A stretch of DNA of 64,000 nucleotides from Minwuia sp. Its GTDB lineage: Bacteria > Pseudomonadota > Alphaproteobacteria > Minwuiales > Minwuiaceae. Shown piece after piece: positions 1-64,000 of this stretch (its first letter is position 1; each line of letters opens with the position of its first letter). The position numbers and the translations under genes were made by a program. The notes under the pieces are model-generated. The model did no database searches, had not been told where the DNA came from, and saw nothing but the letters and a program-made list of their open reading frames with translations. The stretch spans positions 14,781 through 78,780 of the forward strand of contig NZ_JBLXDV010000009.1 of NCBI RefSeq assembly GCF_048263705.1. The letters are read 5' to 3'.

Positions 1-1
1 A

Positions 2-166
2 GCCGTCCGGGGCGGGCTTCTGAGCCTGGAGGACGCCTGCCAGCGCTACACCCTGTCGGTCGAGGAATTCCTGTCCTGGCAGCGCGCCGTCGAGCGACAC
101 GGTATCGGCGGTCTGAGGACCACCCGCATCCAGGATTACCGCTCTGAAAACGCCGGCATGTTCTGA
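2..166 (+). CDS. DUF1153-family small protein, C-terminal fragment (5' end outside window)
   Basis: Frame-2 translation AVRGGLLSLEDACQRYTLSVEEFLSWQRAVERHGIGGLRTTRIQDYRSENAGMF ends at TGA 164-166. Resembles the small conserved protein commonly found just upstream of fliF in alphaproteobacteria (recalled from memory, not searched). Confidence 0.5.
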   Translation, partial: AVRGGLLSLEDACQRYTLSVEEFLSWQRAVERHGIGGLRTTRIQDYRSENAGMF

Positions 167-234
167 CCGGTCCGCACCTCCGCAACGACCGACCCGGCAT
201 TTTTTTCCCACCACCCGGCAAATCCTGCCCAGCA

Positions 235-250
235 TTAACTTCGCATTTAC
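235..250 (+). promoter_or_regulatory. CtrA-box-like motif TTAA-N7-TTTAC upstream of fliF
   Basis: Sequence TTAACTTCGCATTTAC lies about 35 nt upstream of the fliF GTG. The CtrA consensus in Caulobacter is TTAA-N7-TTAAC; this site has one mismatch. Confidence 0.25.
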
Positions 251-283
251 GAGCCCGCTCTATCGTCGCCGCTGTCACAAGAG

Positions 284-2014
284 GTGACGGCACGCAACAG
301 AGGGGCTTCGGCGACCTTGCCAGATGCAATCAAAAATCTCGGTATCACCCGGCTGATCCTGATCGCGGGCGTCACGCTTTCGGTCGTCATCTTCTTCGTC
401 TTCCTGGCAAGCCGCGTCGCCAAACCCGACATGGCCCTGCTCTACAAGGATCTTGATCCCGGCGACGCCTCGGCAATTGTCCAGATGCTGGAAGGCCAGG
501 ATGTGCCCTTCGAGATCCGGGGCGGCGGCAAGGAACTGTTCGTGCCGCGCGACCGGGTGGACCGCCTGCGCATGACCGCCGCTGAACTGGGCCTGCCCCT
601 TGGCGGCTCCGTCGGCTACGAGATCTTCGACAAGACGGACTCGCTCGGCACCACCAACTTCGTTCAGAACGTCAACCTGCTGCGCGCGCTGGAAGGCGAG
701 CTGTCGCGGACCATCACCTCGCTGGACCGGGTGGATGCCGCGCGCGTGCATCTGGTCATGCCCAAGCGCGAAGTGTTCCAGCGCAGCGACCGGCAGCCCA
801 GCGCCTCCATCGTGATCAAGGTGCGCGGTTCCCTGGGCAGCGAGCGCGTGACGGCCATCCAGAACCTGGTCGCCGCCGCCGTCCCCAGCCTGGAGCCGGG
901 CCGCGTGTCCGTCGTCGACAGCCGGGGGAACCTGCTGTCGGCGGGCATCGGCGGTCCCGGAGAAGGCAACAGCGCGCCGACCGCCCTGCAGGACATCCGG
1001 CGGTCGCAGGAACAGCGCATCAAGCATGCCGTCGAATCCCTGCTGGAGCAGACTGTCGGACCCGGTCGTGTCCGGGCCGAGGTGACCGTCGAGATCAACC
1101 ACGACCGCGTGACCACACAGAGCGAAACCTATGATGGCGACAACCCGGTGGTGCGTTCCACGCAGCTGCGCGAGGAAACCTCATCCTCGACGGACGGCAG
1201 CAATCAGGACGCCGTGACCGTCGCGACCAACCTGCCAGGCCAGGACTTCGGCAATGGCGAAACCAGCGACTCGTCCAACACGGAATCCCTGACCGAGGAA
1301 ACCATCAACTACGAGATTTCGCAGAAGATCACCACGCAGATCCGCGAGCCCGGTGTCGTCGAGCGCATCTCGGTCGCGGTGCTGGTGGACGGCAACTACG
1401 AAGCCGATGCGGATGGCAACCGGACCTACAGCCCGCGCACCGAGGAAGAACTGGAACAGCTGTCCCGGTTGGTGCGGTCAGCGGTCGGCTATGACGCCGA
1501 TCGGGGCGACACGGTAGAGATCTCGAACCTGCGGTTCGTCGATGTGAACGCCGTGTTCGCCGAACCGGAACCCGAGTTCAACATCATGGGCTTCAGCAAG
1601 GCCGATCTGATGCGCTTCGGCGAGACCGCCATGCTGGCCCTGATCGCACTGCTGGTCATGCTGCTGGTCGTGCGTCCGATGCTGAGCCGGATCGTCGCCT
1701 CCGGCAATCTGGACGTCGGTGATGACACGCTCGCTCTGGCGGGGGCCGGCGGCGATGTCAACGCGGCCATCGGTGCGGTCGGTCGCGCGTCAGGCGGCGG
1801 CCTCGCCCTGCCCGCCCCGGATGGCGGGGGCGGTGACGATGACGACCTGCCGGCCGTCGTTCAGCCGAAACCCCGGCAGCGTCAGGCCATCGACCTGAGT
1901 CATGTCGACGGCAACGTGAAGGATTCATCCCTGAAGCAGATCGCAGAGATCGTCGACCGCCATCCTGAAGAGGCCGTCTCGATCCTGCGCAGCTGGCTCT
2001 ATCAGGACCGCTAG
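284..2014 (+). CDS. fliF: flagellar MS-ring protein FliF
   Basis: 576-aa ORF with N-terminal TM segment ([20 protein letters not shown]), large periplasmic domain and C-terminal TM followed by a FliG-binding tail. GTG start at 284, no in-frame ATG nearby. Followed directly by fliG. Confidence 0.85.
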
Positions 2015-2031
2015 GGAGTACCGTACGGACA

Positions 2032-3045
2032 ATGGCCAGTCTCGAATTCAGAAACCTCAGCGGCTCGCAGAAGGCAGCGATCATGATCCTGTCCCTGGGC
2101 GAGGAAAGCACGGCGAAGGTCTGGGAACTGCTGGACGACGAGGAGATCAAGGAAGTCTCCCAGACGATGGCGAACCTCGGCTCGATCAACGCCGATGTCA
2201 TCGAGCGGCTGTTCGTCGAATTCGCCAACCAGATGACATCCGGCAGTTCGCTGGTCGGTTCCTTCGAAAGCACCGAACGCATGCTGGCCAAGACCCTGCC
2301 GCGCGAGCGGGTCGAGATGCTGATGGAGGATATCCGGGGTCCGGCTGGCCGCACGATGTGGGACAAGCTGGGCAACGTGAACGAGATGGTGCTCGCCAAC
2401 TATCTCAAGAACGAATACCCGCAGACGGTTGCCGTGGTCCTGTCCAAGATCAAGCCCGACCATGCCTCCCGCGTGCTGGGTTCGCTGCCCGAAGACTTCG
2501 CCATGGAAGTCGTCGCCCGGATGCTGCGCATGGAATCGGTGCAGAAGGAAGTGCTCGACAAGGTCGAGGAGACCTTGCGTATCGAGTTCATGAACAACCT
2601 GGCGCGCACCAACCGCCGCGACAGCCACGAGATGATGGCGGAGATCTTCAACAATCTGGACCGCCAGACCGAAAACCGCTTCGTCGCCGCACTGGAAGAA
2701 CGCAACCGCGACTCGGCGGAACGCATCAAGGCGCTGATGTTCACCTTCGAGGATCTGGCGAAACTGGATCCCGCCGGGGTTCAGACCCTGCTGCGCAATA
2801 TCGACAAGGACAAGATGGGGCTGGCGCTGAAGGGCGCATCCGATTCCCTGCGCGACCTGTTCTTCTCCAACATGTCCGAGCGCGCGGCCAAGATCCTGCG
2901 CGAGGACATGGACGCCATGGGACCGGTGCGGCTGCGCGATGTCGAGGCCTGCCAGATGGAGATGGTCAACGCCGCCAAGGATCTCGCCCAGAAGGGCGAC
3001 ATCATGCTGGCCGACAACAAGGGCGATGATGAACTTGTCTACTGA
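2032..3045 (+). CDS. fliG: flagellar motor switch protein FliG
   Basis: 337 aa, starting [25 protein letters not shown], typical of FliG N-terminus. Middle and C-terminal FliG regions recognisable. Position after fliF. Confidence 0.9.
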
Positions 3046-3060
3046 TCCGGGACAGCAGCG

Positions 3061-3693
3061 ATGAGCGAGAAATTTCTGTTCGATCAGGAGTTCGACGAAT
3101 CCGGTCGTCCGCGACGGGCCGCCCGCGCCGAGACCTTCGGCGAGGACGATCTGAACGCCGCGCGGGCCCAGGCATTCGCCGAAGGTCAGGAAGAGGGTGC
3201 CAGGTCAGCCAGCGCCACCATCGAGGCGACCGCCGCCGACATTCTGAACCAGGTCGCGGAACAGCTTCAGACGCTGTCGGGCCAGTTCGACGGCTTCGCC
3301 CAGGGCTGGCGCGCCCAGGCTTCGGCCATCGCCGTCGCCGTGGGTCAGAAGCTGGCGCATCGCCTGATGCAGGACCACCCGATTGCCGAGATCGAGGCCA
3401 TGGTCGCCGATTGCGTCGCCGAACTGCACGAGGAGCCGCGGCTGGTGATCCGGACATCCGATCCGGTCGCGGAAGTGCTGCGCGAACGGCTGGACGACAT
3501 CGCAGGGAAGGCCGGGTTTGACGGTCATCTGGTGCTGCTGCCGGACCAGCAGATGAACGATCAGGATTGCAGGGTCGAATGGGCCGATGGCGGCGTGGTC
3601 CGCGATCAGGCAGAAACGGAATCGAAGATCAATCGCGCTGTAGAGGCTTTCGTGGCCTCTCCCAGCCCGCAAGGGAGCATGAATCATGTCTGA
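3061..3693 (+). CDS. fliH: flagellar assembly protein FliH (FlbE-like)
   Basis: 210-aa acidic protein with Ala/Gln-rich coiled region. Lies between fliG and fliN and overlaps fliN by 8 nt. Weak family signal, so the call rests mainly on context. Confidence 0.55.
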   Translation: MSEKFLFDQEFDESGRPRRAARAETFGEDDLNAARAQAFAEGQEEGARSASATIEATAADILNQVAEQLQTLSGQFDGFAQGWRAQASAIAVAVGQKLAHRLMQDHPIAEIEAMVADCVAELHEEPRLVIRTSDPVAEVLRERLDDIAGKAGFDGHLVLLPDQQMNDQDCRVEWADGGVVRDQAETESKINRAVEAFVASPSPQGSMNHV

Positions 3694-4045
3694 CGAAAGC
3701 GAACTCAACCTCGACGACATGGACGATACGGACGCCCCGGTGCCTTCGACCTCGCTGGTCGAGAACGACGGCGACGAGGATGAGGAGACCGGCCGCACGG
3801 CGAACGATCTGGAAACGGTCTTCGATATTCCGGTGCAGGTTTCCGCCGTGCTCGGCCGATCGCGCATGCAGGTCAGCCAGTTGATGAAGATCGGCGCCAG
3901 CACGGTCATCGAGCTGGACCGGAAGGTCGGTGAGGCCATCGACATCTACGTCAACAACCGGCTGGTCGCCCGCGGCGAGGTCGTCGTCGTCGACGAACGC
4001 CTGGGCGTGACCATGACCGAAATCATCAAGGGCAACAGGAACTGA
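3686..4045 (+). CDS. fliN: flagellar motor switch protein FliN
   Basis: 119 aa. C-terminal SpoA/FliN domain IPVQVSAVLGRSRMQVSQLMKIGASTVIELDRKVGEAIDIYVNNRLVARGEVVVVDERLGVTM. Confidence 0.85.
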   Translation: MSDESELNLDDMDDTDAPVPSTSLVENDGDEDEETGRTANDLETVFDIPVQVSAVLGRSRMQVSQLMKIGASTVIELDRKVGEAIDIYVNNRLVARGEVVVVDERLGVTMTEIIKGNRN

Positions 4046-4046
4046 C

Positions 4047-4829
4047 ATGTTCGGGCGTTTCGACATTGCCACGCTGATCGGCCTGATCGCCGGGTTCGGA
4101 CTGCTTGCGCTGGCCGTGCTGCTGGGCGACGGCGCGCTGAACTTCATCAACCTGCCGTCCGTGCTGATCGTGATCGGCGGCACGCTGGCCGTCACCCTGA
4201 TCAGTTTCAATCTGGGAGACGTGGGACGCGCATTCCCGACCACATTCGGTGTGGTCTTCCGCCGTCCGCGCGATGCCTCGCAGGCCGCGATGATCGCCGT
4301 CAAGCTGGCGGATGAGGCCCGCCGGAAGGGCCATCTGGGCCTGCCGCGCACGCTGACCGGCGTTCGCGACGAACCATTTCTGCGCAAGGCGCTGGAGATG
4401 GTTGCCGACGGCACCCCCACCGCCGAGATCGAACGCATTCTTGAAAACGACATGGCGTCGATACAGAGCCGCGAGAAGGGCGTCGCCCAGATCCTGCGCC
4501 GCGCCGCCGAGGTCGCCCCCGCCATGGGCCTGATCGGCACGCTGGTCGGTCTGGTGCAGATGCTCAACCGGCTCGACAGCCCCGCCGACATCGGTCCGGC
4601 CATGGCGCTGGCGCTGCTGACCACGCTGTATGGCGCGGTGCTCGCCAACATGGTGCTGAACCCGCTGGCCACCAAGATCGAACGCCACGCCTCCGACGAG
4701 GCCACGCTCAACCGGCTCTATGCCGCCGCTGCCTGTTCCATCAGCCGCAAGGAAAACCCGCGGCACCTCGAAACATTCATCAATTCGCTGCTGCCCCCGC
4801 TGAAGCGCGTGCAGTTCTACGCGACCTGA
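4047..4829 (+). CDS. motA: MotA/PomA-family flagellar stator protein (MotA/TolQ/ExbB proton channel)
   Basis: 260 aa with two TM segments, a roughly 100-aa cytoplasmic loop, two further TM segments (AMGLIGTLVGLVQML and ALALLTTLYGAVLANMV) and a cytoplasmic tail, which is MotA topology. Embedded in the fli operon. No motB adjacent. Confidence 0.7.
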   Translation: MFGRFDIATLIGLIAGFGLLALAVLLGDGALNFINLPSVLIVIGGTLAVTLISFNLGDVGRAFPTTFGVVFRRPRDASQAAMIAVKLADEARRKGHLGLPRTLTGVRDEPFLRKALEMVADGTPTAEIERILENDMASIQSREKGVAQILRRAAEVAPAMGLIGTLVGLVQMLNRLDSPADIGPAMALALLTTLYGAVLANMVLNPLATKIERHASDEATLNRLYAAAACSISRKENPRHLETFINSLLPPLKRVQFYAT

Positions 4830-4850
4830 TCTGAGAAGGGAGAAGTCCAG

Positions 4851-6233
<1,383 letters not shown>

Positions 6234-6252
6234 CCGGAGCTAGATCAAACCG

Positions 6253-8403
6253 ATGAGCGAACGACTTCCGGCAGAACGCGGAGGCGGACCGGTGACCCCG
6301 ACGGGCGGAAGCCTTTCCGGTTCAGGTGCCGATTCCTTCAACGTATTGCGCACCATGCTGTTCCGGACGGACATCGCCCTGGCGCTGGGCGTCGTTGCCA
6401 TCCTGGTCATCCTGATGCTGCCGATGCCGGGCTGGCTGCTCGATTTCAGCCTGGCCAGTTCGATCACTTTCTCGGTGCTGATCCTGATGACCTGCCTGTT
6501 CATCGGCAAGCCGCTGGAATTCAGTTCCTTCCCCACGGTGCTGCTGATCGCGACCATGTTGCGACTGTCGCTCAATCTGGCCTCCACCCGGCTGATCCTG
6601 TCGGAAGGCCACACCGGCACGGACGCCGCCGGCAGCGTCATTGAAGCCTTCGGCAATTTCGTCATGGGCGGCAACTTCGTCATCGGCATCATCGTCTTCT
6701 CGATTCTGGTGATCGTGAACTTCGTGGTGATCACCAAGGGTTCCGGACGCATCGCCGAGGTCGCGGCCCGCTTCACGCTGGATGCCATGCCCGGCAAGCA
6801 GATGGCCATCGACGCCGATCTGTCCTCGGGCCTGATCGACGAGAACGATGCACGCAACCGGCGCAAGGAACTGGAAGACGAAAGCACCTTCTTCGGCGCG
6901 ATGGATGGTGCGTCCAAGTTCGTGCGCGGCGACGCCATCGCAGGCCTGCTGATCACCTTCATCAATGTCATCGGCGGCATCATCATCGGCGTCGCGCAGA
7001 ACGGCATGGACTTCGGCACCGCCGCGCAGACCTATACGCTGCTGACCGTGGGCGACGGCCTGGTCAGCCAGATCCCCGCGCTGATCGTGTCGGTCGCGGC
7101 CGGCCTGCTGGTGTCGAAGGCCGGAGTGTCGGGTTCCGCCGACAAGGCCATGTTCGGTCAGTTGAGCGGCTATCCCAAGGCCCTCGGCCTGTCGGCGTTC
7201 CTGCTGGGGTCGATGGCGCTGCTGCCCGGCATTCCGATGATCCCGTTCCTGCTGCTGGCAGGGGCCGCAGGCTACGGCGCCTATTACATGGCCAACAAGC
7301 CGCCGCCGGTGGATGTGGACGAGGCAACCGCCGCCGAAGAGGTCGACACCAATGCCGAACCCGCAGAACAGCCCCTGTCAGAAGTGCTGGCCATCGACGA
7401 TCTGCGCCTGGAGATCGGCTACGGCCTGCTGAAGCTGCTGGAAGGCGACGGCACCGGCCCGAAACTGACCGACCAGATCCGGGCGCTGCGCCGCCAGTTC
7501 GCATCCGACATGGGCTTCGTCATGCCCAGCGTGCGCATTCTGGACAACGTGCAGCTTGGCGCGAACGCCTACGCCTTCCGCATCAAGGAGGTGGAGGCCG
7601 GACGCGGCGAGGTGCGTGTCGGGCGACTGATGGTCATGGATCCGTCGGGCCGCGATATCGACATCCGTGGCGACGAGACGATCGAACCGGCCTTCGGCCT
7701 GCCCGCCAAGTGGATCGACGAGAGCCTGCGCGAGGAAGCGAGTTTCCGCGGTCTGACCGTCGTCGATGCGGCGACCGTCATGACCACGCATCTGACCGAG
7801 ATCATGAAGGATCACATGTCGGAGCTGCTGTCCTATGCGGAAACGCGGAAGCTGCTGGACGATCTGCCCGACGCGCACAAGAAGCTGGTCGATGACCTGA
7901 TCCCGAACCAGATTTCGGTCTCGGCGATCCAGCGCGTGTTGCAGAATCTGCTGTCCGAGCGCGTGTCGATCCGGGACCTGGCGAGCATTCTGGAAGGCAT
8001 CTCGGAAGCCGTCGGCTTCACCAAGAACGTCACCCTGATCACCGAACATGTACGCACCCGCCTGGCCCGCCAGATCTGCAACGCGAACCTCACCGGCGAC
8101 GGGTTCCTGCCGCTGGTGTCGCTCTCGCCCAACTGGGAGCAGGCGTTTGCCGAGGCGCTGCAGGGCCAGGGGGAGGAACGGCAGTTGGCGATGGCCCCCA
8201 GCAAGCTGCAGGAATTCATCGGCGCGGTGCGCATGAACTACGACCAGCTGGCGCAGCAGGGTCACGATCCGGTGCTGCTGACAAGCCCGGCCATCCGCCC
8301 CTTCGTGCGCTCGATCGTCGAACGTATCCGCAATTCGACGGTGGTCATGAGCCAGAACGAGGTGCATCCGAAGGTGCGCCTCAGAACCCTGTCGCAGATC
8401 TGA
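6253..8403 (+). CDS. flhA: flagellar export apparatus protein FlhA
   Basis: 716 aa. N-terminal 8-TM region with the conserved FHIPEP-like stretch (ASTRLILSEGHTGTDAAG ... RFTLDAMPGKQMAIDADL) and a large cytoplasmic C-domain. The true start may be the internal ATG at 6355. Confidence 0.9.
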   Translation: MSERLPAERGGGPVTPTGGSLSGSGADSFNVLRTMLFRTDIALALGVVAILVILMLPMPGWLLDFSLASSITFSVLILMTCLFIGKPLEFSSFPTVLLIATMLRLSLNLASTRLILSEGHTGTDAAGSVIEAFGNFVMGGNFVIGIIVFSILVIVNFVVITKGSGRIAEVAARFTLDAMPGKQMAIDADLSSGLIDENDARNRRKELEDESTFFGAMDGASKFVRGDAIAGLLITFINVIGGIIIGVAQNGMDFGTAAQTYTLLTVGDGLVSQIPALIVSVAAGLLVSKAGVSGSADKAMFGQLSGYPKALGLSAFLLGSMALLPGIPMIPFLLLAGAAGYGAYYMANKPPPVDVDEATAAEEVDTNAEPAEQPLSEVLAIDDLRLEIGYGLLKLLEGDGTGPKLTDQIRALRRQFASDMGFVMPSVRILDNVQLGANAYAFRIKEVEAGRGEVRVGRLMVMDPSGRDIDIRGDETIEPAFGLPAKWIDESLREEASFRGLTVVDAATVMTTHLTEIMKDHMSELLSYAETRKLLDDLPDAHKKLVDDLIPNQISVSAIQRVLQNLLSERVSIRDLASILEGISEAVGFTKNVTLITEHVRTRLARQICNANLTGDGFLPLVSLSPNWEQAFAEALQGQGEERQLAMAPSKLQEFIGAVRMNYDQLAQQGHDPVLLTSPAIRPFVRSIVERIRNSTVVMSQNEVHPKVRLRTLSQI

Positions 8404-8408
8404 TCTGA

Positions 8409-9350
8409 ATGCTGGTCCGCACCTTCATCGCGCCTTCGATGGCCAGGGCCCTGTCCGAGGTACGGCGGGAACTGGGGGCCGACGCGGTCATTCTGGGCTC
8501 GACCCAGGTGCCCGAGGGCGTCGAGGTCACCGCCGCCGTCGAACCGCCCGAAGAGATCACCATCGCCGCGCCCGAACCGGCCATCCCCGAAGAGGCGGCC
8601 TTTCTGGTGAAGGCCGTCGCCTTTCACGGCGCACCCGTCGGTCTGAACGAACGCATCTGCCGAACGGCCGCCGCATCGGGTCACGACGATCTGGTCACCG
8701 CCCTGACCGCCGGCATCGACGAAGCATTCAGGTTCCGGCCGCTGGCGCCCGCTCGGGAGCAGGCACTGGCGCTGGTCGGACCTCCGGGCGCGGGCAAGAC
8801 CGTCGTCGCCGCGAAATACGCGCTGGAGGCCGCCCTGTCGGGCACACCGCTGCGGATCGCGACCACCGACATCGAACGTCCGGGCGGCGATACCCGGCTG
8901 AAGGAACTGGCCGCCATCATCGAGAACCCGCCGGTGCGGCTCAGCCCGGAACGCCGGTTCAGCGGCGGCGGCAACCGGCTGATCGATACCGAGGGCGTCA
9001 ATCCCTTCGATGCCTATGACATGGCCCGGCTGACCGAAACGATCCGCATCAATGAGGCCGAACCGGTGCTGGTGCTGCCCGCCGGCGGCGACCCGTTCGA
9101 ATATGAGGACATCGCCGCCGCCTTCCAGGCCATCGGCGTGCGCCGCATCATCGCGACACGGCTGGATACGGCCCGGCGGATCGGCGGGCTGCTGGCCGCG
9201 GCGGGCAATGGGCTGTCGTTCTGTATGGCCGGTGCCTCGCCGGTGATCGCCGACGGTCTGCACGAACTGACCCCCGCCGCCCTCGCCCGCCTGATTCTCA
9301 GTGATCCCGATGCCGACAAGGCCCTGAACCGCGACAGGAAAAGCGCATGA
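8409..9350 (+). CDS. flhF: flagellar biosynthesis GTPase FlhF (short form)
   Basis: N-terminus MLVRTFIAPSMARALSEVRRELGADAVILGSTQVPEGVEVTAAV resembles the FlhF N-terminus as recalled from memory (no alignment possible without tools). SRP-type G domain with P-loop GPPGAGKT. Confidence 0.8.
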   Translation: MLVRTFIAPSMARALSEVRRELGADAVILGSTQVPEGVEVTAAVEPPEEITIAAPEPAIPEEAAFLVKAVAFHGAPVGLNERICRTAAASGHDDLVTALTAGIDEAFRFRPLAPAREQALALVGPPGAGKTVVAAKYALEAALSGTPLRIATTDIERPGGDTRLKELAAIIENPPVRLSPERRFSGGGNRLIDTEGVNPFDAYDMARLTETIRINEAEPVLVLPAGGDPFEYEDIAAAFQAIGVRRIIATRLDTARRIGGLLAAAGNGLSFCMAGASPVIADGLHELTPAALARLILSDPDADKALNRDRKSA

Positions 9351-10162
9351 CACAGCATCCCGCCCGAGCCAGTGCCGCAACCGGCGCGCGATCCCAAGGC
9401 ACCGCGCATCCATCCGTCGCGCTGGGCACCAACATGATCGCCATCGCCTCGGGCAAGGGCGGCGTCGGCAAGACGTGGTTTTCGATCACCCTGGCGCATG
9501 CGTTGCGCCGCAAGGGGCGCAAGGTGCTGTTGTTCGACGGCGATCTGGGTCTCGCAAATGTCGATATCCAGCTCGGCCTGTCCCCAAAGGGTGATCTGGT
9601 CCAGGCCCTCAGCGGACAGAAGTCCTTCAACGACGTCGTGACCCACGACAGCGCTACCGGGATCGACATCGTGACGGGCCGGTCCGGCCTGGCCCAACTG
9701 GCCGACGCCGACAGCGGACATCTGGATGTGCTGGCGCGCGGGCTGGGCCTGATCAGCGACATGTACGACCATGTGGTGCTGGATCTCGGAGCCGGGATCG
9801 ACCGGGCCGTGCGCACGCTGGCAGGCAACGCGCGGCAGGTGCTGGTCCTGACCAATATCGAGCCGACATCCATCACCGACGCCTACGCCCTGATCAAGCT
9901 GCTGCATCAGGACAACCCGGCGACGGACATGAAGATCATCGTCAACAGCGCAGACGACAGCCGCGATGGCGAACGCACCTACGGCAAGCTGAAAATGGCC
10001 TGCGAGAATTTCCTGAACTTCTCGCCCGCGCTGGGCGGCATCATTCGCAGCGACCGGCATGTGCCCGAGGCCATCCGGCGTCAGATGCCGCTGGCCACAA
10101 GGCATCCGACCAGCGAAGCCAGCGCGGACGTCGACCGGATCGCCGGGACCCTGCTCCGCTGA
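9347..10162 (+). CDS. flhG: MinD/ParA-family flagellar number regulator FlhG/FleN
   Basis: 271 aa. Deviant Walker A IAIASGKGGVGKTWFSITLA. Overlaps flhF stop by 4 nt. Confidence 0.8.
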   Translation: MTQHPARASAATGARSQGTAHPSVALGTNMIAIASGKGGVGKTWFSITLAHALRRKGRKVLLFDGDLGLANVDIQLGLSPKGDLVQALSGQKSFNDVVTHDSATGIDIVTGRSGLAQLADADSGHLDVLARGLGLISDMYDHVVLDLGAGIDRAVRTLAGNARQVLVLTNIEPTSITDAYALIKLLHQDNPATDMKIIVNSADDSRDGERTYGKLKMACENFLNFSPALGGIIRSDRHVPEAIRRQMPLATRHPTSEASADVDRIAGTLLR

Positions 10163-10166
10163 GCGC

Positions 10167-11093
10167 CTATTCCCCCGCCAGCATGGCCGGGGTGATACGC
10201 TTCAGGACCTTCGGCGGCTGCGGTTTGATGAAGGTCATCTGCCACTTCTGCGCCAGCTTCTCCAGCGTGCCGTCGGACTTCATCGCCGTCAGCGCCGCAT
10301 TGATGCGCGACGCCAGATCGGCATCCCGCTCCAGAATTGCGAAGCCCATGTTGATGCCCAGCGGGTGCACGTAGCCCGAGAAGTGGATCGGTGCGTCCGC
10401 GTTGCGGCGCATGAAATTGTCGAACTTGTGGACTTCCAGCACGGCGGCATCCAGTTCGCCGTCGGCCAGCGCGGGCAGGACGCCCTCGCTCTGCCGCATG
10501 CTGACAGCCGTGGGGATCAGGACGCCGCCGCGATAGCGATGCACCAGGACCGAGGCCATCGTCTCGACCTCATAGCCGATACGGCGGCCCTCCAGATCAT
10601 GCAGGCCCGTTACCTGAAGGTCTTTCAGAACCGGCCCCAGAAAGACGCCGAAGGAAACACGGTTGTAGGGATCGGTGGCGGCCAGCACGCCCAGCTTCAC
10701 CAGCCGCCCGCGCTCGGACCGCTTCATCCCGTCATATTCGGGGATTGCGCCCTGATCGGTCTCCGGCTTGCCGAGCGAGGAAGCGACCAGCGGATATCCG
10801 CCGACCACATCGCACAAGCCATCCGAAAGCAGCGCGTTGGCTTCCCAGACGGGCACGTTCTCCTCGTCATTCTCGGCCTCGAACCATTGCACGGCAAAGC
10901 CCATGTCCAGTCGCCGGGCCACCTCCTCGGCAACGCCATGGTCGAAGCCGCCCTGCCGGGAGCGGAACTTGAACGACAGAGGCGGCGAATCCTCCTCCAG
11001 ACAGACGGTCAGGGTCTGTTGTGCCGAAGCAACGCCGACAAGGCCCGAGAGACAGAACACCAGGGCTGCGAGGAGCGGAACGACGCGCATCAT
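10167..11093 (-). CDS. xoxJ: quinoprotein-dehydrogenase-associated periplasmic solute-binding protein (MoxJ/XoxJ-like)
   Basis: 308 aa with signal peptide (MMRVVPLLAALVFCLSGLVGVASA) and SBP-family-3 fold. Located downstream of xoxF-xoxG. Confidence 0.7.
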   Translation of the reverse strand: MMRVVPLLAALVFCLSGLVGVASAQQTLTVCLEEDSPPLSFKFRSRQGGFDHGVAEEVARRLDMGFAVQWFEAENDEENVPVWEANALLSDGLCDVVGGYPLVASSLGKPETDQGAIPEYDGMKRSERGRLVKLGVLAATDPYNRVSFGVFLGPVLKDLQVTGLHDLEGRRIGYEVETMASVLVHRYRGGVLIPTAVSMRQSEGVLPALADGELDAAVLEVHKFDNFMRRNADAPIHFSGYVHPLGINMGFAILERDADLASRINAALTAMKSDGTLEKLAQKWQMTFIKPQPPKVLKRITPAMLAGE

Positions 11094-11416
11094 TTACCCT
11101 TGGTCTTCACATAGGCCCACATGTGGTCGATCTCCTCATCGGTGACGATATCGCTCCAGGCCGGCATTTCGCCGCGCGGCCCGCGTTTGCCTTCCTTCAC
11201 CACCTTGATGAAGCGTGCCTTGTCCCCGGGCTTCATCTTGCGCAGGTCAGCGGCACGGGCACCCGAATTGATCATGCGCGGCCCGTGACAGACCGAGCAA
11301 TAGGTATGGTAGAGTTGATTGCCGGTATCGGCATCCGCAGCGCGCACCGGGGTCTGCCCCAGCGTCGCGGACATGACCAGTGCCGCAAGGGCCAGTCCGG
11401 TGATCTTGAACATCAT
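11090..11416 (-). CDS. xoxG: c-type cytochrome, XoxG-like
   Basis: Heme-binding CSVCHG motif. Signal peptide MMFKITGLALAALVMSATLGQTPVRAA if started at the internal ATG ending at 11416 (ORF extends to 11497). Overlaps xoxJ by 4 nt. Confidence 0.7.
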   Translation of the reverse strand: MMFKITGLALAALVMSATLGQTPVRAADADTGNQLYHTYCSVCHGPRMINSGARAADLRKMKPGDKARFIKVVKEGKRGPRGEMPAWSDIVTDEEIDHMWAYVKTKGK

Positions 11417-11561
11417 GAAATCTCCAGTGCCTCGTCGTGGATCACGGGGCACATCCTTGTCGTCACGTCTGAACATCGTCTGAACCGGCAAACGCAACCA
11501 TGCCGGACAGACGAGGGGCCGCCCGGCAAGCGGACGACCCCTCTCCGTATTCCCGCGAACC

Positions 11562-13298
11562 CTATTCAGGCAGCAGCGCGAAGGTCCAGAAGGACCCGCC
11601 CGGCTGCACCGAGGTCAGCTTGGCGACGGTCTCGGGTGACCCGACACCCTCGACACCGCCCAGCAGGGGCACATAGTTGCGATAGGCTCCGCCGATACCC
11701 GACGCGATGGTCACGTACTGCGTGCCGTCGATCGTGTAGGTCACCGGCTGGCCGATGATCCCCGAGCCGGTCTGGAACTGCCAGACCATCTCACCGGTAT
11801 TGGCATCGAACGCCTGGAACTCACCGGTCTGGGTACCCGCGAAGACCAGATCACCACCGGTAACCATGGTGCCGCCCCAGTTGGCGATCTCCAGCGGATG
11901 TTCCCACTTCGCCTCGCCCGTCATCGGGTCCAGCGCCCGCAGGTAGGCGTGCGGCTCATCCTGCTTCATGTGGAACAGCGCCTTCGACAGGTCGATACCG
12001 ACATAGAAGGTACCCTTGACGAGCTTCGGCTCGATGGCCTTGTAGCCCATGCCGATTTCCAGCGTGTTCGTGTAGACCAGACCGGTTTTCGGGCTGTAGG
12101 ACGCCGGGAACCAGTTCTTGCCCCCGAACGCGCCTGGCCAGACGACGATTTCCTCGCCGGCCCGCATCTTCTTGGTCAGTTCGGAATCGATCGGACGGCC
12201 GGTCTTCATGTCGATGCCGTCGGCCCAGTTCAGGTGCTTCACATACTGGTTGGCCGCCAGCAGCTCGCCGTTGGTGCGGTCCAGCACATACAGGAAGCCG
12301 TTGCGGGCAACATGGATCATGACCTTCCGGTTCTTGCCGTCGATGGTCATGTCGGTCAGGATGTTTTCGCCGACCTCGTCATAGTCGTACGGGTCGTTCG
12401 GCGAATACTGATAGTGCCAGACGATCTCGCCGGTCTCGGGGCGCATCGCCAGGGTCGAGGCGATGTAGAGATTGTCGCCCTTGCGGAATTCGGCGTTCCA
12501 GGGACCGCCGTTGCCGGTGCCCCAGTAGACCAGGTTCAGGTCCGGATCGTAGGAACCCGTGATCCAGGTCGGGCCGCCACCGTGTTTCCAGGTATCGCCC
12601 GGCCAGGTTTCGTGGCCCGGTTCGCCCGGTCCCGCGACCGTGAAGCGGCGCCAAAGATGCTTGCCGGTCTTCAGGTCCCAGCCGTCAATGTAGCCGCGAA
12701 TGCCGTATTCGCCGCCCGAAATACCGGTGATCACCGCCGACGGCGTGACCAGGGGCGCCAGGGTCATGGACTGGCCTTCCTCGATGGAGGCGGCCTGCGA
12801 ACGCCAGACCTCGGACCCGTCCTCGGTCTTCAGCGCGACGACGAATCCGTCCAGCGTCACGCGATAGAGCAGGCCGTCGAGAATGGCCGCCCCGCGATTG
12901 ACGATGCCGCAGCAGACGATGCGCGGGGTCTCCGGCGGATATTCGAACTTCTGCACCCAGATGTTGCGGCCCGTGCGCACGTCGATCGCGTGGGTCGCAT
13001 CGTGTGTCGTCACATACATCCGGCCTTCGTGGATGATCGGCTGCGATTCCTGACCGCGGTTGTCACCCAGACTGTAGTTCCACACCGGCACCAGTCGTTT
13101 GACATTCTTGGCATTGATCTGGTCCAGCGGGCTGTAACGCTTCTGGTCCCAGCCCATGCCCAGTGTCAGAACGTTGTCGGGCGTATTCGCATCGTTCTTG
13201 AGGTCGTCGATGGACTGCGCCCCTGCCCCGAACGGCAGAGTTGCAAGTACAGCGACGCCCAGCAGGCGCTTCAACATTGAATAATCCTCCCTTATCAC
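11562..13298 (-). CDS. xoxF: PQQ-dependent methanol/alcohol dehydrogenase, XoxF (lanthanide) type
   Basis: 578 aa. Signal peptide (true start possibly M8 at 13277). Eight-bladed propeller W motifs, vicinal disulfide CCGIVNRG, and a DYD motif (NDPYDYDE) matching what I recall of the extra Ln-coordinating Asp in XoxF/ExaF enzymes (MxaF has DYA). Confidence 0.85.
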   Translation of the reverse strand: MIREDYSMLKRLLGVAVLATLPFGAGAQSIDDLKNDANTPDNVLTLGMGWDQKRYSPLDQINAKNVKRLVPVWNYSLGDNRGQESQPIIHEGRMYVTTHDATHAIDVRTGRNIWVQKFEYPPETPRIVCCGIVNRGAAILDGLLYRVTLDGFVVALKTEDGSEVWRSQAASIEEGQSMTLAPLVTPSAVITGISGGEYGIRGYIDGWDLKTGKHLWRRFTVAGPGEPGHETWPGDTWKHGGGPTWITGSYDPDLNLVYWGTGNGGPWNAEFRKGDNLYIASTLAMRPETGEIVWHYQYSPNDPYDYDEVGENILTDMTIDGKNRKVMIHVARNGFLYVLDRTNGELLAANQYVKHLNWADGIDMKTGRPIDSELTKKMRAGEEIVVWPGAFGGKNWFPASYSPKTGLVYTNTLEIGMGYKAIEPKLVKGTFYVGIDLSKALFHMKQDEPHAYLRALDPMTGEAKWEHPLEIANWGGTMVTGGDLVFAGTQTGEFQAFDANTGEMVWQFQTGSGIIGQPVTYTIDGTQYVTIASGIGGAYRNYVPLLGGVEGVGSPETVAKLTSVQPGGSFWTFALLPE

Positions 13299-13383
13299 AA
13301 CGGTTTCGTGACCATTGCCTTGTTTATCGCTTTCGAGTTTCCCCTACTGCAGCCTGCTTGGCAAGAATATGAATGCGTGTTTA

Positions 13384-14202
13384 ATGTTCATCCGAGAGAT
13401 GTTTGCCCGTTTGCTGATCATATTCATGGCCGGATGGCTGTCCGTCGTGCCCGCCTCGGCCCAGCCTTCGGGCGCGGCGGAATCGAACGCCGTACCGGAT
13501 GCGGCGGCTGCGTCCGTCCCCATCGATCTGGAGCTGCTGATCGCAATGGATGTGTCCCACAGCGTCACGTTCACCGAACATCAGTCGCAGATCGAGGGCG
13601 TCGCCCGCGCGTTCGAGCATCCCAGGCTGATCAACGCGATCAGAAACCTGCCCGGCGGCAGCGCAGCGGTTGCATTGATGCTGTGGGCAGGCCCTGAAAA
13701 CCAGCTGCTGGCTGTCCCCTGGATGGCCATCAGCGATGACGCAAGCGCCTTCCGCTTCGCCGCCGCCCTGCGCAGACAGACCGAGCCGCCGTGGAAGGGC
13801 CTGAGCTTCACCGCCATCGGGGACGCGCTGCTTCAGGGTGCGGATGCGCTGTCGTCGAACCGGTTCCGGGGGACCCGGCGGGTGATCGATCTGTCCGGCG
13901 ACGATCCGTCGAACCAGGGCGTGGATGTCGCCGAAGCCCGCGATCTGGTCGTGCTGCAGGGCATCGTCATCAACGGCCTGCCAATCCTGCAGGACCGTAG
14001 CGAGCACGAGGACCGGGAGAAGCTGGTGCGCTACTTCGAGAAGGAGGTGGTCGGCGGGCACGGCCATTTCGTCATCCCGACTGTCGATTTTCACGACTTT
14101 CCCCGCGCCATGCTCGCCAAGCTGATCACCGAGGTCTCGGGCACGGAACCGGACCGCACGGATCAGTTCGCATGGCAGCATCCGTCCGGACCGGACCGGT
14201 AA
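13384..14202 (+). CDS. DUF1194 (vWA-like) domain protein, secreted
   Basis: Signal peptide, then IDLELLIAMDVSHSV ... RRVIDLSGDDPSNQGVDVAEARDLVVLQGIVINGLPIL, matching the DUF1194 pattern from memory. Start uncertain: ATGs at 13315, 13369, 13384 and 13399. Confidence 0.6.
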   Translation: MFIREMFARLLIIFMAGWLSVVPASAQPSGAAESNAVPDAAAASVPIDLELLIAMDVSHSVTFTEHQSQIEGVARAFEHPRLINAIRNLPGGSAAVALMLWAGPENQLLAVPWMAISDDASAFRFAAALRRQTEPPWKGLSFTAIGDALLQGADALSSNRFRGTRRVIDLSGDDPSNQGVDVAEARDLVVLQGIVINGLPILQDRSEHEDREKLVRYFEKEVVGGHGHFVIPTVDFHDFPRAMLAKLITEVSGTEPDRTDQFAWQHPSGPDR

Positions 14203-14482
14203 CCGCCAGAACCGTCACCTTCCCGACCGTTACCTCCGCCTTCGTGCAGGAGGCCTGTCTCAGCATGTCGCGGACGTGTCATCCGCAGGCTCGTCCGCCG
14301 CCCCCGGTGCTTGCCAGAGTCAATCGCGAACCTGGAAGACCTGACGCAGTCCGGCTCTCTACAGAACCGCCGCCGCCCGAACCGTCACCCCCGCCTCCGT
14401 GCGGGGGCCATTCTGAATATCCCACGGGCGCGGCGGCAACAGGTACATCAAACCACCTCCGGACAGACCTGGGATTTCAGCT

Positions 14483-15466
14483 TCAATAGGCTGCCGGAGC
14501 GGGCTGGCTCCGCAGGCGGTCGGTCGCGCGTACCAGTTCGTCGATGATGCCCGGTTCGCTGCCCGCATGTCCGGCGTCCGGCACCACGCGGAAGTCGGCT
14601 TCGGGCCACGCCTTGTGCAGGGCCCAGGCGGTCATCATCGGCGTGACGACGTCATAGCGTCCCTGCACGATGACACCGGGGATGTGGCGGATTTTCCCGA
14701 CGTTGGCGATCAGCCAGTCATCGGTCTCGAAGAAGCCGCCGTTGACGAAGTAGTGGCATTCGATCCGGGCGAAGGCCAGGGCGAACTCGGCGTCGGAGAA
14801 ATCGGCCACGCGGCCCGGATCCGACAGCAGTGACAGCGTGCTGCCCTCCCAGGTGCTCCAGGCCCGTGCCGCTTCCAGGCGCACGGCTTCGTCCCCGGAC
14901 GTCAGGCGCTGATAGTAGGCCGAGATCATGTCACCGCGTTCCTCTTCGGGGATCACGTCGACATAGCGTTCCCACTGGTCCGGAAACAGCGCGTCCGCGC
15001 CCTTCTGGTAGAACCAGAGCAGTTCCTCGCGGCGCAGGGTGAAGATCCCCCGCATGATCAGGGCCGACACCCTGTCGGGATGGCTCTCCGCATAGGCCAG
15101 TCCCAGGGCGCTGCCCCAGGATCCGCCGAACACGTGCCAGGTCCTGATGCCGAGGTGATCGCGCAGTTTTTCGATGTCGGCGACCAGATCCCAGGTCGTG
15201 TTCCCGTCGAGTTCCGCATGCGGTGTGCTGAGACCGCAGCCCCGCTGGTCGAACAGGATCACGCGATAGGTGGAGGGGTCGAAGAACCGCCGGTCATCCG
15301 GCTTCTTGCCGCCCCCCGGACCGCCGTGAATGACGACCACGGGCAGTCCCTTCGGATTGCCGCATTGTTCGTAGTGCAGCGTATGGACGTCCGATACCTG
15401 AAGCCGTCCCTGGTCGTAGGGCTCAAGACGCGGATAGAGCGACCGGCGCTTGTTCATCTGGTTCAT
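14483..15466 (-). CDS. pip: proline iminopeptidase (prolyl aminopeptidase, S33 family)
   Basis: Start MNQMNKRRSLYPRLEPYDQG is typical of Pip. HGGPGGG oxyanion motif and GGSWGS nucleophile elbow. The ORF extends upstream to 15655, but the conserved N-terminus begins at M64. Confidence 0.85.
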   Translation of the reverse strand: MNQMNKRRSLYPRLEPYDQGRLQVSDVHTLHYEQCGNPKGLPVVVIHGGPGGGKKPDDRRFFDPSTYRVILFDQRGCGLSTPHAELDGNTTWDLVADIEKLRDHLGIRTWHVFGGSWGSALGLAYAESHPDRVSALIMRGIFTLRREELLWFYQKGADALFPDQWERYVDVIPEEERGDMISAYYQRLTSGDEAVRLEAARAWSTWEGSTLSLLSDPGRVADFSDAEFALAFARIECHYFVNGGFFETDDWLIANVGKIRHIPGVIVQGRYDVVTPMMTAWALHKAWPEADFRVVPDAGHAGSEPGIIDELVRATDRLRSQPAPAAY

Positions 15467-15595
15467 TCTGGCTCGCGTTCCATCCGTTGCATCAAGTGTG
15501 GCGATCGTCACCGGAACCGCCGTAGCACAAACTTCCCGGCGGGCAAATTCAATTGCAGACTGTGGCCTGCTACTTGCCAGTTGAGCGGCAATCGA

Positions 15596-15934
15596 ATGCT
15601 TCGAATGGTGAGAACCGGTTTGAACCGCGAAACTGAGAAAAGAAAGCGCGCTCATATTGTGACTGCAGTCGCAATCTGTGGTGCGTTGTGTGTCGCGGTC
15701 CTCTCACTGTCGTCGGCGAGTGCCGTCTTCAGCCCGTTCCGGGATCAGGTGACACCGCAGCAGACCGCGTTGCAGCTCGCCCGGCATGAGTGCGAAACCA
15801 GCCTGAGCCATTCGATCGTCAAGCGCACGCATGCCAGTCCCGATCATGCCCGCGCGCTGGCCGAGCAACGCTGCGACATGCTGTTCGACGGTGCCGCCAT
15901 ACCACCCCGATCCCTGCCGACCGAAGATACCTGA
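15596..15934 (+). CDS. hypothetical small secreted protein (candidate)
   Basis: ATG at 15596 gives MLRMVRTGLNRETEKRKRAHIVTAVAICGALCVAVLSLSSASA|VF, a textbook Sec signal peptide, then about 70 aa with 2 Cys. Lies in the pip/hlyD intergenic region. No homology recognised. Confidence 0.35.
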   Translation: MLRMVRTGLNRETEKRKRAHIVTAVAICGALCVAVLSLSSASAVFSPFRDQVTPQQTALQLARHECETSLSHSIVKRTHASPDHARALAEQRCDMLFDGAAIPPRSLPTEDT

Positions 15935-15976
15935 CGTCGCCTCCTCTCCGGCGGGACATCATCGCGCGCGAGCGGC

Positions 15977-17266
15977 TTATCTCTCGCGAAAGGCCTCCTG
16001 CCGCAATCTCAGAACGGGACGCAGCAGAAAGCTGGCGACGGAGCGTGACCCGGTCTGAATATCCACGGTTGCCTGCATGCCGGCGCTGATCGGCAGGTCG
16101 CCCGGCCGGTCGCCCAGATAGGACCGGTCCGTCTCGATCACCACCTTGAAATAGGATGAACCGGTCTCGTCGATCGAGGCGTCGGGCGCGATCCGCACAA
16201 CGGTCCCGTCCAGACCGCCGAACCGGACGAAGTCATAGGTACTGATCTTCACGGTGGCGGACTGCCCCTCGGCAACGAACCCCCGGTCGGCGGGACGCAG
16301 CCTGGCATCGACCACCAGATGACCGTCCACGGGCACGATCTCCAGAATGGGCTGACCGGGCGCCACCACACCGCCCAGGGTGCGGAATTTCATGTCACCC
16401 ACGATGCCGTCGATGGGGCTGCGGATCAGGGTCCGGCTCTGCTGGTCGTCGGCGCTGGTGAGTTTCTCGGTGATCGAGCCCAGTTCGACCTCGACGCTCG
16501 CAAGTTCGTCCTGCGCTTCGCGGCGATAGGCCCGCTCGGCCTCCTGCTTGCGCTCGGTGGCTTCGCGCCGGCTCTCGTTGGCGCGTCCGATCGCGGCGTT
16601 CAGGCTTTCGATCTCGCCGCGCAACCGGGCCAGTTCGGACTGTTTCTGATTGATCTCCAGCTTCGAGACCAGTTCGTCCCTTGCCAGGTCGCGCAGGGTC
16701 GCCAGCGCCTCCTCGGCGAAGGCCAGTTCGCGCCGCCGCGCGTCGCGGGCAGCGGCGAACTCTCGGGCTTCCTGCGTGCTCTGGCGCTCCTGCGCGCTCA
16801 GCACGGCGATGATGCTCTGGAACTCCGACTTGCGCGCATCGAAGGCGCGCTGCTCGGCCTGAACCACACCGGGCCGACGGGCGGCGACCTCTGGCGGAAA
16901 TCGCGGGAAGGTACCGCCGGCTTCGGCTTCCAGGCGGGCCTTCTTCAGCAGCAGACCGTCCTCGCGCACGCGCAGCTCCTGCGGATTGCTGGCCGTGACA
17001 CCCAGCGCGAGCCGCAGCAGCGGCTGTCCGGTTTCCACCCGGTCGCCCTCCCGGACCAGCAGTTCCTCGACAATGCCGCCTTCCAGGTGCTGCACGGTCT
17101 TCACATCGCCCTGCGGTACGACGGTGCCGCTGGCGACGGCGACCTCGTCCAGTTCGGCAACCAGCGCCCAGATCAGCAGCAACAGGATCAGCCCGACGAT
17201 TGCGCGCGCAAGCCACAGGATTGTGCGCGGGCGGTGACGGCGGGTCAGATCGTCCAGCGCACTCAT
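15977..17266 (-). CDS. type I secretion periplasmic adaptor, HlyD family
   Basis: About 430 aa starting MSALDDLTRRHRP. Single N-terminal TM, long coiled-coil, C-terminal beta domain. Overlaps the upstream ABC gene by 4 nt. Confidence 0.85.
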   Translation of the reverse strand: MSALDDLTRRHRPRTILWLARAIVGLILLLLIWALVAELDEVAVASGTVVPQGDVKTVQHLEGGIVEELLVREGDRVETGQPLLRLALGVTASNPQELRVREDGLLLKKARLEAEAGGTFPRFPPEVAARRPGVVQAEQRAFDARKSEFQSIIAVLSAQERQSTQEAREFAAARDARRRELAFAEEALATLRDLARDELVSKLEINQKQSELARLRGEIESLNAAIGRANESRREATERKQEAERAYRREAQDELASVEVELGSITEKLTSADDQQSRTLIRSPIDGIVGDMKFRTLGGVVAPGQPILEIVPVDGHLVVDARLRPADRGFVAEGQSATVKISTYDFVRFGGLDGTVVRIAPDASIDETGSSYFKVVIETDRSYLGDRPGDLPISAGMQATVDIQTGSRSVASFLLRPVLRLRQEAFRER

Positions 17267-18969
17267 GATCCCGCGTCTCCCTGCTGTCGCGCCGCTTCCA
17301 GCCGGGCGCGGACATCGCGCGCCGGCCCCGCCGCCACAATACGACCCCCATCCAGGGCGATGATGTTCTGGCACGCATCCAGCAGTTCCGGACTGTGGGT
17401 CACCACGACGATGGTTCGCTCATCTCCCAGCGCGGCAAGGTTCCGGGCCAGCGTTCTGGTCGCCGCCGCGTCCAGATTGCCCGACGGTTCGTCCAGCAGA
17501 AGCACGGGCGGATCGCCGATCAGGGCCCGCGCGATCGCCACCCGCTGACGTACGCCGCCGGGCAGGTCCATGCCGCCCTCGCCGATGACACTGCCATAGC
17601 CGTCCGGCAGCGCCGAAATGGCCGAATGCGCACCGGCCAGATGCGCCGCGTCGATGATCAGATCATCCGAGGCGTCCGGCCTGCCGATGGCGATGTTCTC
17701 GCGGATCGTACCGGCGAACAGGAAGGTGTGCTGCGGGACATAACCGACAGCCCGCGCCAGATCGGCCCGCCCGAACTGTGCGATATCCGCCTCGTCCAGC
17801 AGGACCCGCCCGGAGGCCGGACGATACAGCCCCTGCATCAGCTTCAGCAGCGTGGTCTTGCCCGATCCGTTGGGCCCCACCAGCGCGTGCAGTCCGGCAC
17901 CGATCTTCAGTCGCGCATCCTTCACGGCGGGCGGGCGTTCCGCGGCGTAGGTGAAAGTCACATTGTCCAGCCACAGCACACCGTCACGTACATCGACGCT
18001 GATGGCGCCCCTGTCCGGCTCCTCGGCAGTCGCGAAACAGTCCGTCAGACGCCGCAGCGACTGCCGGGTCGCCATGTAGGTCCGCCAGTTGCCGATCAGC
18101 TGCTGAAACGGCTGCACGATGCGCCCGCCCAGCATGTTGGCCGCGACCAGCGCACCGATGGAAAGCTCCTGGTTCAGGATCGCCACGGCACCCACGGTCG
18201 TCAGCGCAACGGTGGTCATGATCGTCAGCGCCAGTCCCAGGTGCACGAAGGTGTCCGACTGGGTACCGCGCCGTACGGATTCCTCGACCGATCGGGCATG
18301 CCGCTCTTCCCACAGGTCCGACATCGGCTCCCGCAGCGCCAGTGCCTTGACCGTCGCCCGGCCCCCGATCAGCTCGGCGGTGATGGTGTCGCGGTCGTAG
18401 CTGGCGCGCCGCTCGTCGGCGTTCGCCCCCTGCATGACCCGTCCCGAATACCAGGCCAGCGCGATGAACAACGGGAACACGGCAAGCAGCACCCAGCCCA
18501 CCGGTGCCGCGATGATGAAGATGGCCACGGCGAAGAAAAGCGCAAACGGCAGGTCGGCAATCAGCACGGCCGACAGGCCGGAGAAGGCGTTGCGCACCGT
18601 GTCCGCGTCCCGGAACAGGGCCTGCCAGTAGGCAGCCGGACGGCGCTCCAGCACGGGCAGGGGCGACGCCGTGATGCGGCTGTAAAGCGCGCGCGCCAGA
18701 TTGACGTCGATCTCGACGGCGGCGGACCGCAACAGCTTGGCCCGGCCCTGCCGCAGCAGGAAGTCGAAGGCGACGGCGATGATCATGCCGATCACCAGCC
18801 CCTGCAGCGTCGACAGGCCGCCGTGAAAGACGACGCGGTCATAGACCTGCAGGACGAAGATCGGCACCGCGATGGCGAGCAGGTTGACGATGAAGGAGTA
18901 GGCGATGACCTCGCCGATGCGCCGCCTCACGGGGCGCAACACCTCCTTCAACCAGTCTTCAGCACGCAT
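17263..18969 (-). CDS. type I secretion ABC transporter ATPase/permease (PrtD/AprD type, no C39 peptidase domain)
   Basis: About 569 aa starting MRAEDWLKEVL. Six-TM domain, then Walker A GPNGSGKTTLL, ABC signature LPGGVRQRVAIARAL, Walker B VLLLDEPS. Confidence 0.85.
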   Translation of the reverse strand: MRAEDWLKEVLRPVRRRIGEVIAYSFIVNLLAIAVPIFVLQVYDRVVFHGGLSTLQGLVIGMIIAVAFDFLLRQGRAKLLRSAAVEIDVNLARALYSRITASPLPVLERRPAAYWQALFRDADTVRNAFSGLSAVLIADLPFALFFAVAIFIIAAPVGWVLLAVFPLFIALAWYSGRVMQGANADERRASYDRDTITAELIGGRATVKALALREPMSDLWEERHARSVEESVRRGTQSDTFVHLGLALTIMTTVALTTVGAVAILNQELSIGALVAANMLGGRIVQPFQQLIGNWRTYMATRQSLRRLTDCFATAEEPDRGAISVDVRDGVLWLDNVTFTYAAERPPAVKDARLKIGAGLHALVGPNGSGKTTLLKLMQGLYRPASGRVLLDEADIAQFGRADLARAVGYVPQHTFLFAGTIRENIAIGRPDASDDLIIDAAHLAGAHSAISALPDGYGSVIGEGGMDLPGGVRQRVAIARALIGDPPVLLLDEPSGNLDAAATRTLARNLAALGDERTIVVVTHSPELLDACQNIIALDGGRIVAAGPARDVRARLEAARQQGDAGS

Positions 18970-19114
18970 TTGGCCGGCATCCTTGTGACGATAACAGACC
19001 CTTCGGTCTTGCAACTTGAACCACGCTGTCAGAGCATAACGCCCGCGCGCCGGGCAATAGATCGGATAAACGACGATGACGAAAGCCGATTCGTCGGTTA
19101 AAGCTTGGGTTCTT

Positions 19115-20422
19115 ATGGTGTGGAAAGGGCAATTGTTGCGACGCGGCCGGATCATCGCAGTGATGCTGACGATGGGCTGGGGCATGCCCGCGACGGCGGC
19201 CCCCCTGTCCGAGGAACTGAGCGGCCTTCTTCAGGGACACCCTGACGTGCGCGCGGCGGAACGGCGTCTGGATCAGGCCACGGCGGGCGTGACCGAGGCC
19301 CGCGCGCCCTACCTTCCCCAGCTTCGGATCAGTGGCGAGATCGGCTACGAGAATGTCGACAGTCCCGTGCGCCGCGCAACCGGCGGCGATGCTGTCGAAC
19401 AGGTGCGCGAGGTCGGCCGCTTCACCGTCACCCAGAAACTGTTTGACGGGCTGCGCACCGACGGCCAGCTGAAGACCGCCATCGCGCGTGAGTTCAAGGC
19501 GGGATACGGGGTCGAACGTGCGAACCAGCAGATCCTGCTGCGTGGCACGGCGGCCTACATCAATGTCCTGAAACAGACCGAACTGGTGGACATCGCGCTG
19601 GAGACCGAGGCCACGATCCGCAGGCAGCTGACGCTGGAGGACGAGCGCGTGAAACGCGGCTCTGGCCTGTCCGTCGATGTCCTGCAGTCGAAATCGCGTC
19701 TGCAGGCCGCCAAGGAAACGCGGGTCAGGATCGAAGGTCAGTTGCGCGAAGCCATCGCCGAGTATTACGCGGTCTTCAATCACGCACCGGATATCGGGTC
19801 CATGGGCCCGCCCGCCGCGCCCGACGATCTGATCCCCGCCGAACTTCAGACCGCGATCAACCGGGCGCTGAGCGAAAACCCGTTGATCAAGCAGAGCCAG
19901 GAAACCATCGGCGAGGCGAAGCAGCAGCGCAAGGTGGCGATGGCGGACTTCTTCCCGCAGATCGACGTCGTCGCCGAAGGCGCCGTCGAGAATGATTTCG
20001 AGGGCATTCCGGGCAGCCGCAAGGATGTGTTCCTGGGGGTCCGCGCGAACTGGGAGATCTTCGACGGACTGGGGACGGTCGCCGCGACCGAGCGAACGGG
20101 CCATCGCATCGCCGAAACCATGGAAAACCACGCCGCGCTGAGCCTGGAACTGGCCAAGCGTGTCGAGGTGGCCTGGCAGAACCTGGTGACCCTGAGAGAG
20201 CGGCAGACGCTGGCCGAGAACGCCGCGAACATTTCGGTCGAACTGTTCAACGCGCGGCGCAAGCTGCGCACGGCGGGCCGCGAGTCGGTGGTCAACCTGC
20301 TGAACGCCGAGGCGGAACTGAACGCCGCCCGGTCGCGCGCCGTGGCCGCGCATTACGATGCGCTGACCCAGAGCTTCCGGCTGCTGTTCGAGATCGGCGA
20401 TCTGACGCTGGCCGCCTACTGA
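19115..20422 (+). CDS. TolC-family outer membrane efflux protein for T1SS
   Basis: Signal peptide, then two repeated OEP helical/barrel halves. Divergent from the T1SS ABC/HlyD genes. ORF begins at 19076; start chosen at the signal-peptide Met. Confidence 0.75.
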   Translation: MVWKGQLLRRGRIIAVMLTMGWGMPATAAPLSEELSGLLQGHPDVRAAERRLDQATAGVTEARAPYLPQLRISGEIGYENVDSPVRRATGGDAVEQVREVGRFTVTQKLFDGLRTDGQLKTAIAREFKAGYGVERANQQILLRGTAAYINVLKQTELVDIALETEATIRRQLTLEDERVKRGSGLSVDVLQSKSRLQAAKETRVRIEGQLREAIAEYYAVFNHAPDIGSMGPPAAPDDLIPAELQTAINRALSENPLIKQSQETIGEAKQQRKVAMADFFPQIDVVAEGAVENDFEGIPGSRKDVFLGVRANWEIFDGLGTVAATERTGHRIAETMENHAALSLELAKRVEVAWQNLVTLRERQTLAENAANISVELFNARRKLRTAGRESVVNLLNAEAELNAARSRAVAAHYDALTQSFRLLFEIGDLTLAAY

Positions 20423-20427
20423 GACGA

Positions 20428-23400
20428 CTATTGGACCTCGAAATCGGTTGCTGACAGATTGCCATCGGTGACGGTCGCGATCTGGAAGCTGTTCTCTGTC
20501 GTGCCGCCGTCGGGATCGAAGTGCAGATTGTCGTCGCTGTCGAAGACGAAGGACGCCTCGGCGTTGCCGAGATCGATGGCACCATCCGCCAGCGACACGC
20601 CGACTGCGAAGAAGGACTGCCCGTCGATCAGGTTGTTGCTGCCGTTCGCGGCAATATTGCCGAAGGCCGTCTGATCGATCAGGAAACGGTCGGTGCCGCT
20701 CAGGAAGTCGGTGATCACGTCCTGATGGTTCTCGGCGGTATCGTAGAAGAAGGCATCGTTGCCGTCGCCGCCGGTCAGCACATCGCTGCCGGATTCGCCA
20801 TCCAGCGTGTCATTGCCGATACCCCCCTGCAGCAGGTCGTTGTCATTGCCTCCGGAGAGGCTGTCATCACCCGCACCGCCGTCCAGCGTATCCGCGCCCG
20901 CCGCACCGATCAGCGTGTCATTGCCACCATTGCCCAGAATGCTGTCGTCGCCCGAGCGGCCCTGAAGGTTCTCGGCTGCCTCCGCGCCGCTGATCGTGTC
21001 GTTGGCGTTGCTGCCAAGGATCCGTTCGATAGCGACCAGTGTATCGTTGCCCTCACCGCTGGCGATGCCCTGCGCGCCGGTGAGATCCACGTTGACCGCT
21101 ACCACGCTGGCGGAGAAGTCCGCCGTGTCCGTCCCGACGCCGCCATCGAAGAAATCATCGCCCAGGCCACCGACCAGCGTATCACCGCCGGTATTGCCCA
21201 GAAGCGTGTCGTCGCCCGCACCGCCGGTGAGCCGGTCGCCGCCTGCGCCGCCATCCAGCACGTTCGCCTCGCCATTGCCCGTCAGGCTGTCACCGCGCGA
21301 TGTGCCGATCAGATTATCGATATTCCTGAGGAAATCGGAACCCTCGGCGCTGTTGGCGATACCGGTTTCCAGACTGGCCGTCACCGCGACCGCGGATGTC
21401 GCATATGACGCCGTATCCGTGCCGGCACCGCCATCGATGTCATCGTTGCCCGCACCGCCATCCAGGGTGTCGTCATTGTCGCTGCCGACCAGCGTGTCGT
21501 CGTTCGCACTGCCGATCACGGCCTCGAATCCGATCAGCGTGTCGTTGCCGTCACCGGTCGCATTGCCTTCCGCCAGGTCCACACTCACGGCATTCGCCGC
21601 AGACGCGAAACTGACCGTGTCATTGCCCGCATCGCCCAGCAGGGAATCGTCACCCGCACCGCCGTCGATCACATCGTTGCCCGCATCGCCGAGCAGCGTG
21701 TCATTGCCCGCGCCACCGGAGATCGTGTCCGCGCCCGCGCCGCCCAGAATGCCGTTGTTCTGCGCATCGCCGGTCAGGCTGTCCGCGCCCGCGCCGCCGC
21801 GCACATCCTCGAACCCGCTGATCTGATCCGTTCCCGTCGCGGCGCTGTTCGCCGTCCCGCCCGCCAGATCCACGGTGACCGCCCCGCCAAAATTGCCGAA
21901 GTCCAGCAGGTCGGTGCCGTCGCCGCCCGCCAGCGTGTCCGCGCCTGCACCGGATACCAGCGTGTCATTGCCCGCGCCGCCGTCGACGCTGACAGCGGTC
22001 GTTGCATCCGCCGCATTCAATGAGTCCGCGCCGCCGCCCAGACTGGCGACGATGCCGCCATTGCCGATTTCGGTACCCGACAGATCATCGATGATCAGCA
22101 CGTCATCGCCGTCTGCGCCGATCACACTGACGATCTCCACACCATCGAGCAGCGCGGACTGGTTCAGCGGCGCGATCATGTCGACCAGCACATCGCCGTT
22201 CCCGTCATCGCTGATGGTGACATTGCTGCCGGACGGATCCAGCAGGTCAAGCCGGAGATTGTCGCCCGCCCCGTCGCCGCCGAAGATCAGATCGTTGCCG
22301 TTCTCGCCGGTCGAATAGCCGAACCGGTCGTCTCCACCAAGTCCGTTCAGCGTGTCGTCTCCGGCAGCGCCGGAGAGCGTATTGGCGTTTGCGTCGCCCG
22401 AGATGCTGTCTGCACCGGAACCGCCTTCGACGCGCTCGATCGAAACCAGCGTGTCGGTGCCTTCGCCCGTTGCCTCTCCGGTGGCGAGATCGACCGTGAC
22501 CCCGCCCGTGGTCGCACCGAAATCGGCGGTATCATCGCCCGCACCACCATCGAGCAGATCGTCGCCCGCGCCGCCGCTCAGCCTGTCATTGCCGACCTCG
22601 CCCTGCAGCGTGTCATCTCCACCGGCCCCTGCCAGCGTATCGGCGCCGTTGGACCCGCGCAGATCGTTGGCGTTCGCATCGCCGGTGATGCTGTCATTCG
22701 CGCCGGAGCCGATGACATTCTCGATGCTGCTGAGGGTGCCCGTGTCGGTACCGTCACTGAACGATCCGGCATCCAGATCGACCGTCACCGTCGCCACAAG
22801 CGCCGAGAAGTCCGCCGTGTCCGTACCGTCACCGCCCGCGAGAACATCCGCCCCGCCGGCACCTGCCAGCGTGTCGTCCCCGGCGTTGCCGGTCAGGACG
22901 TTGGCTGACGCGTTACCGGCCAGAACATCGTCCTGGGCCGAACCGGTCGCATTCTCGAATCCGATCAGCGTGTCGTTGCCCTCGCCCGTGGCCAGACCAG
23001 TATCCAGATCGACCGAAACGGCTGTCGCACTGCCGGAATAGTCGGCCGTGTCGATTCCCGCAGCACCGTCCATGCTGTCGTTGCCCAGACCGCCCGCGAT
23101 GACATTCGCAGCGCCGTCGCCGGTCAGCGTATCGTCACCCGCCGAGCCAATCAGATTCTCGATGGCCGTCAGCGTATCGGTGCCGTCGCCGGTTGCCGTA
23201 TCCGCGAACAGGTCGGCGTTGACCGCCGCCGCAGCGCCTGAGAAGTCCGCCGTATCCGCGCCGCCGCCGCCATCGAGGCGATTGTCGCCCGCATCGCCGG
23301 CCAGCGTGTCGTCGAAGGCGGAGCCGATGACGTTCTCGAAGTTCGTCAGCGTGTCGTTGCCAAAGCCGGTCGCGCTGGTCGCGGACAGATCCACATCCAC

Positions 23401-24831
23401 CGCAGCAGTGGCGTTCGTATAATCGACCGTATCCGTATCGGCACCGCCGTCCAGCCGGTCGTTGCCGTCGCCGCTGGCGATCAGGTCATCCCCCGATCCT
23501 GCCGATATGTCCATGCTGCGCCCGATCGCCGAGGCCTCGACGGTATCATTGCCCGCGCCCAGGTCGAGCCTGACCGTGTTCTGGGAAATGTCGGTGTTGG
23601 ACAGGTCCCCGATCGTGACCGTGTCACCGCCCGATCCCAGATTGATCGCGATCGTCTCAACCTCATCGACGATGATATTGGAATCCGTCGGCGCGTCGAA
23701 GTCGAGTACCGCCCGTCCCGCGTCATCGCTGACGAACAGAACCGCCGTTTCATTGACCGGATCAGACTGGATGGTGAGCGTGTCATCGCCCGCGCCGCCC
23801 GTGATCTGAAAATCCCCGTCGGCGATACTGATGGTCAGCGCGCCGTCGAACTGTTCGAAGGTCACATTGTTGTTGCCGTCATCGCCACCGTCATCAAGGA
23901 CCAGTTCCTCATCGTCGTTGTCGCGGACGTCAAAGACATCGTCCCCGTCATCGCTGAGGACATCGTCCGATCCTTCCTCGCCGTCCAGCAGACCCTGCGT
24001 GTCGATCAGCAGGGGCTCGGCCTGCGCCTCGCCGATCCCGAACAGTTCGCTGAGGCGGCCAAAGACGCCCAGATCGTCGGTATCGGCCAGTTCAGCAATG
24101 GCACCGACGTCCGAATAGGCCAGCACACCGTCGCCGAATTCCGACGTCAGGGTGGCGGCATTGACATCGGTCAGCAGGCTGGGATCGCGGAACAGCGACA
24201 CCACCTGCAGGCCCTGCAGGGGCTGGTCGATGATCACCGGCGCGCCTGAACTGGCGACCGCGATGGATCCCGCAAGAGCGCCGGCAATACCGGGCAGCAG
24301 GACGAAGGTATTGGCCTGTGCCTCGGGCGCGGCCTTGCCGATCATGCGCGCGTCCCTGACGGTGACCGATGCCACCGGTGTCCGCACCAGCAATTCGCTG
24401 CCCGGTGCATCGGGACCGCCGGTGCTGTCGACGGAAAACTCGCCCTGGACGACGAAGAACTGTGGCTTGCCGGCCAGGGTCGCCGGTTCCTCGATCAGGA
24501 CCCGGCTTTCGCTGTCGAAAAAGATCGTCGTGCCGTCTGCCGTGGCCAGTTCAAGCGCGCCGTCACCGCGCGTCAGGATCACATCGCCCGGCCCCATTTT
24601 CTGGCCCGGCACTACGGGACCCTGCGTCCCGTCCACCGATATCACCACGACCTCGCCGGAGACGTTGCGGACCGTCACCTGATCGTTCTGGCCCTGCGCG
24701 ACCTGCGCATTCACGACGGTCTCATGCTGCTCGAACACTGCTGCGCCCGAGACCGCTTCGTCCGCACCTTCGGCAGTGCCGGAAAGGGGGCCGGTTCGGC
24801 TCTCACTGGATGATGCTGCAAGCTGGTCCAT
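20428..24831 (-). CDS. large RTX calcium-binding repeat protein (T1SS substrate, adhesin/hemolysin-like)
   Basis: 1467 aa from M9 (the ORF starts at 24855; M9 at 24831 has a good SD AAGGAAG). Dozens of GGxGxDxUx nonapeptides organised in about 55-60-aa higher-order modules (TADFS..VxVDL..G.ATG.G.DTL..IE..IGS..DD.L.G...N.L.GG.G.D). Acidic, Cys-free, no signal peptide. C-terminal 150 aa non-repetitive, consistent with a T1SS signal. Confidence 0.85.
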   Translation of the reverse strand: MDQLAASSSESRTGPLSGTAEGADEAVSGAAVFEQHETVVNAQVAQGQNDQVTVRNVSGEVVVISVDGTQGPVVPGQKMGPGDVILTRGDGALELATADGTTIFFDSESRVLIEEPATLAGKPQFFVVQGEFSVDSTGGPDAPGSELLVRTPVASVTVRDARMIGKAAPEAQANTFVLLPGIAGALAGSIAVASSGAPVIIDQPLQGLQVVSLFRDPSLLTDVNAATLTSEFGDGVLAYSDVGAIAELADTDDLGVFGRLSELFGIGEAQAEPLLIDTQGLLDGEEGSDDVLSDDGDDVFDVRDNDDEELVLDDGGDDGNNNVTFEQFDGALTISIADGDFQITGGAGDDTLTIQSDPVNETAVLFVSDDAGRAVLDFDAPTDSNIIVDEVETIAINLGSGGDTVTIGDLSNTDISQNTVRLDLGAGNDTVEASAIGRSMDISAGSGDDLIASGDGNDRLDGGADTDTVDYTNATAAVDVDLSATSATGFGNDTLTNFENVIGSAFDDTLAGDAGDNRLDGGGGADTADFSGAAAAVNADLFADTATGDGTDTLTAIENLIGSAGDDTLTGDGAANVIAGGLGNDSMDGAAGIDTADYSGSATAVSVDLDTGLATGEGNDTLIGFENATGSAQDDVLAGNASANVLTGNAGDDTLAGAGGADVLAGGDGTDTADFSALVATVTVDLDAGSFSDGTDTGTLSSIENVIGSGANDSITGDANANDLRGSNGADTLAGAGGDDTLQGEVGNDRLSGGAGDDLLDGGAGDDTADFGATTGGVTVDLATGEATGEGTDTLVSIERVEGGSGADSISGDANANTLSGAAGDDTLNGLGGDDRFGYSTGENGNDLIFGGDGAGDNLRLDLLDPSGSNVTISDDGNGDVLVDMIAPLNQSALLDGVEIVSVIGADGDDVLIIDDLSGTEIGNGGIVASLGGGADSLNAADATTAVSVDGGAGNDTLVSGAGADTLAGGDGTDLLDFGNFGGAVTVDLAGGTANSAATGTDQISGFEDVRGGAGADSLTGDAQNNGILGGAGADTISGGAGNDTLLGDAGNDVIDGGAGDDSLLGDAGNDTVSFASAANAVSVDLAEGNATGDGNDTLIGFEAVIGSANDDTLVGSDNDDTLDGGAGNDDIDGGAGTDTASYATSAVAVTASLETGIANSAEGSDFLRNIDNLIGTSRGDSLTGNGEANVLDGGAGGDRLTGGAGDDTLLGNTGGDTLVGGLGDDFFDGGVGTDTADFSASVVAVNVDLTGAQGIASGEGNDTLVAIERILGSNANDTISGAEAAENLQGRSGDDSILGNGGNDTLIGAAGADTLDGGAGDDSLSGGNDNDLLQGGIGNDTLDGESGSDVLTGGDGNDAFFYDTAENHQDVITDFLSGTDRFLIDQTAFGNIAANGSNNLIDGQSFFAVGVSLADGAIDLGNAEASFVFDSDDNLHFDPDGGTTENSFQIATVTDGNLSATDFEVQ

Positions 24832-24920
24832 CGAAACTTCCTTCGCTCGGGGCACTTCATGTGAACGCGTGCCCTGTCATTCAGATGGGAACAGGCATTC
24901 ACAAACGCAAATAGCGGGAC

Positions 24921-24935
24921 GCAAATGGCAGGCCA
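24921..24935 (-). promoter_or_regulatory. candidate sigma-54 (-24/-12) promoter for the RTX gene
   Basis: Minus-strand sequence TGGCCTG-CCAT-TTGCG matches TGGCACG-N4-TTGCW with correct GG/GC spacing. Lies about 90 nt upstream of the RTX ATG at 24831. Confidence 0.45.
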
Positions 24936-24961
24936 TGCCCGTCCTGCGAGCGGGTGCGCGA

Positions 24962-27900
24962 TCAGGCCGCCTGCTCGCCCGCTATAACCCTTAGCCGAGC
25001 CAGTGTCCGGCCCGCAACCGAATGCAGGTCAACAATCGCATCACGTGCATCCTCAAGTTGACCGGAGTCACAGAATGTTTCCACCCGGGCCGCTGTCTCA
25101 GAAAGTGACACCGCGCCGATGGTCCCGGCACTGCTCTTCAGACTGTGGGCGTCGCGTCCCAGATCGCCTGCATTGGCTGCCGTCAGGGGTTCAGACAGCC
25201 GCGCCAGCAGATCAGTCGTATCGTCGATGAAATCCCTGAGCAGGACCGGCAGGTAATCCGCGCCGACGTCTTCGCCGAACTGGTCCATGACGGCCTGATC
25301 GATCAGACCGCCAGTCTGCCCATCGGCTGTCGGTCCATCGCGGCTGACCGGATCCCCGCTCGCTTCTTTCACCGCAACCGGATTCACATCGGCGGGCGGG
25401 CCACCGGTCGCCTTCGCACCGACAAGGGCCCAGCGCGCGACCAGTTGCAGAAGCTCGACCTTGTCGAACGGCTTGGCGATGAAATCGTCCATGCCCTTCG
25501 CGAGGCATTCGTCACGATGTTCGGGCATGGCATTCGCGGTAACGGCCACGATGGGAATCGCCGCTTTCCGGCCGCCCATGGCGCGAATCTTCGCCGTCAC
25601 CTCGAAACCATCCATGTCCGGCATCTGCACATCCATCAGGATGATCTCGAAATCGCCATCCCTGACCGCCGCCACAGCGCTTGCACCGTCTTCCGCCGCA
25701 CTGACCAGATATCCGGCCTTTTCCAGCATGACGCGCGCAACCTGCAGGTTGATCCGGTTGTCGTCCGTGACCAGAACGCGCATGCCGCGCGCCGCCCCAT
25801 CGCCGATCTGTTCCAGGGTCTGGCGCGCCGCCGATTCGACATCGCCGTCCCGGCCCGTCAGCGCCTGGGCCAGCGGCATGCTGCGCACCGGCCGCATGAC
25901 AAATCCATCGAAACCGCGCGCGACCAGATCGTCCGCACGACCGCGCTGCGACGGATCGATCGCCACGATCATCCGGCCATCGACCGACTGACGCAGGGTC
26001 GCGATGTTGGTGGCGCTCGCCGCCTCCGCCATGGTGCCGTCAATCAGCAGGTGATCGATCCGCGCGCCCGGCGGCGTCAGCGTCGGGGAGATATGTCCGA
26101 CCCGGAGCCCGAGCCCGCGCAGGCGCGCCGCCAGCCCTTCGCGCAGGACAGCGTTTTCGGCAAGCACGCCGACCTGCCGACCGTCCAGCATGCCCAGCAG
26201 GCGCTGACGCCCGTCGCTGATCTCGGCGTCCGCCGGCTCAAGCGCGATCTCGAACCAGAACGTGCTGCCCTCGCCTTCGACGCTCTCCAGACCGATCCGG
26301 CCATCCATCAGCCCGATGAGGCGCTTGCAGATGGCCAGCCCCAGCCCGGTGCCGCCGTATTTCCGCGCCGTCGAGGCATCGACCTGGGTGAACTCCTGAA
26401 ACAGGGCACTCTGCCTGTCTTCGGGGATGCCGATCCCCGTGTCGGTGACGTTGAAGCGCAGGACCGGGCGGTCATCGCGGCTGCCGGTCAGCGCGATGTC
26501 GAGCGTGACGCCGCCTTCGTCCGTGAACTTGATCGCGTTACCCGCAAAGTTCAGCAGCACCTGACGGATGCGGGTCGGATCGCCCAGAAAACGGCGGGGC
26601 AGCGCAGGATCGATGATGACCGCGATCTCGACGCCGCGTTCGAACGCCCGCGCGGACAGCAGGTCGGCCACACCGTCGGCGACGTCTTCCAGGTCGAAGG
26701 CCACCGATTCCAGTTCCAGGCGGCCTGCTTCCAGCTTCGAGAAGTCCAGGATGTCATTGATGATGGTCAGCAGCGCCTCGCCGGACTTGCGCACGGTTTC
26801 GGCATACTGGTGCTGCTCGCCGCTCAGCGGTGTTTCCAGCAGCAGGTTGGTCATGCCCAGCACGCCGTTCATCGGTGTGCGGATTTCGTGACTCATCATG
26901 GCCAGGAAGCGGGACTTGGCGACGTTGGCGTCTTCCGCGCGCTCCTTGGCCTCGACCAGCGCGACCTCGTTTTCCTTCTGCGAGGTGATGTCGGTATGGA
27001 CGCTGACGCGGCCGCCCTCGTCGGTGCGGAACTCCCCCACCAGAATCCACCGGCCGTCCGTCATGGCCAGTTCGAACGGCCCGCTGGGATTGCGATGCCG
27101 CTCCAGCCTGTCGGCCACCCAGACCTCGGGATTCGTCTGCGCGCTGACGACGTGGCGCGACGCGGTGCGGCGGAGAACATCCTCGAACTTCTGCCCCTCC
27201 TCGATGCGGCCGGTGGCGCCGCCCGCATAGATATCGGCATATTTCGCGTTGAACAGGATCAGCCGGTCGTCTGAATCATACAGCGCGAACCCGTCGTTCA
27301 TCGCTTCGATGGCTTCCAGCAACTGGGTTCTGGCAGCCGTTGCCCCGGCTTCGGCGATCGCCACCTGCCTGTAGAGCCGGCGCGTCCGCCGGATCTCCCG
27401 GATCAGCAGCACCACCAGCAGCCCGCCCGCCAGCATCGTCGCGATCGAGGACATGAGCAGATTGAAATAGATGGGCCGCAGCCGTTCGGCCCGGAACCGC
27501 GTCACCAGCGACTGCGACGAATCCGTCAGTTCCCTGACGTCATTGAAAACGGGCAGCAACGCGCTGCGGATGCCGCTGTAGGTCCTGAAATCATTCGGCT
27601 GCAGCGCGCGCAGCCGTTCATCATTGGCGTTCAGCGTCGCGGCGAGCCGCAGCGCCAGTTCTCCGGCCCCCAGCGCGTCCTCGTCGTCAGAGCGCATCTT
27701 GTTCAGAAAGATCGGCAGCCGCTGCTTGAGGTAATCGTAGCGCTGCACGAACTCGCGCTGCGTCATCGCCGACGTGCCTGTCACATAAGTGTCCAGCGCT
27801 GAGAGGAACAGCGACAGTTCGTTCTTCGTGTGCGACGCGGCCCAGACCACCGTGTCGTATTCGCCCGAACTGGCGTTATATTCATCCCTGAGCGTCAGAA

Positions 27901-28045
27901 CGGAGTAGACGGTGGTCGACAGCAGCACCAGGATCGCAATCCCCAGCACCGCCAGCCGCCGCTTCGCGCTGCGCCCCATATCAGCAATGCTCAGCCGGGA
28001 AGCGCTGCCCGTTCCGCGTTCTTCGGGTTGAACCTGCATTGTCAT
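24962..28045 (-). CDS. hybrid sensor histidine kinase with periplasmic sensor, PAS, HisKA, HATPase, pseudo-receiver, receiver and C-terminal Hpt domain
   Basis: 1027 aa. TM1 at about residues 30-52 and TM2 at about 195-215, flanking an approximately 140-aa periplasmic region. H-box [12 protein letters not shown]-boxes, REC with [12 protein letters not shown], Hpt with [14 protein letters not shown]. Confidence 0.85.
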
Positions 28046-28162
28046 CGTGATTCTATCATGCGAGAAAGATCATCCGGTGTCGAATTTGTAGACGATAGCC
28101 AGCCCGGAATCAGGCCCTGCAGACCAGCCTGCACATTCACAACCAACGGGACAATGTCATAG

Positions 28163-29623
28163 ATGAGCGGCAGAACGCGCCCTTACATTTTACTGGTTGA
28201 GGATACACCGACCCTCGCACGCAGTTACATCCAGTTTCTGCGCGATGAGCCCTATGAAATCCATCACGTCGAACTGGGCAAGGACGCGCTGCGCTCGTTC
28301 GAGGATCGCCGTCCCGATGCCATTCTGCTGGATCTGCGCCTGCCGGACATGGACGGCATGGACATTCTCCAGCATGTCAGCGAACAGGACGAAGGCGTTC
28401 CGGTCATCGTGATCACCGCGCACGGATCGGTGCAGACGGCGGTCACCGCCATGCGTCTGGGCGCCGCCGATTTCATCGTCAAGCCGTTCTCGGCAGACCG
28501 GCTGAAGGTGACGCTGAAGAATGTGCTTGAGACCAACAAGCTGCGCGAGATCGTCGATACCTACCGCACCGAGATCGACCGCGGCGGCTTCGAGGGCTTC
28601 ATCGGCAGTTCCCTGCCGATGCAGGCGGTCTATCGCATCATCGAGGCGGCAGCATCGTCGAAAGCCACGGTCTTCGTGACCGGCGAGAGCGGAACGGGCA
28701 AGGAGGTCTGCGCGGAAGCGATCAAGAACCGCAGCCCGCGCCGCAAGGGGCCCCTGGTTGCCATCAATTGCGCGGCCATCCCGCACGACCTGATGGAAAG
28801 CGAGATCTTCGGCCACGTGAAGGGGGCCTTCACAGGTGCCCTGGGTGAGCGCGAGGGTGCGGCCCACATGGCCAATGGCGGCACCCTGTTTCTGGACGAA
28901 GTCTGCGAGATGGACCTGGATCTGCAGGCCAAGCTGCTGCGCTTCATCCAGACCGAGACCTTCCGCAAGGTCGGCGGATCAGTGACCGAGAAGGTGGATG
29001 TAAGACTTGTCTGCGCGACCAATCGCGATCCCATGGAAGAGGTGAAGGCCGGGCGGTTCCGCGAAGACCTCTATTACCGTCTGCACGTCATTCCGTTGCA
29101 CCTGCCGCCACTGCGCGACCGCGATGACGACATCCTGAAGATCGCCGACATGTTCCTGCGCAGCTATGCCGAGCGTGAAGGTCGGAAGTTCAGACAGTTC
29201 GAACCGGCCGCCGCCGCCGTGCTGATGTCCTACGACTGGCCGGGCAATGTTCGTGAGCTGCAGAACATCATCCAGAACATCGTCGTTTTGAACGATGGAG
29301 AGACGGTGACGGCGGACATGCTGCCAGGTCCGCTGGCGCAAATCGACCGCTCCGCGATTCCGGCGGCGATGGCGGCGGTTCCGGACACGCAGGCATCATC
29401 CGAGGCGGATGCCCGCGTCCATGGCAAGCCGACGGTTCAGGCCCTTTCCGACGATATCCGGCCCCTTGCCACAGTCGAGCGCGAGTATATCGAACATGCG
29501 ATCAACCGCTGCGACGGGAACGTCCGCACGGCGGCTGCGCTGCTGGGCATCGCCCCGCAGACGATCTATCGCAAGCGCACCGCCTGGGAAGAGGAAGACC
29601 TGGCGTCCAGCGCCGCCGAATAG
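28163..29623 (+). CDS. sigma-54-dependent response regulator, LuxO/NtrC-like (REC + AAA+ sigma-54 + Fis HTH)
   Basis: 486 aa. Receiver with [11 protein letters not shown]. Sigma-54 interaction domain ([29 protein letters not shown]). C-terminal HTH ([20 protein letters not shown]). Divergent from the hybrid HK. Confidence 0.85.
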
Positions 29624-29641
29624 ACCGGCCAACCCGGACCG

Positions 29642-30667
29642 TCAGTACAGGTCCCACTGCCTTTTCATGTAATCAGTAGCCTCGCGGGTGGCGTCCAGTC
29701 CCTGCGGGAGGGACTTGGCCAGCATCATGAAGCCGTGAATCTGGCCGGGATATTCGTGCACGGTCGTGCTGACGCCGGCTTCGGTCAGGCGGTCAGCGTA
29801 ATCTTTCGCCTCGTCACGCAGGGGATCGAATCCCGCGGTCAGGAACAGCGCCGGCGGCTGGCCGGCGAGGTCGGTGTTCCGCCCCGGTGACGCGCGCAAA
29901 TCGTCCTTGTCCGCATCACCGTTCAGATACTGGTTCATGTACCAGTTGATCCGGTCGCGCGGGATGATGGCGCCGTCCTCCAGTTCCGCATGCGAGCGCG
30001 TCGTCGTTGCGAAATCCGTGGCCGGGTAGATCAGAAGCTGAAAATCGGGAGGCGTCTGCCCCGCCGCCGCCGTCTGCTGGCTGACGACGATGGACAGGTT
30101 GCCGCCTGCCGAGTCACCGCCGACGGCGACGCGCGAAGGATCACCGCCGATCTCGCCGGCGTTCTCGCGCAGCCAGCGATAGGCCGCAAGACAGTCGTCC
30201 ACACCGCCGGGAAACTTGTTCTCCGGTGCCAGCCCGTAATCGACGGAGACCACCATCGCACCCGACCACAGAGCCAGGCGCGCGCAGAGCCCATGGTGGC
30301 TGTCCAGATCCCCCTGCACCCATCCGCCGCCGTGGAAGAAGCACAGGACGGGCAGCGGGGCCGCACTGTCGGTCGGCCTGTACACCCGCGCCGGGATCGC
30401 ACCGTTTCGGCCCGCGACCTCGATGTCCCGGATCTCGTGCAGATCGGGTGCCGGTTCGTCCAGCAGTCCGACCAGTGTCAGAAGCTGCTGCCGCAGTTCC
30501 GGCAGGGGCGGGAAATAGCCCGGCACACGGACGGATTTGGAGAACTCGGCGACGACCTGTGCCTTCGGATCCATGACCCTGCGGCCCAGCGTCTCGCGCT
30601 TGCCTTCGAGCAGAGGCAGGACCTCGGCTTCGCTCATCAGGCAATGTTGCAGTTCGAATGCGGTCAT
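29642..30667 (-). CDS. alpha/beta hydrolase fold-3 esterase/lipase (Aes/HSL family)
   Basis: HGGGW oxyanion motif and GDSAGG nucleophile elbow. Start chosen at MTAFELQ (ORF extends to 30925). Confidence 0.75.
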   Translation of the reverse strand: MTAFELQHCLMSEAEVLPLLEGKRETLGRRVMDPKAQVVAEFSKSVRVPGYFPPLPELRQQLLTLVGLLDEPAPDLHEIRDIEVAGRNGAIPARVYRPTDSAAPLPVLCFFHGGGWVQGDLDSHHGLCARLALWSGAMVVSVDYGLAPENKFPGGVDDCLAAYRWLRENAGEIGGDPSRVAVGGDSAGGNLSIVVSQQTAAAGQTPPDFQLLIYPATDFATTTRSHAELEDGAIIPRDRINWYMNQYLNGDADKDDLRASPGRNTDLAGQPPALFLTAGFDPLRDEAKDYADRLTEAGVSTTVHEYPGQIHGFMMLAKSLPQGLDATREATDYMKRQWDLY

Positions 30668-30767
30668 GGTTCGGCGCCCCCGGTCACATGTGCGGAAGCC
30701 CTCCCGGCGGTCCGGAAGGGCTTCCTGAATCAATCCGATCGGTTCCCCGATGGCAGACGGATTTCGA

Positions 30768-31532
30768 TCAGTCGCGGAAGCTGGGGTCCATGCGGTCCAG
30801 CTTGCGCAGCAGGCCCGGCCAGTCGCGGCTGCCCAACGGCGAGAACTTGTCGAACTGCTGGGCGGTATGTTCACAGACTTCCGGCGTCGGCATCTGCAGT
30901 TCCTGACCGCCCGACAGCGCATCAATCTGCAACTGGCAGGACTTCTCCAGATAGGCCAGCAGGCTGAAGGCCTCCGAAACCGACTCGCCCGCTGTCAGCA
31001 GACCGTGGTTGCGCAGGATCATCGCCTTGTGCGTCCCCAGATGGCCGATCAGGCGATCCCGTTCGGAATGGTCCAGCGCCACGCCCTCATACTCGTGGTA
31101 GGCGACGCGATTGTAGAAACGCAGCGAGGTCTGGCTGAGCGGCAGCAGGCCGTTCTTCTGCGCCGAAATCGCCATGCCGGCGCGCGTGTGCGTGTGCGCA
31201 ACCGAGAAGACGTCCGGACGACCGCTCAATACGGCGGAATGAATGGTAAAACCCGCCTGGTTGACGGGATAACCGCCGTCCAGCAACACGTTGTTGTCGT
31301 AGTCGATCTTGACCAGGCTGGACGCCGTGATCTCGTCGAAGAAAAGACCGTGCGGATTCAGCAGGAATGCATCCTCGCCCGGCACGCGGGCCGACAGGTG
31401 GGTCGCCGTCAGATCATCCCAGCCGTAGTGCGCCACCAGACGATAGAAGGCGGCCAGATCGACGCGAACGGCCCATTCCTCGTCGGAGACCTGCTTGCGG
31501 ACGGATTTCACGAGTGGTGCGGTATCGGGCAT
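30768..31532 (-). CDS. class II aldolase/adducin-family protein
   Basis: 254 aa. VAHTHT metal-binding His cluster typical of the class II aldolase/adducin N-terminal domain. Confidence 0.7.
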   Translation of the reverse strand: MPDTAPLVKSVRKQVSDEEWAVRVDLAAFYRLVAHYGWDDLTATHLSARVPGEDAFLLNPHGLFFDEITASSLVKIDYDNNVLLDGGYPVNQAGFTIHSAVLSGRPDVFSVAHTHTRAGMAISAQKNGLLPLSQTSLRFYNRVAYHEYEGVALDHSERDRLIGHLGTHKAMILRNHGLLTAGESVSEAFSLLAYLEKSCQLQIDALSGGQELQMPTPEVCEHTAQQFDKFSPLGSRDWPGLLRKLDRMDPSFRD

Positions 31533-31594
31533 TTGTCTCTCCCCAGAGTTTCAATTCTCTGACCTCTCGCGTCATCCAGTCTGCGCGATCCTCG

Positions 31595-32416
31595 CTAGGA
31601 TTTCGCAAGCGGAAGCGCGATCGCGGCTTCGTCGCCGATCGCACGAAAGGACAATGTCTCCTCAAGATACAACTTTACGTGCCGGGCGTCATGGCTCGAA
31701 TAACCGATGGCAAAGTCGCGTCCGACGTATAGCTCGAAATCGCCGCCGCGACGGGACAGGATCAGCCCGCCCTCGACGGCACGGCTGGGCACGACGGGCC
31801 CGTCGAGCAGATGGCGCGCATGATCCAGCACGCGCCGCCCCGTGTCGGAGACCGCTGCCTGCAGGCGGATGTAGAGGTCCACGGGCAGAACCATGGCGAA
31901 AGGCCCCTGCACGCCCTCAAGGCGCAGCTTTTCCAGCGCTTCGGCGATCGATTCCGGCAGTTTTGCGGGATCGTCGGGCAGATCGCCGGCAGATGAGGCA
32001 ACACTGGTCATGACGCCGTGGATGCCCGCCGCCTCGTAGCCTTGAAAGACCAGGCGATCCTCGGCCAGCGCGATCGTGCGCGCGGCGGCCACCACCGGAT
32101 CGAGGTCCGCGTCTTCCGCGCCGCGGTCGAGATTTTCCAGTTCGTCGATCTCGATTTCGAACGGCACGCGCAGTTCGACCATCGGCAGAACCACGCGCTG
32201 GCGCGCGGAAACATCGTCGGCCAGAGGCTCATCGATCTGCCGCACACGTCCGGTGGCGACAGCGTCGTGGTGATAGCCGAGCGGTCCCTTGAAATCGACC
32301 ACCTGGCGGGCGGCCAGAACGGTCTTCAGGGTCGTGGCGGCGGCCTCTTCGATTTCCGTCCAGGCATTCTTCGAGACGGGTGCCAGCCCGCGTTTCAGGT
32401 CGTCCATGATTTTCAC
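31595..32416 (-). CDS. enc: family 1 encapsulin nanocompartment shell protein (linocin M18-like)
   Basis: 273 aa. N-terminus MKIMDDLKRGLAPVSKNAWTEIEEAAATTLKTVLAARQVVDFKGPLGYHHDAVATGRV follows the HK97-fold family-1 encapsulin pattern as I recall it (no alignment run). A cargo gene lies immediately upstream. Confidence 0.75.
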   Translation of the reverse strand: MKIMDDLKRGLAPVSKNAWTEIEEAAATTLKTVLAARQVVDFKGPLGYHHDAVATGRVRQIDEPLADDVSARQRVVLPMVELRVPFEIEIDELENLDRGAEDADLDPVVAAARTIALAEDRLVFQGYEAAGIHGVMTSVASSAGDLPDDPAKLPESIAEALEKLRLEGVQGPFAMVLPVDLYIRLQAAVSDTGRRVLDHARHLLDGPVVPSRAVEGGLILSRRGGDFELYVGRDFAIGYSSHDARHVKLYLEETLSFRAIGDEAAIALPLAKS

Positions 32417-32417
32417 C

Positions 32418-32783
32418 TCAATCCTTCAGGTCGCGGATGCCGAGATCGCCCTGGTTGCGTCGGGGAGTCGCCCGCAGGACGTCATCGTCGTCACCGTGCT
32501 CGCCGGTGATCGGTCCGTCCTTGAACAGGATGCTCTTCATCTGTTCGTCCAGCCGGGGCATGCGCCGCCGCAGCCATTCCAGCGTCATCACCGCGTGTTC
32601 GATCTCTTCATCCCGATTGTGACCCAGTATGGCCTTCAGGTCGGCGTCGCCGGTGGCGTCGGCGCGCTGCTGGTACCAGTCAACCGCCTCGAATTCCTCC
32701 ATCAGGGAGACGATGGCCCTGTGCAGGTCCAGCGTTTCCTCGGACAGGCGTTCGATCGGCTCATGTAGCCCTTCACTGGCCAT
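32418..32783 (-). CDS. encapsulated ferritin-like protein (EncFtn) cargo with C-terminal targeting peptide
   Basis: 121 aa. ExxH ferroxidase-type motifs (EEFEAVDWYQQRAD, DEEIEHAVMTLEW). C-terminal GDLGIRDLKD resembles the family-1 encapsulin targeting peptide (GSLGIGSLKG-like). Stop sits 1 nt before the encapsulin start. Confidence 0.7.
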   Translation of the reverse strand: MASEGLHEPIERLSEETLDLHRAIVSLMEEFEAVDWYQQRADATGDADLKAILGHNRDEEIEHAVMTLEWLRRRMPRLDEQMKSILFKDGPITGEHGDDDDVLRATPRRNQGDLGIRDLKD

Positions 32784-32920
32784 TCTGATAATCCTTCCCT
32801 GATGCGGTCTGACGACTAGACTGGCTAGATGTGCAATCGGGGCAGGCGTCTCAACCGGTACGAATGTCGCGGCAGATATGCGGCACCGGATATGCTGACG
32901 GAACGGGGAAGCGGCGAAAC

Positions 32921-33910
32921 ATGAAACAGATGCAGTTCACACGATTTGGCGATCCGGCGGACGTTGCGGAGATCATCGAGGTGGATGCACCCGGCGATCC
33001 CGGACCGGGCCGCGTCAATGTCCGTGTTCTGGCCAGTCCGATCAATCCGGCAGACCTGCTGAACATGGAAGGCCGCTACGGTGCCGAACTGCCGCCGCTG
33101 CCGGCGACCCAGGGGGCCGAGGGCGTCGGGCGCATCATCGCGGTCGGCGACGGTGTCGACAACGTCAAGGTCGGCGATCTGGTCACCCCGCCCGCGCGCG
33201 GGCTGTGGCGCGAGATCGTGCAGGGTCCGGCCGCGGGACTTGTCGCCCTGCCGGCCGATGCGGACATTCTCCAGCTGTCCATGCTGCGCGCCAATCCGGC
33301 CTCGGCCTGGCTGATGCTGCGGGACTATGTGACCCTGGAAAGCGGCGATTACGTCATCCAGAACGCGGCCAATTCGGCGGTCGGGCGTCACATCATCCGT
33401 CTCGCGAAATCCCAGGGCTGGAAGACCGTCAACGTGGTCCGGCGTCCCGACCTGATCGACGAACTGACCGGACTGGGCGCGGACCACGTCTTCGTCGACG
33501 GCGAAGACCTGCCGGACCGGGTGGTCGAGGCCACGGGCGGCAATCTGCCCCGGCTGGCCATCGATGCGGTCGGCGGCACCTCGGTCCAGCGTCTGGCAAG
33601 GGCGACTGCCGATGGCGGCACGGTGGTGAACTACGGGCTGCTGTCGGGCGATCCGCTGATGATCGACGCGCGCGAGACCGTCTTCCGCGACCTGACGATC
33701 CGGGGCTTCTGGCTGGCGCCCTGGTTTGCGAAGACCGACCCGCGCGAGATCGGAACCACCTACGCCTTCCTTGGCAAGAAGATGGCGGAAGGGCTGTTGC
33801 ATGTGCCGGTCGAGGCGACCTATCCGCTGGAGCGCGTGAAGGAAGCCGTGGCCCACGCCGGCCGCGACGGCCGCAACGGCAAGGTCATCATCACCATGGA
33901 TGATGTCTGA
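32921..33910 (+). CDS. zinc-independent MDR-family NAD(P)H quinone oxidoreductase / enoyl reductase
   Basis: 329 aa from MKQMQFTRFGDP. Medium-chain reductase fold with Rossmann motif AANSAVGRHIIRLA. Confidence 0.7.
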   Translation: MKQMQFTRFGDPADVAEIIEVDAPGDPGPGRVNVRVLASPINPADLLNMEGRYGAELPPLPATQGAEGVGRIIAVGDGVDNVKVGDLVTPPARGLWREIVQGPAAGLVALPADADILQLSMLRANPASAWLMLRDYVTLESGDYVIQNAANSAVGRHIIRLAKSQGWKTVNVVRRPDLIDELTGLGADHVFVDGEDLPDRVVEATGGNLPRLAIDAVGGTSVQRLARATADGGTVVNYGLLSGDPLMIDARETVFRDLTIRGFWLAPWFAKTDPREIGTTYAFLGKKMAEGLLHVPVEATYPLERVKEAVAHAGRDGRNGKVIITMDDV

Positions 33911-34613
33911 GCGCATGAAAAAGCCGGTCCTGCTCGTGGTGCACCAGAAGCATTCCGATCCCGGCCGGATCGGCATGCGGCTGAGAACGCTGGGTTATCC
34001 GATCGAGATCTGCCGCCATGCCTGCGGCGATCCCCTGCCTGAAAGCATGGACGACTATGCCGGGACCGTGGTCTTCGGCGGTCCGATGAGCGCCAACGAT
34101 GACCATGAACCCTACATCCGCAACGAACTGGACTGGACGCCGGGCGTGATCGAGAGCGGGACGCCGTACCTCGGCGTCTGTCTCGGCGCACAGATCATGG
34201 CGCGGGCCTACGGCGGATCGGTCGCAGAACATCCCGAAGGCCAGGTCGAGATCGGCTATTACAAGATACGCGCGACGCAGGCGGGCGAGGCCTGGTTTCC
34301 CGAGGAAATGTGCATCTTCCAGTGGCACCGCGAGGGGCTGGAACTGCCCGAATGCGCCACCCTGCTGGCGACCAGCGATCACTTCCAGAATCAGGCGCTG
34401 GGCATCGGAGCGAACGGCATCGGCATCCAGTTCCACCCGGAAGTCACGGAGCAGATGAACCGGCGCTGGCTGATCGGCGGTGCCGAGCGGCTGACCCTGC
34501 CCGGCGCACAGCAACCGGACGAACACCACGCGGGCCGCGCAGCACATGATCCGTTCGTCGATGACTGGGTGGACGGTTTCCTGGCGGACTGGCTGAAAAC
34601 CGACCAGCGGTAA
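33900..34613 (+). CDS. class I glutamine amidotransferase (GMP synthase-like) protein
   Basis: 237 aa. Catalytic GVCLGAQ Cys motif and a His/Glu pair near the C-terminus. Confidence 0.7.
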   Translation: MMSERMKKPVLLVVHQKHSDPGRIGMRLRTLGYPIEICRHACGDPLPESMDDYAGTVVFGGPMSANDDHEPYIRNELDWTPGVIESGTPYLGVCLGAQIMARAYGGSVAEHPEGQVEIGYYKIRATQAGEAWFPEEMCIFQWHREGLELPECATLLATSDHFQNQALGIGANGIGIQFHPEVTEQMNRRWLIGGAERLTLPGAQQPDEHHAGRAAHDPFVDDWVDGFLADWLKTDQR

Positions 34614-34638
34614 AACGACCCGGCGACCCTACGGTGCC

Positions 34639-35223
34639 TTACTGTCCGGGGGCGTGCGGCGGGTCGCCGGTCAGCGCGCCGCCAGCCAGGATGAGCTCTT
34701 CCGCCAGCCCGCATTCATCCGGGTGCATCATCCGTTGGTCGCCCTCGACTGACCAATCCTGAACCATAAACTGTTTCTGAATTTCCGGACCAAACCGGCC
34801 CTCAGAAATACGGGTCTGCATGATCGCTTGAGTAGCTGCCTGTGTTGCATTGTACCGATATCCCTCCAGCTCATCATCATATTTCCCACCACCGTACAGG
34901 TAATTAAAATATGTCGCCCCGGTCATATGGATTTCATTTTCTACTATCTCGATGCCCGGCCAGTCTGCCGGAATAATATCTCTATAATACTTCAATACGT
35001 GAAATCTGAATTCCAACGTGTAAATTCCATTGATCGTTTTTAGTCGTCCGTACCGTGGATATAAATCTGGATCTCTTTCATAATTCTTGCACGCGGCCGT
35101 ATAATCGAAAAACGGGTATGTGTAGAATGACCAGTATATAAAATAGATTGCGAGACCCACCGTTCCGGCAAAAACGATACAGATGATTATCTTCCCACCC
35201 CTTTTTCCGAGCGTACTGATCAT
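34639..35223 (-). CDS. hypothetical membrane-anchored protein encoded by a low-GC segment
   Basis: 194 aa. N-terminal TM (IIICIVFAGTVGLAIYFIYWSFYTY), then a Tyr/Asn-rich domain. Codon usage is AT-rich, unlike its neighbours, with GC dropping sharply between about 34790 and 35225. No homology recognised. Confidence 0.55.
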   Translation of the reverse strand: MISTLGKRGGKIIICIVFAGTVGLAIYFIYWSFYTYPFFDYTAACKNYERDPDLYPRYGRLKTINGIYTLEFRFHVLKYYRDIIPADWPGIEIVENEIHMTGATYFNYLYGGGKYDDELEGYRYNATQAATQAIMQTRISEGRFGPEIQKQFMVQDWSVEGDQRMMHPDECGLAEELILAGGALTGDPPHAPGQ

Positions 35224-35515
35224 TCGATCTCCGCCAGATTGTCAGGGATCAGTGTTTCGGGAGTAACGTCACGCCAGTCAAACCAGACGACGTGCCGGTT
35301 CCCGTCATCGGGTTGGCGTCGCATGGCGGTTGTTTCGCTATCTTTCATGGCCGAAATATGACGTCGGCACCCCTAGACGGGCTCCGATGTTCGGGGGCGG
35401 ATCGGTCGCGCAAGATTGCGTCGTCGGAACACTGCTGCTCCATTCGCGCGCTGCCGATGACCGTGCGGCGCTTACCTGAGCGTTTCGTGTTTCTGGCGGG
35501 CGACCGCGATTTTTC

Positions 35516-36979
35516 TCACTCGTATCCCGGCGGGCAGAGGGCACCGCCGAAGCTTTCCTCGATCAGTTGCGCGAAGCGGATGGTGGTGAGATCGCCCAGA
35601 TAGGGGCCGATGATCTGTACGCTGAGCGGCAGGTTGGACTGCGCGCCCAGGCCGATCGGGGCAGCGGTGCCGGGCAGGTAGACAGCGCCCGAAATGCCCG
35701 CCCAGAACAGCTGATCATTGTAGGGCACCTTGTGGCCGTTGATCTCGATCTCGCGGATCTCGCGCGGCTGGTCCTCGTTGCGGGGGAACGCGGCGGACGC
35801 GGCCTGCGGACAGAGCAGCAGGTCGTAGTCCTGGAAGAACGCGTTCCACTTGTCGCGATAGCCGTAACGGCGCTGATCGGCGGCGGCCCAGTCGTAATAG
35901 CTGATGGTCCCCGCCCGCGCGTTCATGGCGAAATAGCTGTCATCATCATCCGACAGCTTGGCGACCTCGTCCCTGAACCACTGATAGGCATCGGCGGGCA
36001 GCCGCGCGTGGGTCACGGGCCGGAACAGGCGGAAATAATCGAGGTGATATTCCTCCCAGTCGACCTCGAACGGGTCGCGCTCGTCGACCGTGGCACCTTC
36101 GGCCCGCAGCTTCTCGGCCAGATCGCGCAGGGCGTCCTGATATTCGGCTTCGGTCTCGGTCACCGGCGAGCCGAGCATCAGCGCCACCTTGAAGTCCCCC
36201 AGATCGTCCTTCTCGGGCTTCGGCAGGTTCAGCGTCCAGCCCGCACCGTAGATCGGGTCGTCGCCCGCCACGGCCAGCAGCGCGGCCTCCAGATCGCGGG
36301 CCGAACGGGCCAGCGGTCCGCAGACCGCCACGTCGCCCGGCGCGTTGGACGGCTTCTTCCAGTGGCCGCGCTTGGGCACGATGCCATAGGTCGGCTTGTG
36401 CCCGAACACGCCGCAGTAATGCGCGGGGTTGCGGACGGACGCGCCAATATCGGATCCGAACTCCAGCGCGCTCAGGCCTGCGGCCAGCGCCGCCGCCGAG
36501 CCACCCGACGACCCGCCCGGCGTGCGTGTCGGATCCCACGGATTCCCGGTGCCGCCATAGACGTCGTTGTAGGACTGCCAGTCGGTCAGGTTCAGCGGCA
36601 CATTGGTCTTGCCGAAGACATTCGCCCCCGCGCGCTTGATCCGCTCCACGACGACGGCATCGGCATCGGCCATGTTGCCCTTCATCGCCGGATCGCCCCA
36701 GGTCGTCTGGAAGCCGGTGACGTTGTAGCTTTCCTTCACGGTCATCGGCACGCCGTGGAACGGGCCGAGGCAGTAACCGCGGTCCAGCAGCTTGTCCAGA
36801 CCCTCGGCGGCGACCTTCGCGCCCTCGAAATCATGCGCGATGACGGCATTGATCTGCGGGTTCAGACGCTCGACACGGTCCTGCATGATCTCCAGCGCCT
36901 CGACGGCAGTGGTGCGGCCCTCGCGGATGTCGGCGGCGATCTGTGTCGCGTCGCGGCGATGCAGCGGTGTCTCGGTCAT
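35516..36979 (-). CDS. amidase (amidase signature family)
   Basis: 487 aa. AS signature GGSSGGSAAALAAG with Ser-cisSer-Lys catalytic context. Confidence 0.85.
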   Translation of the reverse strand: MTETPLHRRDATQIAADIREGRTTAVEALEIMQDRVERLNPQINAVIAHDFEGAKVAAEGLDKLLDRGYCLGPFHGVPMTVKESYNVTGFQTTWGDPAMKGNMADADAVVVERIKRAGANVFGKTNVPLNLTDWQSYNDVYGGTGNPWDPTRTPGGSSGGSAAALAAGLSALEFGSDIGASVRNPAHYCGVFGHKPTYGIVPKRGHWKKPSNAPGDVAVCGPLARSARDLEAALLAVAGDDPIYGAGWTLNLPKPEKDDLGDFKVALMLGSPVTETEAEYQDALRDLAEKLRAEGATVDERDPFEVDWEEYHLDYFRLFRPVTHARLPADAYQWFRDEVAKLSDDDDSYFAMNARAGTISYYDWAAADQRRYGYRDKWNAFFQDYDLLLCPQAASAAFPRNEDQPREIREIEINGHKVPYNDQLFWAGISGAVYLPGTAAPIGLGAQSNLPLSVQIIGPYLGDLTTIRFAQLIEESFGGALCPPGYE

Positions 36980-37075
36980 GGCGTCTCGTCTCCCCGGATC
37001 AATTCAGCCAAAGTCTCGGGGATTTCATCACTCGGCGATAGCCCGATTTGCGTTGGGCTGGTATCACCTGCGCCG

Positions 37076-38215
37076 ATGACGACCGCGCTGTTCATACTCT
37101 TTGGCCTCTGTATTGCCGCATGGATCTATCTGATCGTGCTGCGCGGCGGTTACTGGCAGTTGCAGGAGCGCCTGCCCGGTGAGATGAAAACGCCGGAAAC
37201 CTGGCCCACGGTGGCCGTTGTCATTCCCGCACGCAACGAAGCGGACCTGATCGGCGAAACCGTGCGACGCCTGACGGAACAGACCTATCCGGGCGATCTG
37301 CGCCTCATCGTCGTGAACGATCACTCGGAAGACGGCACCGGCGACAAAGCCCGGCAGGCGGGCAATGACCGCACGGTCGTGATCGATGCCGAAGCCCGTC
37401 CGGAAGGCTGGATGGGCAAGGTCTGGGCGATGGAACAGGGTGTGCGCCATCTGCGGGAGATGGGTGCCGAGCCGGATTACATCCTGTTCACGGATGCGGA
37501 CATTCACCATCCGCCAGACAGCGTTTCGCGACTGGTGGCACATGCGGAAGAGGACCGGCGCGATCTGGTCTCGCTGATGGTCAGGCTGAAGGTCGAAACC
37601 TTCTGGGAGCGTCTGCTGATCCCGGTTTTCGTGCTGTTCTTCTCCAAGCTCTATCCCTTCGGCTGGGTCAACGATCCGACGAAGAGCACCGCAGCGGCGG
37701 CAGGCGGCTGCATGCTGGTGCGCAACGAGGTCGTGCAGCGTGCGAACCTGATGGAGGCGATACGCGGCGAGCTGATCGACGACTGTGCGCTGGCGCGGGC
37801 CGTGCGCGACGCCGGGTCTGGCCGCATCTGGCTCGGCCTGACGGAAGATGTGCACAGCGCCCGCGCCTACGGCGGCCTGTCCGGCGTCTGGGACATGGTG
37901 GCCCGCACGGCCTTCACACAGTTGCGCTTCTCCCCGATCCTGCTGCTTGGCAGTGTGGCGGGCATGATCTCTCTCTATCTGTCCTGGATGCTCGCCCTGC
38001 CCTTCGATATCGGCCTGGCAATCGGCTGCTTCGCCCTGCCGATCCTCACCTTCAGTCCGGCCCTGCGCCTTTACGGGCAACCGGCGTGGATGATGGCGCT
38101 GCTGCCGCTCGCGGGACTCATGTACGCCCTGATGACGCTCGACAGCGCGCGGCGGCACTGGACGGGCAGAGGCGGAAACTGGAAGGGTCGCTATCAGGCG
38201 AAGATCGCGAAATGA
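37076..38215 (+). CDS. hpnB: hopanoid-associated GT2 glycosyltransferase HpnB-like
   Basis: 379 aa from MTTALFILFGL. GT-A fold (VVIPARNEADLI ... DAD ... ) with C-terminal TM helices. Sits immediately upstream of hpnCDE and overlaps hpnC by 4 nt. Confidence 0.65.
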   Translation: MTTALFILFGLCIAAWIYLIVLRGGYWQLQERLPGEMKTPETWPTVAVVIPARNEADLIGETVRRLTEQTYPGDLRLIVVNDHSEDGTGDKARQAGNDRTVVIDAEARPEGWMGKVWAMEQGVRHLREMGAEPDYILFTDADIHHPPDSVSRLVAHAEEDRRDLVSLMVRLKVETFWERLLIPVFVLFFSKLYPFGWVNDPTKSTAAAAGGCMLVRNEVVQRANLMEAIRGELIDDCALARAVRDAGSGRIWLGLTEDVHSARAYGGLSGVWDMVARTAFTQLRFSPILLLGSVAGMISLYLSWMLALPFDIGLAIGCFALPILTFSPALRLYGQPAWMMALLPLAGLMYALMTLDSARRHWTGRGGNWKGRYQAKIAK

Positions 38216-39069
38216 GCCCCGGCACCGGCCAGATCGAGACCGCCTCGGGCAAGGGCGCGAAGGACGAGAACTTTCCCGTCGGGTCGTTCCTGCTGCCGAA
38301 ACGCCTGCGCCCGCATGTGGCCTGTTTCTACGCCTTCGCGCGGGCCGGTGACGACATCGCCGACAACCCCGACCTGAGCCCGGAGGAGAAGCTCGACAGG
38401 CTGCAGGCGTTCGACGACGCACTGGTCAACGGGTCGTCCGATCCGGCGCTCGCCAAACCTGACCGCCTGCGCGACAGTCTGCGCCAGACGAACGTCACGG
38501 ACCGCCATGCGCGCGACCTGCTGCGGGCTTTCATGCAGGACGCGGTGAAGACGCGCTACGACAGTTGGGACGATCTGATGGGGTACTGCCGCCTTTCCGC
38601 GTCGCCCGTGGGGCGCTATCTGCTGGACCTGCACGGCGAGGACCCGGCGGACTACGCCGTGTCCGATCCGCTGTGCGATGCGCTGCAGGTCATCAATCAC
38701 CTGCAGGACTGCCAGGAGGACTATCGCGACATGGACCGGGTGTATCTGCCGCAGGAGTGGCTGAAGGCCCGGGGCATCGACGAAACGGCGCTGAACGCAG
38801 ATTCCGCATCGCCGGCGCTGCGCGCGGTTCTGGATCAGTGCCTCGATGGCTGCGAGAACCTGATGATCAGGGCTCGCAAGATGCCGAAAAAGCTGCAATC
38901 AAGACATCTGGGTGCCGAATCTGCCGTGATCGTCGCTCTGGCGGATGCGCTGATGGAACAATTGCGGCGGCGCGATCCGCTGGCCGAACGCGTGGCATTC
39001 GGCAAACCGCGCATGGCGATGATCGCCGCCGGTGCGCTGGGACGCTTCTATCTGGGAGGACGTGCGTGA
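38212..39069 (+). CDS. hpnC: hydroxysqualene synthase HpnC (squalene/phytoene synthase family)
   Basis: 285 aa. ENFPVGSFLLP ... YAFARAGDDIADN Asp-rich motif. Followed by hpnD and hpnE. Confidence 0.8.
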   Translation: MSPGTGQIETASGKGAKDENFPVGSFLLPKRLRPHVACFYAFARAGDDIADNPDLSPEEKLDRLQAFDDALVNGSSDPALAKPDRLRDSLRQTNVTDRHARDLLRAFMQDAVKTRYDSWDDLMGYCRLSASPVGRYLLDLHGEDPADYAVSDPLCDALQVINHLQDCQEDYRDMDRVYLPQEWLKARGIDETALNADSASPALRAVLDQCLDGCENLMIRARKMPKKLQSRHLGAESAVIVALADALMEQLRRRDPLAERVAFGKPRMAMIAAGALGRFYLGGRA

Positions 39070-39917
39070 ACGCCGAACTGGAGAAGGCGCACGACCATGT
39101 GCGCCGCATCGTTGAAAAGTCGGGCACCTCGTTCGGGCTGGGCATGAAGATCCTGCCGGAGGATGGGCGCAGAGCCATGTACGGCGTCTATGCCTTCTGC
39201 CGGGAGATCGACGACATCGCCGACGAGCCCGGGACCGAACAGGCCAAGCGCGACGGGCTGGACAAATGGCGCAAGGAGGTCGAGCGGCTGTACCAGGGTC
39301 AGCCGGAAGATCTCACCATGGTGGCACTGCTGCCCGCCGTTGAAGCCTATGACCTGCCGAAACAGGAGTTTATCGAGCTGATCGACGGCATGGTGATGGA
39401 CGTCGACCTCGACTTCGGACGTGCCGAGCGTCTGGACCACAGCGGGCTTCACCTCTATTGCCGACGGGTCGCTGGCGCGGTGGGCATGCTGTCCATCCGC
39501 ATCTTCGGCGAACCTGATGCGACGCAGTTCGCGCTGGCCATGGGCGATGCGCTGCAACTGACCAACATCCTGCGCGACATCGGCGAGGATGCCGACGAGG
39601 GCCGCATCTATCTGCCCATCGACATGATCCGCGCCGAGGGGATCACAGCGACCGATCCGAAAGAAATCGTCCGTGACCCGCGCCTGACCGCCGTGTGCGA
39701 CCGGATCGCCGAGGAAGCCGACGCCCGCTTCCGAGACGCCGAGGAGCAGTCACGCCGCCATGACCGCCGGAAGCTGAAGCCCGCGCTGGTCATGGGATCG
39801 ATTTATCGCGGCTATCTGGACAAGCTGCTGGCGCGCGGCTTCGCCGACCCGACCGCGACGGTGAAGATGTCGAAAGCCGCGAAAGCCACCCGCGCCCTGC
39901 GCGCGATGATGGGCTGA
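39066..39917 (+). CDS. hpnD: presqualene diphosphate synthase HpnD
   Basis: GTG start overlapping the hpnC stop by 4 nt, with SD GGAGGA. YAFCREIDDIADE and second Asp-rich motif NILRDIGEDADEGRIYLP. Confidence 0.8.
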   Translation: MNAELEKAHDHVRRIVEKSGTSFGLGMKILPEDGRRAMYGVYAFCREIDDIADEPGTEQAKRDGLDKWRKEVERLYQGQPEDLTMVALLPAVEAYDLPKQEFIELIDGMVMDVDLDFGRAERLDHSGLHLYCRRVAGAVGMLSIRIFGEPDATQFALAMGDALQLTNILRDIGEDADEGRIYLPIDMIRAEGITATDPKEIVRDPRLTAVCDRIAEEADARFRDAEEQSRRHDRRKLKPALVMGSIYRGYLDKLLARGFADPTATVKMSKAAKATRALRAMMG

Positions 39918-39922
39918 CCGGT

Positions 39923-41185
39923 TTGGCGGGCACTGTCCATGTTCTCGGCGCCGGTCTCGCCGGACTTGCGGCAGCGCTGACGCTTTCGGCTGAAGGCCGC
40001 AAGGTCATCGTCCACGAAGCGGCCAACAAGGCAGGCGGGCGCTGCCGCAGCTACCATGATCCCTTGCTGAACCGCGTCATCGACAATGGCAACCACCTGA
40101 TGATGAGCGCCAACGATCACGTCTTTGCCTGGCTGGACGATATCGGCGCGCGCAGCCGCGTGGCGGTCACCGATCCGGCGGCCTACCCCTTCGTCAATGT
40201 CGAAACGGGCGAGCGCTGGACCGTGAGGCCCAATCGCGGCCCGATCCCGTGGTGGATTTTCGTGCCCTCGCGGCGTGTGAGGGGTGCACGGATCCGGGAT
40301 TTTCTGGAAGGCATCCGGTTGCTGAGGGCCGACCCTGAGAAGACCGTGGCCGATTGCCTGTCGCAGGACACGATGCTGTGGCGGCGTTTCTGGGAACCGC
40401 TAACGGTGGGCGCGCTGAACTGCGCGCCACACGAAGGGGCCGCCGCGCTGCTGGCGGAAGTCCATCGCCGGACCTTTGCCAAGGGCGAGGCCTTCTCGCG
40501 GCCCGTGTTCGTGAAGGAGAGCCTGGCCGACGCGCTGATCGACCCGGCCATCGCCCTGCTGGAACGCCGGGGCGTACAGGTCCGCCTGCGCAGCCGGGTG
40601 CGCGCGCTGCAATACGACAGCGACAGGCTGAACGGTTTCGCGACAACGCGTGAGGAAATCGTCCTTCACACCGATGACAGGGTGATCATGGCGCTGCCTT
40701 CGTGGGTGGCTGCGGAACTGATGCCCGAGATCGGGCCGCCGTCGGGCGCGCGGATGATCCTGAACCTGCACTTCCTGCTGGATGGAAAGCCGGACCTGCC
40801 GCCGGTCACCGGCCTGACGGGCAGCATTGCGCAATGGCTGTTCATCAAGGGTGAAGTCGCGTCCGTGACCGTCAGCGCGGCGGATCCGTTCGCCGAGACA
40901 CCAGCCGACGACATCTCGGCCCGGATCTGGCCGGAGATCGCCGTCGCGCTGGGTACGCCCGGGGCACCGCAACCGCCCTGCCGTGTGGTGAAGGAGAAGC
41001 GCGCGACTTTTCTGCAGACCCCCGCCAACGAGAAGCGCCGCCCCGGTGCGGTGACGCACTGGTCGAACCTTTTTCTGGCCGGGGACTGGACGGATACGGG
41101 CCTGCCCGCCACCATCGAAGGCGCACTGCAGTCGGGACGGACGGCAGCCGCCTCCGCTATGGCCCAGTCGGGAGGACCGTCATGA
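39923..41185 (+). CDS. hpnE: hydroxysqualene dehydroxylase HpnE (FAD amine-oxidase family)
   Basis: 420 aa. N-terminal dinucleotide fold VHVLGAGLAGLAAALTLSAEGRKVIVHEA. Confidence 0.8.
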   Translation: MAGTVHVLGAGLAGLAAALTLSAEGRKVIVHEAANKAGGRCRSYHDPLLNRVIDNGNHLMMSANDHVFAWLDDIGARSRVAVTDPAAYPFVNVETGERWTVRPNRGPIPWWIFVPSRRVRGARIRDFLEGIRLLRADPEKTVADCLSQDTMLWRRFWEPLTVGALNCAPHEGAAALLAEVHRRTFAKGEAFSRPVFVKESLADALIDPAIALLERRGVQVRLRSRVRALQYDSDRLNGFATTREEIVLHTDDRVIMALPSWVAAELMPEIGPPSGARMILNLHFLLDGKPDLPPVTGLTGSIAQWLFIKGEVASVTVSAADPFAETPADDISARIWPEIAVALGTPGAPQPPCRVVKEKRATFLQTPANEKRRPGAVTHWSNLFLAGDWTDTGLPATIEGALQSGRTAAASAMAQSGGPS

Positions 41186-41916
41186 GCATCGACATCCATT
41201 CCGCCGCGACGCCGAATGGCTGGAAGATTTCCATCATGATCGAGGAACTGCGGGAAGCGGGCATCGATCTGCCGGAAACGAATTTCCATCTGATCAGTCT
41301 GATGGACGGGGACCAGTTCACGGACGATTTCACCGCCATGAACCCGAACCAGAAGGTCCCGGTGCTGGTCCACGATGGCCGCGCGGTCATGGAAAGCTGC
41401 GCCATCCTGCAGTATCTCGGCGAGACCTTTCCGACGGCCCTGCTGCCGCTGGATGAACGACGGTGGGACGTGGTACCTTGGCTGTACTGGCAGGCGGCCA
41501 ATCTGGGTCCGGTGTTCGGCAACAAGCTAAGCTACACGCGTTATATCACCGACGCGACGGACGCGCAGAAATCCCATCCGCTGGAGCGGTTCGAGAAGGA
41601 AGCGCAGCGCCTGCTGGGCGTGCTGGACCGTCAGTTGCAGCAGCATCCGTTCATCTGCGGTGCGGATTTCACCGTCGCCGACATCGCCGTTTTCCCGTGG
41701 GTGCGCGCCTGGAAATGGGCGAAGATCGACATCACCAGCCGTCCGCGTATCGGCGACTGGCTGGAACGTGTCCGCGCCCGGCCCGGCGTCGGACGCGGCG
41801 TGGCGTGGGGCGTGCCCGCCGATGAGGTGGACAGCTTCAGCCAGGAACGCCGGGCACAGTACAGGAAGAGCGGCGGTTCCATCGCCTCCAACAACAGACT
41901 GAAAACAGATATCTGA
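41182..41916 (+). CDS. glutathione S-transferase family protein
   Basis: 244 aa. GST N-terminal thioredoxin-like domain and C-terminal helical domain. Overlaps hpnE stop by 4 nt. Confidence 0.7.
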   Translation: MSIDIHSAATPNGWKISIMIEELREAGIDLPETNFHLISLMDGDQFTDDFTAMNPNQKVPVLVHDGRAVMESCAILQYLGETFPTALLPLDERRWDVVPWLYWQAANLGPVFGNKLSYTRYITDATDAQKSHPLERFEKEAQRLLGVLDRQLQQHPFICGADFTVADIAVFPWVRAWKWAKIDITSRPRIGDWLERVRARPGVGRGVAWGVPADEVDSFSQERRAQYRKSGGSIASNNRLKTDI

Positions 41917-41927
41917 TCGGAAATCCC

Positions 41928-42593
41928 ATGAGCGTCTCCCTTGAACTGAAAGACGGTATCGCCCTGGTGACCATGGACGACGGCAAGGCCAACGCCGTGT
42001 CCGAGGCGCTGCTGGACGCGCTGGAGCCGGTGCTGGACGAAGCCGAACAGAAGGCCGATGCGGTCATTCTGGCGGGACGGCCCGGGAAATTCTGCGCCGG
42101 GTTCGATCTGAAATCGCTGCAGGGCGGCGATGCCGAAGCGGCCCAGCGTCTGATCCGGCGCGGCGGACAGATGGTGCACCGCCTGTTCAGCTATCCGAAG
42201 CCACTGGTCGCCGCCGCGACGGGGCACGGCATGGCGCTGGGTGCGCTGTGGCTGCTGGCCTGCGACAGCCGCATCGGCGCGCGCGGGGCCTACAAGTTCG
42301 GGCTGAACGAGACCGCCATCGGCATGGTGCTGCCGACCTTCGGGCTGGAGCTGGCGCGTATGCGCATACCCGTATCGCTGCATACCGAAGCGGTCATCCA
42401 GGCGCGCATCTACGATCCGGCTGGTGCCATCGCAGCGGGCTATCTGGATCAGGTCGTTGATGAAGTCGCCGTCATGGATGTCGCCATGGAAGCCGCGCGC
42501 GAACTGGCGAAACTGCCCGGCGGAGCCTATGCCCAGACCAAGCTGAACATCCGCAAACCCGCGCTCGACGTGATCGAAAAGAGCCTGGCCTGA
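41928..42593 (+). CDS. enoyl-CoA hydratase/isomerase (crotonase) family protein
   Basis: 221 aa. Crotonase oxyanion region FCAGFDLK and the AAATGHGMALGALWLLACD motif. Confidence 0.7.
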   Translation: MSVSLELKDGIALVTMDDGKANAVSEALLDALEPVLDEAEQKADAVILAGRPGKFCAGFDLKSLQGGDAEAAQRLIRRGGQMVHRLFSYPKPLVAAATGHGMALGALWLLACDSRIGARGAYKFGLNETAIGMVLPTFGLELARMRIPVSLHTEAVIQARIYDPAGAIAAGYLDQVVDEVAVMDVAMEAARELAKLPGGAYAQTKLNIRKPALDVIEKSLA

Positions 42594-42596
42594 CGA

Positions 42597-43460
42597 TCAG
42601 CCCTCGCCGGTCTCCATCGGCAGGTCCGGCTCGGTGGACCATTCCAGCAGGGAATTGTCGTACAGCGTGACCCTGTCGTGTCCCGAGACCTTCATCGCGA
42701 ACAGGGTCGCCGCCGCGGCAATCCCGCCGCCGCAATAGGTGATGGCCGCCCGATCCGGCGACAGATCGGCGAAGGCCGCGCGAATTTCCTCGACCGGCGC
42801 GAACGCGCCTGTCGCCGGGTCCATCAGATCCTGCGCCGGAATATTGGTGCTGCCGGGGATATGGCCGGGTCGCCCGTAATGCGCCCCGCCGGTCCCGGCA
42901 TGCTGTTGCGGCGACAGCGCATTGATCAGCAACGCGTCACCCCGGATCGCCTCGGCCACTTCGGCCTTGCGGGCGACCGCAGTCTCATCGCGCTGCCCCT
43001 TGAACACCGAAGGCGTGAAACGTTCCTCACCCATCGAGACCGACCGGCCTTCGGCTGTCCAGCGCGCCAGACCGCCATCCATGATCCGGACATCGCGGCA
43101 CCCGGATACGGTCAGCACCCACCACGCCCGCGTCACGGCCACCGGCGTGCCTTCCGGATTGCCGTAGACCACGATCGTGTCGTCGGGTGTCACGCCGATG
43201 GCCGACAGCACCCGGTCGATCTGCGCCTGCGGTGCCAGCGTGAAGGCATAGGCCCCTTGCGGATCCGAGAGGTCATCGACCATGTGCAGGTAGGCAGCAC
43301 CTGGAACATGCGCCGCCAGATAGGCGTCCCGGCACGAGTGGATGATGGACGAACCGACGGGGCGCGGTTCGAACCGCACGCTGCAATCGATGACACGCAC
43401 GGTATCGAGATGCGCTTCGACCCAGGCCGGCGTGACGATCAGGTCGGCGCCCGATGCCAT
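42597..43460 (-). CDS. 3-mercaptopyruvate/thiosulfate sulfurtransferase (tandem rhodanese, SseA-like)
   Basis: 288 aa from MASGADLIVTPAWV. Two rhodanese domains with active-site CGGGIAAAA loop. Start ATG overlaps the upstream gene stop by 1 nt. Confidence 0.75.
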   Translation of the reverse strand: MASGADLIVTPAWVEAHLDTVRVIDCSVRFEPRPVGSSIIHSCRDAYLAAHVPGAAYLHMVDDLSDPQGAYAFTLAPQAQIDRVLSAIGVTPDDTIVVYGNPEGTPVAVTRAWWVLTVSGCRDVRIMDGGLARWTAEGRSVSMGEERFTPSVFKGQRDETAVARKAEVAEAIRGDALLINALSPQQHAGTGGAHYGRPGHIPGSTNIPAQDLMDPATGAFAPVEEIRAAFADLSPDRAAITYCGGGIAAAATLFAMKVSGHDRVTLYDNSLLEWSTEPDLPMETGEG

Positions 43461-44851
43461 TATTCGGCAGCCTGTCCGGGCAGCATGCGCGCGGCGTGCA
43501 GCGCCTTCCTCTTCGCGCCTTCCATGTCGTAGTGCTTGCGCGTCACGATGCGCTGCGCATAGAGGCCGCCGCCCGCCTGAATGTTGGTGACAAAGCGCCA
43601 GCCGCCCATGGCATCCGCCGTCAGGTCGCGGATGGCATGGAACAGCTTCATGCGGTATTCGCCGTCCACTTCCGGGTTGGCGGTCATGTATTTGCGGACC
43701 AGCGGCCCGACCTCGTTGTTTTCCAGATCGGCAATCGAGGGCGCCGTCAGGATCGACCCGCCACCGATGTCGTGCAGATGACGGCACATCAGATTGTACT
43801 GCGTGGCCGCCTGATACTTGCCTGCGTTGGTGAAAAGTTCCGACGGGAACGCGGCACCATTGTCGCCGATGGTGCAGTTGGCGATCGCCGCTTCCAGCGC
43901 CGCCCGGATCAGGGTCGCGTGGATGATCATCTCCGAGATCTTCTCGCGCACATGCTGCACCTTCTGCAGGCCGTTGGCCTCGGCGATCAGTTGCGCGAAG
44001 CCCACCAGTTCGTCGGCCTCATGCGCCATGAAGGTGAGGCCGCCCAGCCGTTCCCAGAGGCCCAGCGAATGCGCGAACTGGCCCGCATGGTGGGTCTCGC
44101 CGTTCAGGAAGATGCGCTCGTTCGGCACGAACACATCGTCGAAGATGACGAAGCCTTCGGGCATGTGGTTCTGGCGGCTGACCGGGAATGCGCGGTCGTC
44201 CTCGTGCCGGGGCGCGTAGGACGTGTTGACGATCTTCACGCCCGGCGCGTTCACTGGCACGGCACAGGCGATGGCATAATCCTCCTCGCCTGGCTTCATG
44301 GCCTTGGTCGGGATCACCATGGTCTCATGACCCAGCGACGCACCGGTGATGTGCAGCTTCGATCCCCGGATCACGACGCCGTCGCTGCGGCGTTCGACGA
44401 CGCGGGTATAGGCATCGGGATCGGGCTGCTTGCCGGGGCTGAGCGAACGGTCGCCCTTGCCGTCGGTGATGCATTCGGTGATGCGGATGTCGCGCTTCTG
44501 GGCATCCTTCACCCAGGCGTCGATCCGCTCGGCATATTCGGGATGCTCGCCGCCGATCCGGCCCGCCGCCGTCATCAGCGTCATGATCGACTGGTTGGTC
44601 GTATTGGCCACGATGTCAGCTTCGGTAAGGATCGGCAGCCGTGCCTTCAGCTCCTCCGCCGATTTCGGAATGTCCATCAGCGGGCTGGTCGCATCGGGCC
44701 CCGGCGCGTAAAATCGGTCGTAGCCCTGGGCGATCAGGCGGGCGGATTCCGCCATCAGCTTGTCATCCATGATCCGCTCGACCTTGCGGCCCTCGAAATA
44801 GGTCGCCCGACCGTCGTCCAGCGACGCCAGATATTCCTCACCCGTCATCAT
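43460..44851 (-). CDS. 4-hydroxybutyryl-CoA dehydratase / 4-hydroxyphenylacetate 3-hydroxylase (AbfD/HpaB) family flavoenzyme
   Basis: 463 aa. Segment KGDRSLSPGKQPDPDAYTRVVERRSDGVVIRGSKLHITGASLGHETMVIPTKAM closely parallels the AbfD motif [40 protein letters not shown]. Confidence 0.65.
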   Translation of the reverse strand: MMTGEEYLASLDDGRATYFEGRKVERIMDDKLMAESARLIAQGYDRFYAPGPDATSPLMDIPKSAEELKARLPILTEADIVANTTNQSIMTLMTAAGRIGGEHPEYAERIDAWVKDAQKRDIRITECITDGKGDRSLSPGKQPDPDAYTRVVERRSDGVVIRGSKLHITGASLGHETMVIPTKAMKPGEEDYAIACAVPVNAPGVKIVNTSYAPRHEDDRAFPVSRQNHMPEGFVIFDDVFVPNERIFLNGETHHAGQFAHSLGLWERLGGLTFMAHEADELVGFAQLIAEANGLQKVQHVREKISEMIIHATLIRAALEAAIANCTIGDNGAAFPSELFTNAGKYQAATQYNLMCRHLHDIGGGSILTAPSIADLENNEVGPLVRKYMTANPEVDGEYRMKLFHAIRDLTADAMGGWRFVTNIQAGGGLYAQRIVTRKHYDMEGAKRKALHAARMLPGQAAE

Positions 44852-44976
44852 GGCTCAATTCCTCCCCAGGAGATCAAACGTATTGGTTCACATGCGTACT
44901 ATCGTGACACAGCACGACGCTGGGTCAAGGCAGGGCAGATGGCAGGCGTACGCAAGGCCGCTCTAACGGGATGGAG

Positions 44977-46203
44977 CTAAATCACTCGGCGTACGAGCAG
45001 GGAGCTAAACCCGCGGATGAAATTGGAAAACACGCGCTCCGGCGTGTCGGTGACCTCGAACATCATGCCGCGCGCAAGGACCTCCTCCCAGAGGATGCGC
45101 AGTTGCAGTTCCGCCAGCCGGTCGCCGACGCAGCGGTGGATGCCCGCCCCGAAGGCCAGATGCCGCCGCGCGTTCGACCGATCCACGCGAAAGGCTTCCG
45201 CATCCTCGAACACGGCTTCGTCGCGGTTGCCGGAGACATACCAGAGCACCAGCTTCTCCCCCTTGCGGATGGTCTGGCCGCCGAACTCGCAATCGGCCAG
45301 CGCCGTGCGCCGCATGTGAATGACCGGCGTCTGATAACGGATCATCTCCGAGACCATGTTGGGGATCAGGTCAGGGTTCTGCCGCACCAGATCGCGCTGA
45401 TCGGGATTGTCGTGCAGCGCAATCAGACCGCCGCTCATGGAATTGCGCGTCGTGTCATTACCGCCGACGATCAGCAGGAACAGCGTGCCGATGAACTCCG
45501 CCCGCGACATGTCCTGCGTCACCGGATCGTTTGCCAGCATCGTGATCAGGTCGAAACCGCCCCGCCCGTCCTTGCGCGCCTCCCACAGCGGCTGGAACGC
45601 GTCAGCCATCTGTTCCAGCACCGCATAGCGTTCATCCTCGGTCTTCACCAGCGGGTGCGGCGCGTTCAGATTGGCGGTGGCGACGTCGGACCAGTACATC
45701 AGTTCGTGACGGCGTTCCTGCGGGAAACCCAGCATGGTGGCCAGCATCATCGACGTCAGATCGACCGACACCCGCGATACCCAGTCGAATTCCTCACCGA
45801 TTGCAATTCCCGCCAGCAGGGCGGCGGTGCGTTCGCGGATCAGATCCTCATAGGCGCGCAGGCTCTGGCGGTTGCCGATGGGTGCGACCGCACGGCGTCG
45901 GGGGGTATGCTCCGGCTTGTCCATGGAGACGAAGGCCGGCCGGTCGAGACCTGGCGCAATGTCGTTGAGCTGAATACCGCCCAGATCGGCACGGTTCGAA
46001 AAATGTGCCGTATCCAGTTCGGCCTGTGCGATCAGATCGTGGGACGAAACCGACCAGAAGGGCCCATAGGCGCTGTCGGCGCAGTAATGCACCGGCGCTT
46101 CGGCACGGAGCCTCTCAAACAGGGGCTGCCAGGAATCGCTGGCATAGATCGCCGGATCGCTGACATCGATCCGGTCCAGCTCCGGAAGGTCCTTATCCGC
46201 CAT
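44977..46203 (-). CDS. cytochrome P450
   Basis: 408 aa. Heme-thiolate loop FGAGIHRCVGDRLA, I-helix GGNDTT, ExxR motif. Confidence 0.85.
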   Translation of the reverse strand: MADKDLPELDRIDVSDPAIYASDSWQPLFERLRAEAPVHYCADSAYGPFWSVSSHDLIAQAELDTAHFSNRADLGGIQLNDIAPGLDRPAFVSMDKPEHTPRRRAVAPIGNRQSLRAYEDLIRERTAALLAGIAIGEEFDWVSRVSVDLTSMMLATMLGFPQERRHELMYWSDVATANLNAPHPLVKTEDERYAVLEQMADAFQPLWEARKDGRGGFDLITMLANDPVTQDMSRAEFIGTLFLLIVGGNDTTRNSMSGGLIALHDNPDQRDLVRQNPDLIPNMVSEMIRYQTPVIHMRRTALADCEFGGQTIRKGEKLVLWYVSGNRDEAVFEDAEAFRVDRSNARRHLAFGAGIHRCVGDRLAELQLRILWEEVLARGMMFEVTDTPERVFSNFIRGFSSLLVRRVI

Positions 46204-46260
46204 CGGTCAAGCGCACTCCTGTTTCCATATCCCCGTCAGCCTGACAGGCGGGGCAGTCAC

Positions 46261-47985
46261 TCAATCCAGCGAACCCGGCTTCAGCGTCAGCGGTTCCGGA
46301 CAGTCGCGTCGTGCGAATGCGCCGTCGCGCCTGCGCTCGATACTGACGACCACATCATCCAGACTGGAAAGCTCACGCGAACCATCCTCGCGCTTGCCCA
46401 TGGTACCGCCCGCGACGTTCAACACGAAGCCGAGATCATCGTCCCCTGCCAGGAAAGGCGGTACCGGCCGTTCACGGAAGGCATCGAACAGATCCTCGAT
46501 CCCCGCCCGCGCGAGCGTACAGGTTCCAAGGCTGATTTCGAGAGCCTCGGCCCGCAGACGGAGACTGATCGTGGTCTCATTCGGTTCGGCAGCCGTCCGG
46601 GGACCGTAACGCAATATGTAGCTGTACGCGTTGCTGCCATAGATGCCGCCCGTTTCCAGGACCCAGACATTGCGCGCAACCCGCACCATGCCTTCATGGC
46701 CGTGTTCGCCATAATGTGTCAGTTGCTGGGGTGCGCGGAACTCGGCGCGCGGCGACGCGGATGGATCGGCAACGCCGAACCAGCCGGTCAGGAAAGGCGC
46801 GGCAACCAGCCCGGCCAGCATCGCAAGCACGAAACCGAACGCCAGTCGTGGCGCACGCGGATCCCGGCGTACGATCGTGACCGCGGCAGTAAACGCCAGC
46901 CAGACCAGCACCACCGTCAGAAATGCAAGGATGTAGCCCTTGTCCACCTCTTCGGGCGTCCGGGTCAGGGCGTAGAGCGCCATCAGCACAGCCGGCAGAA
47001 GGCCCAGCCCCATCCAGCGCCGCCAGGTCGCCATGATGCGGCTGCCGGCACGATCACGCAGCGCAACGATGTAGCAGATGGAGGTGTAAAGCCCGCACAA
47101 CACCACGACCGCCGCGACAATCGATACCCGGTCCGGGTCCGTGCTCGTCTGGTCCGATACCGTCAGGACCCTGGGTACAATCCAGAGATACAGCAACACC
47201 GCGCCAATCAGCCAGAAGGGCAGCGCGATGAAGCGCGTCACGCTGCGAAACCATTTTGATGTCGGTGGCGGTGCGGCGATGGATTCCCTGTCGATGGCCG
47301 GCAGGTCGGACAGGGCATACCAGGGCCAGACAAGACTGAACGCGATCACGACCGTCACCAGATTCCAGCTCACCGAAACGCCGGACGAATTGAACAGGGC
47401 TTCGGTCAGAAGAATCAGGACATTCACGGCTGCCACGGCGAGCCCGGCAATCACGAAGCCAATCACACCCGCCACGAACGATCTCAGCGTCCAGTAGACG
47501 AACAGGTCATTGTCGATCCGGCCCACCGCGTAGGGCAGCACGAACGCCGCACAGGCACCTGCCATCACGATGTGCATGGACATCGTGTTCGACAGCGCCC
47601 GGTGCGACGGCCAGTCCGCGCCCCACTGGAGCCCGAGCGCCGCCGCCGCATCAAGCGACATCAGCACGAAACAGATCGCAAAGATCGGCAGCGGCGCGAA
47701 AAGGCTCAGCCACATCGCCCGGCGCTTCAGCAACGGCGCGCGCTCGCCCAGCCGTGCCAGCCCGAGCGTCACGAAGAACGAGGTCAGCCCGCCCAGAAAC
47801 AGCCCGTAGTTTTCACGCAACCCCAGATCGAAGGGCGGCACAGGCAGTTCCAGCACGACGCCCAGCATCCAGACCGTATTGCCCAGCGCCAGGAACATCG
47901 GGATCGGATACTGCTGCCACGTTCGCATCGCGCCGGTCATCTCTTTCGGTCTCCCGTCAAATCTGCAGCCGCAGTCTGACACCAT
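46261..47985 (-). CDS. uncharacterised polytopic membrane protein with C-terminal soluble domain
   Basis: 574 aa, about 12 predicted TM helices, then an approximately 170-aa hydrophilic C-terminal domain. No family recognised with confidence. Confidence 0.5.
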   Translation of the reverse strand: MVSDCGCRFDGRPKEMTGAMRTWQQYPIPMFLALGNTVWMLGVVLELPVPPFDLGLRENYGLFLGGLTSFFVTLGLARLGERAPLLKRRAMWLSLFAPLPIFAICFVLMSLDAAAALGLQWGADWPSHRALSNTMSMHIVMAGACAAFVLPYAVGRIDNDLFVYWTLRSFVAGVIGFVIAGLAVAAVNVLILLTEALFNSSGVSVSWNLVTVVIAFSLVWPWYALSDLPAIDRESIAAPPPTSKWFRSVTRFIALPFWLIGAVLLYLWIVPRVLTVSDQTSTDPDRVSIVAAVVVLCGLYTSICYIVALRDRAGSRIMATWRRWMGLGLLPAVLMALYALTRTPEEVDKGYILAFLTVVLVWLAFTAAVTIVRRDPRAPRLAFGFVLAMLAGLVAAPFLTGWFGVADPSASPRAEFRAPQQLTHYGEHGHEGMVRVARNVWVLETGGIYGSNAYSYILRYGPRTAAEPNETTISLRLRAEALEISLGTCTLARAGIEDLFDAFRERPVPPFLAGDDDLGFVLNVAGGTMGKREDGSRELSSLDDVVVSIERRRDGAFARRDCPEPLTLKPGSLD

Positions 47986-48109
47986 GAATCGGGCAGGAAA
48001 TGGGCACGGCCTCGACCGCTTCCCGACAATTTCAGCCGGGCTGCATTGCCCTCTGCCATATCCCGGCTAAAGTCGCGGGCAACAACATATCACGGGAGGG
48101 AGAAGGGCC

Positions 48110-49252
48110 ATGGCGCTCATTACATTCGTCAACCAGTGCCACATCGAGCACGGTGCCATCGACATGCTGGGCGCGACGCTGGAGCAGTTGGGCATCAAGA
48201 AACCCCTGATCTGTACCGACAAGGGGCTGGTCGATCTGGGCATCGTCGACACCATCCGGGGCCGCATTCCCAACGACGTCGATGTGACCATCTACGACGG
48301 CACGCCGGAAAACCCGACCGAGGCTGCTGTGACCGACGCGGTGCAGATGTTCCGCGACAATGACTGCGACGGCATCATCGCGCTGGGCGGCGGATCGTCG
48401 ATGGACCTGTCGAAGGGCGCGGCGCTGCTGCTGACCCATGACGAGCCTCTGATCAACTACAACATCGCCACGGGCGGCGCGATGAAGATCGGCCCCTGCA
48501 CGCCGATGATCGCGATCCCGACCACCTCCGGCACCGGCTCGGAAGTCAGCCGCGGCGCGGTGATCATCACCAATGACGGCCGCAAGCTGATCTTCGGCAG
48601 CCCACACATGATCGCGAAGGTCTCGCTGTGCGATCCCGACCTGACCATTGGCCTGCCGCCGCGCCTGACGGCGGCAACCGGCATGGACGCGGTGACCCAT
48701 CTGATGGAAGCCGTGATGAGCCCCAACGAGAACCCGCCTGCCGAAGCCATCGGGCTGGACGGGCTGTGGCGCGCGGTTGGTCAGGGCAACCTGATCCGGG
48801 CCACCGAGAACGGTGACGACAGGGATGCGCGCAAGGAGATGATGATCGCCGCGACCGAAGGCGCACTGGCCTTCACCAAGGGGCTGGGTTCGGTCCACGC
48901 CATGAGCCACGCGGTCGGGCGCATAGCGCATCTGAACCTGCACCACGGCACCCTCAACGCGGTCTGCCTGCCCGCCTGCCTGCGCTTCAATGACGAGGTG
49001 CTGGGCGAGAAACGCGACAGGCTGCGCCACGCCATGGGGGTACCGAAGGACAAGCCGCTGGACAAGGCCGTCGAGGAACTGAACGCGAAGCTCGGCCTGC
49101 CGGCCAACCTGTCGGAAATGGGCGTCACCGAAGACATGATCCCGGGCCTGGTCGAGCATGCGATGGTCGATCCGACCACGATGACCAACGCCCGGCCCGT
49201 GAATGCCGAGCAGTACGAGGCACTGTACCGGGACGCGATGGGGATCGCCTAG
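48110..49252 (+). CDS. iron-containing (group III) alcohol dehydrogenase
   Basis: 380 aa. GGGSSMD NAD-binding motif and His-rich metal site (HAMSHAVG ... HHGTLNA). Confidence 0.85.
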   Translation: MALITFVNQCHIEHGAIDMLGATLEQLGIKKPLICTDKGLVDLGIVDTIRGRIPNDVDVTIYDGTPENPTEAAVTDAVQMFRDNDCDGIIALGGGSSMDLSKGAALLLTHDEPLINYNIATGGAMKIGPCTPMIAIPTTSGTGSEVSRGAVIITNDGRKLIFGSPHMIAKVSLCDPDLTIGLPPRLTAATGMDAVTHLMEAVMSPNENPPAEAIGLDGLWRAVGQGNLIRATENGDDRDARKEMMIAATEGALAFTKGLGSVHAMSHAVGRIAHLNLHHGTLNAVCLPACLRFNDEVLGEKRDRLRHAMGVPKDKPLDKAVEELNAKLGLPANLSEMGVTEDMIPGLVEHAMVDPTTMTNARPVNAEQYEALYRDAMGIA

Positions 49253-49349
49253 AAACCGCCATGCTGGGGATGGAAGGGTCGGCCGAGCATGGTGGCTCGG
49301 ACGGGCAGAACAGCGCACGTGCACCGGTCGCCGCGGCACATCCTTTTTT

Positions 49350-49438
49350 GCCTTCGGGCTCGACCCGAAGGCCTCACACCTGTCGGCGAACCCGGTGTCG
49401 GCAATCGACTCAGGAGACCTTCGGGTAGAGCCCGAAGG
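49350..49438. repeat. pair of near-identical GC-rich hairpins (REP-like) in ADH/MFS intergenic region
   Basis: GCCTTCGGG-CTCGA-CCCGAAGGC at 49350-49372 and CCTTCGGG-TAGAG-CCCGAAGG at 49418-49438. Neither is followed by a T-run. Confidence 0.4.
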
Positions 49439-49549
49439 CGGAAAAATGCAGGTTGGAGCAATTGTTGAATGAAAACTCGGCGCGAAACCGTAACCCGACC
49501 CCCGTGTTCTGCTGCACGGAAACGCGGATGACAAAACTCAGGTGATCGC

Positions 49550-50701
49550 ATGAAGGCACTATGGGGCCTCGCGCTCGGCAACTTCGCGGTCGGCACCGGT
49601 GCGCTGGTGGTTGCCGGCGTGCTGCCCGACATCGCGCGCGACACCGGCGTGACCGATGCCACCTCCGGGCAGTTGATCCTGTTCTACGCCATCACCTACG
49701 CGGTGTGCGCACCGATCCTGGGGTCGCTGACCGGCGGCATCGACCGTCGTACGTTGCTTTGCGCATCGGCGCTGCTGATCGCCGCCGCCAATGTCCTTGC
49801 CGCGATGGCCACCGGTTTCGAGACCCTGCTGGTCGCCCGCGTCGTCGCAGCGGTCGGCGCGGCCATGTTCTCGCCCGTCGCGGCCGCCGTCGCCAGTTCG
49901 CTGGTGCCGCCGGAAAGGGTCGCGAGCGCCATCGCGCTGGTGTTCGGCGGCTTTGTCGTCTCGACGATCCTTGGTGTGCCCATGGGCACCTGGATCGGCG
50001 GCATGTTCGGCTGGCCTGCCACCTTCTGGTTCGTCGCGATCATTTCCGGGGTGGCCGCGCTGACGGTCCTGTTCGCCGTGCCGGGCGGCCTGAAGGCGCA
50101 GGGTGCCAGCTTCCGCGCGCTGGGATCGGTGCTGATCGATCACCGGCTGATGCTGGCGCTGTCGCTGGGCGTCACGCAGATGGCCAGCCAGTTCATCCCC
50201 TACACCTTCATCGCGCTGATGCTGATCGAGCGCGCGGGCGCGGACACCGACGGTATCACCCTGATCTTCCTGCTGTTCGGCGTGACCAGCCTGATCGGCA
50301 ACATCCTCGGCGGGCGCGCGTCCGACCGCTACGGACCGGCGGCAACGATGCTGACGGGCATGGTCATCCTGCCCGTCGTGCTGGCGAGTCTGGGACTGAT
50401 GCACTACGGCATCGTAGCCTCCGCGATCCTGCTCGGCCTCTGGGGCATGGCCGGCTTCAGCTTCGCGGCAGCCCAGCAGGCCCGGCTGGTCGCGCTCGCG
50501 CCTGACCTGCGGGGCGTCGTGCTCTCGCTTCACGCCTCATCCATGTACGTCGGACAGGCGGCAGGTGCCGCACTGGGCGCAGCGATCCTGAGCCGTTACG
50601 GCATGGGCGCGCTCGGTCTCGGCGGCGCGGTCATGGCCGTGATCTCGCTCGGCCTGTTTCTGATCTCTCGCTGGCAGTGGCGGGAACCCGCAGCGACCTA
50701 G
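49550..50701 (+). CDS. MFS transporter
   Basis: 383 aa, 12 TM helices, MFS signature-like GRASDRYG loop. Confidence 0.8.
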   Translation: MKALWGLALGNFAVGTGALVVAGVLPDIARDTGVTDATSGQLILFYAITYAVCAPILGSLTGGIDRRTLLCASALLIAAANVLAAMATGFETLLVARVVAAVGAAMFSPVAAAVASSLVPPERVASAIALVFGGFVVSTILGVPMGTWIGGMFGWPATFWFVAIISGVAALTVLFAVPGGLKAQGASFRALGSVLIDHRLMLALSLGVTQMASQFIPYTFIALMLIERAGADTDGITLIFLLFGVTSLIGNILGGRASDRYGPAATMLTGMVILPVVLASLGLMHYGIVASAILLGLWGMAGFSFAAAQQARLVALAPDLRGVVLSLHASSMYVGQAAGAALGAAILSRYGMGALGLGGAVMAVISLGLFLISRWQWREPAAT

Positions 50702-50779
50702 GTTCGGACCGCCTCGTCAATCGACCTATAGGCATCCGGCAGCGGCGTGACTAAGTTGGGGCGAACCCAAGGAGACCCC

Positions 50780-52144
50780 ATGCCAGACACTGCCGCTTCC
50801 AGCACCCATCTCACCCTGCTCGACGACCTTCTGAAACGCGCGCTGGCGCACGGCGCGGATGCCGCTGATGCGGTCATGATCCGCAGCGATTCGGTCGGTG
50901 CGTCGTGGCGGATGGGCAAGGCGGAGGATCTGGAACGGTCCGAAAGCACGGATGTAGGATTGCGCGTGATCCGGGGAAAGAAGCAGGCCGTCGTCGCGAC
51001 CACGGACCTGAACCCGGCGGGCTTCGACGAACTGGCCGAGCGCGCCATCGCCATGGCCAAGGTCAGCCCCGACGACGACTATTGCGGACTGGCAGACCCC
51101 GCACTCTACGCCACGGACCTGCAGGATCTCGATCTGGACGATCATCCCGATCAGGGGGCCGAACGCCTGATCGCGCGCGCGCGCGAGGCCGAGGAAGCGG
51201 CATTGGCGGTCAAGGGTGTGAAACAGTCCGAAGGCGGCAGCGCCTCGGTCGGGCGGACCACGATGGCGCTCGCGATCCGGGGCGAGGGTGCACGGTTCGA
51301 GGCTTCCTATTCGGCGTCCAGCCACAGCGTGTCCTGCTCGGTCATCGCCGAGGACGGGAACGGCGCCATGGAACGCGACTACGATTTCTCGTCGGCCCGT
51401 CATTTCGAGGATCTCGACAGCCCGGCCGACGTCGGACGCAGGGCCGCCGAGAACACCGTGCGCCGGGTCGGTGCGCGCAAGATGGGGTCGGGCAAGATGC
51501 CCATCGTCTATGATCCGCGCGTCTCCGGCGGTCTGGTCGGACATCTGTCGCAGGCCGTGAACGGCGCTTCGGTCGCGCGCGGCACATCGTTCCTGAAGGA
51601 GAAGATGGGCCAGAAGATCTTCGCCGACGGCATTCGCATCGTCGATGATCCGCTGCGCCAGCGCGGACTGAGATCGCGCGCGGTCGACGGTGAAGGCGTG
51701 GCCGTGCGACGGCTGAACCTGATCGATGACGGCGTGCTGCAGAGCTGGATCCTGGACACGTCGACGGCGAGACAGCTTGGCCTGGAAACCACCGGCCACG
51801 CCGGACGCGGCACCGGCGGCCCGCCCTCGCCCGGTCCGACAAATCTGTATATGGAAGCCGGCCGCCTGAGCGTGGATGACCTGATCGCGGACATTCAGGA
51901 AGGTTTCTATGTCGTGGAACTGATCGGGATGGGCGTGAACTATGTCACCGGTGACTACAGCCGCGGCGCCGCGGGTTTCTGGATCGAGAACGGCAGGATC
52001 GCGCATCCGGTCTCGGAGATGACCGTCGCGGGCAATCTGAAGGACATGTTCCGCCAGATCACCCCCGCCAGCGACCTCACCTTCCGCTACGGCGTCAACG
52101 CGCCGACCCTGCGCATCGACGGCATGACCGTCGCGGGAGCCTGA
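50780..52144 (+). CDS. pmbA: TldD/PmbA-family metalloprotease modulator PmbA (TldE)
   Basis: About 454 aa from MPDTAASSTHLTLLDDLLKRA with SD GGAGA. PmbA/TldD fold. Confidence 0.75.
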   Translation: MPDTAASSTHLTLLDDLLKRALAHGADAADAVMIRSDSVGASWRMGKAEDLERSESTDVGLRVIRGKKQAVVATTDLNPAGFDELAERAIAMAKVSPDDDYCGLADPALYATDLQDLDLDDHPDQGAERLIARAREAEEAALAVKGVKQSEGGSASVGRTTMALAIRGEGARFEASYSASSHSVSCSVIAEDGNGAMERDYDFSSARHFEDLDSPADVGRRAAENTVRRVGARKMGSGKMPIVYDPRVSGGLVGHLSQAVNGASVARGTSFLKEKMGQKIFADGIRIVDDPLRQRGLRSRAVDGEGVAVRRLNLIDDGVLQSWILDTSTARQLGLETTGHAGRGTGGPPSPGPTNLYMEAGRLSVDDLIADIQEGFYVVELIGMGVNYVTGDYSRGAAGFWIENGRIAHPVSEMTVAGNLKDMFRQITPASDLTFRYGVNAPTLRIDGMTVAGA

Positions 52145-52148
52145 TCCC

Positions 52149-52934
52149 TTGAGCCTTTCAGCGGACCTGCGCGCCGATCACAGCCTGCTTCTGTCCACCG
52201 TCCGGCAGGCAGGCGCGCTGGCGATGGACTATTTCGAGACCGATCTGAAGACCTGGGACAAGGGTGACGATCATCCGGTCACCGAAGCCGATATCGCCGT
52301 TGATACGCTGATCAAGACGAAGCTGATCGAGGCGCGCCCCGACTATGGCTGGCTTTCGGAGGAAACCGCGGACGATCTGGATCGCCTGAACAGGCGCAGG
52401 GTCTGGATATGCGATCCCATCGACGGCACGCGGGCCTTCATGCGGCAGGTGCCGGAGTTCACGGTCTGCGTAGCACTGGTGGAAGACGGCAAGCCCGTGC
52501 TGGGCGCAGTCTACAATCCGGCCAAGGACGAGTTCTTCGAAGCAACCCTGGGCGGCGGGGCGCGCCTGAACGGGCGGCGTATCAATCCGTCCGACGTGGA
52601 CAATTCAGGTGACGCCCATTTCCTGACCGGCAAGCGCAACATGACCTATTTCACCTGGCCGAAACCGGGCGAGGAGATGTTGTGCACCTGGATGAACTCC
52701 ATCGCCTACCGGATGGCACTGGTGGCGAGCGGCCGCTTCGACGCCGCCATCTCCATGGCGGGCAAGCATGACTGGGACATCGCCGCCGCCGATCTGATCC
52801 TGACCGAGGCGGGCGCGAAGTGCACCACGGTCCAGAATGGCGGGTTCATCTATAATCGCGAACGCCCCCGCCATCCCAACCTGATCGCCTGCGGCCCCAA
52901 CCTGCACGACGAGTTGCTCGACGTGCTGGGCTGA
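52149..52934 (+). CDS. inositol monophosphatase family protein (SuhB/CysQ-like)
   Basis: 261 aa, TTG start. IMPase motifs WICDPIDGT and WDIAAADLIL. Confidence 0.75.
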   Translation: MSLSADLRADHSLLLSTVRQAGALAMDYFETDLKTWDKGDDHPVTEADIAVDTLIKTKLIEARPDYGWLSEETADDLDRLNRRRVWICDPIDGTRAFMRQVPEFTVCVALVEDGKPVLGAVYNPAKDEFFEATLGGGARLNGRRINPSDVDNSGDAHFLTGKRNMTYFTWPKPGEEMLCTWMNSIAYRMALVASGRFDAAISMAGKHDWDIAAADLILTEAGAKCTTVQNGGFIYNRERPRHPNLIACGPNLHDELLDVLG

Positions 52935-52949
52935 GGCACGTGGCAACGA

Positions 52950-53786
52950 TCAGAACTTGCCGGACTGATAGTCCTGGAAGGCCTGCATGATCTCGTCCTT
53001 CGTGTTCATGACGAAGGGACCATAGCGGGCCACGGGTTCGCCGATGGGCTGGCCCGCGATCAGCAGGAAACGCGCATCTTCCAAAGCTTCGACCTCGACC
53101 CGGTCACCTTCGGTCAGCAGCACCATGTCGGCATTGCCCGCAACCGTCTCGCCGATCCGAACGCGCCCGCCGAAGACATAGACGAAGGCATTGTGGCCGG
53201 ACGGGACCGCATGATCGAACGTCTTGCCCGACGACAGGCTGACGTCGAGATAGGTCGGGCTGACCGCGATGTCCTTCACCGGACCGGACACGCCGTTGAG
53301 TTCTCCGGCGACGATCCGCACCGAGACGCCTTCGCCCAGATCCACGTCAGGAATCTCGGCGGGATCAATGTCCTGATAGCGCGGCTCGGTCATCTTGCTG
53401 CCCGACGGCAGGTTGACCCAGAGCTGGAAGCCCCACATCAGGCCATCTTCCTGTTCCGGCATCTCGGAATGGACGATGCCGCGACCGGCAGTCATCCATT
53501 GTGCGCCACCGGGTTGCAGCAGGCCGGAGTTGCCCTGGTTGTCGCGATGGCGCATGCGTCCCGCGAGCATGTAGGTCACGGTCTCGAAGCCCCGGTGCGG
53601 GTGCTCCGGGAAGCCTGCGATGTAGTCGCCGGGCTTGTCCGAACGGAACTCGTCAAGCAGCAGAAACGGATCGAAATGCTGCAGGCGCGGGCCGCCCAGG
53701 CTGCGCTTCAGCTTCACGCCCGCGCCATCCTGCGCATCGGTGCCGGGAATGATGCCCATCACCTTTCGTGTCTGTGTGTCGGTCAT
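52950..53786 (-). CDS. pirin-family protein
   Basis: 278 aa. Bicupin with HPHRGFETVTYMLAG metal-binding motif. Confidence 0.85.
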   Translation of the reverse strand: MTDTQTRKVMGIIPGTDAQDGAGVKLKRSLGGPRLQHFDPFLLLDEFRSDKPGDYIAGFPEHPHRGFETVTYMLAGRMRHRDNQGNSGLLQPGGAQWMTAGRGIVHSEMPEQEDGLMWGFQLWVNLPSGSKMTEPRYQDIDPAEIPDVDLGEGVSVRIVAGELNGVSGPVKDIAVSPTYLDVSLSSGKTFDHAVPSGHNAFVYVFGGRVRIGETVAGNADMVLLTEGDRVEVEALEDARFLLIAGQPIGEPVARYGPFVMNTKDEIMQAFQDYQSGKF

Positions 53787-53884
53787 CTGTCTGACTCCTG
53801 TTCAAATGTTGTCAAACAGGTGAGGCATCGGACATCGCGTATCAATCGCGGCGGCGGAAACGCATTGTTTCCATCGCGAGCCAC

Positions 53885-55852
53885 TCAGCCCTGCCGGGCC
53901 GCGTCGCGTTCGATCTGCTCAAGCTGCTGGCGATATTCGGGCACCAGATCGCGCAGCAGGGACAGCGTGCGTTCGGTCCGTCGCGCACCGGCATGTCCGG
54001 CCAGTTCGTCCAGCGCCCGCGCCAGAATCGCCCGGTCTGCCGTGCGTGGCGAGGCGAGCAGGACCCCATCGATCTCGGTCTCGGACAACTCTTCGGAGGC
54101 GTGCAGCAGTTCTTCGTAGAGCTTCTCGCCCGGTCGCAGTCCCGTGAACTCCAGGCTGATGTCCTTGTCCGGGACCAGTCCCGCGAGACGGATCATCATC
54201 CGCGCCAGATCCTGGATGCGCACCGGGTCGCCCATGTCCAGCACATGAATGCGTCCGGTCTTGTCATCGCGCCCGTCGCTGTGCGCGGCAGACGCCAGCA
54301 CCAGTTCCACGGCCTCGCGTATGGTCATGAAATAACGCGTGATATCCGGATGTGTGACGGTCAGCGGACCGCCGTTCGCAAGCTGGCGCTGAAACAGCGG
54401 CACGACCGACCCCGTGGAGCCCAGCACATTGCCGAAGCGCACCGTGACGAACTGGGTGCGGCGGTTGCCGCCCTGCCGCTGGGCGATGTCCAGCGACTGT
54501 GCGTAGGCTTCAGCAAGCCGCTTGGTGGCGCCCATGACGTTCGCCGGATTGACCGCCTTGTCGGTGGAAATCAGCACCATCACGCCGACCCCGTGCGCGA
54601 TGCAGGCATCGGCGACGCAGCGGGTGCCGATCACATTGGTCAGCACCGCCTCGTCGGGATTGCCCTCTGACAGGGGCACATGCTTCAGGGCGGCGGCATG
54701 AAAGACGATCTCGGGCGAGAAGTCCTCGAACATGTGCTCGACCCGCCCGGCGTCGCGCACGTCCGCCAGGAACATGCGTCGCGGCATCTCGGGGAACCGC
54801 TCGCTCACTTCCTGATCGATCGTGTACAGCGCGAATTCGGACAGTTCGGCCAGGGCGAGTTCCGAGGGTTCGAGAGCGGAAATCTGACGTACCAGTTCGC
54901 TGCCGATGGACCCTCCCGCCCCCGTCACGAGAACCCGGCGTCCCGTCACCAGCGCGCGCATGGCGTCGCGATCCAGCGCCTTCTGGGGCCGTCCCAGCAG
55001 ATCCTCGACCTCGATCTCGCGCACGACGACCTTGCTGGTAACGCCGGCTTCCAGCGCGCCGATATCTGGCAGGCGGCTGATCGGCAGAGCCAGATCCTCG
55101 GTCCGGGCCAGCAGTTCCTTCAGCAGTTCCGGTTCAAGGTTGCGCTTGGTGACGATGACCCGCTGCGGTCGCCGCCCGCGCGCCGCCAGCTGATCGACGA
55201 TGGCACCCAGTTCCGGCAGCGACCCCAGCACCGCGCGCCCGTGGATGGTGCGACCGACCTGTCCGGACCGGTCATCGATGATGCCCAGCGGATCGTAAGT
55301 CGTCTGCCCGCGGTCGACTTCCCGCAGGAACAGTTCGGCCCCCCGCCCGGCCCCGACCAGCAGCACGGGCATCCCGCCCGTTTCCCTCACCCGACCGGTC
55401 ACCGCGCCAATGCCGCCCTCAGTCAGCATGCGCAGCAGCAGACGCGGCGCGGCGATCAGGGCGACCAGCAGGAAATAGTTGATGAAGGGAACGGTCCGGG
55501 GCACGCCTTCCAGACGGTTGTAGGCGAACAGCAGCGGGAAGAAGACCAGCACGATCAACCCTGCGGCGCGCAGGATGCTGGCCAGATCACGGGTCGAGAC
55601 GTAGCGCCACACACCGCGATGCAGGCCCGAGACGTAGACGGCGACAAACGCGATCGGCAGCAGCATCGCCGATGCTTCCAGCCAGAAGTGCGACGTCTTC
55701 TCGAACCCTGCCACACCGTAGCGCAGCAGCAGGGCACCGATGAAGGCGACGGGGGCCATGGCCACGTCATAGATCAGGGACGCGAACGTCTTCCAGGTGG
55801 TGCGGGTCCGTTTCAACGCATTCTCGCTAGCTGCCTGATTCCCGACTATCAC
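53885..55852 (-). CDS. membrane-anchored nucleotide-sugar 4,6-dehydratase (CapD/WbpM/PglF family) for polysaccharide biosynthesis
   Basis: 655 aa. Four N-terminal TM helices, then extended SDR (VLVTGAGGSIGSEL ... ). Confidence 0.8.
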   Translation of the reverse strand: MIVGNQAASENALKRTRTTWKTFASLIYDVAMAPVAFIGALLLRYGVAGFEKTSHFWLEASAMLLPIAFVAVYVSGLHRGVWRYVSTRDLASILRAAGLIVLVFFPLLFAYNRLEGVPRTVPFINYFLLVALIAAPRLLLRMLTEGGIGAVTGRVRETGGMPVLLVGAGRGAELFLREVDRGQTTYDPLGIIDDRSGQVGRTIHGRAVLGSLPELGAIVDQLAARGRRPQRVIVTKRNLEPELLKELLARTEDLALPISRLPDIGALEAGVTSKVVVREIEVEDLLGRPQKALDRDAMRALVTGRRVLVTGAGGSIGSELVRQISALEPSELALAELSEFALYTIDQEVSERFPEMPRRMFLADVRDAGRVEHMFEDFSPEIVFHAAALKHVPLSEGNPDEAVLTNVIGTRCVADACIAHGVGVMVLISTDKAVNPANVMGATKRLAEAYAQSLDIAQRQGGNRRTQFVTVRFGNVLGSTGSVVPLFQRQLANGGPLTVTHPDITRYFMTIREAVELVLASAAHSDGRDDKTGRIHVLDMGDPVRIQDLARMMIRLAGLVPDKDISLEFTGLRPGEKLYEELLHASEELSETEIDGVLLASPRTADRAILARALDELAGHAGARRTERTLSLLRDLVPEYRQQLEQIERDAARQG

Positions 55853-55959
55853 GGATCGGCACGCCGTTACAGCAGCCGTTCGCGCAGCAGCCGTCGGAAA
55901 CGCGAAAGGCCCACCGGTCTCCCGGCAGGCCTTCCATCGACGTTCGTACGGCGATCAGG

Positions 55960-56376
55960 TCACTTGGGGTTGAACTGACCCTTGGCTTCCTCGATGCTTT
56001 CCATCAGGCGCTTGTTCAGGATATCGAAGGCTTCGGTCTGCGAACGCGTCGCCATCTCCGACAGTTCCTTGACCTGCGCAGCGGCCTGCTCCATGGCGGC
56101 CTTGGCGGCGGCGGCCTGCTTTTCCATGTCCATCTGGTCGCGCATGTTGGTCAGATCCTGCACGGCGGCCTGCGCATCGCTGATCGACTGCTGGGCGATC
56201 TGAACCTGGCGCTCGAACACCGCGCGGAAACCGTCCAGCACCATCTGGTTGGCGGCGGTCATGGCTTCGACGTTCTTCTGCTGCATGGAAACGAAGGCGT
56301 CCATGTCGAAGTTCGGCAGTTTCATGCCCTGAAGCTGCTTGGTGAATTCGGCAAACGGATTGGCAGGCTTGGTCAT
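55960..56376 (-). CDS. phasin family protein (PHA granule-associated)
   Basis: 138 aa from MTKPANPFAEFTKQLQGMKLPNFDMDAF. Alpha-helical, Ala/Gln/Glu-rich. Tandem paralog of the next gene. Confidence 0.8.
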   Translation of the reverse strand: MTKPANPFAEFTKQLQGMKLPNFDMDAFVSMQQKNVEAMTAANQMVLDGFRAVFERQVQIAQQSISDAQAAVQDLTNMRDQMDMEKQAAAAKAAMEQAAAQVKELSEMATRSQTEAFDILNKRLMESIEEAKGQFNPK

Positions 56377-56421
56377 TGGGATTCTCCTCAAAGGCGCTTT
56401 CGGGCACAGATCGTTCCGGTG

Positions 56422-56492
56422 CTGCACCGCAACATTCGACGGCGTTATGAAGTCAGGCCGCCCCGACGTCAAGTTCTATTTGTGCACTGCAA
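56422..56492. promoter_or_regulatory. PhaR-type operator-like motifs upstream of phasin 1
   Basis: CTGCACCGCAA at 56422-56432 and GTGCACTGCAA at 56482-56492 approximate the CTGC-N3-GCAG motif reported for Rhodobacter PhaR. Confidence 0.3.
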
Positions 56493-56564
56493 CAGCAGGG
56501 CTGACCCACGAAAAAGCCCGCCAGTTTCCCGGCGGGCCTGATCCGTGGCAGTCGAGTTTCAGGC

Positions 56565-56981
56565 TCAGTTCATCTTGAACTGGGTCTTGACCTCGTCGAT
56601 GCCGTCCATCATGCGCTTGTTCAGCACATCGAAGACTTCGTTCTGCGACTTGGCGGCCATCTCGGACAGCTCACGCATGTTCGTGGCGGCCTTTTCCATC
56701 GCGACCTTCGCGTTGGCGACCTGTTCGTCGGCGTCAATCTTGGTCTTGCCTTCGGCCATCGCCTTGACGGCGACCTGGGCTTCCTCGACCGACTGCTGTG
56801 CGATCTGCACCTGGCGCTCGAACACGGCGCGCATGCCGTCCATGGCGAGCTGGTTGGCGGCGGTCACGGCTTCGAAGTTCTTCTGCTGCATGGCGCTCAG
56901 GGCTTCCATGTCGAACATCGGCATCTTCATGTCACCAAAGGCCTTGGTGAAGTCGGCAAACGGGTTTGCTGTCTTGGTCAT
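56565..56981 (-). CDS. phasin family protein (second tandem copy)
   Basis: 138 aa, MTKTANPFADFTKAFGDMKMPMFDMEAL. About 60% identical to the neighbouring phasin. Confidence 0.8.
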   Translation of the reverse strand: MTKTANPFADFTKAFGDMKMPMFDMEALSAMQQKNFEAVTAANQLAMDGMRAVFERQVQIAQQSVEEAQVAVKAMAEGKTKIDADEQVANAKVAMEKAATNMRELSEMAAKSQNEVFDVLNKRMMDGIDEVKTQFKMN

Positions 56982-57028
56982 GGATTAATCCTCCAGTTAT
57001 GGTCGCCTTTCGGCGCTTCGATTGATTG

Positions 57029-57098
57029 CTGCACTGCAGCGTGACCCTGTTATGGATATTGCAGCGCAACACGTCAAGGGCTTTTTTGTGCACCGCAC
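57029..57098. promoter_or_regulatory. PhaR-type operator-like motifs upstream of phasin 2
   Basis: Perfect CTGCACTGCAG at 57029-57039. TTGCAGCGCAA near 57059-57069 and GTGCACCGCAC at 57088-57098. Confidence 0.35.
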
Positions 57099-57202
57099 AA
57101 TAAATTTCGAACACATTCTGCAGACCTCGCGGCGTCCGGATTCCCGGTCCGCCTTTATCGGAAGCCCGGTTTGCGCCATAACAGGACATCAGGGAGGGTG
57201 AG

Positions 57203-58009
57203 ATGACCGATCAGCAGCCACTGTTGAGAGAAGATCGCGACGGCGTCGCGTGGCTGACCATGAATCGGCCGCAGGCCCTGAATGCGCTGGATCTCGGTCT
57301 GACCCGCGCACTGCGCGGCGCATTCACCGACATCGCGAAAGACGGTGCTGTCCGCGCGGTCGTGCTCACGGGCGCGGGCCGGGCCTTTAACGCCGGTGCG
57401 GACATGGGCCTGCTGACCCGGCTTTCGGATGCCGGCGACGCGGCTGGCGATCTGGTCGCCGATGCCATCGAGAATGATTTCAATCCGATGATGCGGGCGA
57501 TGCATGCCCTGCCCGTACCTCTCATCGCCGCGGTCAACGGACCCGCCGCAGGCGGCGGTGCCTCGCTCGCGCTGACCTGCGACATCGTGGTGGCCGCCCG
57601 TTCGGCCTATTTCCAGCTCACCTTCGGCCCGAATCTGGGCATCGTGCCCGACCTGGGCGGGTCATGGCTGTTCCCGAACGGCGCAGGCCGTGCGCAGGGC
57701 CTCGGCATGGCGCTGACGGCTGAGAGGCTGCCGGCACCGGACGCCGCCGCATCCGGTCTGATCTGGAGCTGTGTCTATGACGACAGGCTGCTGGACGAGG
57801 CGGGCGGTCTGGCGAACCGGCTGGCGCGGGGACCGACGCGGGCGTACGGTCTGATCAAGGAAGCCTTCCGTGAACAGGCCACCGCAACCCTGCCGGAACA
57901 GCTGCATCTGGAAGCCCGCCTGCAACGCGAGGCAGGGCGCAGCAAAGACTTCGCGGAGGGCGTTTCCGCCTTTATCGAGGGCCGCGCGGCCCGTTTCACC
58001 GGACGATAG
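57203..58009 (+). CDS. enoyl-CoA hydratase/isomerase, PaaG/PaaF-like
   Basis: 268 aa crotonase with oxyanion-hole segments GAGRAFNAGADM and AAVNGPAAGGG. In paa context. Confidence 0.7.
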   Translation: MTDQQPLLREDRDGVAWLTMNRPQALNALDLGLTRALRGAFTDIAKDGAVRAVVLTGAGRAFNAGADMGLLTRLSDAGDAAGDLVADAIENDFNPMMRAMHALPVPLIAAVNGPAAGGGASLALTCDIVVAARSAYFQLTFGPNLGIVPDLGGSWLFPNGAGRAQGLGMALTAERLPAPDAAASGLIWSCVYDDRLLDEAGGLANRLARGPTRAYGLIKEAFREQATATLPEQLHLEARLQREAGRSKDFAEGVSAFIEGRAARFTGR

Positions 58010-58018
58010 GACACAGCC

Positions 58019-58810
58019 ATGGATTTCGACCACATCACCTATGAAACGGCGAACGGCATCGCCCGAATCACCCTGAACCGGCCGGAACGGCTGAATGCCT
58101 TTGTCCCGTCCATGCCGCTGGAGATCAAGGCAGCGGTCGATCTGGCTGACCGCGACAGGAATGTGCGCGTGATTTCCATCAGCGGCGCGGGACGCGGGTT
58201 CTGTGCCGGTGCGGATCTCGCCGCGGGCAGCGCGGCAGCGCCCGACGAGGAGCGCGACGCCGGAAGCGTGCTGGAAGTCGCCTACAATCCCATGATCCTG
58301 GCGATGCGGGATTGCGACAAGCCCATCGTGGCGCTGGTGAACGGTCCGTGTGCGGGCGCAGGGATGAGCCTCGCACTGGCCTGCGACATCATCATCGCCG
58401 CCGAGTCGGCCATCTTCCTGCAGGCCTTCTGCAACATCGGACTGGTGCCGGACGCGGGCAGCACCTGGTACCTGCCCCGCGCCGTCGGACGCGCACGCGC
58501 CATGGGCATGGCACTGCTGGGTGAGAAACTGAGCGCACGGGAAGCCGCCGAATGGGGACTAATCTGGAAATGCGTCGAAGACGACAAGCTGGCGAGTGAA
58601 GGCGAAGCCGTTCTGGGCAAACTGGCCAACGGCCCGACGCGCGGGCTGGGCCTGATCCGCAGGGCGGTCCACCATTCGTTCGAACAGTCGCTGGACGAAC
58701 AGCTGGACCTGGAGCGGGACAGCCAGCGCGTGGCCGGATCCACGAAGGATTTCGCCGAAGGCGTACAGGCCTTCATGCAGAAGCGCCCGGCGAACTTCAC
58801 CGGAGGCTGA
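58019..58810 (+). CDS. enoyl-CoA hydratase/isomerase, PaaG/PaaF-like (second copy)
   Basis: 263 aa crotonase with GAGRGFCAGADL and ALVNGPCAGAG motifs. Confidence 0.7.
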   Translation: MDFDHITYETANGIARITLNRPERLNAFVPSMPLEIKAAVDLADRDRNVRVISISGAGRGFCAGADLAAGSAAAPDEERDAGSVLEVAYNPMILAMRDCDKPIVALVNGPCAGAGMSLALACDIIIAAESAIFLQAFCNIGLVPDAGSTWYLPRAVGRARAMGMALLGEKLSAREAAEWGLIWKCVEDDKLASEGEAVLGKLANGPTRGLGLIRRAVHHSFEQSLDEQLDLERDSQRVAGSTKDFAEGVQAFMQKRPANFTGG

Positions 58811-58814
58811 CGGC

Positions 58815-59267
58815 GTGCGCATCGATGCTGACGAGGTCGCACGCCGGGCCGGAAAGGTCATGTATGCGACCGACAATGCCGCTCGCACCCACGGAATCCA
58901 TGTCGTCGAGGTCACTGCCGGGCGTTCGGTGCTGCGCATGGTGGTGCGTGACACCATGGTGAACGGTCATGATATCGGCCACGGCGGCATGACCTTCACG
59001 CTGGCGGACACAGCGATGGCCTATGCCTGCAACTCTTACAATCAGAAGGCCGTCGCCGCGATGGCGCAGATCAGCTTTCTGGCACCAACCTTTTCCGGCG
59101 ACGTGCTGACCGCGACCGCGACGGAAACCGCCTTGCGGGGCCGCACCGGCATCTATGACGTCGATGTGGTGAACCAGAAGGGCGAGACGGTGGCCAGCTT
59201 CCGCGGCCAGACGCAGACCATCAAGGGCAGGCTGGTCGACGACCTGCCCGTGACACGAGAGAGCTGA
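58815..59267 (+). CDS. paaI: hydroxyphenylacetyl-CoA thioesterase PaaI (hotdog fold)
   Basis: 150 aa. NGHDIGHGGMTFTLADTAMAYA is typical of PaaI. Confidence 0.75.
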   Translation: MRIDADEVARRAGKVMYATDNAARTHGIHVVEVTAGRSVLRMVVRDTMVNGHDIGHGGMTFTLADTAMAYACNSYNQKAVAAMAQISFLAPTFSGDVLTATATETALRGRTGIYDVDVVNQKGETVASFRGQTQTIKGRLVDDLPVTRES

Positions 59268-59270
59268 ACC

Positions 59271-60575
59271 ATGACCGACCCGCGCAGCAATCCGGACCCC
59301 ATCGAGAACGCAAGCCGGGACGAACTCACGGCTTTGCAGCTCGATCGCATGAAATGGTCGCTCGGCCACGCCTACGCCAATGTCCCGCATTATCGTGCGG
59401 CATTCGACAAGGCGGGTGCCCATCCCGACGACCTGAAGCAGCTTGCCGACCTGGCGAAGTTTCCGTTCACGGTGAAGACCGACCTGCGCGACAACTATCC
59501 CTTCGGCATGTTCGCCGTCCCCCGCGAGAAGGTCGTGCGCATCCACGCCTCGTCCGGCACCACGGGCAAGCCGACGGTCGTGGGCTACACCGAGAAGGAC
59601 ATCGACACCTGGTCCACCGTCATGGCCCGCTCGATCCGTGCCGCTGGCGGGCGGCCCGGCGACATCGTGCACGTCTCCTACGGCTACGGCCTGTTCACCG
59701 GCGGTCTGGGCGCGCACTACGGGGCCGAGCGTCTGGGCTGCTCGGTCGTGCCCTTCGGCGGCGGTCAGACCGAACGGCAGGTGCAACTGATCCGGGACTT
59801 CGGCGCGAAGATCATCATGGTGACCCCGTCCTACATGTTCGCCATCGCCGACGAGATGCAGCGCCAGGGCATGTCCATCGCCGACAACCCGCTGAAGATC
59901 GGCATCTTCGGCGCGGAACCCTGGACCGAGAAGATGCGCGCCGAGATCGAGGCCGCAACCGGCATGGACGCCGTCGACATCTTCGGCATGTCCGAAATCA
60001 TCGGCCCCGGCGTCGCGCAGGAATGCATCGAGACCAAGGACGGGCTGCACATATGGGAAGACCATTTCTACCCGGAGATCATCAATCCCGACACGGGTGA
60101 GGTGCTGCCCGACGGGGAATTCGGCGAACTGGTCATCACCTCGCTGACCAAGGAAGCCCTGCCGATGGTGCGCTATCGCACCCGCGACCTGACCCGCCTG
60201 CTGCCCGGCACGGCGCGCAGCCACCGGCGGATCGAGAAGATCACGGGCCGGTCCGACGACATGCTGATCATTCGCGGCGTGAACCTGTTCCCGACCCAGA
60301 TCGAGGAACTGCTGCTGCAGGACGGCCGGCTGAGCCCGCATTATCAGTTGCAGGTGGATCGCCCGGGCGCGATGGACGAACTGACGGTCCGCGTCGAACC
60401 GAAGGTCGAAAGCGCGGGCGACCCGCAGGCCGTCGCCGCCGCAGGCCAGCAGCTCCGCGCGCGAATCAAGACCATGTGCGGCGTCACCGCGAAGATCGAG
60501 ATCAACGACGTCGGCGGCGTCGCCCGCAGCCAGGGCAAGGCGCAGCGTATCGTGGACAACCGCCCGAAGGGATGA
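59271..60575 (+). CDS. paaK: phenylacetate-CoA ligase PaaK
   Basis: 434 aa. ASSGTTGKPT AMP-binding motif. N-terminal PaaK-specific region (LQLDRMKWSLGHAYANVPHYR). Confidence 0.8.
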   Translation: MTDPRSNPDPIENASRDELTALQLDRMKWSLGHAYANVPHYRAAFDKAGAHPDDLKQLADLAKFPFTVKTDLRDNYPFGMFAVPREKVVRIHASSGTTGKPTVVGYTEKDIDTWSTVMARSIRAAGGRPGDIVHVSYGYGLFTGGLGAHYGAERLGCSVVPFGGGQTERQVQLIRDFGAKIIMVTPSYMFAIADEMQRQGMSIADNPLKIGIFGAEPWTEKMRAEIEAATGMDAVDIFGMSEIIGPGVAQECIETKDGLHIWEDHFYPEIINPDTGEVLPDGEFGELVITSLTKEALPMVRYRTRDLTRLLPGTARSHRRIEKITGRSDDMLIIRGVNLFPTQIEELLLQDGRLSPHYQLQVDRPGAMDELTVRVEPKVESAGDPQAVAAAGQQLRARIKTMCGVTAKIEINDVGGVARSQGKAQRIVDNRPKG

Positions 60576-61895
60576 TCAGGCGTCAGTCGGGAATGCGGTG
60601 CGATCGAAGAGAGAGATCATCCGGTCGCTGACCTGCTCATGAATCCGGAAGGGAAAATCCCTGTCCAGATGCTGGAGGACGTCCTGCAAAGCCTGCTGCG
60701 CAGAGGCACGAATGTCTTCAAACACCTCCTGCGCCAGCGTCGCGGGGAGTCTCGCGCTCCTCAGGGTTTCTCCAAAATGACGCCCCTGTATGTGATCCAT
60801 CCGATAGTGCCGGCGGCGGCCGACACGCATCGCAAGCTTCATCTGTCTCCGCGTAACCGAGCCGGCCTGCAAAGCTGGCTCAGCCGTCAGCACGTCATAT
60901 ATCGGCGTCATCCTGTAGCGACCGCCAGGCAACAGACTGATGCTGAAGTTCTTGGCATGGCCGTCTGTTGCGCCAATCAGCCAGAACAACATCTGAGTTT
61001 TCAAAAAATTTCTCTGATCCGCGAAGGGATCGTCACTGCCCTTGAGAACTTCCAGTATCTCCGCGAGTCCAGGTCCGCCATCTGACTGGTATTTCATGGT
61101 TGGCGGCACCGACAGGGCCTGGCACATGTCTTCCTGTGGCAACCGCAACAATCGTCCTTCGGCGGTCCATCGGCGGTCGAAGCGCTTGATCACCAGCGCG
61201 GTCACATCCCCGAATCGGGCAATGCGCGCGTCATTTACTGTCAGGCCAAATTCAGACAGCAGTTTGAGGCAATAATACTCGTTCTGGACGCTGTCGGTGA
61301 GGTCAATGCCTTGCGGCAGTTGACCCCACCGGGTCTTGAGAATGTGCGTGGTAGGCGTTGTGCCGGTGGGTCGGTACCACTGGCCTTCATACCAGTGCAG
61401 TGCCGTCTTCTCCTGCGCGCCCGCGATCGAAATCCGGAATGCATCGTCGGGGCCCAGTCCGAGCGGTGCCTTCGACAGGTTTGCCAGCATCTCCTCTATT
61501 TGGCGTTCGTCGACCGGCTCACGAGCCAATTCGTTCGTGGTTGCCTTCCCGACCGCATCTTCGGGCAGGAACTGCAGGGCCCCTATGCAATCGCGCCCGA
61601 TAACGCCGAGCAGGCTGAATGAGTCTGTCCCGGGCGCTCCAACCTTTTCCGCGACCTTCCGGCGGAGCGCTTCGATATCGGGAAGCAGATTGTCGAACAC
61701 CGCAACGACTGGCTCTCCTCTGTACGGGTCTTCGCGCAGCGGCATGGACAACGACAGGGGAATGGCATTCCGCTGATCCAGCCATTCCTGCGCATACTGG
61801 AACTCGATTGCGCCGCTCGCCTGCTTCGAGAGTTGGCCGACAGGACGACCATTCATCAAAACGGCCAACGGGGCTCGTCTTGACCGCCGCGCCAC
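60576..61895 (-). CDS. hipA: HipA-family serine/threonine kinase toxin
   Basis: 439 aa. HipA N-terminal (LAVLMNGRPVGQL...FDNLLPD) and C-terminal kinase (SIAGAQEKTALHW ... ATDGHAKNFS) motifs. Stop abuts the paaK stop with no spacer. Confidence 0.8.
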   Translation of the reverse strand: MARRSRRAPLAVLMNGRPVGQLSKQASGAIEFQYAQEWLDQRNAIPLSLSMPLREDPYRGEPVVAVFDNLLPDIEALRRKVAEKVGAPGTDSFSLLGVIGRDCIGALQFLPEDAVGKATTNELAREPVDERQIEEMLANLSKAPLGLGPDDAFRISIAGAQEKTALHWYEGQWYRPTGTTPTTHILKTRWGQLPQGIDLTDSVQNEYYCLKLLSEFGLTVNDARIARFGDVTALVIKRFDRRWTAEGRLLRLPQEDMCQALSVPPTMKYQSDGGPGLAEILEVLKGSDDPFADQRNFLKTQMLFWLIGATDGHAKNFSISLLPGGRYRMTPIYDVLTAEPALQAGSVTRRQMKLAMRVGRRRHYRMDHIQGRHFGETLRSARLPATLAQEVFEDIRASAQQALQDVLQHLDRDFPFRIHEQVSDRMISLFDRTAFPTDA

Positions 61896-62149
61896 TAGAA
61901 CAGATCCTCAAGATCAGCCTCTGTGCCGGTGGTTCGGTCGGATATCCTCAGTTCCAGTCCGAGGGCTGCGAGCAGGGCAAGGACGGTATCCAGACGGGAT
62001 GCGCGCTGAGCGCTCTCAACTTCGGAAATCGTGGATTGGGGAATGCCGGTGATCTTGCTGAGCTGGGTTTGGCTCATCTTCTGCTTTTTTCGGCAGCGCC
62101 GGATATGGTTTCCAATCTGCTGCGGGGTTCGGGCAAGAATTGTTTCCAT
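61895..62149 (-). CDS. hipB: HipB-like XRE-family HTH antitoxin
   Basis: 84 aa. HTH MSQTQLSKITGIPQSTISEVE. Stop overlaps the hipA start by 1 nt. Confidence 0.75.
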   Translation of the reverse strand: METILARTPQQIGNHIRRCRKKQKMSQTQLSKITGIPQSTISEVESAQRASRLDTVLALLAALGLELRISDRTTGTEADLEDLF

Positions 62150-62171
62150 TGCCCATTTATAGGATTTTCGT

Positions 62172-62201
62172 GATATTCTTTCAATATCAATTTTCAGGAT
62201 A
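62172..62201. promoter_or_regulatory. HipB operator-like overlapping palindromes in AT-rich hipB promoter
   Basis: GATAttctttcaaTATC (62172-62188) and TATCaattttcagGATA (62185-62201), 23-53 nt upstream of the hipB start. Resembles the E. coli hipBA operator TATCC-N8-GGATA. Confidence 0.4.
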
Positions 62202-62487
62202 ATGTCGATCTATAGCGAATTCGCCATAAAAAAGAAATATTCCGTATATTGATACATCTGGAAGCCCTGGCCGACCTCGCCACATCAGGAACCACCGCGA
62301 ACGGCATCAGGATGCCGGCAAACCGCAGAGATGTCGGTCAGGGACTTGATGTTGGCAAATGCCCAATCACAAAGCGTCTGAGAACGCTCAAAGGCATGAC
62401 AGCCTTCGAGTTCATCAACGAGAAATGGACTTCAGAGCCAGAGAGATCCAGTCTTCATCCAGATCATCTCGTTCCGGGACCAGACAG

Positions 62488-62670
62488 CTAGGTCTCGGGC
62501 ACCGCTCCCTTTTCGCGGGCCGGGGCGATGAAGGTCCAGCTGTCGCCCTCGCGGACGATCTCGGTCTTCATGCCGGGATATTTCTCTCCGGCATCCTCTT
62601 TCAGGCGCTCGGCCTGCTTCCGTGTCAGCCCGGTTTCCTTGACCGGCTTGAAATCCTCGTCTTCAGACAT
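62488..62670 (-). CDS. hypothetical 60-aa protein
   Basis: MSEDEDFKPVKETGLTRKQAERLKEDAGEKYPGMKTEIVREGDSWTFIAPAREKGAVPET, high-GC codon usage. No family recognised. Confidence 0.35.
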   Translation of the reverse strand: MSEDEDFKPVKETGLTRKQAERLKEDAGEKYPGMKTEIVREGDSWTFIAPAREKGAVPET

Positions 62671-62816
62671 TCTCGGTCTCTCCCGGACAGCTTCCGATGG
62701 CTGTCATGTAGGCACGGCGAAGGTGCCGGACGATCCCGGCGGAGCAAAATGCCGCGCTGGCCCCTTCCCTGACCGCAAGCCAGTGGGCATTCTGGGCTCA
62801 ACGGAGAGAGAAACCC

Positions 62817-64000
62817 ATGGGCACCTACGACTATCCCACCTTCGATTATCACCGCCCGGCGGAACTGGACGGCGATGTGCCGCGCCGTCCGGTCGCGATC
62901 GCAGGCGGGGGTGTCGTCGGGCTGACGATGGCGCTGGACCTGGCCAGCCGCGGCGTGCCGGTCATCGTCTTCGACGACGACAACTCGGTCAGTTTCGGCA
63001 GCCGCTCGGTCTGTCAGGCCAAGCGCACGCTGGAAATCTGGGACCGGCTGGGCATCGCCGCACCCATGATGGAAAAGGGCGTCACCTGGAACGAGGGCCA
63101 CGTCTTTCATGGCGAGGAGAAGATCTACGGCTTCAACCTGCAGGACAATCCGTCCGCCAAGTTTCCCGCCTTCATCAACCTGCAGCAATACTACTGCGAG
63201 GCGTTCATGGTCGACCGCGCCACGAACGATCCGCTGATCGATCTGCGCTGGCGGCACAGGGTCACGGGACTTGAGCAGGATGCCGACGGGGTGCGGGTCA
63301 CCGTGGAGACGCCCGACGGCAGCTTCGTCCAGCCCTGCGACTGGCTGGTCGCCGCCGACGGGGTGCGATCGACCGTCAGGCGCGCCATGGGACTCTGTTT
63401 CGACGGCCAGGTGTTCGAGGATCATTTCCTGATCGCCGATATCGTCATGGAAAGCGACCTGCCGCCCATCCGCCGGTTCTATTTCGACCCACCCTGGGGA
63501 CCGGAGGCCTCCGCGCTGATGCACAAGCAGGCCGACAAGGTCTGGCGGCTGGATTTCCAGCTCGGCTGGGACATCGACAAGGACGAGGAACTGAAGGACG
63601 AGAACGTCATCCCGCGCATCAGGCGCATGATCGGCGAGGACACGCCCTTCGAGATGGAATGGAAGTCGATCTACACCTTCCAGTGCCGGTCCATCGAGAA
63701 ATACCGCCACGACCGGGTGCTGTTCGTCGGCGATGCGGCCCATCAGGTCAGCCCGTTCGGCGCGCGCGGCGGCAACGGCGGCGTGCAGGACGCCGACAAT
63801 CTGGCCTGGAAGCTGGCGCTGGTGGTGCAGGGTTCCGCCGACGAACGGCTGCTGGACAGCTATCACGAGGAACGCCATGCAGCCGCGGCGGAGAACATCC
63901 TCAATTCGACGCGGGCCACCGATTTCATCACGCCGAAGACACCCGTTTCCGAAGTCTATCGCGATGCCGTGCTGGCACTGGCGGCGAAACACCCGTTCGC
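62817..64000 (+). CDS. FAD-dependent aromatic monooxygenase (PheA/TfdB/MhpA family), 3' end beyond window
   Basis: From ATG 62817 with SD GGAGAGAG. GGGVVGLTMALDLA dinucleotide fold, DG motif DWLVAADGVRSTVR, GD motif FVGDAAHQVSPFGARGGNGG. No stop before the window end. Confidence 0.8.
   Translation, partial: MGTYDYPTFDYHRPAELDGDVPRRPVAIAGGGVVGLTMALDLASRGVPVIVFDDDNSVSFGSRSVCQAKRTLEIWDRLGIAAPMMEKGVTWNEGHVFHGEEKIYGFNLQDNPSAKFPAFINLQQYYCEAFMVDRATNDPLIDLRWRHRVTGLEQDADGVRVTVETPDGSFVQPCDWLVAADGVRSTVRRAMGLCFDGQVFEDHFLIADIVMESDLPPIRRFYFDPPWGPEASALMHKQADKVWRLDFQLGWDIDKDEELKDENVIPRIRRMIGEDTPFEMEWKSIYTFQCRSIEKYRHDRVLFVGDAAHQVSPFGARGGNGGVQDADNLAWKLALVVQGSADERLLDSYHEERHAAAAENILNSTRATDFITPKTPVSEVYRDAVLALAAKHPF

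Follow-up and report, generated by a model that had tools for sequence, protein, structure and literature searches.

A predicted kinase, LuxO-family regulator, and sigma-54 promoter module for an RTX protein gene in Minwuia sp.

Introduction

In Minwuia sp. (GCF_048263705.1, NZ_JBLXDV010000009.1:14781-78780), a marine alphaproteobacterium, the gene for a 1,467-amino-acid RTX protein lies beside the genes for a hybrid sensor kinase and a sigma-54 activator, raising the question of whether the two regulatory proteins control the RTX gene and by what route. The window, i.e., the whole stretch of DNA that was analyzed, is 64,000 nucleotides long. An initial annotation had proposed that the kinase and activator govern both the RTX gene and a dedicated type I secretion system (T1SS) through a -24/-12 promoter. 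Upon recheck, the positions and content of the genes, domains, and -24/-12 element agreed with that annotation (Table 1). Comparison of related loci indicated that the predicted kinase-regulator-promoter-RTX wiring is well supported; the parts are all familiar, with no component of a new kind in the module.

TABLE 1 Features of the RTX locus, in window coordinates unless residues are given
Feature	Position	Strand	Basis
HlyD-family T1SS membrane-fusion protein (MFP)	15977..17374	-	TIGR01843, 390 bits, cutoff 208
T1SS ABC transporter, best match LssB type	17263..19185	-	NCBIfam TIGR03375, 485 bits, profile positions 111-694
TolC-family outer-membrane protein gene	19076..20422	+	Pfam OEP 6.7e-43
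RTX protein gene, 1467 aa	20428..24831	-	Pfam HemolysinCabind 1.8e-72, FecR 3e-7
RTX FecR-like beta domain	24187-24675 (residues ~53-215)		conserved
RTX leader	24832..24920	-	inverted repeat, Shine-Dalgarno, insertion
Sigma-54 (-24/-12) promoter (predicted), TGGCCTGCCATTTGC	24921..24935	-	only intergenic match in window; conserved in related loci
Membrane hybrid sensor kinase, 1027 aa	24962..28045	-	Pfam domains, PDB matches, structure model, orthologue alignment
Kinase hydrophobic segments TM1, TM2	residues 31-53, 196-217		predicted from sequence
Kinase periplasmic domain	residues 54-195		modelled four-helix bundle
Kinase PAS (PAS_7)	residues 246-360		Pfam
Kinase HisKA (H386)	residues 376-441		Pfam
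Kinase HATPase	residues 488-603		Pfam
Kinase pseudo-receiver	residues ~620-731		
Kinase receiver (D805)	residues 757-869		
Kinase Hpt (H967)	residues 935-1005		
Divergent regulator-kinase intergenic region	28046..28162	.	
LuxO-family sigma-54 enhancer-binding response regulator, 486 aa	28163..29623	+	Pfam REC + Sigma54_activat + HTH_8

The hybrid sensor kinase and its partner regulator

The kinase had been described as joining a kinase core, a degenerate receiver, a true receiver, and a C-terminal Hpt domain in one chain, and each of these elements could be confirmed. The H, D, and H motifs (H386, D805, and H967) were all present and were invariant in six orthologues, supporting the prediction that a complete His-Asp-His relay resides within a single polypeptide. 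The pseudo-receiver region gave no Pfam match, yet it matched the REC1 pseudo-receiver of ShkA (PDB 6QRL; E value, 4e-8). Moreover, residues 381 to 873 aligned in one colinear stretch with ShkA (6QRJ; 327 bits), the best PDB match. The best NCBIfam matches were BarA (473 bits) and TorS (448 bits), all far under the equivalog cutoffs, and in having a fused Hpt domain the kinase follows the usual "unorthodox" hybrid-kinase layout, as in BarA, TorS, and ArcB. The periplasmic sensor, previously called novel, had no sequence match in Pfam or PDB; however, its model was that of an ordinary four-helix bundle. 

The divergently encoded regulator possesses a receiver with acceptor D57, an AAA+ domain with an intact GAFTGA motif, and a Fis-type helix-turn-helix. 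Its score was 648 bits against the NCBIfam LuxO model (NF041946) versus 409 bits against NtrC, in agreement with the LuxO/NtrC-type sigma-54 activator that had been named as the partner of the kinase; this score is under the LuxO equivalog cutoff of 800, although LuxO outscored every other enhancer-binding family by far. PDB LuxO (5EP0) matched at 486 bits, the majority of the aligned positions being identical as judged by eye, and a Minwuia sp. protein shared 100% identity with the regulator. Most of the recognition-helix residues that have been reported to be critical in LuxO (PMC11407668) were present: TIYRK was retained, and LuxO S423 and L429 were replaced by Q and R, respectively.

Conservation of the three-gene module and its predicted promoter

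The regulator, kinase, and RTX genes adjoined in 12 Minwuia-clade loci (the window, L001 to L003, L005, and L081 to L087), and this trio persisted while the flanking genes and the placement of the T1SS genes varied. In a distant locus (L089), the regulator was 62% identical and was followed, divergently, by the RTX gene and then the kinase gene; there, the RTX N-terminal domain and the kinase sensor were also homologous (39 and 30%, respectively). These arrangements, in 12 loci of the clade and in rearranged L089 with the promoter kept, support the view that the three genes constitute a conserved module.

The candidate promoter TGGCCTGCCATTTGC follows the stop codon of the kinase gene by 26 nt and precedes the start codon of the RTX gene (ATG at 24831) by 89 nt. 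It fits the sigma-54 pattern, in which a GG and a GC doublet are spaced by 10 bp in TGGCAC-N5-TTGCW. By itself the motif was not significant, as TGGC-N7-TTGC occurred 6 times in the window versus 3.0 expected; the remaining five matches all fell within coding regions. Each of the 12 loci of the Minwuia clade, which have 8 distinct promoter sequences among them, carried the same motif at the same place, i.e., 25 to 28 nt after the kinase stop and, outside the window, 68 to 74 nt before the RTX ATG. When all 13 related loci were considered (9 distinct promoter sequences), the eight specified bases of TGGC and TTGC were invariant, the 7-nt spacer varied, and both flanks were unalignable. In L089, TGGCACGAATCTTGC, a perfect TGGCAC-N5-TTGC, preceded the RTX gene within the regulator-RTX intergenic region, alongside an upstream AT-rich IHF-like stretch, and the promoter corresponded to the full sigma-54 consensus (TGGCACGAATCTTGCT). 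At a background rate of 3.7e-5 per position, the chance of a match was ~0.004 per intergenic region, and the product of these chances over the five most divergent lineages was ~5e-12; given the common ancestry of these lineages, the latter figure is to be read as an upper-bound style estimate. Thus, the element that had been placed about 90 nt upstream of the RTX gene was found at 24935-24921 and was kept in all related loci, supporting the prediction of a separate, conserved sigma-54 promoter for the RTX gene.

Proposed link between the regulator and the predicted promoter

On balance, we consider it probable that the three genes would act in series, from the kinase through the LuxO-family regulator and the sigma-54 promoter to the RTX protein. 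Activator-binding sites usually lie in the zone from -80 to -150. For the RTX promoter, this zone falls within the end of the kinase gene that encodes the Hpt domain, and it displayed neither excess synonymous-site conservation nor a shared palindrome beyond the coding background. No activator-binding site for the RTX promoter was identified in the Minwuia loci, and no Vibrio-type LuxO box was found near it (11 loose matches in the window versus 18.8 expected). The 350 nt upstream in L089 contained CGTCGCG four times (with copies at -126, -98, and -69 among the four) as well as the palindrome CGCGACACGTCGCG at -133, which are candidate repeats. Since no activator-binding site was found, the link between regulator and promoter rests on conserved synteny, which is consistent with the regulator acting at the RTX promoter.

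An alternative that we regard as unlikely is that a genuine sigma-54 promoter is driven by some other activator, e.g., FlbD, such that the RTX gene belongs to the motility hierarchy and the LuxO-like regulator has its targets elsewhere. FlbD, a second GAFTGA sigma-54 activator, is encoded 19 kb away in the window (786 bits, over its cutoff). The two GAFTGA activators are indirect support for the use of sigma-54 in the host; rpoN itself was not seen in the 64-kb window. The lack of a recognizable site for the adjacent regulator is in keeping with such a role for FlbD. Furthermore, LuxO-like regulators that are ~60% identical adjoin a lone Hpt gene in Varunaivibrio and Magnetovibrio, with no RTX gene nearby, so that the family is not intrinsically tied to RTX genes. 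LuxO-like activators of ~60% identity were also frequent in metagenome/MAG sequences, several of them with annotations to marine Rhodospirillales or to other Alphaproteobacteria; a lone Hpt gene adjoins some of these activators, and a fused kinase-Hpt and an RTX gene adjoin others. However, the regulator, kinase, and RTX genes stay linked in 13 loci despite changing surroundings, and this linkage outlasts the rearrangement in L089, where the promoter lies between the regulator and RTX genes; FlbD, in contrast, was unlinked to the RTX gene in other loci.

Transcription of the RTX gene and its leader

The gap between the kinase and RTX genes is just 130 nt and has no terminator, so read-through into the RTX gene is possible. 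In the divergent regulator-kinase intergenic region, no TGGC-N7-TTGC was present; there was a sigma-70-like promoter match at 28083-28055, and TTCTCGCATGATAGAAT (28050-28066, minus strand) formed an extended -10-like block directly before the kinase start codon that was kept in the window, L001, L081, and L082. Such features, together with the motif count in the window, would fit a scheme in which the -24/-12 motif is no working promoter and the RTX gene is expressed mainly by read-through from the sigma-70-type promoter of the kinase, as part of a kinase-RTX operon. We consider this scheme very unlikely given that the eight motif bases are invariant and fixed in position amid an unalignable spacer and flanks and that in L089, where the RTX gene comes first, the motif is kept in even better consensus form.

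If transcription from the predicted sigma-54 promoter started ~12 nt past its GC doublet, the RTX 5' untranslated region would be ~78 nt. It had been suggested that a nested inverted repeat in this leader could fold over the ribosome-binding site (RBS). The repeat (TGTGAA...TTCACA, 24903-24860, minus strand) does exist, but it was no better than chance and stops 16 nt before the Shine-Dalgarno sequence GAAGGAAG (24837-24844). The leader fold z-score was -0.27 versus shuffles in the window and +1.47, +0.74, -0.16, and +0.54 in other loci, with only L003 reaching -2.36, and the search for conserved leader structure in related genomes likewise failed, with RNAalifold returning zero consensus pairs over the orthologous leaders. 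The leader sequence was unconserved across loci, whereas the promoter-ATG distance was conserved; the window carries a specific ~15-nt insertion that duplicates TTTGCG. A role of the hairpin as an RBS switch was therefore not supported. The known targets of LuxO are sigma-54-dependent small RNA (sRNA) genes. Even with the inverted repeat at hand, it is extremely unlikely that the promoter drives a Qrr-like regulatory RNA or a structured RBS-occluding leader, as the stretch from the promoter to the RTX ATG contained neither an Rfam family (Qrr included) nor a terminator, and the leader folds and sequences behaved as described above.

The RTX protein and its secretion genes

The RTX protein consists of a FecR-like beta domain, an acidic linker, at least 15 RTX nonapeptide stretches, and a conserved C-terminal portion of 200 aa, both termini being conserved in the orthologues. 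With tandem GGxGxD nonapeptides and with ABC, MFP, and TolC genes nearby, it is by these criteria an RTX substrate of a T1SS. In Foldseek searches, the N-terminal domain model (pLDDT 77, built from a 4-sequence alignment) matched FecR/PupR-type domains more strongly than it did the MpIBP anchor domain 5IX9. The presence of this domain suggests that the protein may be a surface-associated adhesin and not a freely released toxin, and we infer an adhesin role.

The secretion system had been described as dedicated and as controlled from the RTX promoter, which was not borne out. The TolC-family gene is convergent with the RTX gene, on the opposite strand, and the ABC and MFP genes form another transcription unit. 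The placement of the T1SS genes differs among genomes: some have them past the RTX gene, some on the far side of the regulator, and some not within the fetched flanks. Compared with the LssB model, the ABC transporter is missing ~110 aa at its N terminus, its orthologues are 571 to 576 aa long, and its true start is probably near 18990. A minus-strand open reading frame at 18959-20353, opposite the TolC-family gene, was rejected as a shadow open reading frame.

Proposed mechanism

In the favored series from kinase to RTX protein, the membrane-bound kinase would sense a periplasmic cue via its four-helix bundle, and its PAS domain and pseudo-receiver possibly read cytoplasmic cues. Autophosphorylation at H386 would be followed by internal transfer to D805 and then to H967 of the Hpt domain, which would donate the phosphoryl group to D57 of the regulator. 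The activated regulator would then remodel sigma-54 RNA polymerase at the TGGC-N7-TTGC element downstream of the kinase gene, yielding a monocistronic mRNA for the RTX protein, and the product would be exported by the separately transcribed ABC/MFP/TolC system. The phosphotransfer partners and the RTX transcription start in this scheme are predictions.

A bolder version, which we view as quite unlikely, makes the kinase a two-input gate in which the pseudo-receiver binds c-di-GMP or another nucleotide and releases the receiver while the periplasmic bundle monitors the RTX FecR-like domain lodged in the secretion pore. Were it true, adhesin transcription would be set directly by a second messenger and by the occupancy of its own secretion system, via a LuxO-family activator. 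Even distant, rearranged L089 has both the sensor domain and the RTX N-terminal domain, an observation that fits such a gate without demonstrating it.

The serial scheme provides a testable regulon assignment for an uncharacterized LuxO-family regulator outside the vibrios, with the predicted target being a protein-coding RTX/adhesin gene read from a sigma-54 promoter and not a Qrr sRNA. It also helps to trace the rewiring of quorum-sensing-type phosphorelays and to annotate Minwuia genomes.

Comparison with known systems

Surface-retained RTX adhesins of the LapA/MpIBP type are controlled by c-di-GMP and FleQ (bioRxiv 10.1101/198937; PMC5550230; PMC5026340). The Minwuia protein is likewise a giant RTX protein with a T1SS, the best model for its ABC transporter being LssB, from which it differs by the missing N-terminal segment. 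The N-terminal beta domain of the Minwuia protein can be superposed in part on 5IX9 (E value, 1.4e-3; TM score, 0.73 on the target and 0.30 on the query; 61 columns), the MpIBP anchor domain that was used to model the LapA retention module. Unlike in LapA, no (T/A/P)AA(G/V) LapG site was found in RTX residues 1 to 300, where the only invariant Ala-Ala was in GKAAPE, and neither a LapG nor a LapD gene was found among the scanned neighbors. In Pseudomonas putida, PlapA is regulated by FleQ yet is sigma-54 independent (PMC5026340), whereas the Minwuia RTX gene has a predicted sigma-54 promoter.

BarA/GacS, TorS, ArcB, and EvgS carry HisKA-HATPase-REC-Hpt in one polypeptide, as does the Minwuia kinase, which scores far under the equivalog cutoffs of BarA/TorS-type kinases and has an additional pseudo-receiver. 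Partners of those kinases are of the FixJ/NarL or OmpR type, whereas the Minwuia partner is a sigma-54 activator. Another known relay is ShkA-ShpA-TacA of Caulobacter, in which a c-di-GMP-gated hybrid kinase feeds a sigma-54 activator (PMC6969517, PMC7010744). The Minwuia kinase is colinear with the DHp-CA-REC1(pseudo)-REC2 portion of ShkA, and in the ShkA relay, as by prediction in Minwuia, an Hpt step leads to a sigma-54 enhancer-binding response regulator. Among the c-di-GMP contact residues of ShkA, R324 and R344 have counterparts (R701 and R721) that are invariant among the orthologues, and an invariant Phe (F715) takes the place of Y338; the positions matching I340 and S347 are variable, that of Q351 is Q, E, or R, and the DDR tether motif of the REC1-REC2 linker is absent, with a conserved (T/L)EQ(I/V)GD in its place. 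Moreover, ShkA is cytosolic, whereas the Minwuia kinase adds two transmembrane segments, the periplasmic four-helix bundle, a PAS domain, and the fused Hpt domain; ShkA controls cell cycle and stalk genes, whereas the Minwuia system is predicted to control the RTX gene.

The kinase had further been described as LuxN/LuxQ-LuxU logic fused into one chain; the Vibrio relay in question is LuxN/LuxQ/CqsS-LuxU-LuxO-sigma-54-qrr. The logic indeed holds, in that a hybrid kinase would signal through an Hpt domain to a sigma-54 activator of the LuxO family, but the kinase core is nearest to ShkA and is not LuxQ- or LuxN-like, and the regulator is under the 800-bit LuxO cutoff. The Vibrio Hpt protein is separate (LuxU), whereas that of Minwuia is fused to the kinase. 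LuxO acts on qrr promoters via TTGCAW3TGCAA boxes; no TTGCAN3TGCAA box was seen near the Minwuia promoter, and an Rfam search gave no Qrr RNA. Whereas the Vibrio relay targets Qrr sRNA, the likely direct target in this alphaproteobacterial host is the protein-coding RTX gene.

Organization of the locus

The analyzed window is part of a Minwuia sp. genome. Its regulator shows 100% identity to a Minwuia protein in NCBI, and the nearest orthologues of the kinase were found in MAGs of Minwuia and in "Kordiimonadales bacterium IMCC3096." A megablast search of the locus against a plasmid collection returned just short matches, to conserved domains. The RTX gene starts 130 nt 3' of the kinase gene, at a conserved start codon (M-D-Q). 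A minus-strand open reading frame beyond it was rejected as a gene, being an antisense shadow of the TolC-family gene: its translation is Arg/Gly/Leu-rich nonsense, and its tblastn "conservation" is due to the real TolC gene on the opposite strand. Hence the RTX gene is monocistronic, with the TolC gene convergent to it, and another unit is made up of the ABC and HlyD genes. Elsewhere in the window, an encapsulin shell gene (Linocin_M18) lies directly 3' of an EncFtn-like cargo gene, the two forming a ferritin-type nanocompartment operon.

Coordinates of features in the window and in compared loci
Feature	Coordinates	Strand	Remarks
Flagellar cluster	284-10162		fliF, fliG, fliN, motA/pomA-like, flbD, flhA, flhF-like, MinD/FlhG-like
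FlbD	4851-6233		786 bits, above equivalog cutoff
PQQ-dependent alcohol dehydrogenase, DUF1194, alpha/beta-hydrolase genes	11562-15655		beside T1SS
Same block, L084	15471-19019		beside T1SS
Rejected open reading frame	18959-20353	minus	464 aa
TolC-family gene	19076-20422	plus	between RTX and ABC genes
GKAAPE(A) motif	24320-24340		RTX residues 165-171
RTX gene	ATG at 24831	minus	1,467 aa
Window-specific insertion	24906-24920	minus	ca. 15 nt
-24/-12 element	24921-24935	minus	TGGC-N7-TTGC
Kinase gene	28045-24962	minus	1,027 aa
Block TTCTCGCATGATAGAAT	28050-28066	minus	17 nt
Regulator gene	28163-29623	divergent from kinase	486 aa
EncFtn-like cargo and encapsulin genes	31595-32783	minus
Second promoter and repeats, L089	9480-9670 and 7713-7860
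Regulator and Hpt genes, L090 (Varunaivibrio sulfuroxidans)	8001-9862
Regulator and Hpt genes, L091 (Magnetovibrio sp.)	8001-9809

A predicted sigma-54 promoter precedes the RTX gene

Six copies of TGGC-N7-TTGC were counted in the window versus 3.0 expected, and the motif by itself therefore proves nothing. The five matches other than the one before the RTX gene are intragenic. We consider the comparative evidence to be decisive. In the related Minwuia-clade loci (L001, L002, L003, L005, and L081 to L087), the motif lies 25 to 28 nt 3' of the kinase stop codon; L003 is the locus of Minwuia thermotolerans. Its distance to the RTX ATG is 68 to 74 nt in these loci and 89 nt in the window, where the leader is lengthened by the insertion, which directly follows the -12 element and duplicates TTTGCG. 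Among nine distinct promoter sequences, conservation is confined to TGGC, TTGC, and two or three neighboring positions and does not extend to the spacer or to either flank. At the background rate (3.7e-5 per position), the probability of a chance match in one such intergenic region is approximately 0.004. What the initial annotation observed is confirmed, and its interpretation has partial support; both the predicted promoter and the three-gene module are solid on comparative grounds.

In a distant, rearranged locus (L089; regulator 62% identical), the order is regulator and then, divergently, RTX gene and kinase gene, and the kinase sensor and the N-terminal domain of the RTX protein have homologous counterparts in the window. 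In L089, TGGCACGAATCTTGC is located 135 nt 5' of the RTX gene, with an AT-rich, IHF-like stretch before it. Another perfect sigma-54 promoter, TGGCACGCTTCTTGC, is found 3' of the regulator gene and before a stand-alone receiver gene. AT-rich, IHF-like stretches and upstream CGTCGCG repeats accompany both L089 promoters (four repeats in 350 nt at the RTX promoter versus 0.48 expected), and the palindrome CGCGACACGTCGCG is found alongside the repeats at the RTX promoter. The repeats and palindrome may be activator-binding sites of the L089 lineage; as a general binding site, the CGTCGCG repeats were rejected, since they are absent from the Minwuia loci.

Regulator and kinase

The regulator (Pfam Response_reg, Sigma54_activat, AAA_lid, and HTH_8) scored 648 bits against the NCBIfam Vibrio LuxO model, not reaching the equivalog cutoff of 800 bits, 409 bits against NtrC, and 486 bits against the LuxO crystal structure sequence (5EP0). 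Both GAFTGA and the acidic pocket containing D57 are preserved. Relatives that are approximately 60% identical number in the thousands, largely from metagenomes and MAGs; those with names include Rhodospirillaceae, Magnetovibrio, and Varunaivibrio. In the Varunaivibrio and Magnetovibrio loci, the gene order mutY, regulator, Hpt, phosphoribosyltransferase is kept, the regulator gene adjoins a stand-alone Hpt gene of 115 to 119 aa, and no RTX gene is nearby. This pair resembles LuxO-LuxU, in Alphaproteobacteria.

In the kinase, Pfam recognized PAS_7, HisKA, HATPase_c, one receiver, and Hpt, and H386, D805, and H967 lie within motifs invariant among orthologues. Two hydrophobic segments (residues 31 to 53 and 196 to 217) flank a 140-residue sensor domain that had been called novel. 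It indeed matched nothing by sequence in Pfam or the PDB, but its predicted model is a four-helix bundle whose nearest folds, at weak E values, are the sensor domains of QseE, PcaY, Tar, and NarQ, and "unclassified" is the better term. Residues 620 to 731, without a Pfam match, align with the REC1 pseudo-receiver of Caulobacter ShkA (6QRL; E value, 4e-8), in agreement with the degenerate receiver described initially. Over residues 381 to 873, the best solved relative is likewise ShkA (6QRJ; 327 bits in a single stretch). ShkA is activated when c-di-GMP displaces the DDR linker motif from REC1 (PMC6969517). In the Minwuia-clade kinases, the counterparts of ShkA R324 and R344 do not vary, and an invariant Phe takes the place of Y338. 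The positions of S347 and I340 are variable, and a conserved (T/L)EQ(I/V)GD stands in place of DDR; nucleotide gating of the kinase is possible.

The block TTCTCGCATGATAGAAT is kept in four regulator-kinase intergenic regions that are otherwise unalignable. It resembles an extended -10 element and ends 5 to 10 nt before the kinase start codon, so that the transcript of the kinase gene may have almost no leader.

Control of the RTX promoter

We infer with good confidence, from the comparison of loci, that the adjacent LuxO-like regulator acts at the RTX promoter. The main gap in this argument is the enhancer site, since none was found. The Vibrio LuxO box did not occur near the promoters (11 matches window-wide versus 18.8 expected); synonymous-site conservation over the last 250 kinase codons merely followed amino acid identity; shared palindromes (5-nt arms, -320 to -5) were not above control coding regions; and ungapped stacks of upstream regions held no conserved sequence. 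The usual enhancer zone falls within the 3' part of the kinase gene, which encodes Hpt. Transcription reading through from the promoter of the kinase gene may give the RTX gene a basal input. FlbD, a second sigma-54 activator whose gene lies 19 kb away in the flagellar cluster, is conceivable as the activator of the RTX promoter; however, the conserved three-gene synteny favors the LuxO-like regulator. A Qrr-like small RNA arising from the promoter is unlikely because the leader contains no terminator and an Rfam scan of positions 24600 to 25200 (E values up to 10) gave just one meaningless match, to isrG (10.9 bits).

The leader hairpin does exist in the sequence, but its proposed role as a switch over the ribosome-binding site is not supported. 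The fold energy of the leader is like that of shuffled sequences (z = -0.27), and the hairpin ends 16 nt 5' of the Shine-Dalgarno sequence. Orthologous leaders gave z scores between +1.5 and -0.2, apart from a single value of -2.4, and RNAalifold found zero consensus pairs in seven leaders.

The RTX protein and its secretion system

Pfam detected 15 HemolysinCabind stretches in the RTX protein and, close to its N terminus, a weak match to FecR. A model of residues 51 to 244, predicted from a four-sequence alignment (pLDDT, 77), is all-beta, and its top fold matches are FecR/PupR-type anti-sigma signaling domains. A partial fold match to 5IX9, the N-terminal anchor domain of MpIBP and the template used for the LapA retention module, hints that the protein may be a surface-retained adhesin. 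Counting against this reading, the protein has no LapG-type dialanine site, the neighbors scanned include no LapG or LapD gene, and the N-terminal portion of the LssB model has no equivalent in the ABC transporter. Querying a large protein collection with the N-terminal domain returned only three distant FecR-domain proteins, which suggests a family that is rare or poorly covered by the index. In the FecR-like domain, a GKAAPE(A) motif with NTF(V/T) after it is nearly invariant, its G, AA, and E strictly so, and this extends to distant stand-alone FecR-domain proteins (P0001 to P0003).

Coregulation of the type I secretion system (T1SS) from the RTX promoter, as initially predicted, is not supported: these are separate units, and the ABC, MFP, and TolC positions differ between genomes. 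In the window and in L001, T1SS genes follow the RTX gene (for L082, a TolC homologue alone was detected there), and in L084 to L086 they lie beyond the regulator (for L081, again only a TolC homologue); none was present in the fetched flanks of L002, L003, L005, L083, and L087. The alcohol dehydrogenase, DUF1194, and hydrolase genes accompany the T1SS in the window and in L084 to L086, so the T1SS moves with this block and not with the RTX gene. Judged by gene order, the conserved core consists of the genes for the regulator, the kinase, and the RTX protein, with the secretion system excluded.

Comparison with known systems

All components are of known kinds. In P. putida, FleQ, a protein of the sigma-54 family, regulates the RTX adhesin promoter PlapA, yet this promoter is sigma-54 independent (PMC5026340), and a true sigma-54 promoter on an RTX adhesin-type gene would therefore be a modest novelty. 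The closest analogues of the module are the ShkA-ShpA-TacA relay, the LuxQ-LuxU-LuxO relay, and the unorthodox hybrid kinases.

Follow-up and report, generated by a model that had tools for sequence, protein, structure and literature searches.

Among systems with solved structures, the EncFtn-encapsulin pair of R. rubrum (Rru_A0973/Rru_A0974; cargo, PDB 5DA5; shell, PDB 9RY4 and related entries) is the closest to the locus described here. The R. rubrum shell forms 24-nm compartments, as seen by electron microscopy (PMC5012862). In its cargo protein, two chains contribute Glu32, Glu62, His65 and Tyr39 to the di-iron ferroxidase center, which forms across a dimer interface (He et al. 2016, PMC5012862). 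Glu31 and Glu34 make up a metal entry site, and His57, Glu61 and Glu64 have been proposed as exit residues (PMC5012862). EncFtn alone cannot mineralize iron, but the loaded compartment takes up more than 4100 Fe per particle (PMC5012862). In H. ochraceum (PDB 7OE2, 7ODW, 5N5F), an EncFtn decamer is again the cargo within a T=1 shell, and this is the only system for which pore dynamics and asymmetric loading are known. In T. maritima (PDB 3DKT, 7KQ5), the Family 1 shell is T=1 and the cargo is likewise ferritin-like. The M. xanthus EncA/B/C/D (T=3) and Q. thermotolerans IMEF (T=4) systems follow the same logic, with a ferritin-like ferroxidase cargo inside an iron-mineralizing HK97-fold shell, but differ in their larger shells, in having several cargo proteins and in the way the targeting peptide is bound.

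Cargo loading in these systems involves short peptides. The consensus for Family 1 targeting peptides is SDGSLGIGSLKRS (PMC8346489), the T1 consensus peptide reads DGSLGIGSLKG, and the native T. maritima peptide is NTGGDLGIRK (PMC7925596). The LGI triplet supplies two hydrophobic anchors and the C-terminal lysine an ionic contact (PMC7925596).

Here we analyze a locus in a stretch of 64,000 nucleotides from Minwuia sp. (hereafter, the window). We conclude that it is very probably a two-gene Family 1 encapsulin operon of the EncFtn type, located on the Minwuia sp. chromosome.

Results

Gene layout and translation starts

The preliminary description had placed a 121-aa ferritin-like gene directly upstream of a shell gene, and the minus-strand open reading frames bear this out. 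The features of the two genes and of the region preceding them are as follows:

32784..32920, no strand assigned: divergent intergenic region of 137 nt between the EncFtn gene (minus) and a zinc-type alcohol dehydrogenase-like gene (plus)
32792..32797, minus strand: Shine-Dalgarno-like GAAGGA of the EncFtn gene, 8 nt ahead of the EncFtn ATG, read from the sequence
32418..32783, minus strand: EncFtn (cargo) coding sequence, ATG start, 121 aa, stop codon included
32595..32699, minus strand: codons for E29, E30, E32, W36, Y37, H55, E59, E60 and H63 of EncFtn, metal sites
32421..32450, minus strand: predicted C-terminal targeting peptide GDLGIRDLKD, EncFtn residues 112-121, from motif comparison
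32414..32419, minus strand: Shine-Dalgarno GAGGTG of the shell gene, overlapping the EncFtn stop codon, 6 nt ahead of the ATG at 32407
31595..32407, minus strand: Family 1 encapsulin shell coding sequence, 270 aa from its most likely start, an ATG

The cargo reading frame terminates in ...NQGDLGIRDLKD. The first possible start of the shell gene is a GTG at 32416, which yields a 273-aa protein (31595..32416) starting 1 nt past the cargo stop codon. A shell of this length and spacing had been described for the locus; it is correct as read from the GTG, but a start at ATG 32407 is likelier. Shell homologues and solved structures all align from residue 4 (MDDLKR...) of the GTG-start reading, the GAGGTG Shine-Dalgarno is placed for the ATG, and the RefSeq protein identical to the shell gene product (WP_417518125.1, Minwuia sp., "family 1 encapsulin nanocompartment shell protein") corresponds to the 270-aa reading from the ATG. 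For these reasons the shell gene most likely starts at ATG 32407 and encodes 270 aa, and the spacer between cargo and shell gene is thus 10 nt. This spacing, together with a Shine-Dalgarno that overlaps the upstream stop codon, suggests translational coupling of the two genes.

To place the locus among its relatives, we compared 28 loci in which an EncFtn gene adjoins a shell gene: 24 of 80 Family 1 loci from a species-representative genome scan, in which EncFtn was found by tblastn, and four loci of the Minwuia lineage. The distance from the EncFtn stop to the shell start ranges from -20 to +20 nt in this set.

The cargo protein

By its profile matches, the small upstream protein is an EncFtn, as the preliminary description had it. 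It matches Pfam PF22277 (EncFtn-like) with an E-value of 2.9e-41 and 139.6 bits (cut-off 27), and NCBIfam TIGR04535 (encapsulin-associated ferritin-like protein) with 137.7 bits (cut-off 125) over positions 1-114 of 114; its di-iron residues are intact. Against NF058679, the model of the EncB family, it scores 68.4 bits, below the cut-off of 90, and we therefore do not regard it as an EncB-type cargo. The best matches in the PDB are R. rubrum EncFtn (5da5, E 1.8e-34) and H. ochraceum EncFtn (7oe2, E 1.9e-34), both aligning over the full length and the latter including the targeting peptide. An identical RefSeq entry from Minwuia sp., WP_417518127.1, is named "encapsulin-associated ferritin-like protein."

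We next mapped the metal sites of R. rubrum EncFtn onto the window protein. Residues E29, E30, E32, W36, Y37, H55, E59, E60 and H63 correspond to R. rubrum E31, E32, E34, W38, Y39, H57, E61, E62 and H65, respectively, and a further glutamate, E62, is found at the position equivalent to R. rubrum Glu64. The ferroxidase center (R. rubrum E32/E62/H65/Y39) and the entry site (E31/E34/W38) thus have their counterparts in the window; Trp38 is grouped with the R. rubrum entry-site residues, and its counterpart W36 is present. We aligned 31 EncFtn sequences, namely those of the window, R. rubrum and H. ochraceum and the 28 from loci adjoining shell genes. The nine metal-site positions, E62 not being among them, are invariant in all 31 sequences, with the exception of one glutamine in the E32 column. 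Di-iron motifs of the ExxH type had been noted in this cargo in the plural. The di-iron residues are indeed intact, but each EncFtn monomer contains a single ExxH (E60-I-E-H63), and E30 and Y37 complete the site.

The C-terminus of EncFtn, which in longer form reads ...RATPRRNQGDLGIRDLKD, fits the pattern of Family 1 targeting peptides. It shares the exact core GDLGIR with the T. maritima peptide and continues with DLK, as in the consensus. Because a T. maritima core is here joined to DLKD, similar to the proteobacterial consensus (...SLK...), the window peptide appears to be a hybrid of the two forms; the corresponding stretch in R. rubrum is GSLGIGSLK, compared with GDLGIRDLK in the window. 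All 28 EncFtn genes adjoining shell genes carry an LGI-type motif located 1-20 residues from the C-terminus. Most of these motifs follow G[SD]LGI[GR][SD]L[RK], with a few substitutions (e.g. LAIG, LSIG, LNIG, GDLGIRGN). The earlier assignment of GDLGIRDLKD as a targeting peptide hence agrees with 28 orthologous operons as well as with the published peptides, and by this comparison the EncFtn C-terminus is a Family 1 targeting peptide. A six-frame regular-expression scan of the 64-kb window with the pattern [SDGT]L[GSAN]I[GR].L returned one match, the EncFtn C-terminus. From this single match we conclude that the window holds no second cargo, and the result is in line with the original observation that the downstream aldolase and esterase genes lack targeting peptides.

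The shell protein

The larger protein is, on its profile matches, a Family 1 (classical) encapsulin shell. It matches Pfam PF04454 (Linocin_M18) with an E-value of 8.9e-82 and 274.6 bits (cut-off 24.3) over profile positions 1-252 of 253, and the NCBIfam equivalog NF041155 (encap_f1) with 289.6 bits (cut-off 100) over positions 1-261 of 261. The comparison with PF04454 and with the EncFtn family that had been proposed as a check thus places both proteins well above the cut-offs, with matches that chance could not account for. In the PDB, the R. rubrum shell (9ry4, E 6.9e-76) matches best, aligning over the full length, and next come the T=1 shells of M. tuberculosis, K. pneumoniae, M. hassiacum, B. 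linens, H. ochraceum (E 2.1e-56) and T. maritima. For the T=3 shell of M. xanthus (EncA) and the T=4 shell of Q. thermotolerans, the E-values are just 1e-13 to 1e-10, and M. xanthus EncC is found at E 8.5e-07; these systems are far more distant from the window than the T=1 systems.

We calculated an AlphaFold2 model of the shell protein from a 23-sequence alignment (mean pLDDT 86.3, pTM 0.83), in which a loop comprising residues 41-51 is the single region of low confidence. A Foldseek search of the PDB with this model listed 50 matches, all of them encapsulins, with TM values of 0.84-0.85 for the M. tuberculosis, Arthrobacter, H. ochraceum and K. pneumoniae encapsulins. The HK97-fold encapsulin shell proposed at the outset is therefore supported by the NF041155 and PF04454 matches and by a predicted fold that superposes on solved T=1 encapsulins. 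At 270 aa, the protein has the compact size of Family 1 shells (about 265-280 aa expected) along with the predicted HK97-type fold. There are 55 invariant positions in the 23 aligned shells, including the N-terminal L4, R6, A9, P10, W16 and I19, all of which the window protein keeps by definition, as it is one of the 23 sequences. Based on its length and on its closest solved relatives, all of which are T=1, the shell would most likely assemble as a T=1 icosahedron with 60 subunits and a size of about 24 nm.

The locus shares with R. rubrum the order of cargo followed by shell, the size of EncFtn (about 120-140 aa) and of the shell (about 270 aa), and a C-terminal peptide of the LGI type. Cargo and shell are about 54% and about 51% identical, respectively, to their R. 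rubrum counterparts. The window differs in that its linker between ferritin domain and peptide is shorter, and in that its shell is missing a 5-residue insertion present at about residue 65 of the R. rubrum shell. The corresponding identities to H. ochraceum are about 53% (cargo) and about 41% (shell). The T. maritima shell is about 32% identical, while the peptide core GDLGIR is common to both systems.

Genomic neighborhood

Phage capsid genes are known to contaminate searches for Family 1 shells (PMC8346489), and encapsulins and phage capsids have a common fold. One could thus read the shell gene as a degenerate HK97-type major capsid gene of a prophage preceded by an unrelated ferritin-like open reading frame, in which case there would be no nanocompartment. 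The surroundings of the locus do not resemble a prophage. On one side, two genes divergent from the operon, one for the zinc-type alcohol dehydrogenase-like protein and one for a class I glutamine amidotransferase (GATase), are followed by genes for an amidase, a GT2 glycosyltransferase, squalene/phytoene synthase-family (SQS) proteins and an amine oxidase. The opposite side carries a class II aldolase gene and an Abhydrolase_3/LipP1-like esterase gene, along with genes encoding an NtrC-type sigma-54 activator, a hybrid histidine kinase and an RTX-repeat protein of 1475 aa. Pfam assigns metabolic or regulatory functions to the about 16 surrounding genes, and we found no portal, terminase, protease, integrase or tail genes among them. 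Neither the cargo, the shell nor a low-GC open reading frame matches PHROGs at E <= 0.01. The GC content of the locus (0.60-0.66) is like that of its surroundings (window mean 0.64). Scans of the window with Rfam models and for tRNAs returned no hits.

The upstream gene, in addition, bears a predicted shell-docking peptide, and the best structural matches of the shell are all encapsulins. In view of the equivalog score, the neighboring genes, the Foldseek matches and the PHROGs search, we rejected a prophage capsid as vanishingly improbable and retain a Family 1 encapsulin operon.

Contig look-ups with the exact EncFtn and shell sequences gave no match, and we took the genomic context from relatives with 61-69% identity and from the genome scan. 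Three metagenome contigs and a complete Minwuia genome, CP180352, share with the window the gene block SQS - GT - amidase - GATase - ADH / EncFtn - Enc - aldolase (GT, glycosyltransferase; ADH, alcohol dehydrogenase-like; Enc, encapsulin shell). Identities to these Minwuia-lineage relatives are 70-77% for EncFtn, 61-69% for the shell and 83-86% for the aldolase. In the relatives, the block continues with TMP-TENI, EF-P, inositol monophosphatase and OmpA genes, and at least five genes on each side keep their order among them; the synteny of the window with the relatives stops after the aldolase gene.

The region upstream of the operon

By alignment to a Minwuia orthologue, the true start of the divergent alcohol dehydrogenase-like gene is at 32921 on the plus strand, and the promoter of the operon presumably lies within the resulting intergenic region, 32784..32920. 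No sigma-70-like promoter was found in a promoter and terminator scan of 30600..33100, in which the only terminator-like site is on the wrong strand within the shell gene. Three related loci show little conservation in the upstream region, and its alignment with two relatives revealed no conserved operator or promoter block. An iron- or peroxide-responsive operator was not found by either approach, i.e. in the scan of 30600..33100 or in the alignment of the upstream region. By eye, we noted a CTAG-N5-CTAG element and a GCATATC direct repeat in the window, neither of which is conserved.

The promoter result and the poor upstream conservation could be taken to mean that the genes are intact but silent or decaying, a remnant that is not expressed or does not assemble in its host. 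Faster divergence would point the same way, as shell and cargo are 61-78% identical among Minwuia-lineage genomes, compared with 74-86% for flanking genes. Yet both open reading frames are full length with neither frameshift nor premature stop, the catalytic residues and the targeting peptide are all kept, as are the invariant shell positions (the latter by definition, see above), and both genes have good ribosome-binding sites. Their GC3 and codon-position GC resemble those of neighboring genes, and the operon has been kept in at least three diverged relatives. We consider such a remnant highly improbable. We thus rejected a pseudogene reading on the basis of the full-length reading frames, the retained residues and peptide, codon-position GC, ribosome-binding sites and retention in relatives, and prefer that of an intact EncFtn-encapsulin operon.

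Genes downstream of the shell

Downstream of the shell gene, the following features were located:

31533..31594: gap between shell and aldolase genes, 62 nt
30768..31532, minus strand: class II aldolase/adducin-family gene (PF00596, E 7.5e-47; NF005451, 339.6 bits)
about 29642..30667, co-oriented: esterase gene, likely start MTAFELQ, 100 nt past the aldolase stop

The esterase open reading frame as listed (427 aa) overlaps the aldolase gene, and the protein most likely starts at MTAFELQ (about 30667). The esterase gene is not conserved at this position, even within the Minwuia lineage. For the gap between the shell and aldolase genes, the preliminary description gave 63 nt, which we correct to 62 nt. 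A terminator scan and folding of this gap (z = -1.2) revealed no terminator-like hairpin. As the spacer has no such structure, the aldolase gene may be co-transcribed with the encapsulin genes.

This raises the question of whether the operon forms part of a larger unit, in which a co-transcribed aldolase would act as a lineage-specific accessory of the nanocompartment and would not be encapsulated by means of a canonical targeting peptide. Besides being co-oriented and separated by a hairpin-free gap, the aldolase gene directly follows that of the shell in each of the four Minwuia-lineage loci, with gaps of 32-33 nt. The break in synteny directly past the aldolase gene implies that it stayed with the encapsulin genes, and other Family 1 operons contain untargeted accessory genes of unknown role (PMC8346489). 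However, none of the 80 other Family 1 loci, 24 of which have an EncFtn cargo, has the aldolase gene within 5 kb of its shell gene. Since at least five genes per side are conserved in the relatives, its adjacency may reflect mere synteny within the lineage. The aldolase lacks a targeting peptide and has its own GGGGAGAGA ribosome-binding site, and its conservation (83-86%, compared with 61-69% for the shell) points to an independent housekeeping constraint.

Taken together, we find an accessory role of this kind unlikely. The more specific proposal that, in the Minwuia lineage, EncFtn, encapsulin and the PRK07044-type class II aldolase/adducin-family enzyme constitute a three-gene transcription unit is, in our estimate, decidedly improbable. 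Were it true, a metal-dependent aldolase-fold enzyme would be functionally tied to an iron nanocompartment, be it by metal supply, by shared stress regulation or in some other way; to our knowledge, an accessory gene of this aldolase type has not been described for EncFtn systems. Given its absence from the 80 non-Minwuia loci, its own ribosome-binding site and the long syntenic block, we instead regard the aldolase gene as a lineage-specific neighbor, rather than as a demonstrated part of the system, and the operon as one of two genes.

Discussion

The characterized systems of R. rubrum, H. ochraceum and T. maritima, from which we infer assembly, T number, docking, ferroxidase activity and mineralization, suggest how the two-gene operon may function; the characterized systems behind this functional comparison are about 50% identical to the window proteins. 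The 270-aa shell protein with its HK97-type fold would self-assemble, most likely into the 60-subunit T=1 icosahedron of about 24 nm discussed above. EncFtn would form metal-dependent dimers and probably decamers, with a di-iron center contributed by E30, E60, H63 and Y37 of two chains. By analogy, it would thus be a metal-dependent annular decamer that has ferroxidase activity but does not itself store mineral. A flexible linker of about 20 residues would then allow GDLGIRDLKD to dock in a hydrophobic pocket on the inner face of the shell. Fe(II) could enter through pores in the shell and be oxidized by EncFtn at the di-iron sites in the dimer interface, and the Fe(III) produced may mineralize in the shell lumen, providing iron storage and protection from Fenton chemistry.

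The locus is a standard member of the well-characterized and already known EncFtn-encapsulin system. As automated annotation already names both genes correctly, it does not challenge the current understanding of these compartments, and its import beyond correct annotation is small: it adds one further alphaproteobacterial (Minwuia) EncFtn-encapsulin compartment with a likely role in iron oxidation and storage. The GDLGIRDLKD peptide, in which a T. maritima core is followed by a proteobacterial consensus tail, could be a minor data point for the engineering of peptide-shell interactions.

Gene neighborhood and divergence of the encapsulin block

We compared the surroundings of the encapsulin block with those in Minwuia relatives. 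The common gene order ends directly after the class II aldolase/adducin-family gene, where the relatives continue with thiamine-phosphate synthase-like, EF-P, inositol monophosphatase and OmpA genes. The window differs here (20428-30667) and carries the following genes instead:

Abhydrolase_3/LipP1-like esterase
NtrC-type sigma-54 activator
PAS/HisKA/REC/Hpt hybrid kinase
1475-aa RTX-repeat protein with a FecR domain at its N-terminus

A cluster at 37073-41185, which adjoins the encapsulin block in the relatives as well, contains a GT2 glycosyltransferase, a flavin amine oxidase and two further ORFs:

38233..39063, squalene/phytoene-synthase family ORF
39129..39647, second ORF of this family, a weaker paralogue

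The cluster presumably resembles the hpnB/C/D/E genes of hopanoid or squalene biosynthesis.

GC content drops to 0.43-0.49 in an island at 34600-35500 (0.64 for the whole window), in which we located one small ORF:

34639..35223, minus strand, 194-aa ORF with a hydrophobic N-terminus

Pfam and PHROG searches returned no match for this ORF, which corresponds to RefSeq WP_417518133.1, named 'hypothetical protein'. It is flanked by class I glutamine amidotransferase (GATase) and amidase genes, and it looks like a recent insertion, because the gap between these two genes is just 9 nt in L001, a related Minwuia genome.

The intergenic DNA upstream of EncFtn (32800-32900), read on the strand of that gene, contains the element CTAG-N5-CTAG (CTAGCCAGTCTAG) as well as GCATATC-N9-GCATATC, a short direct repeat. 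An alignment with two related loci shows that neither is conserved.

Within the Minwuia lineage, the shell and EncFtn diverge faster than the flanking zinc-type alcohol dehydrogenase-like, GATase and aldolase genes. Compared with four Minwuia-lineage loci (L001-L004), the window's block (31595-32783) shares 61-69% identity in the shell and 70-77% in EncFtn; the flanking genes share 74-86% among Minwuia-lineage genomes.
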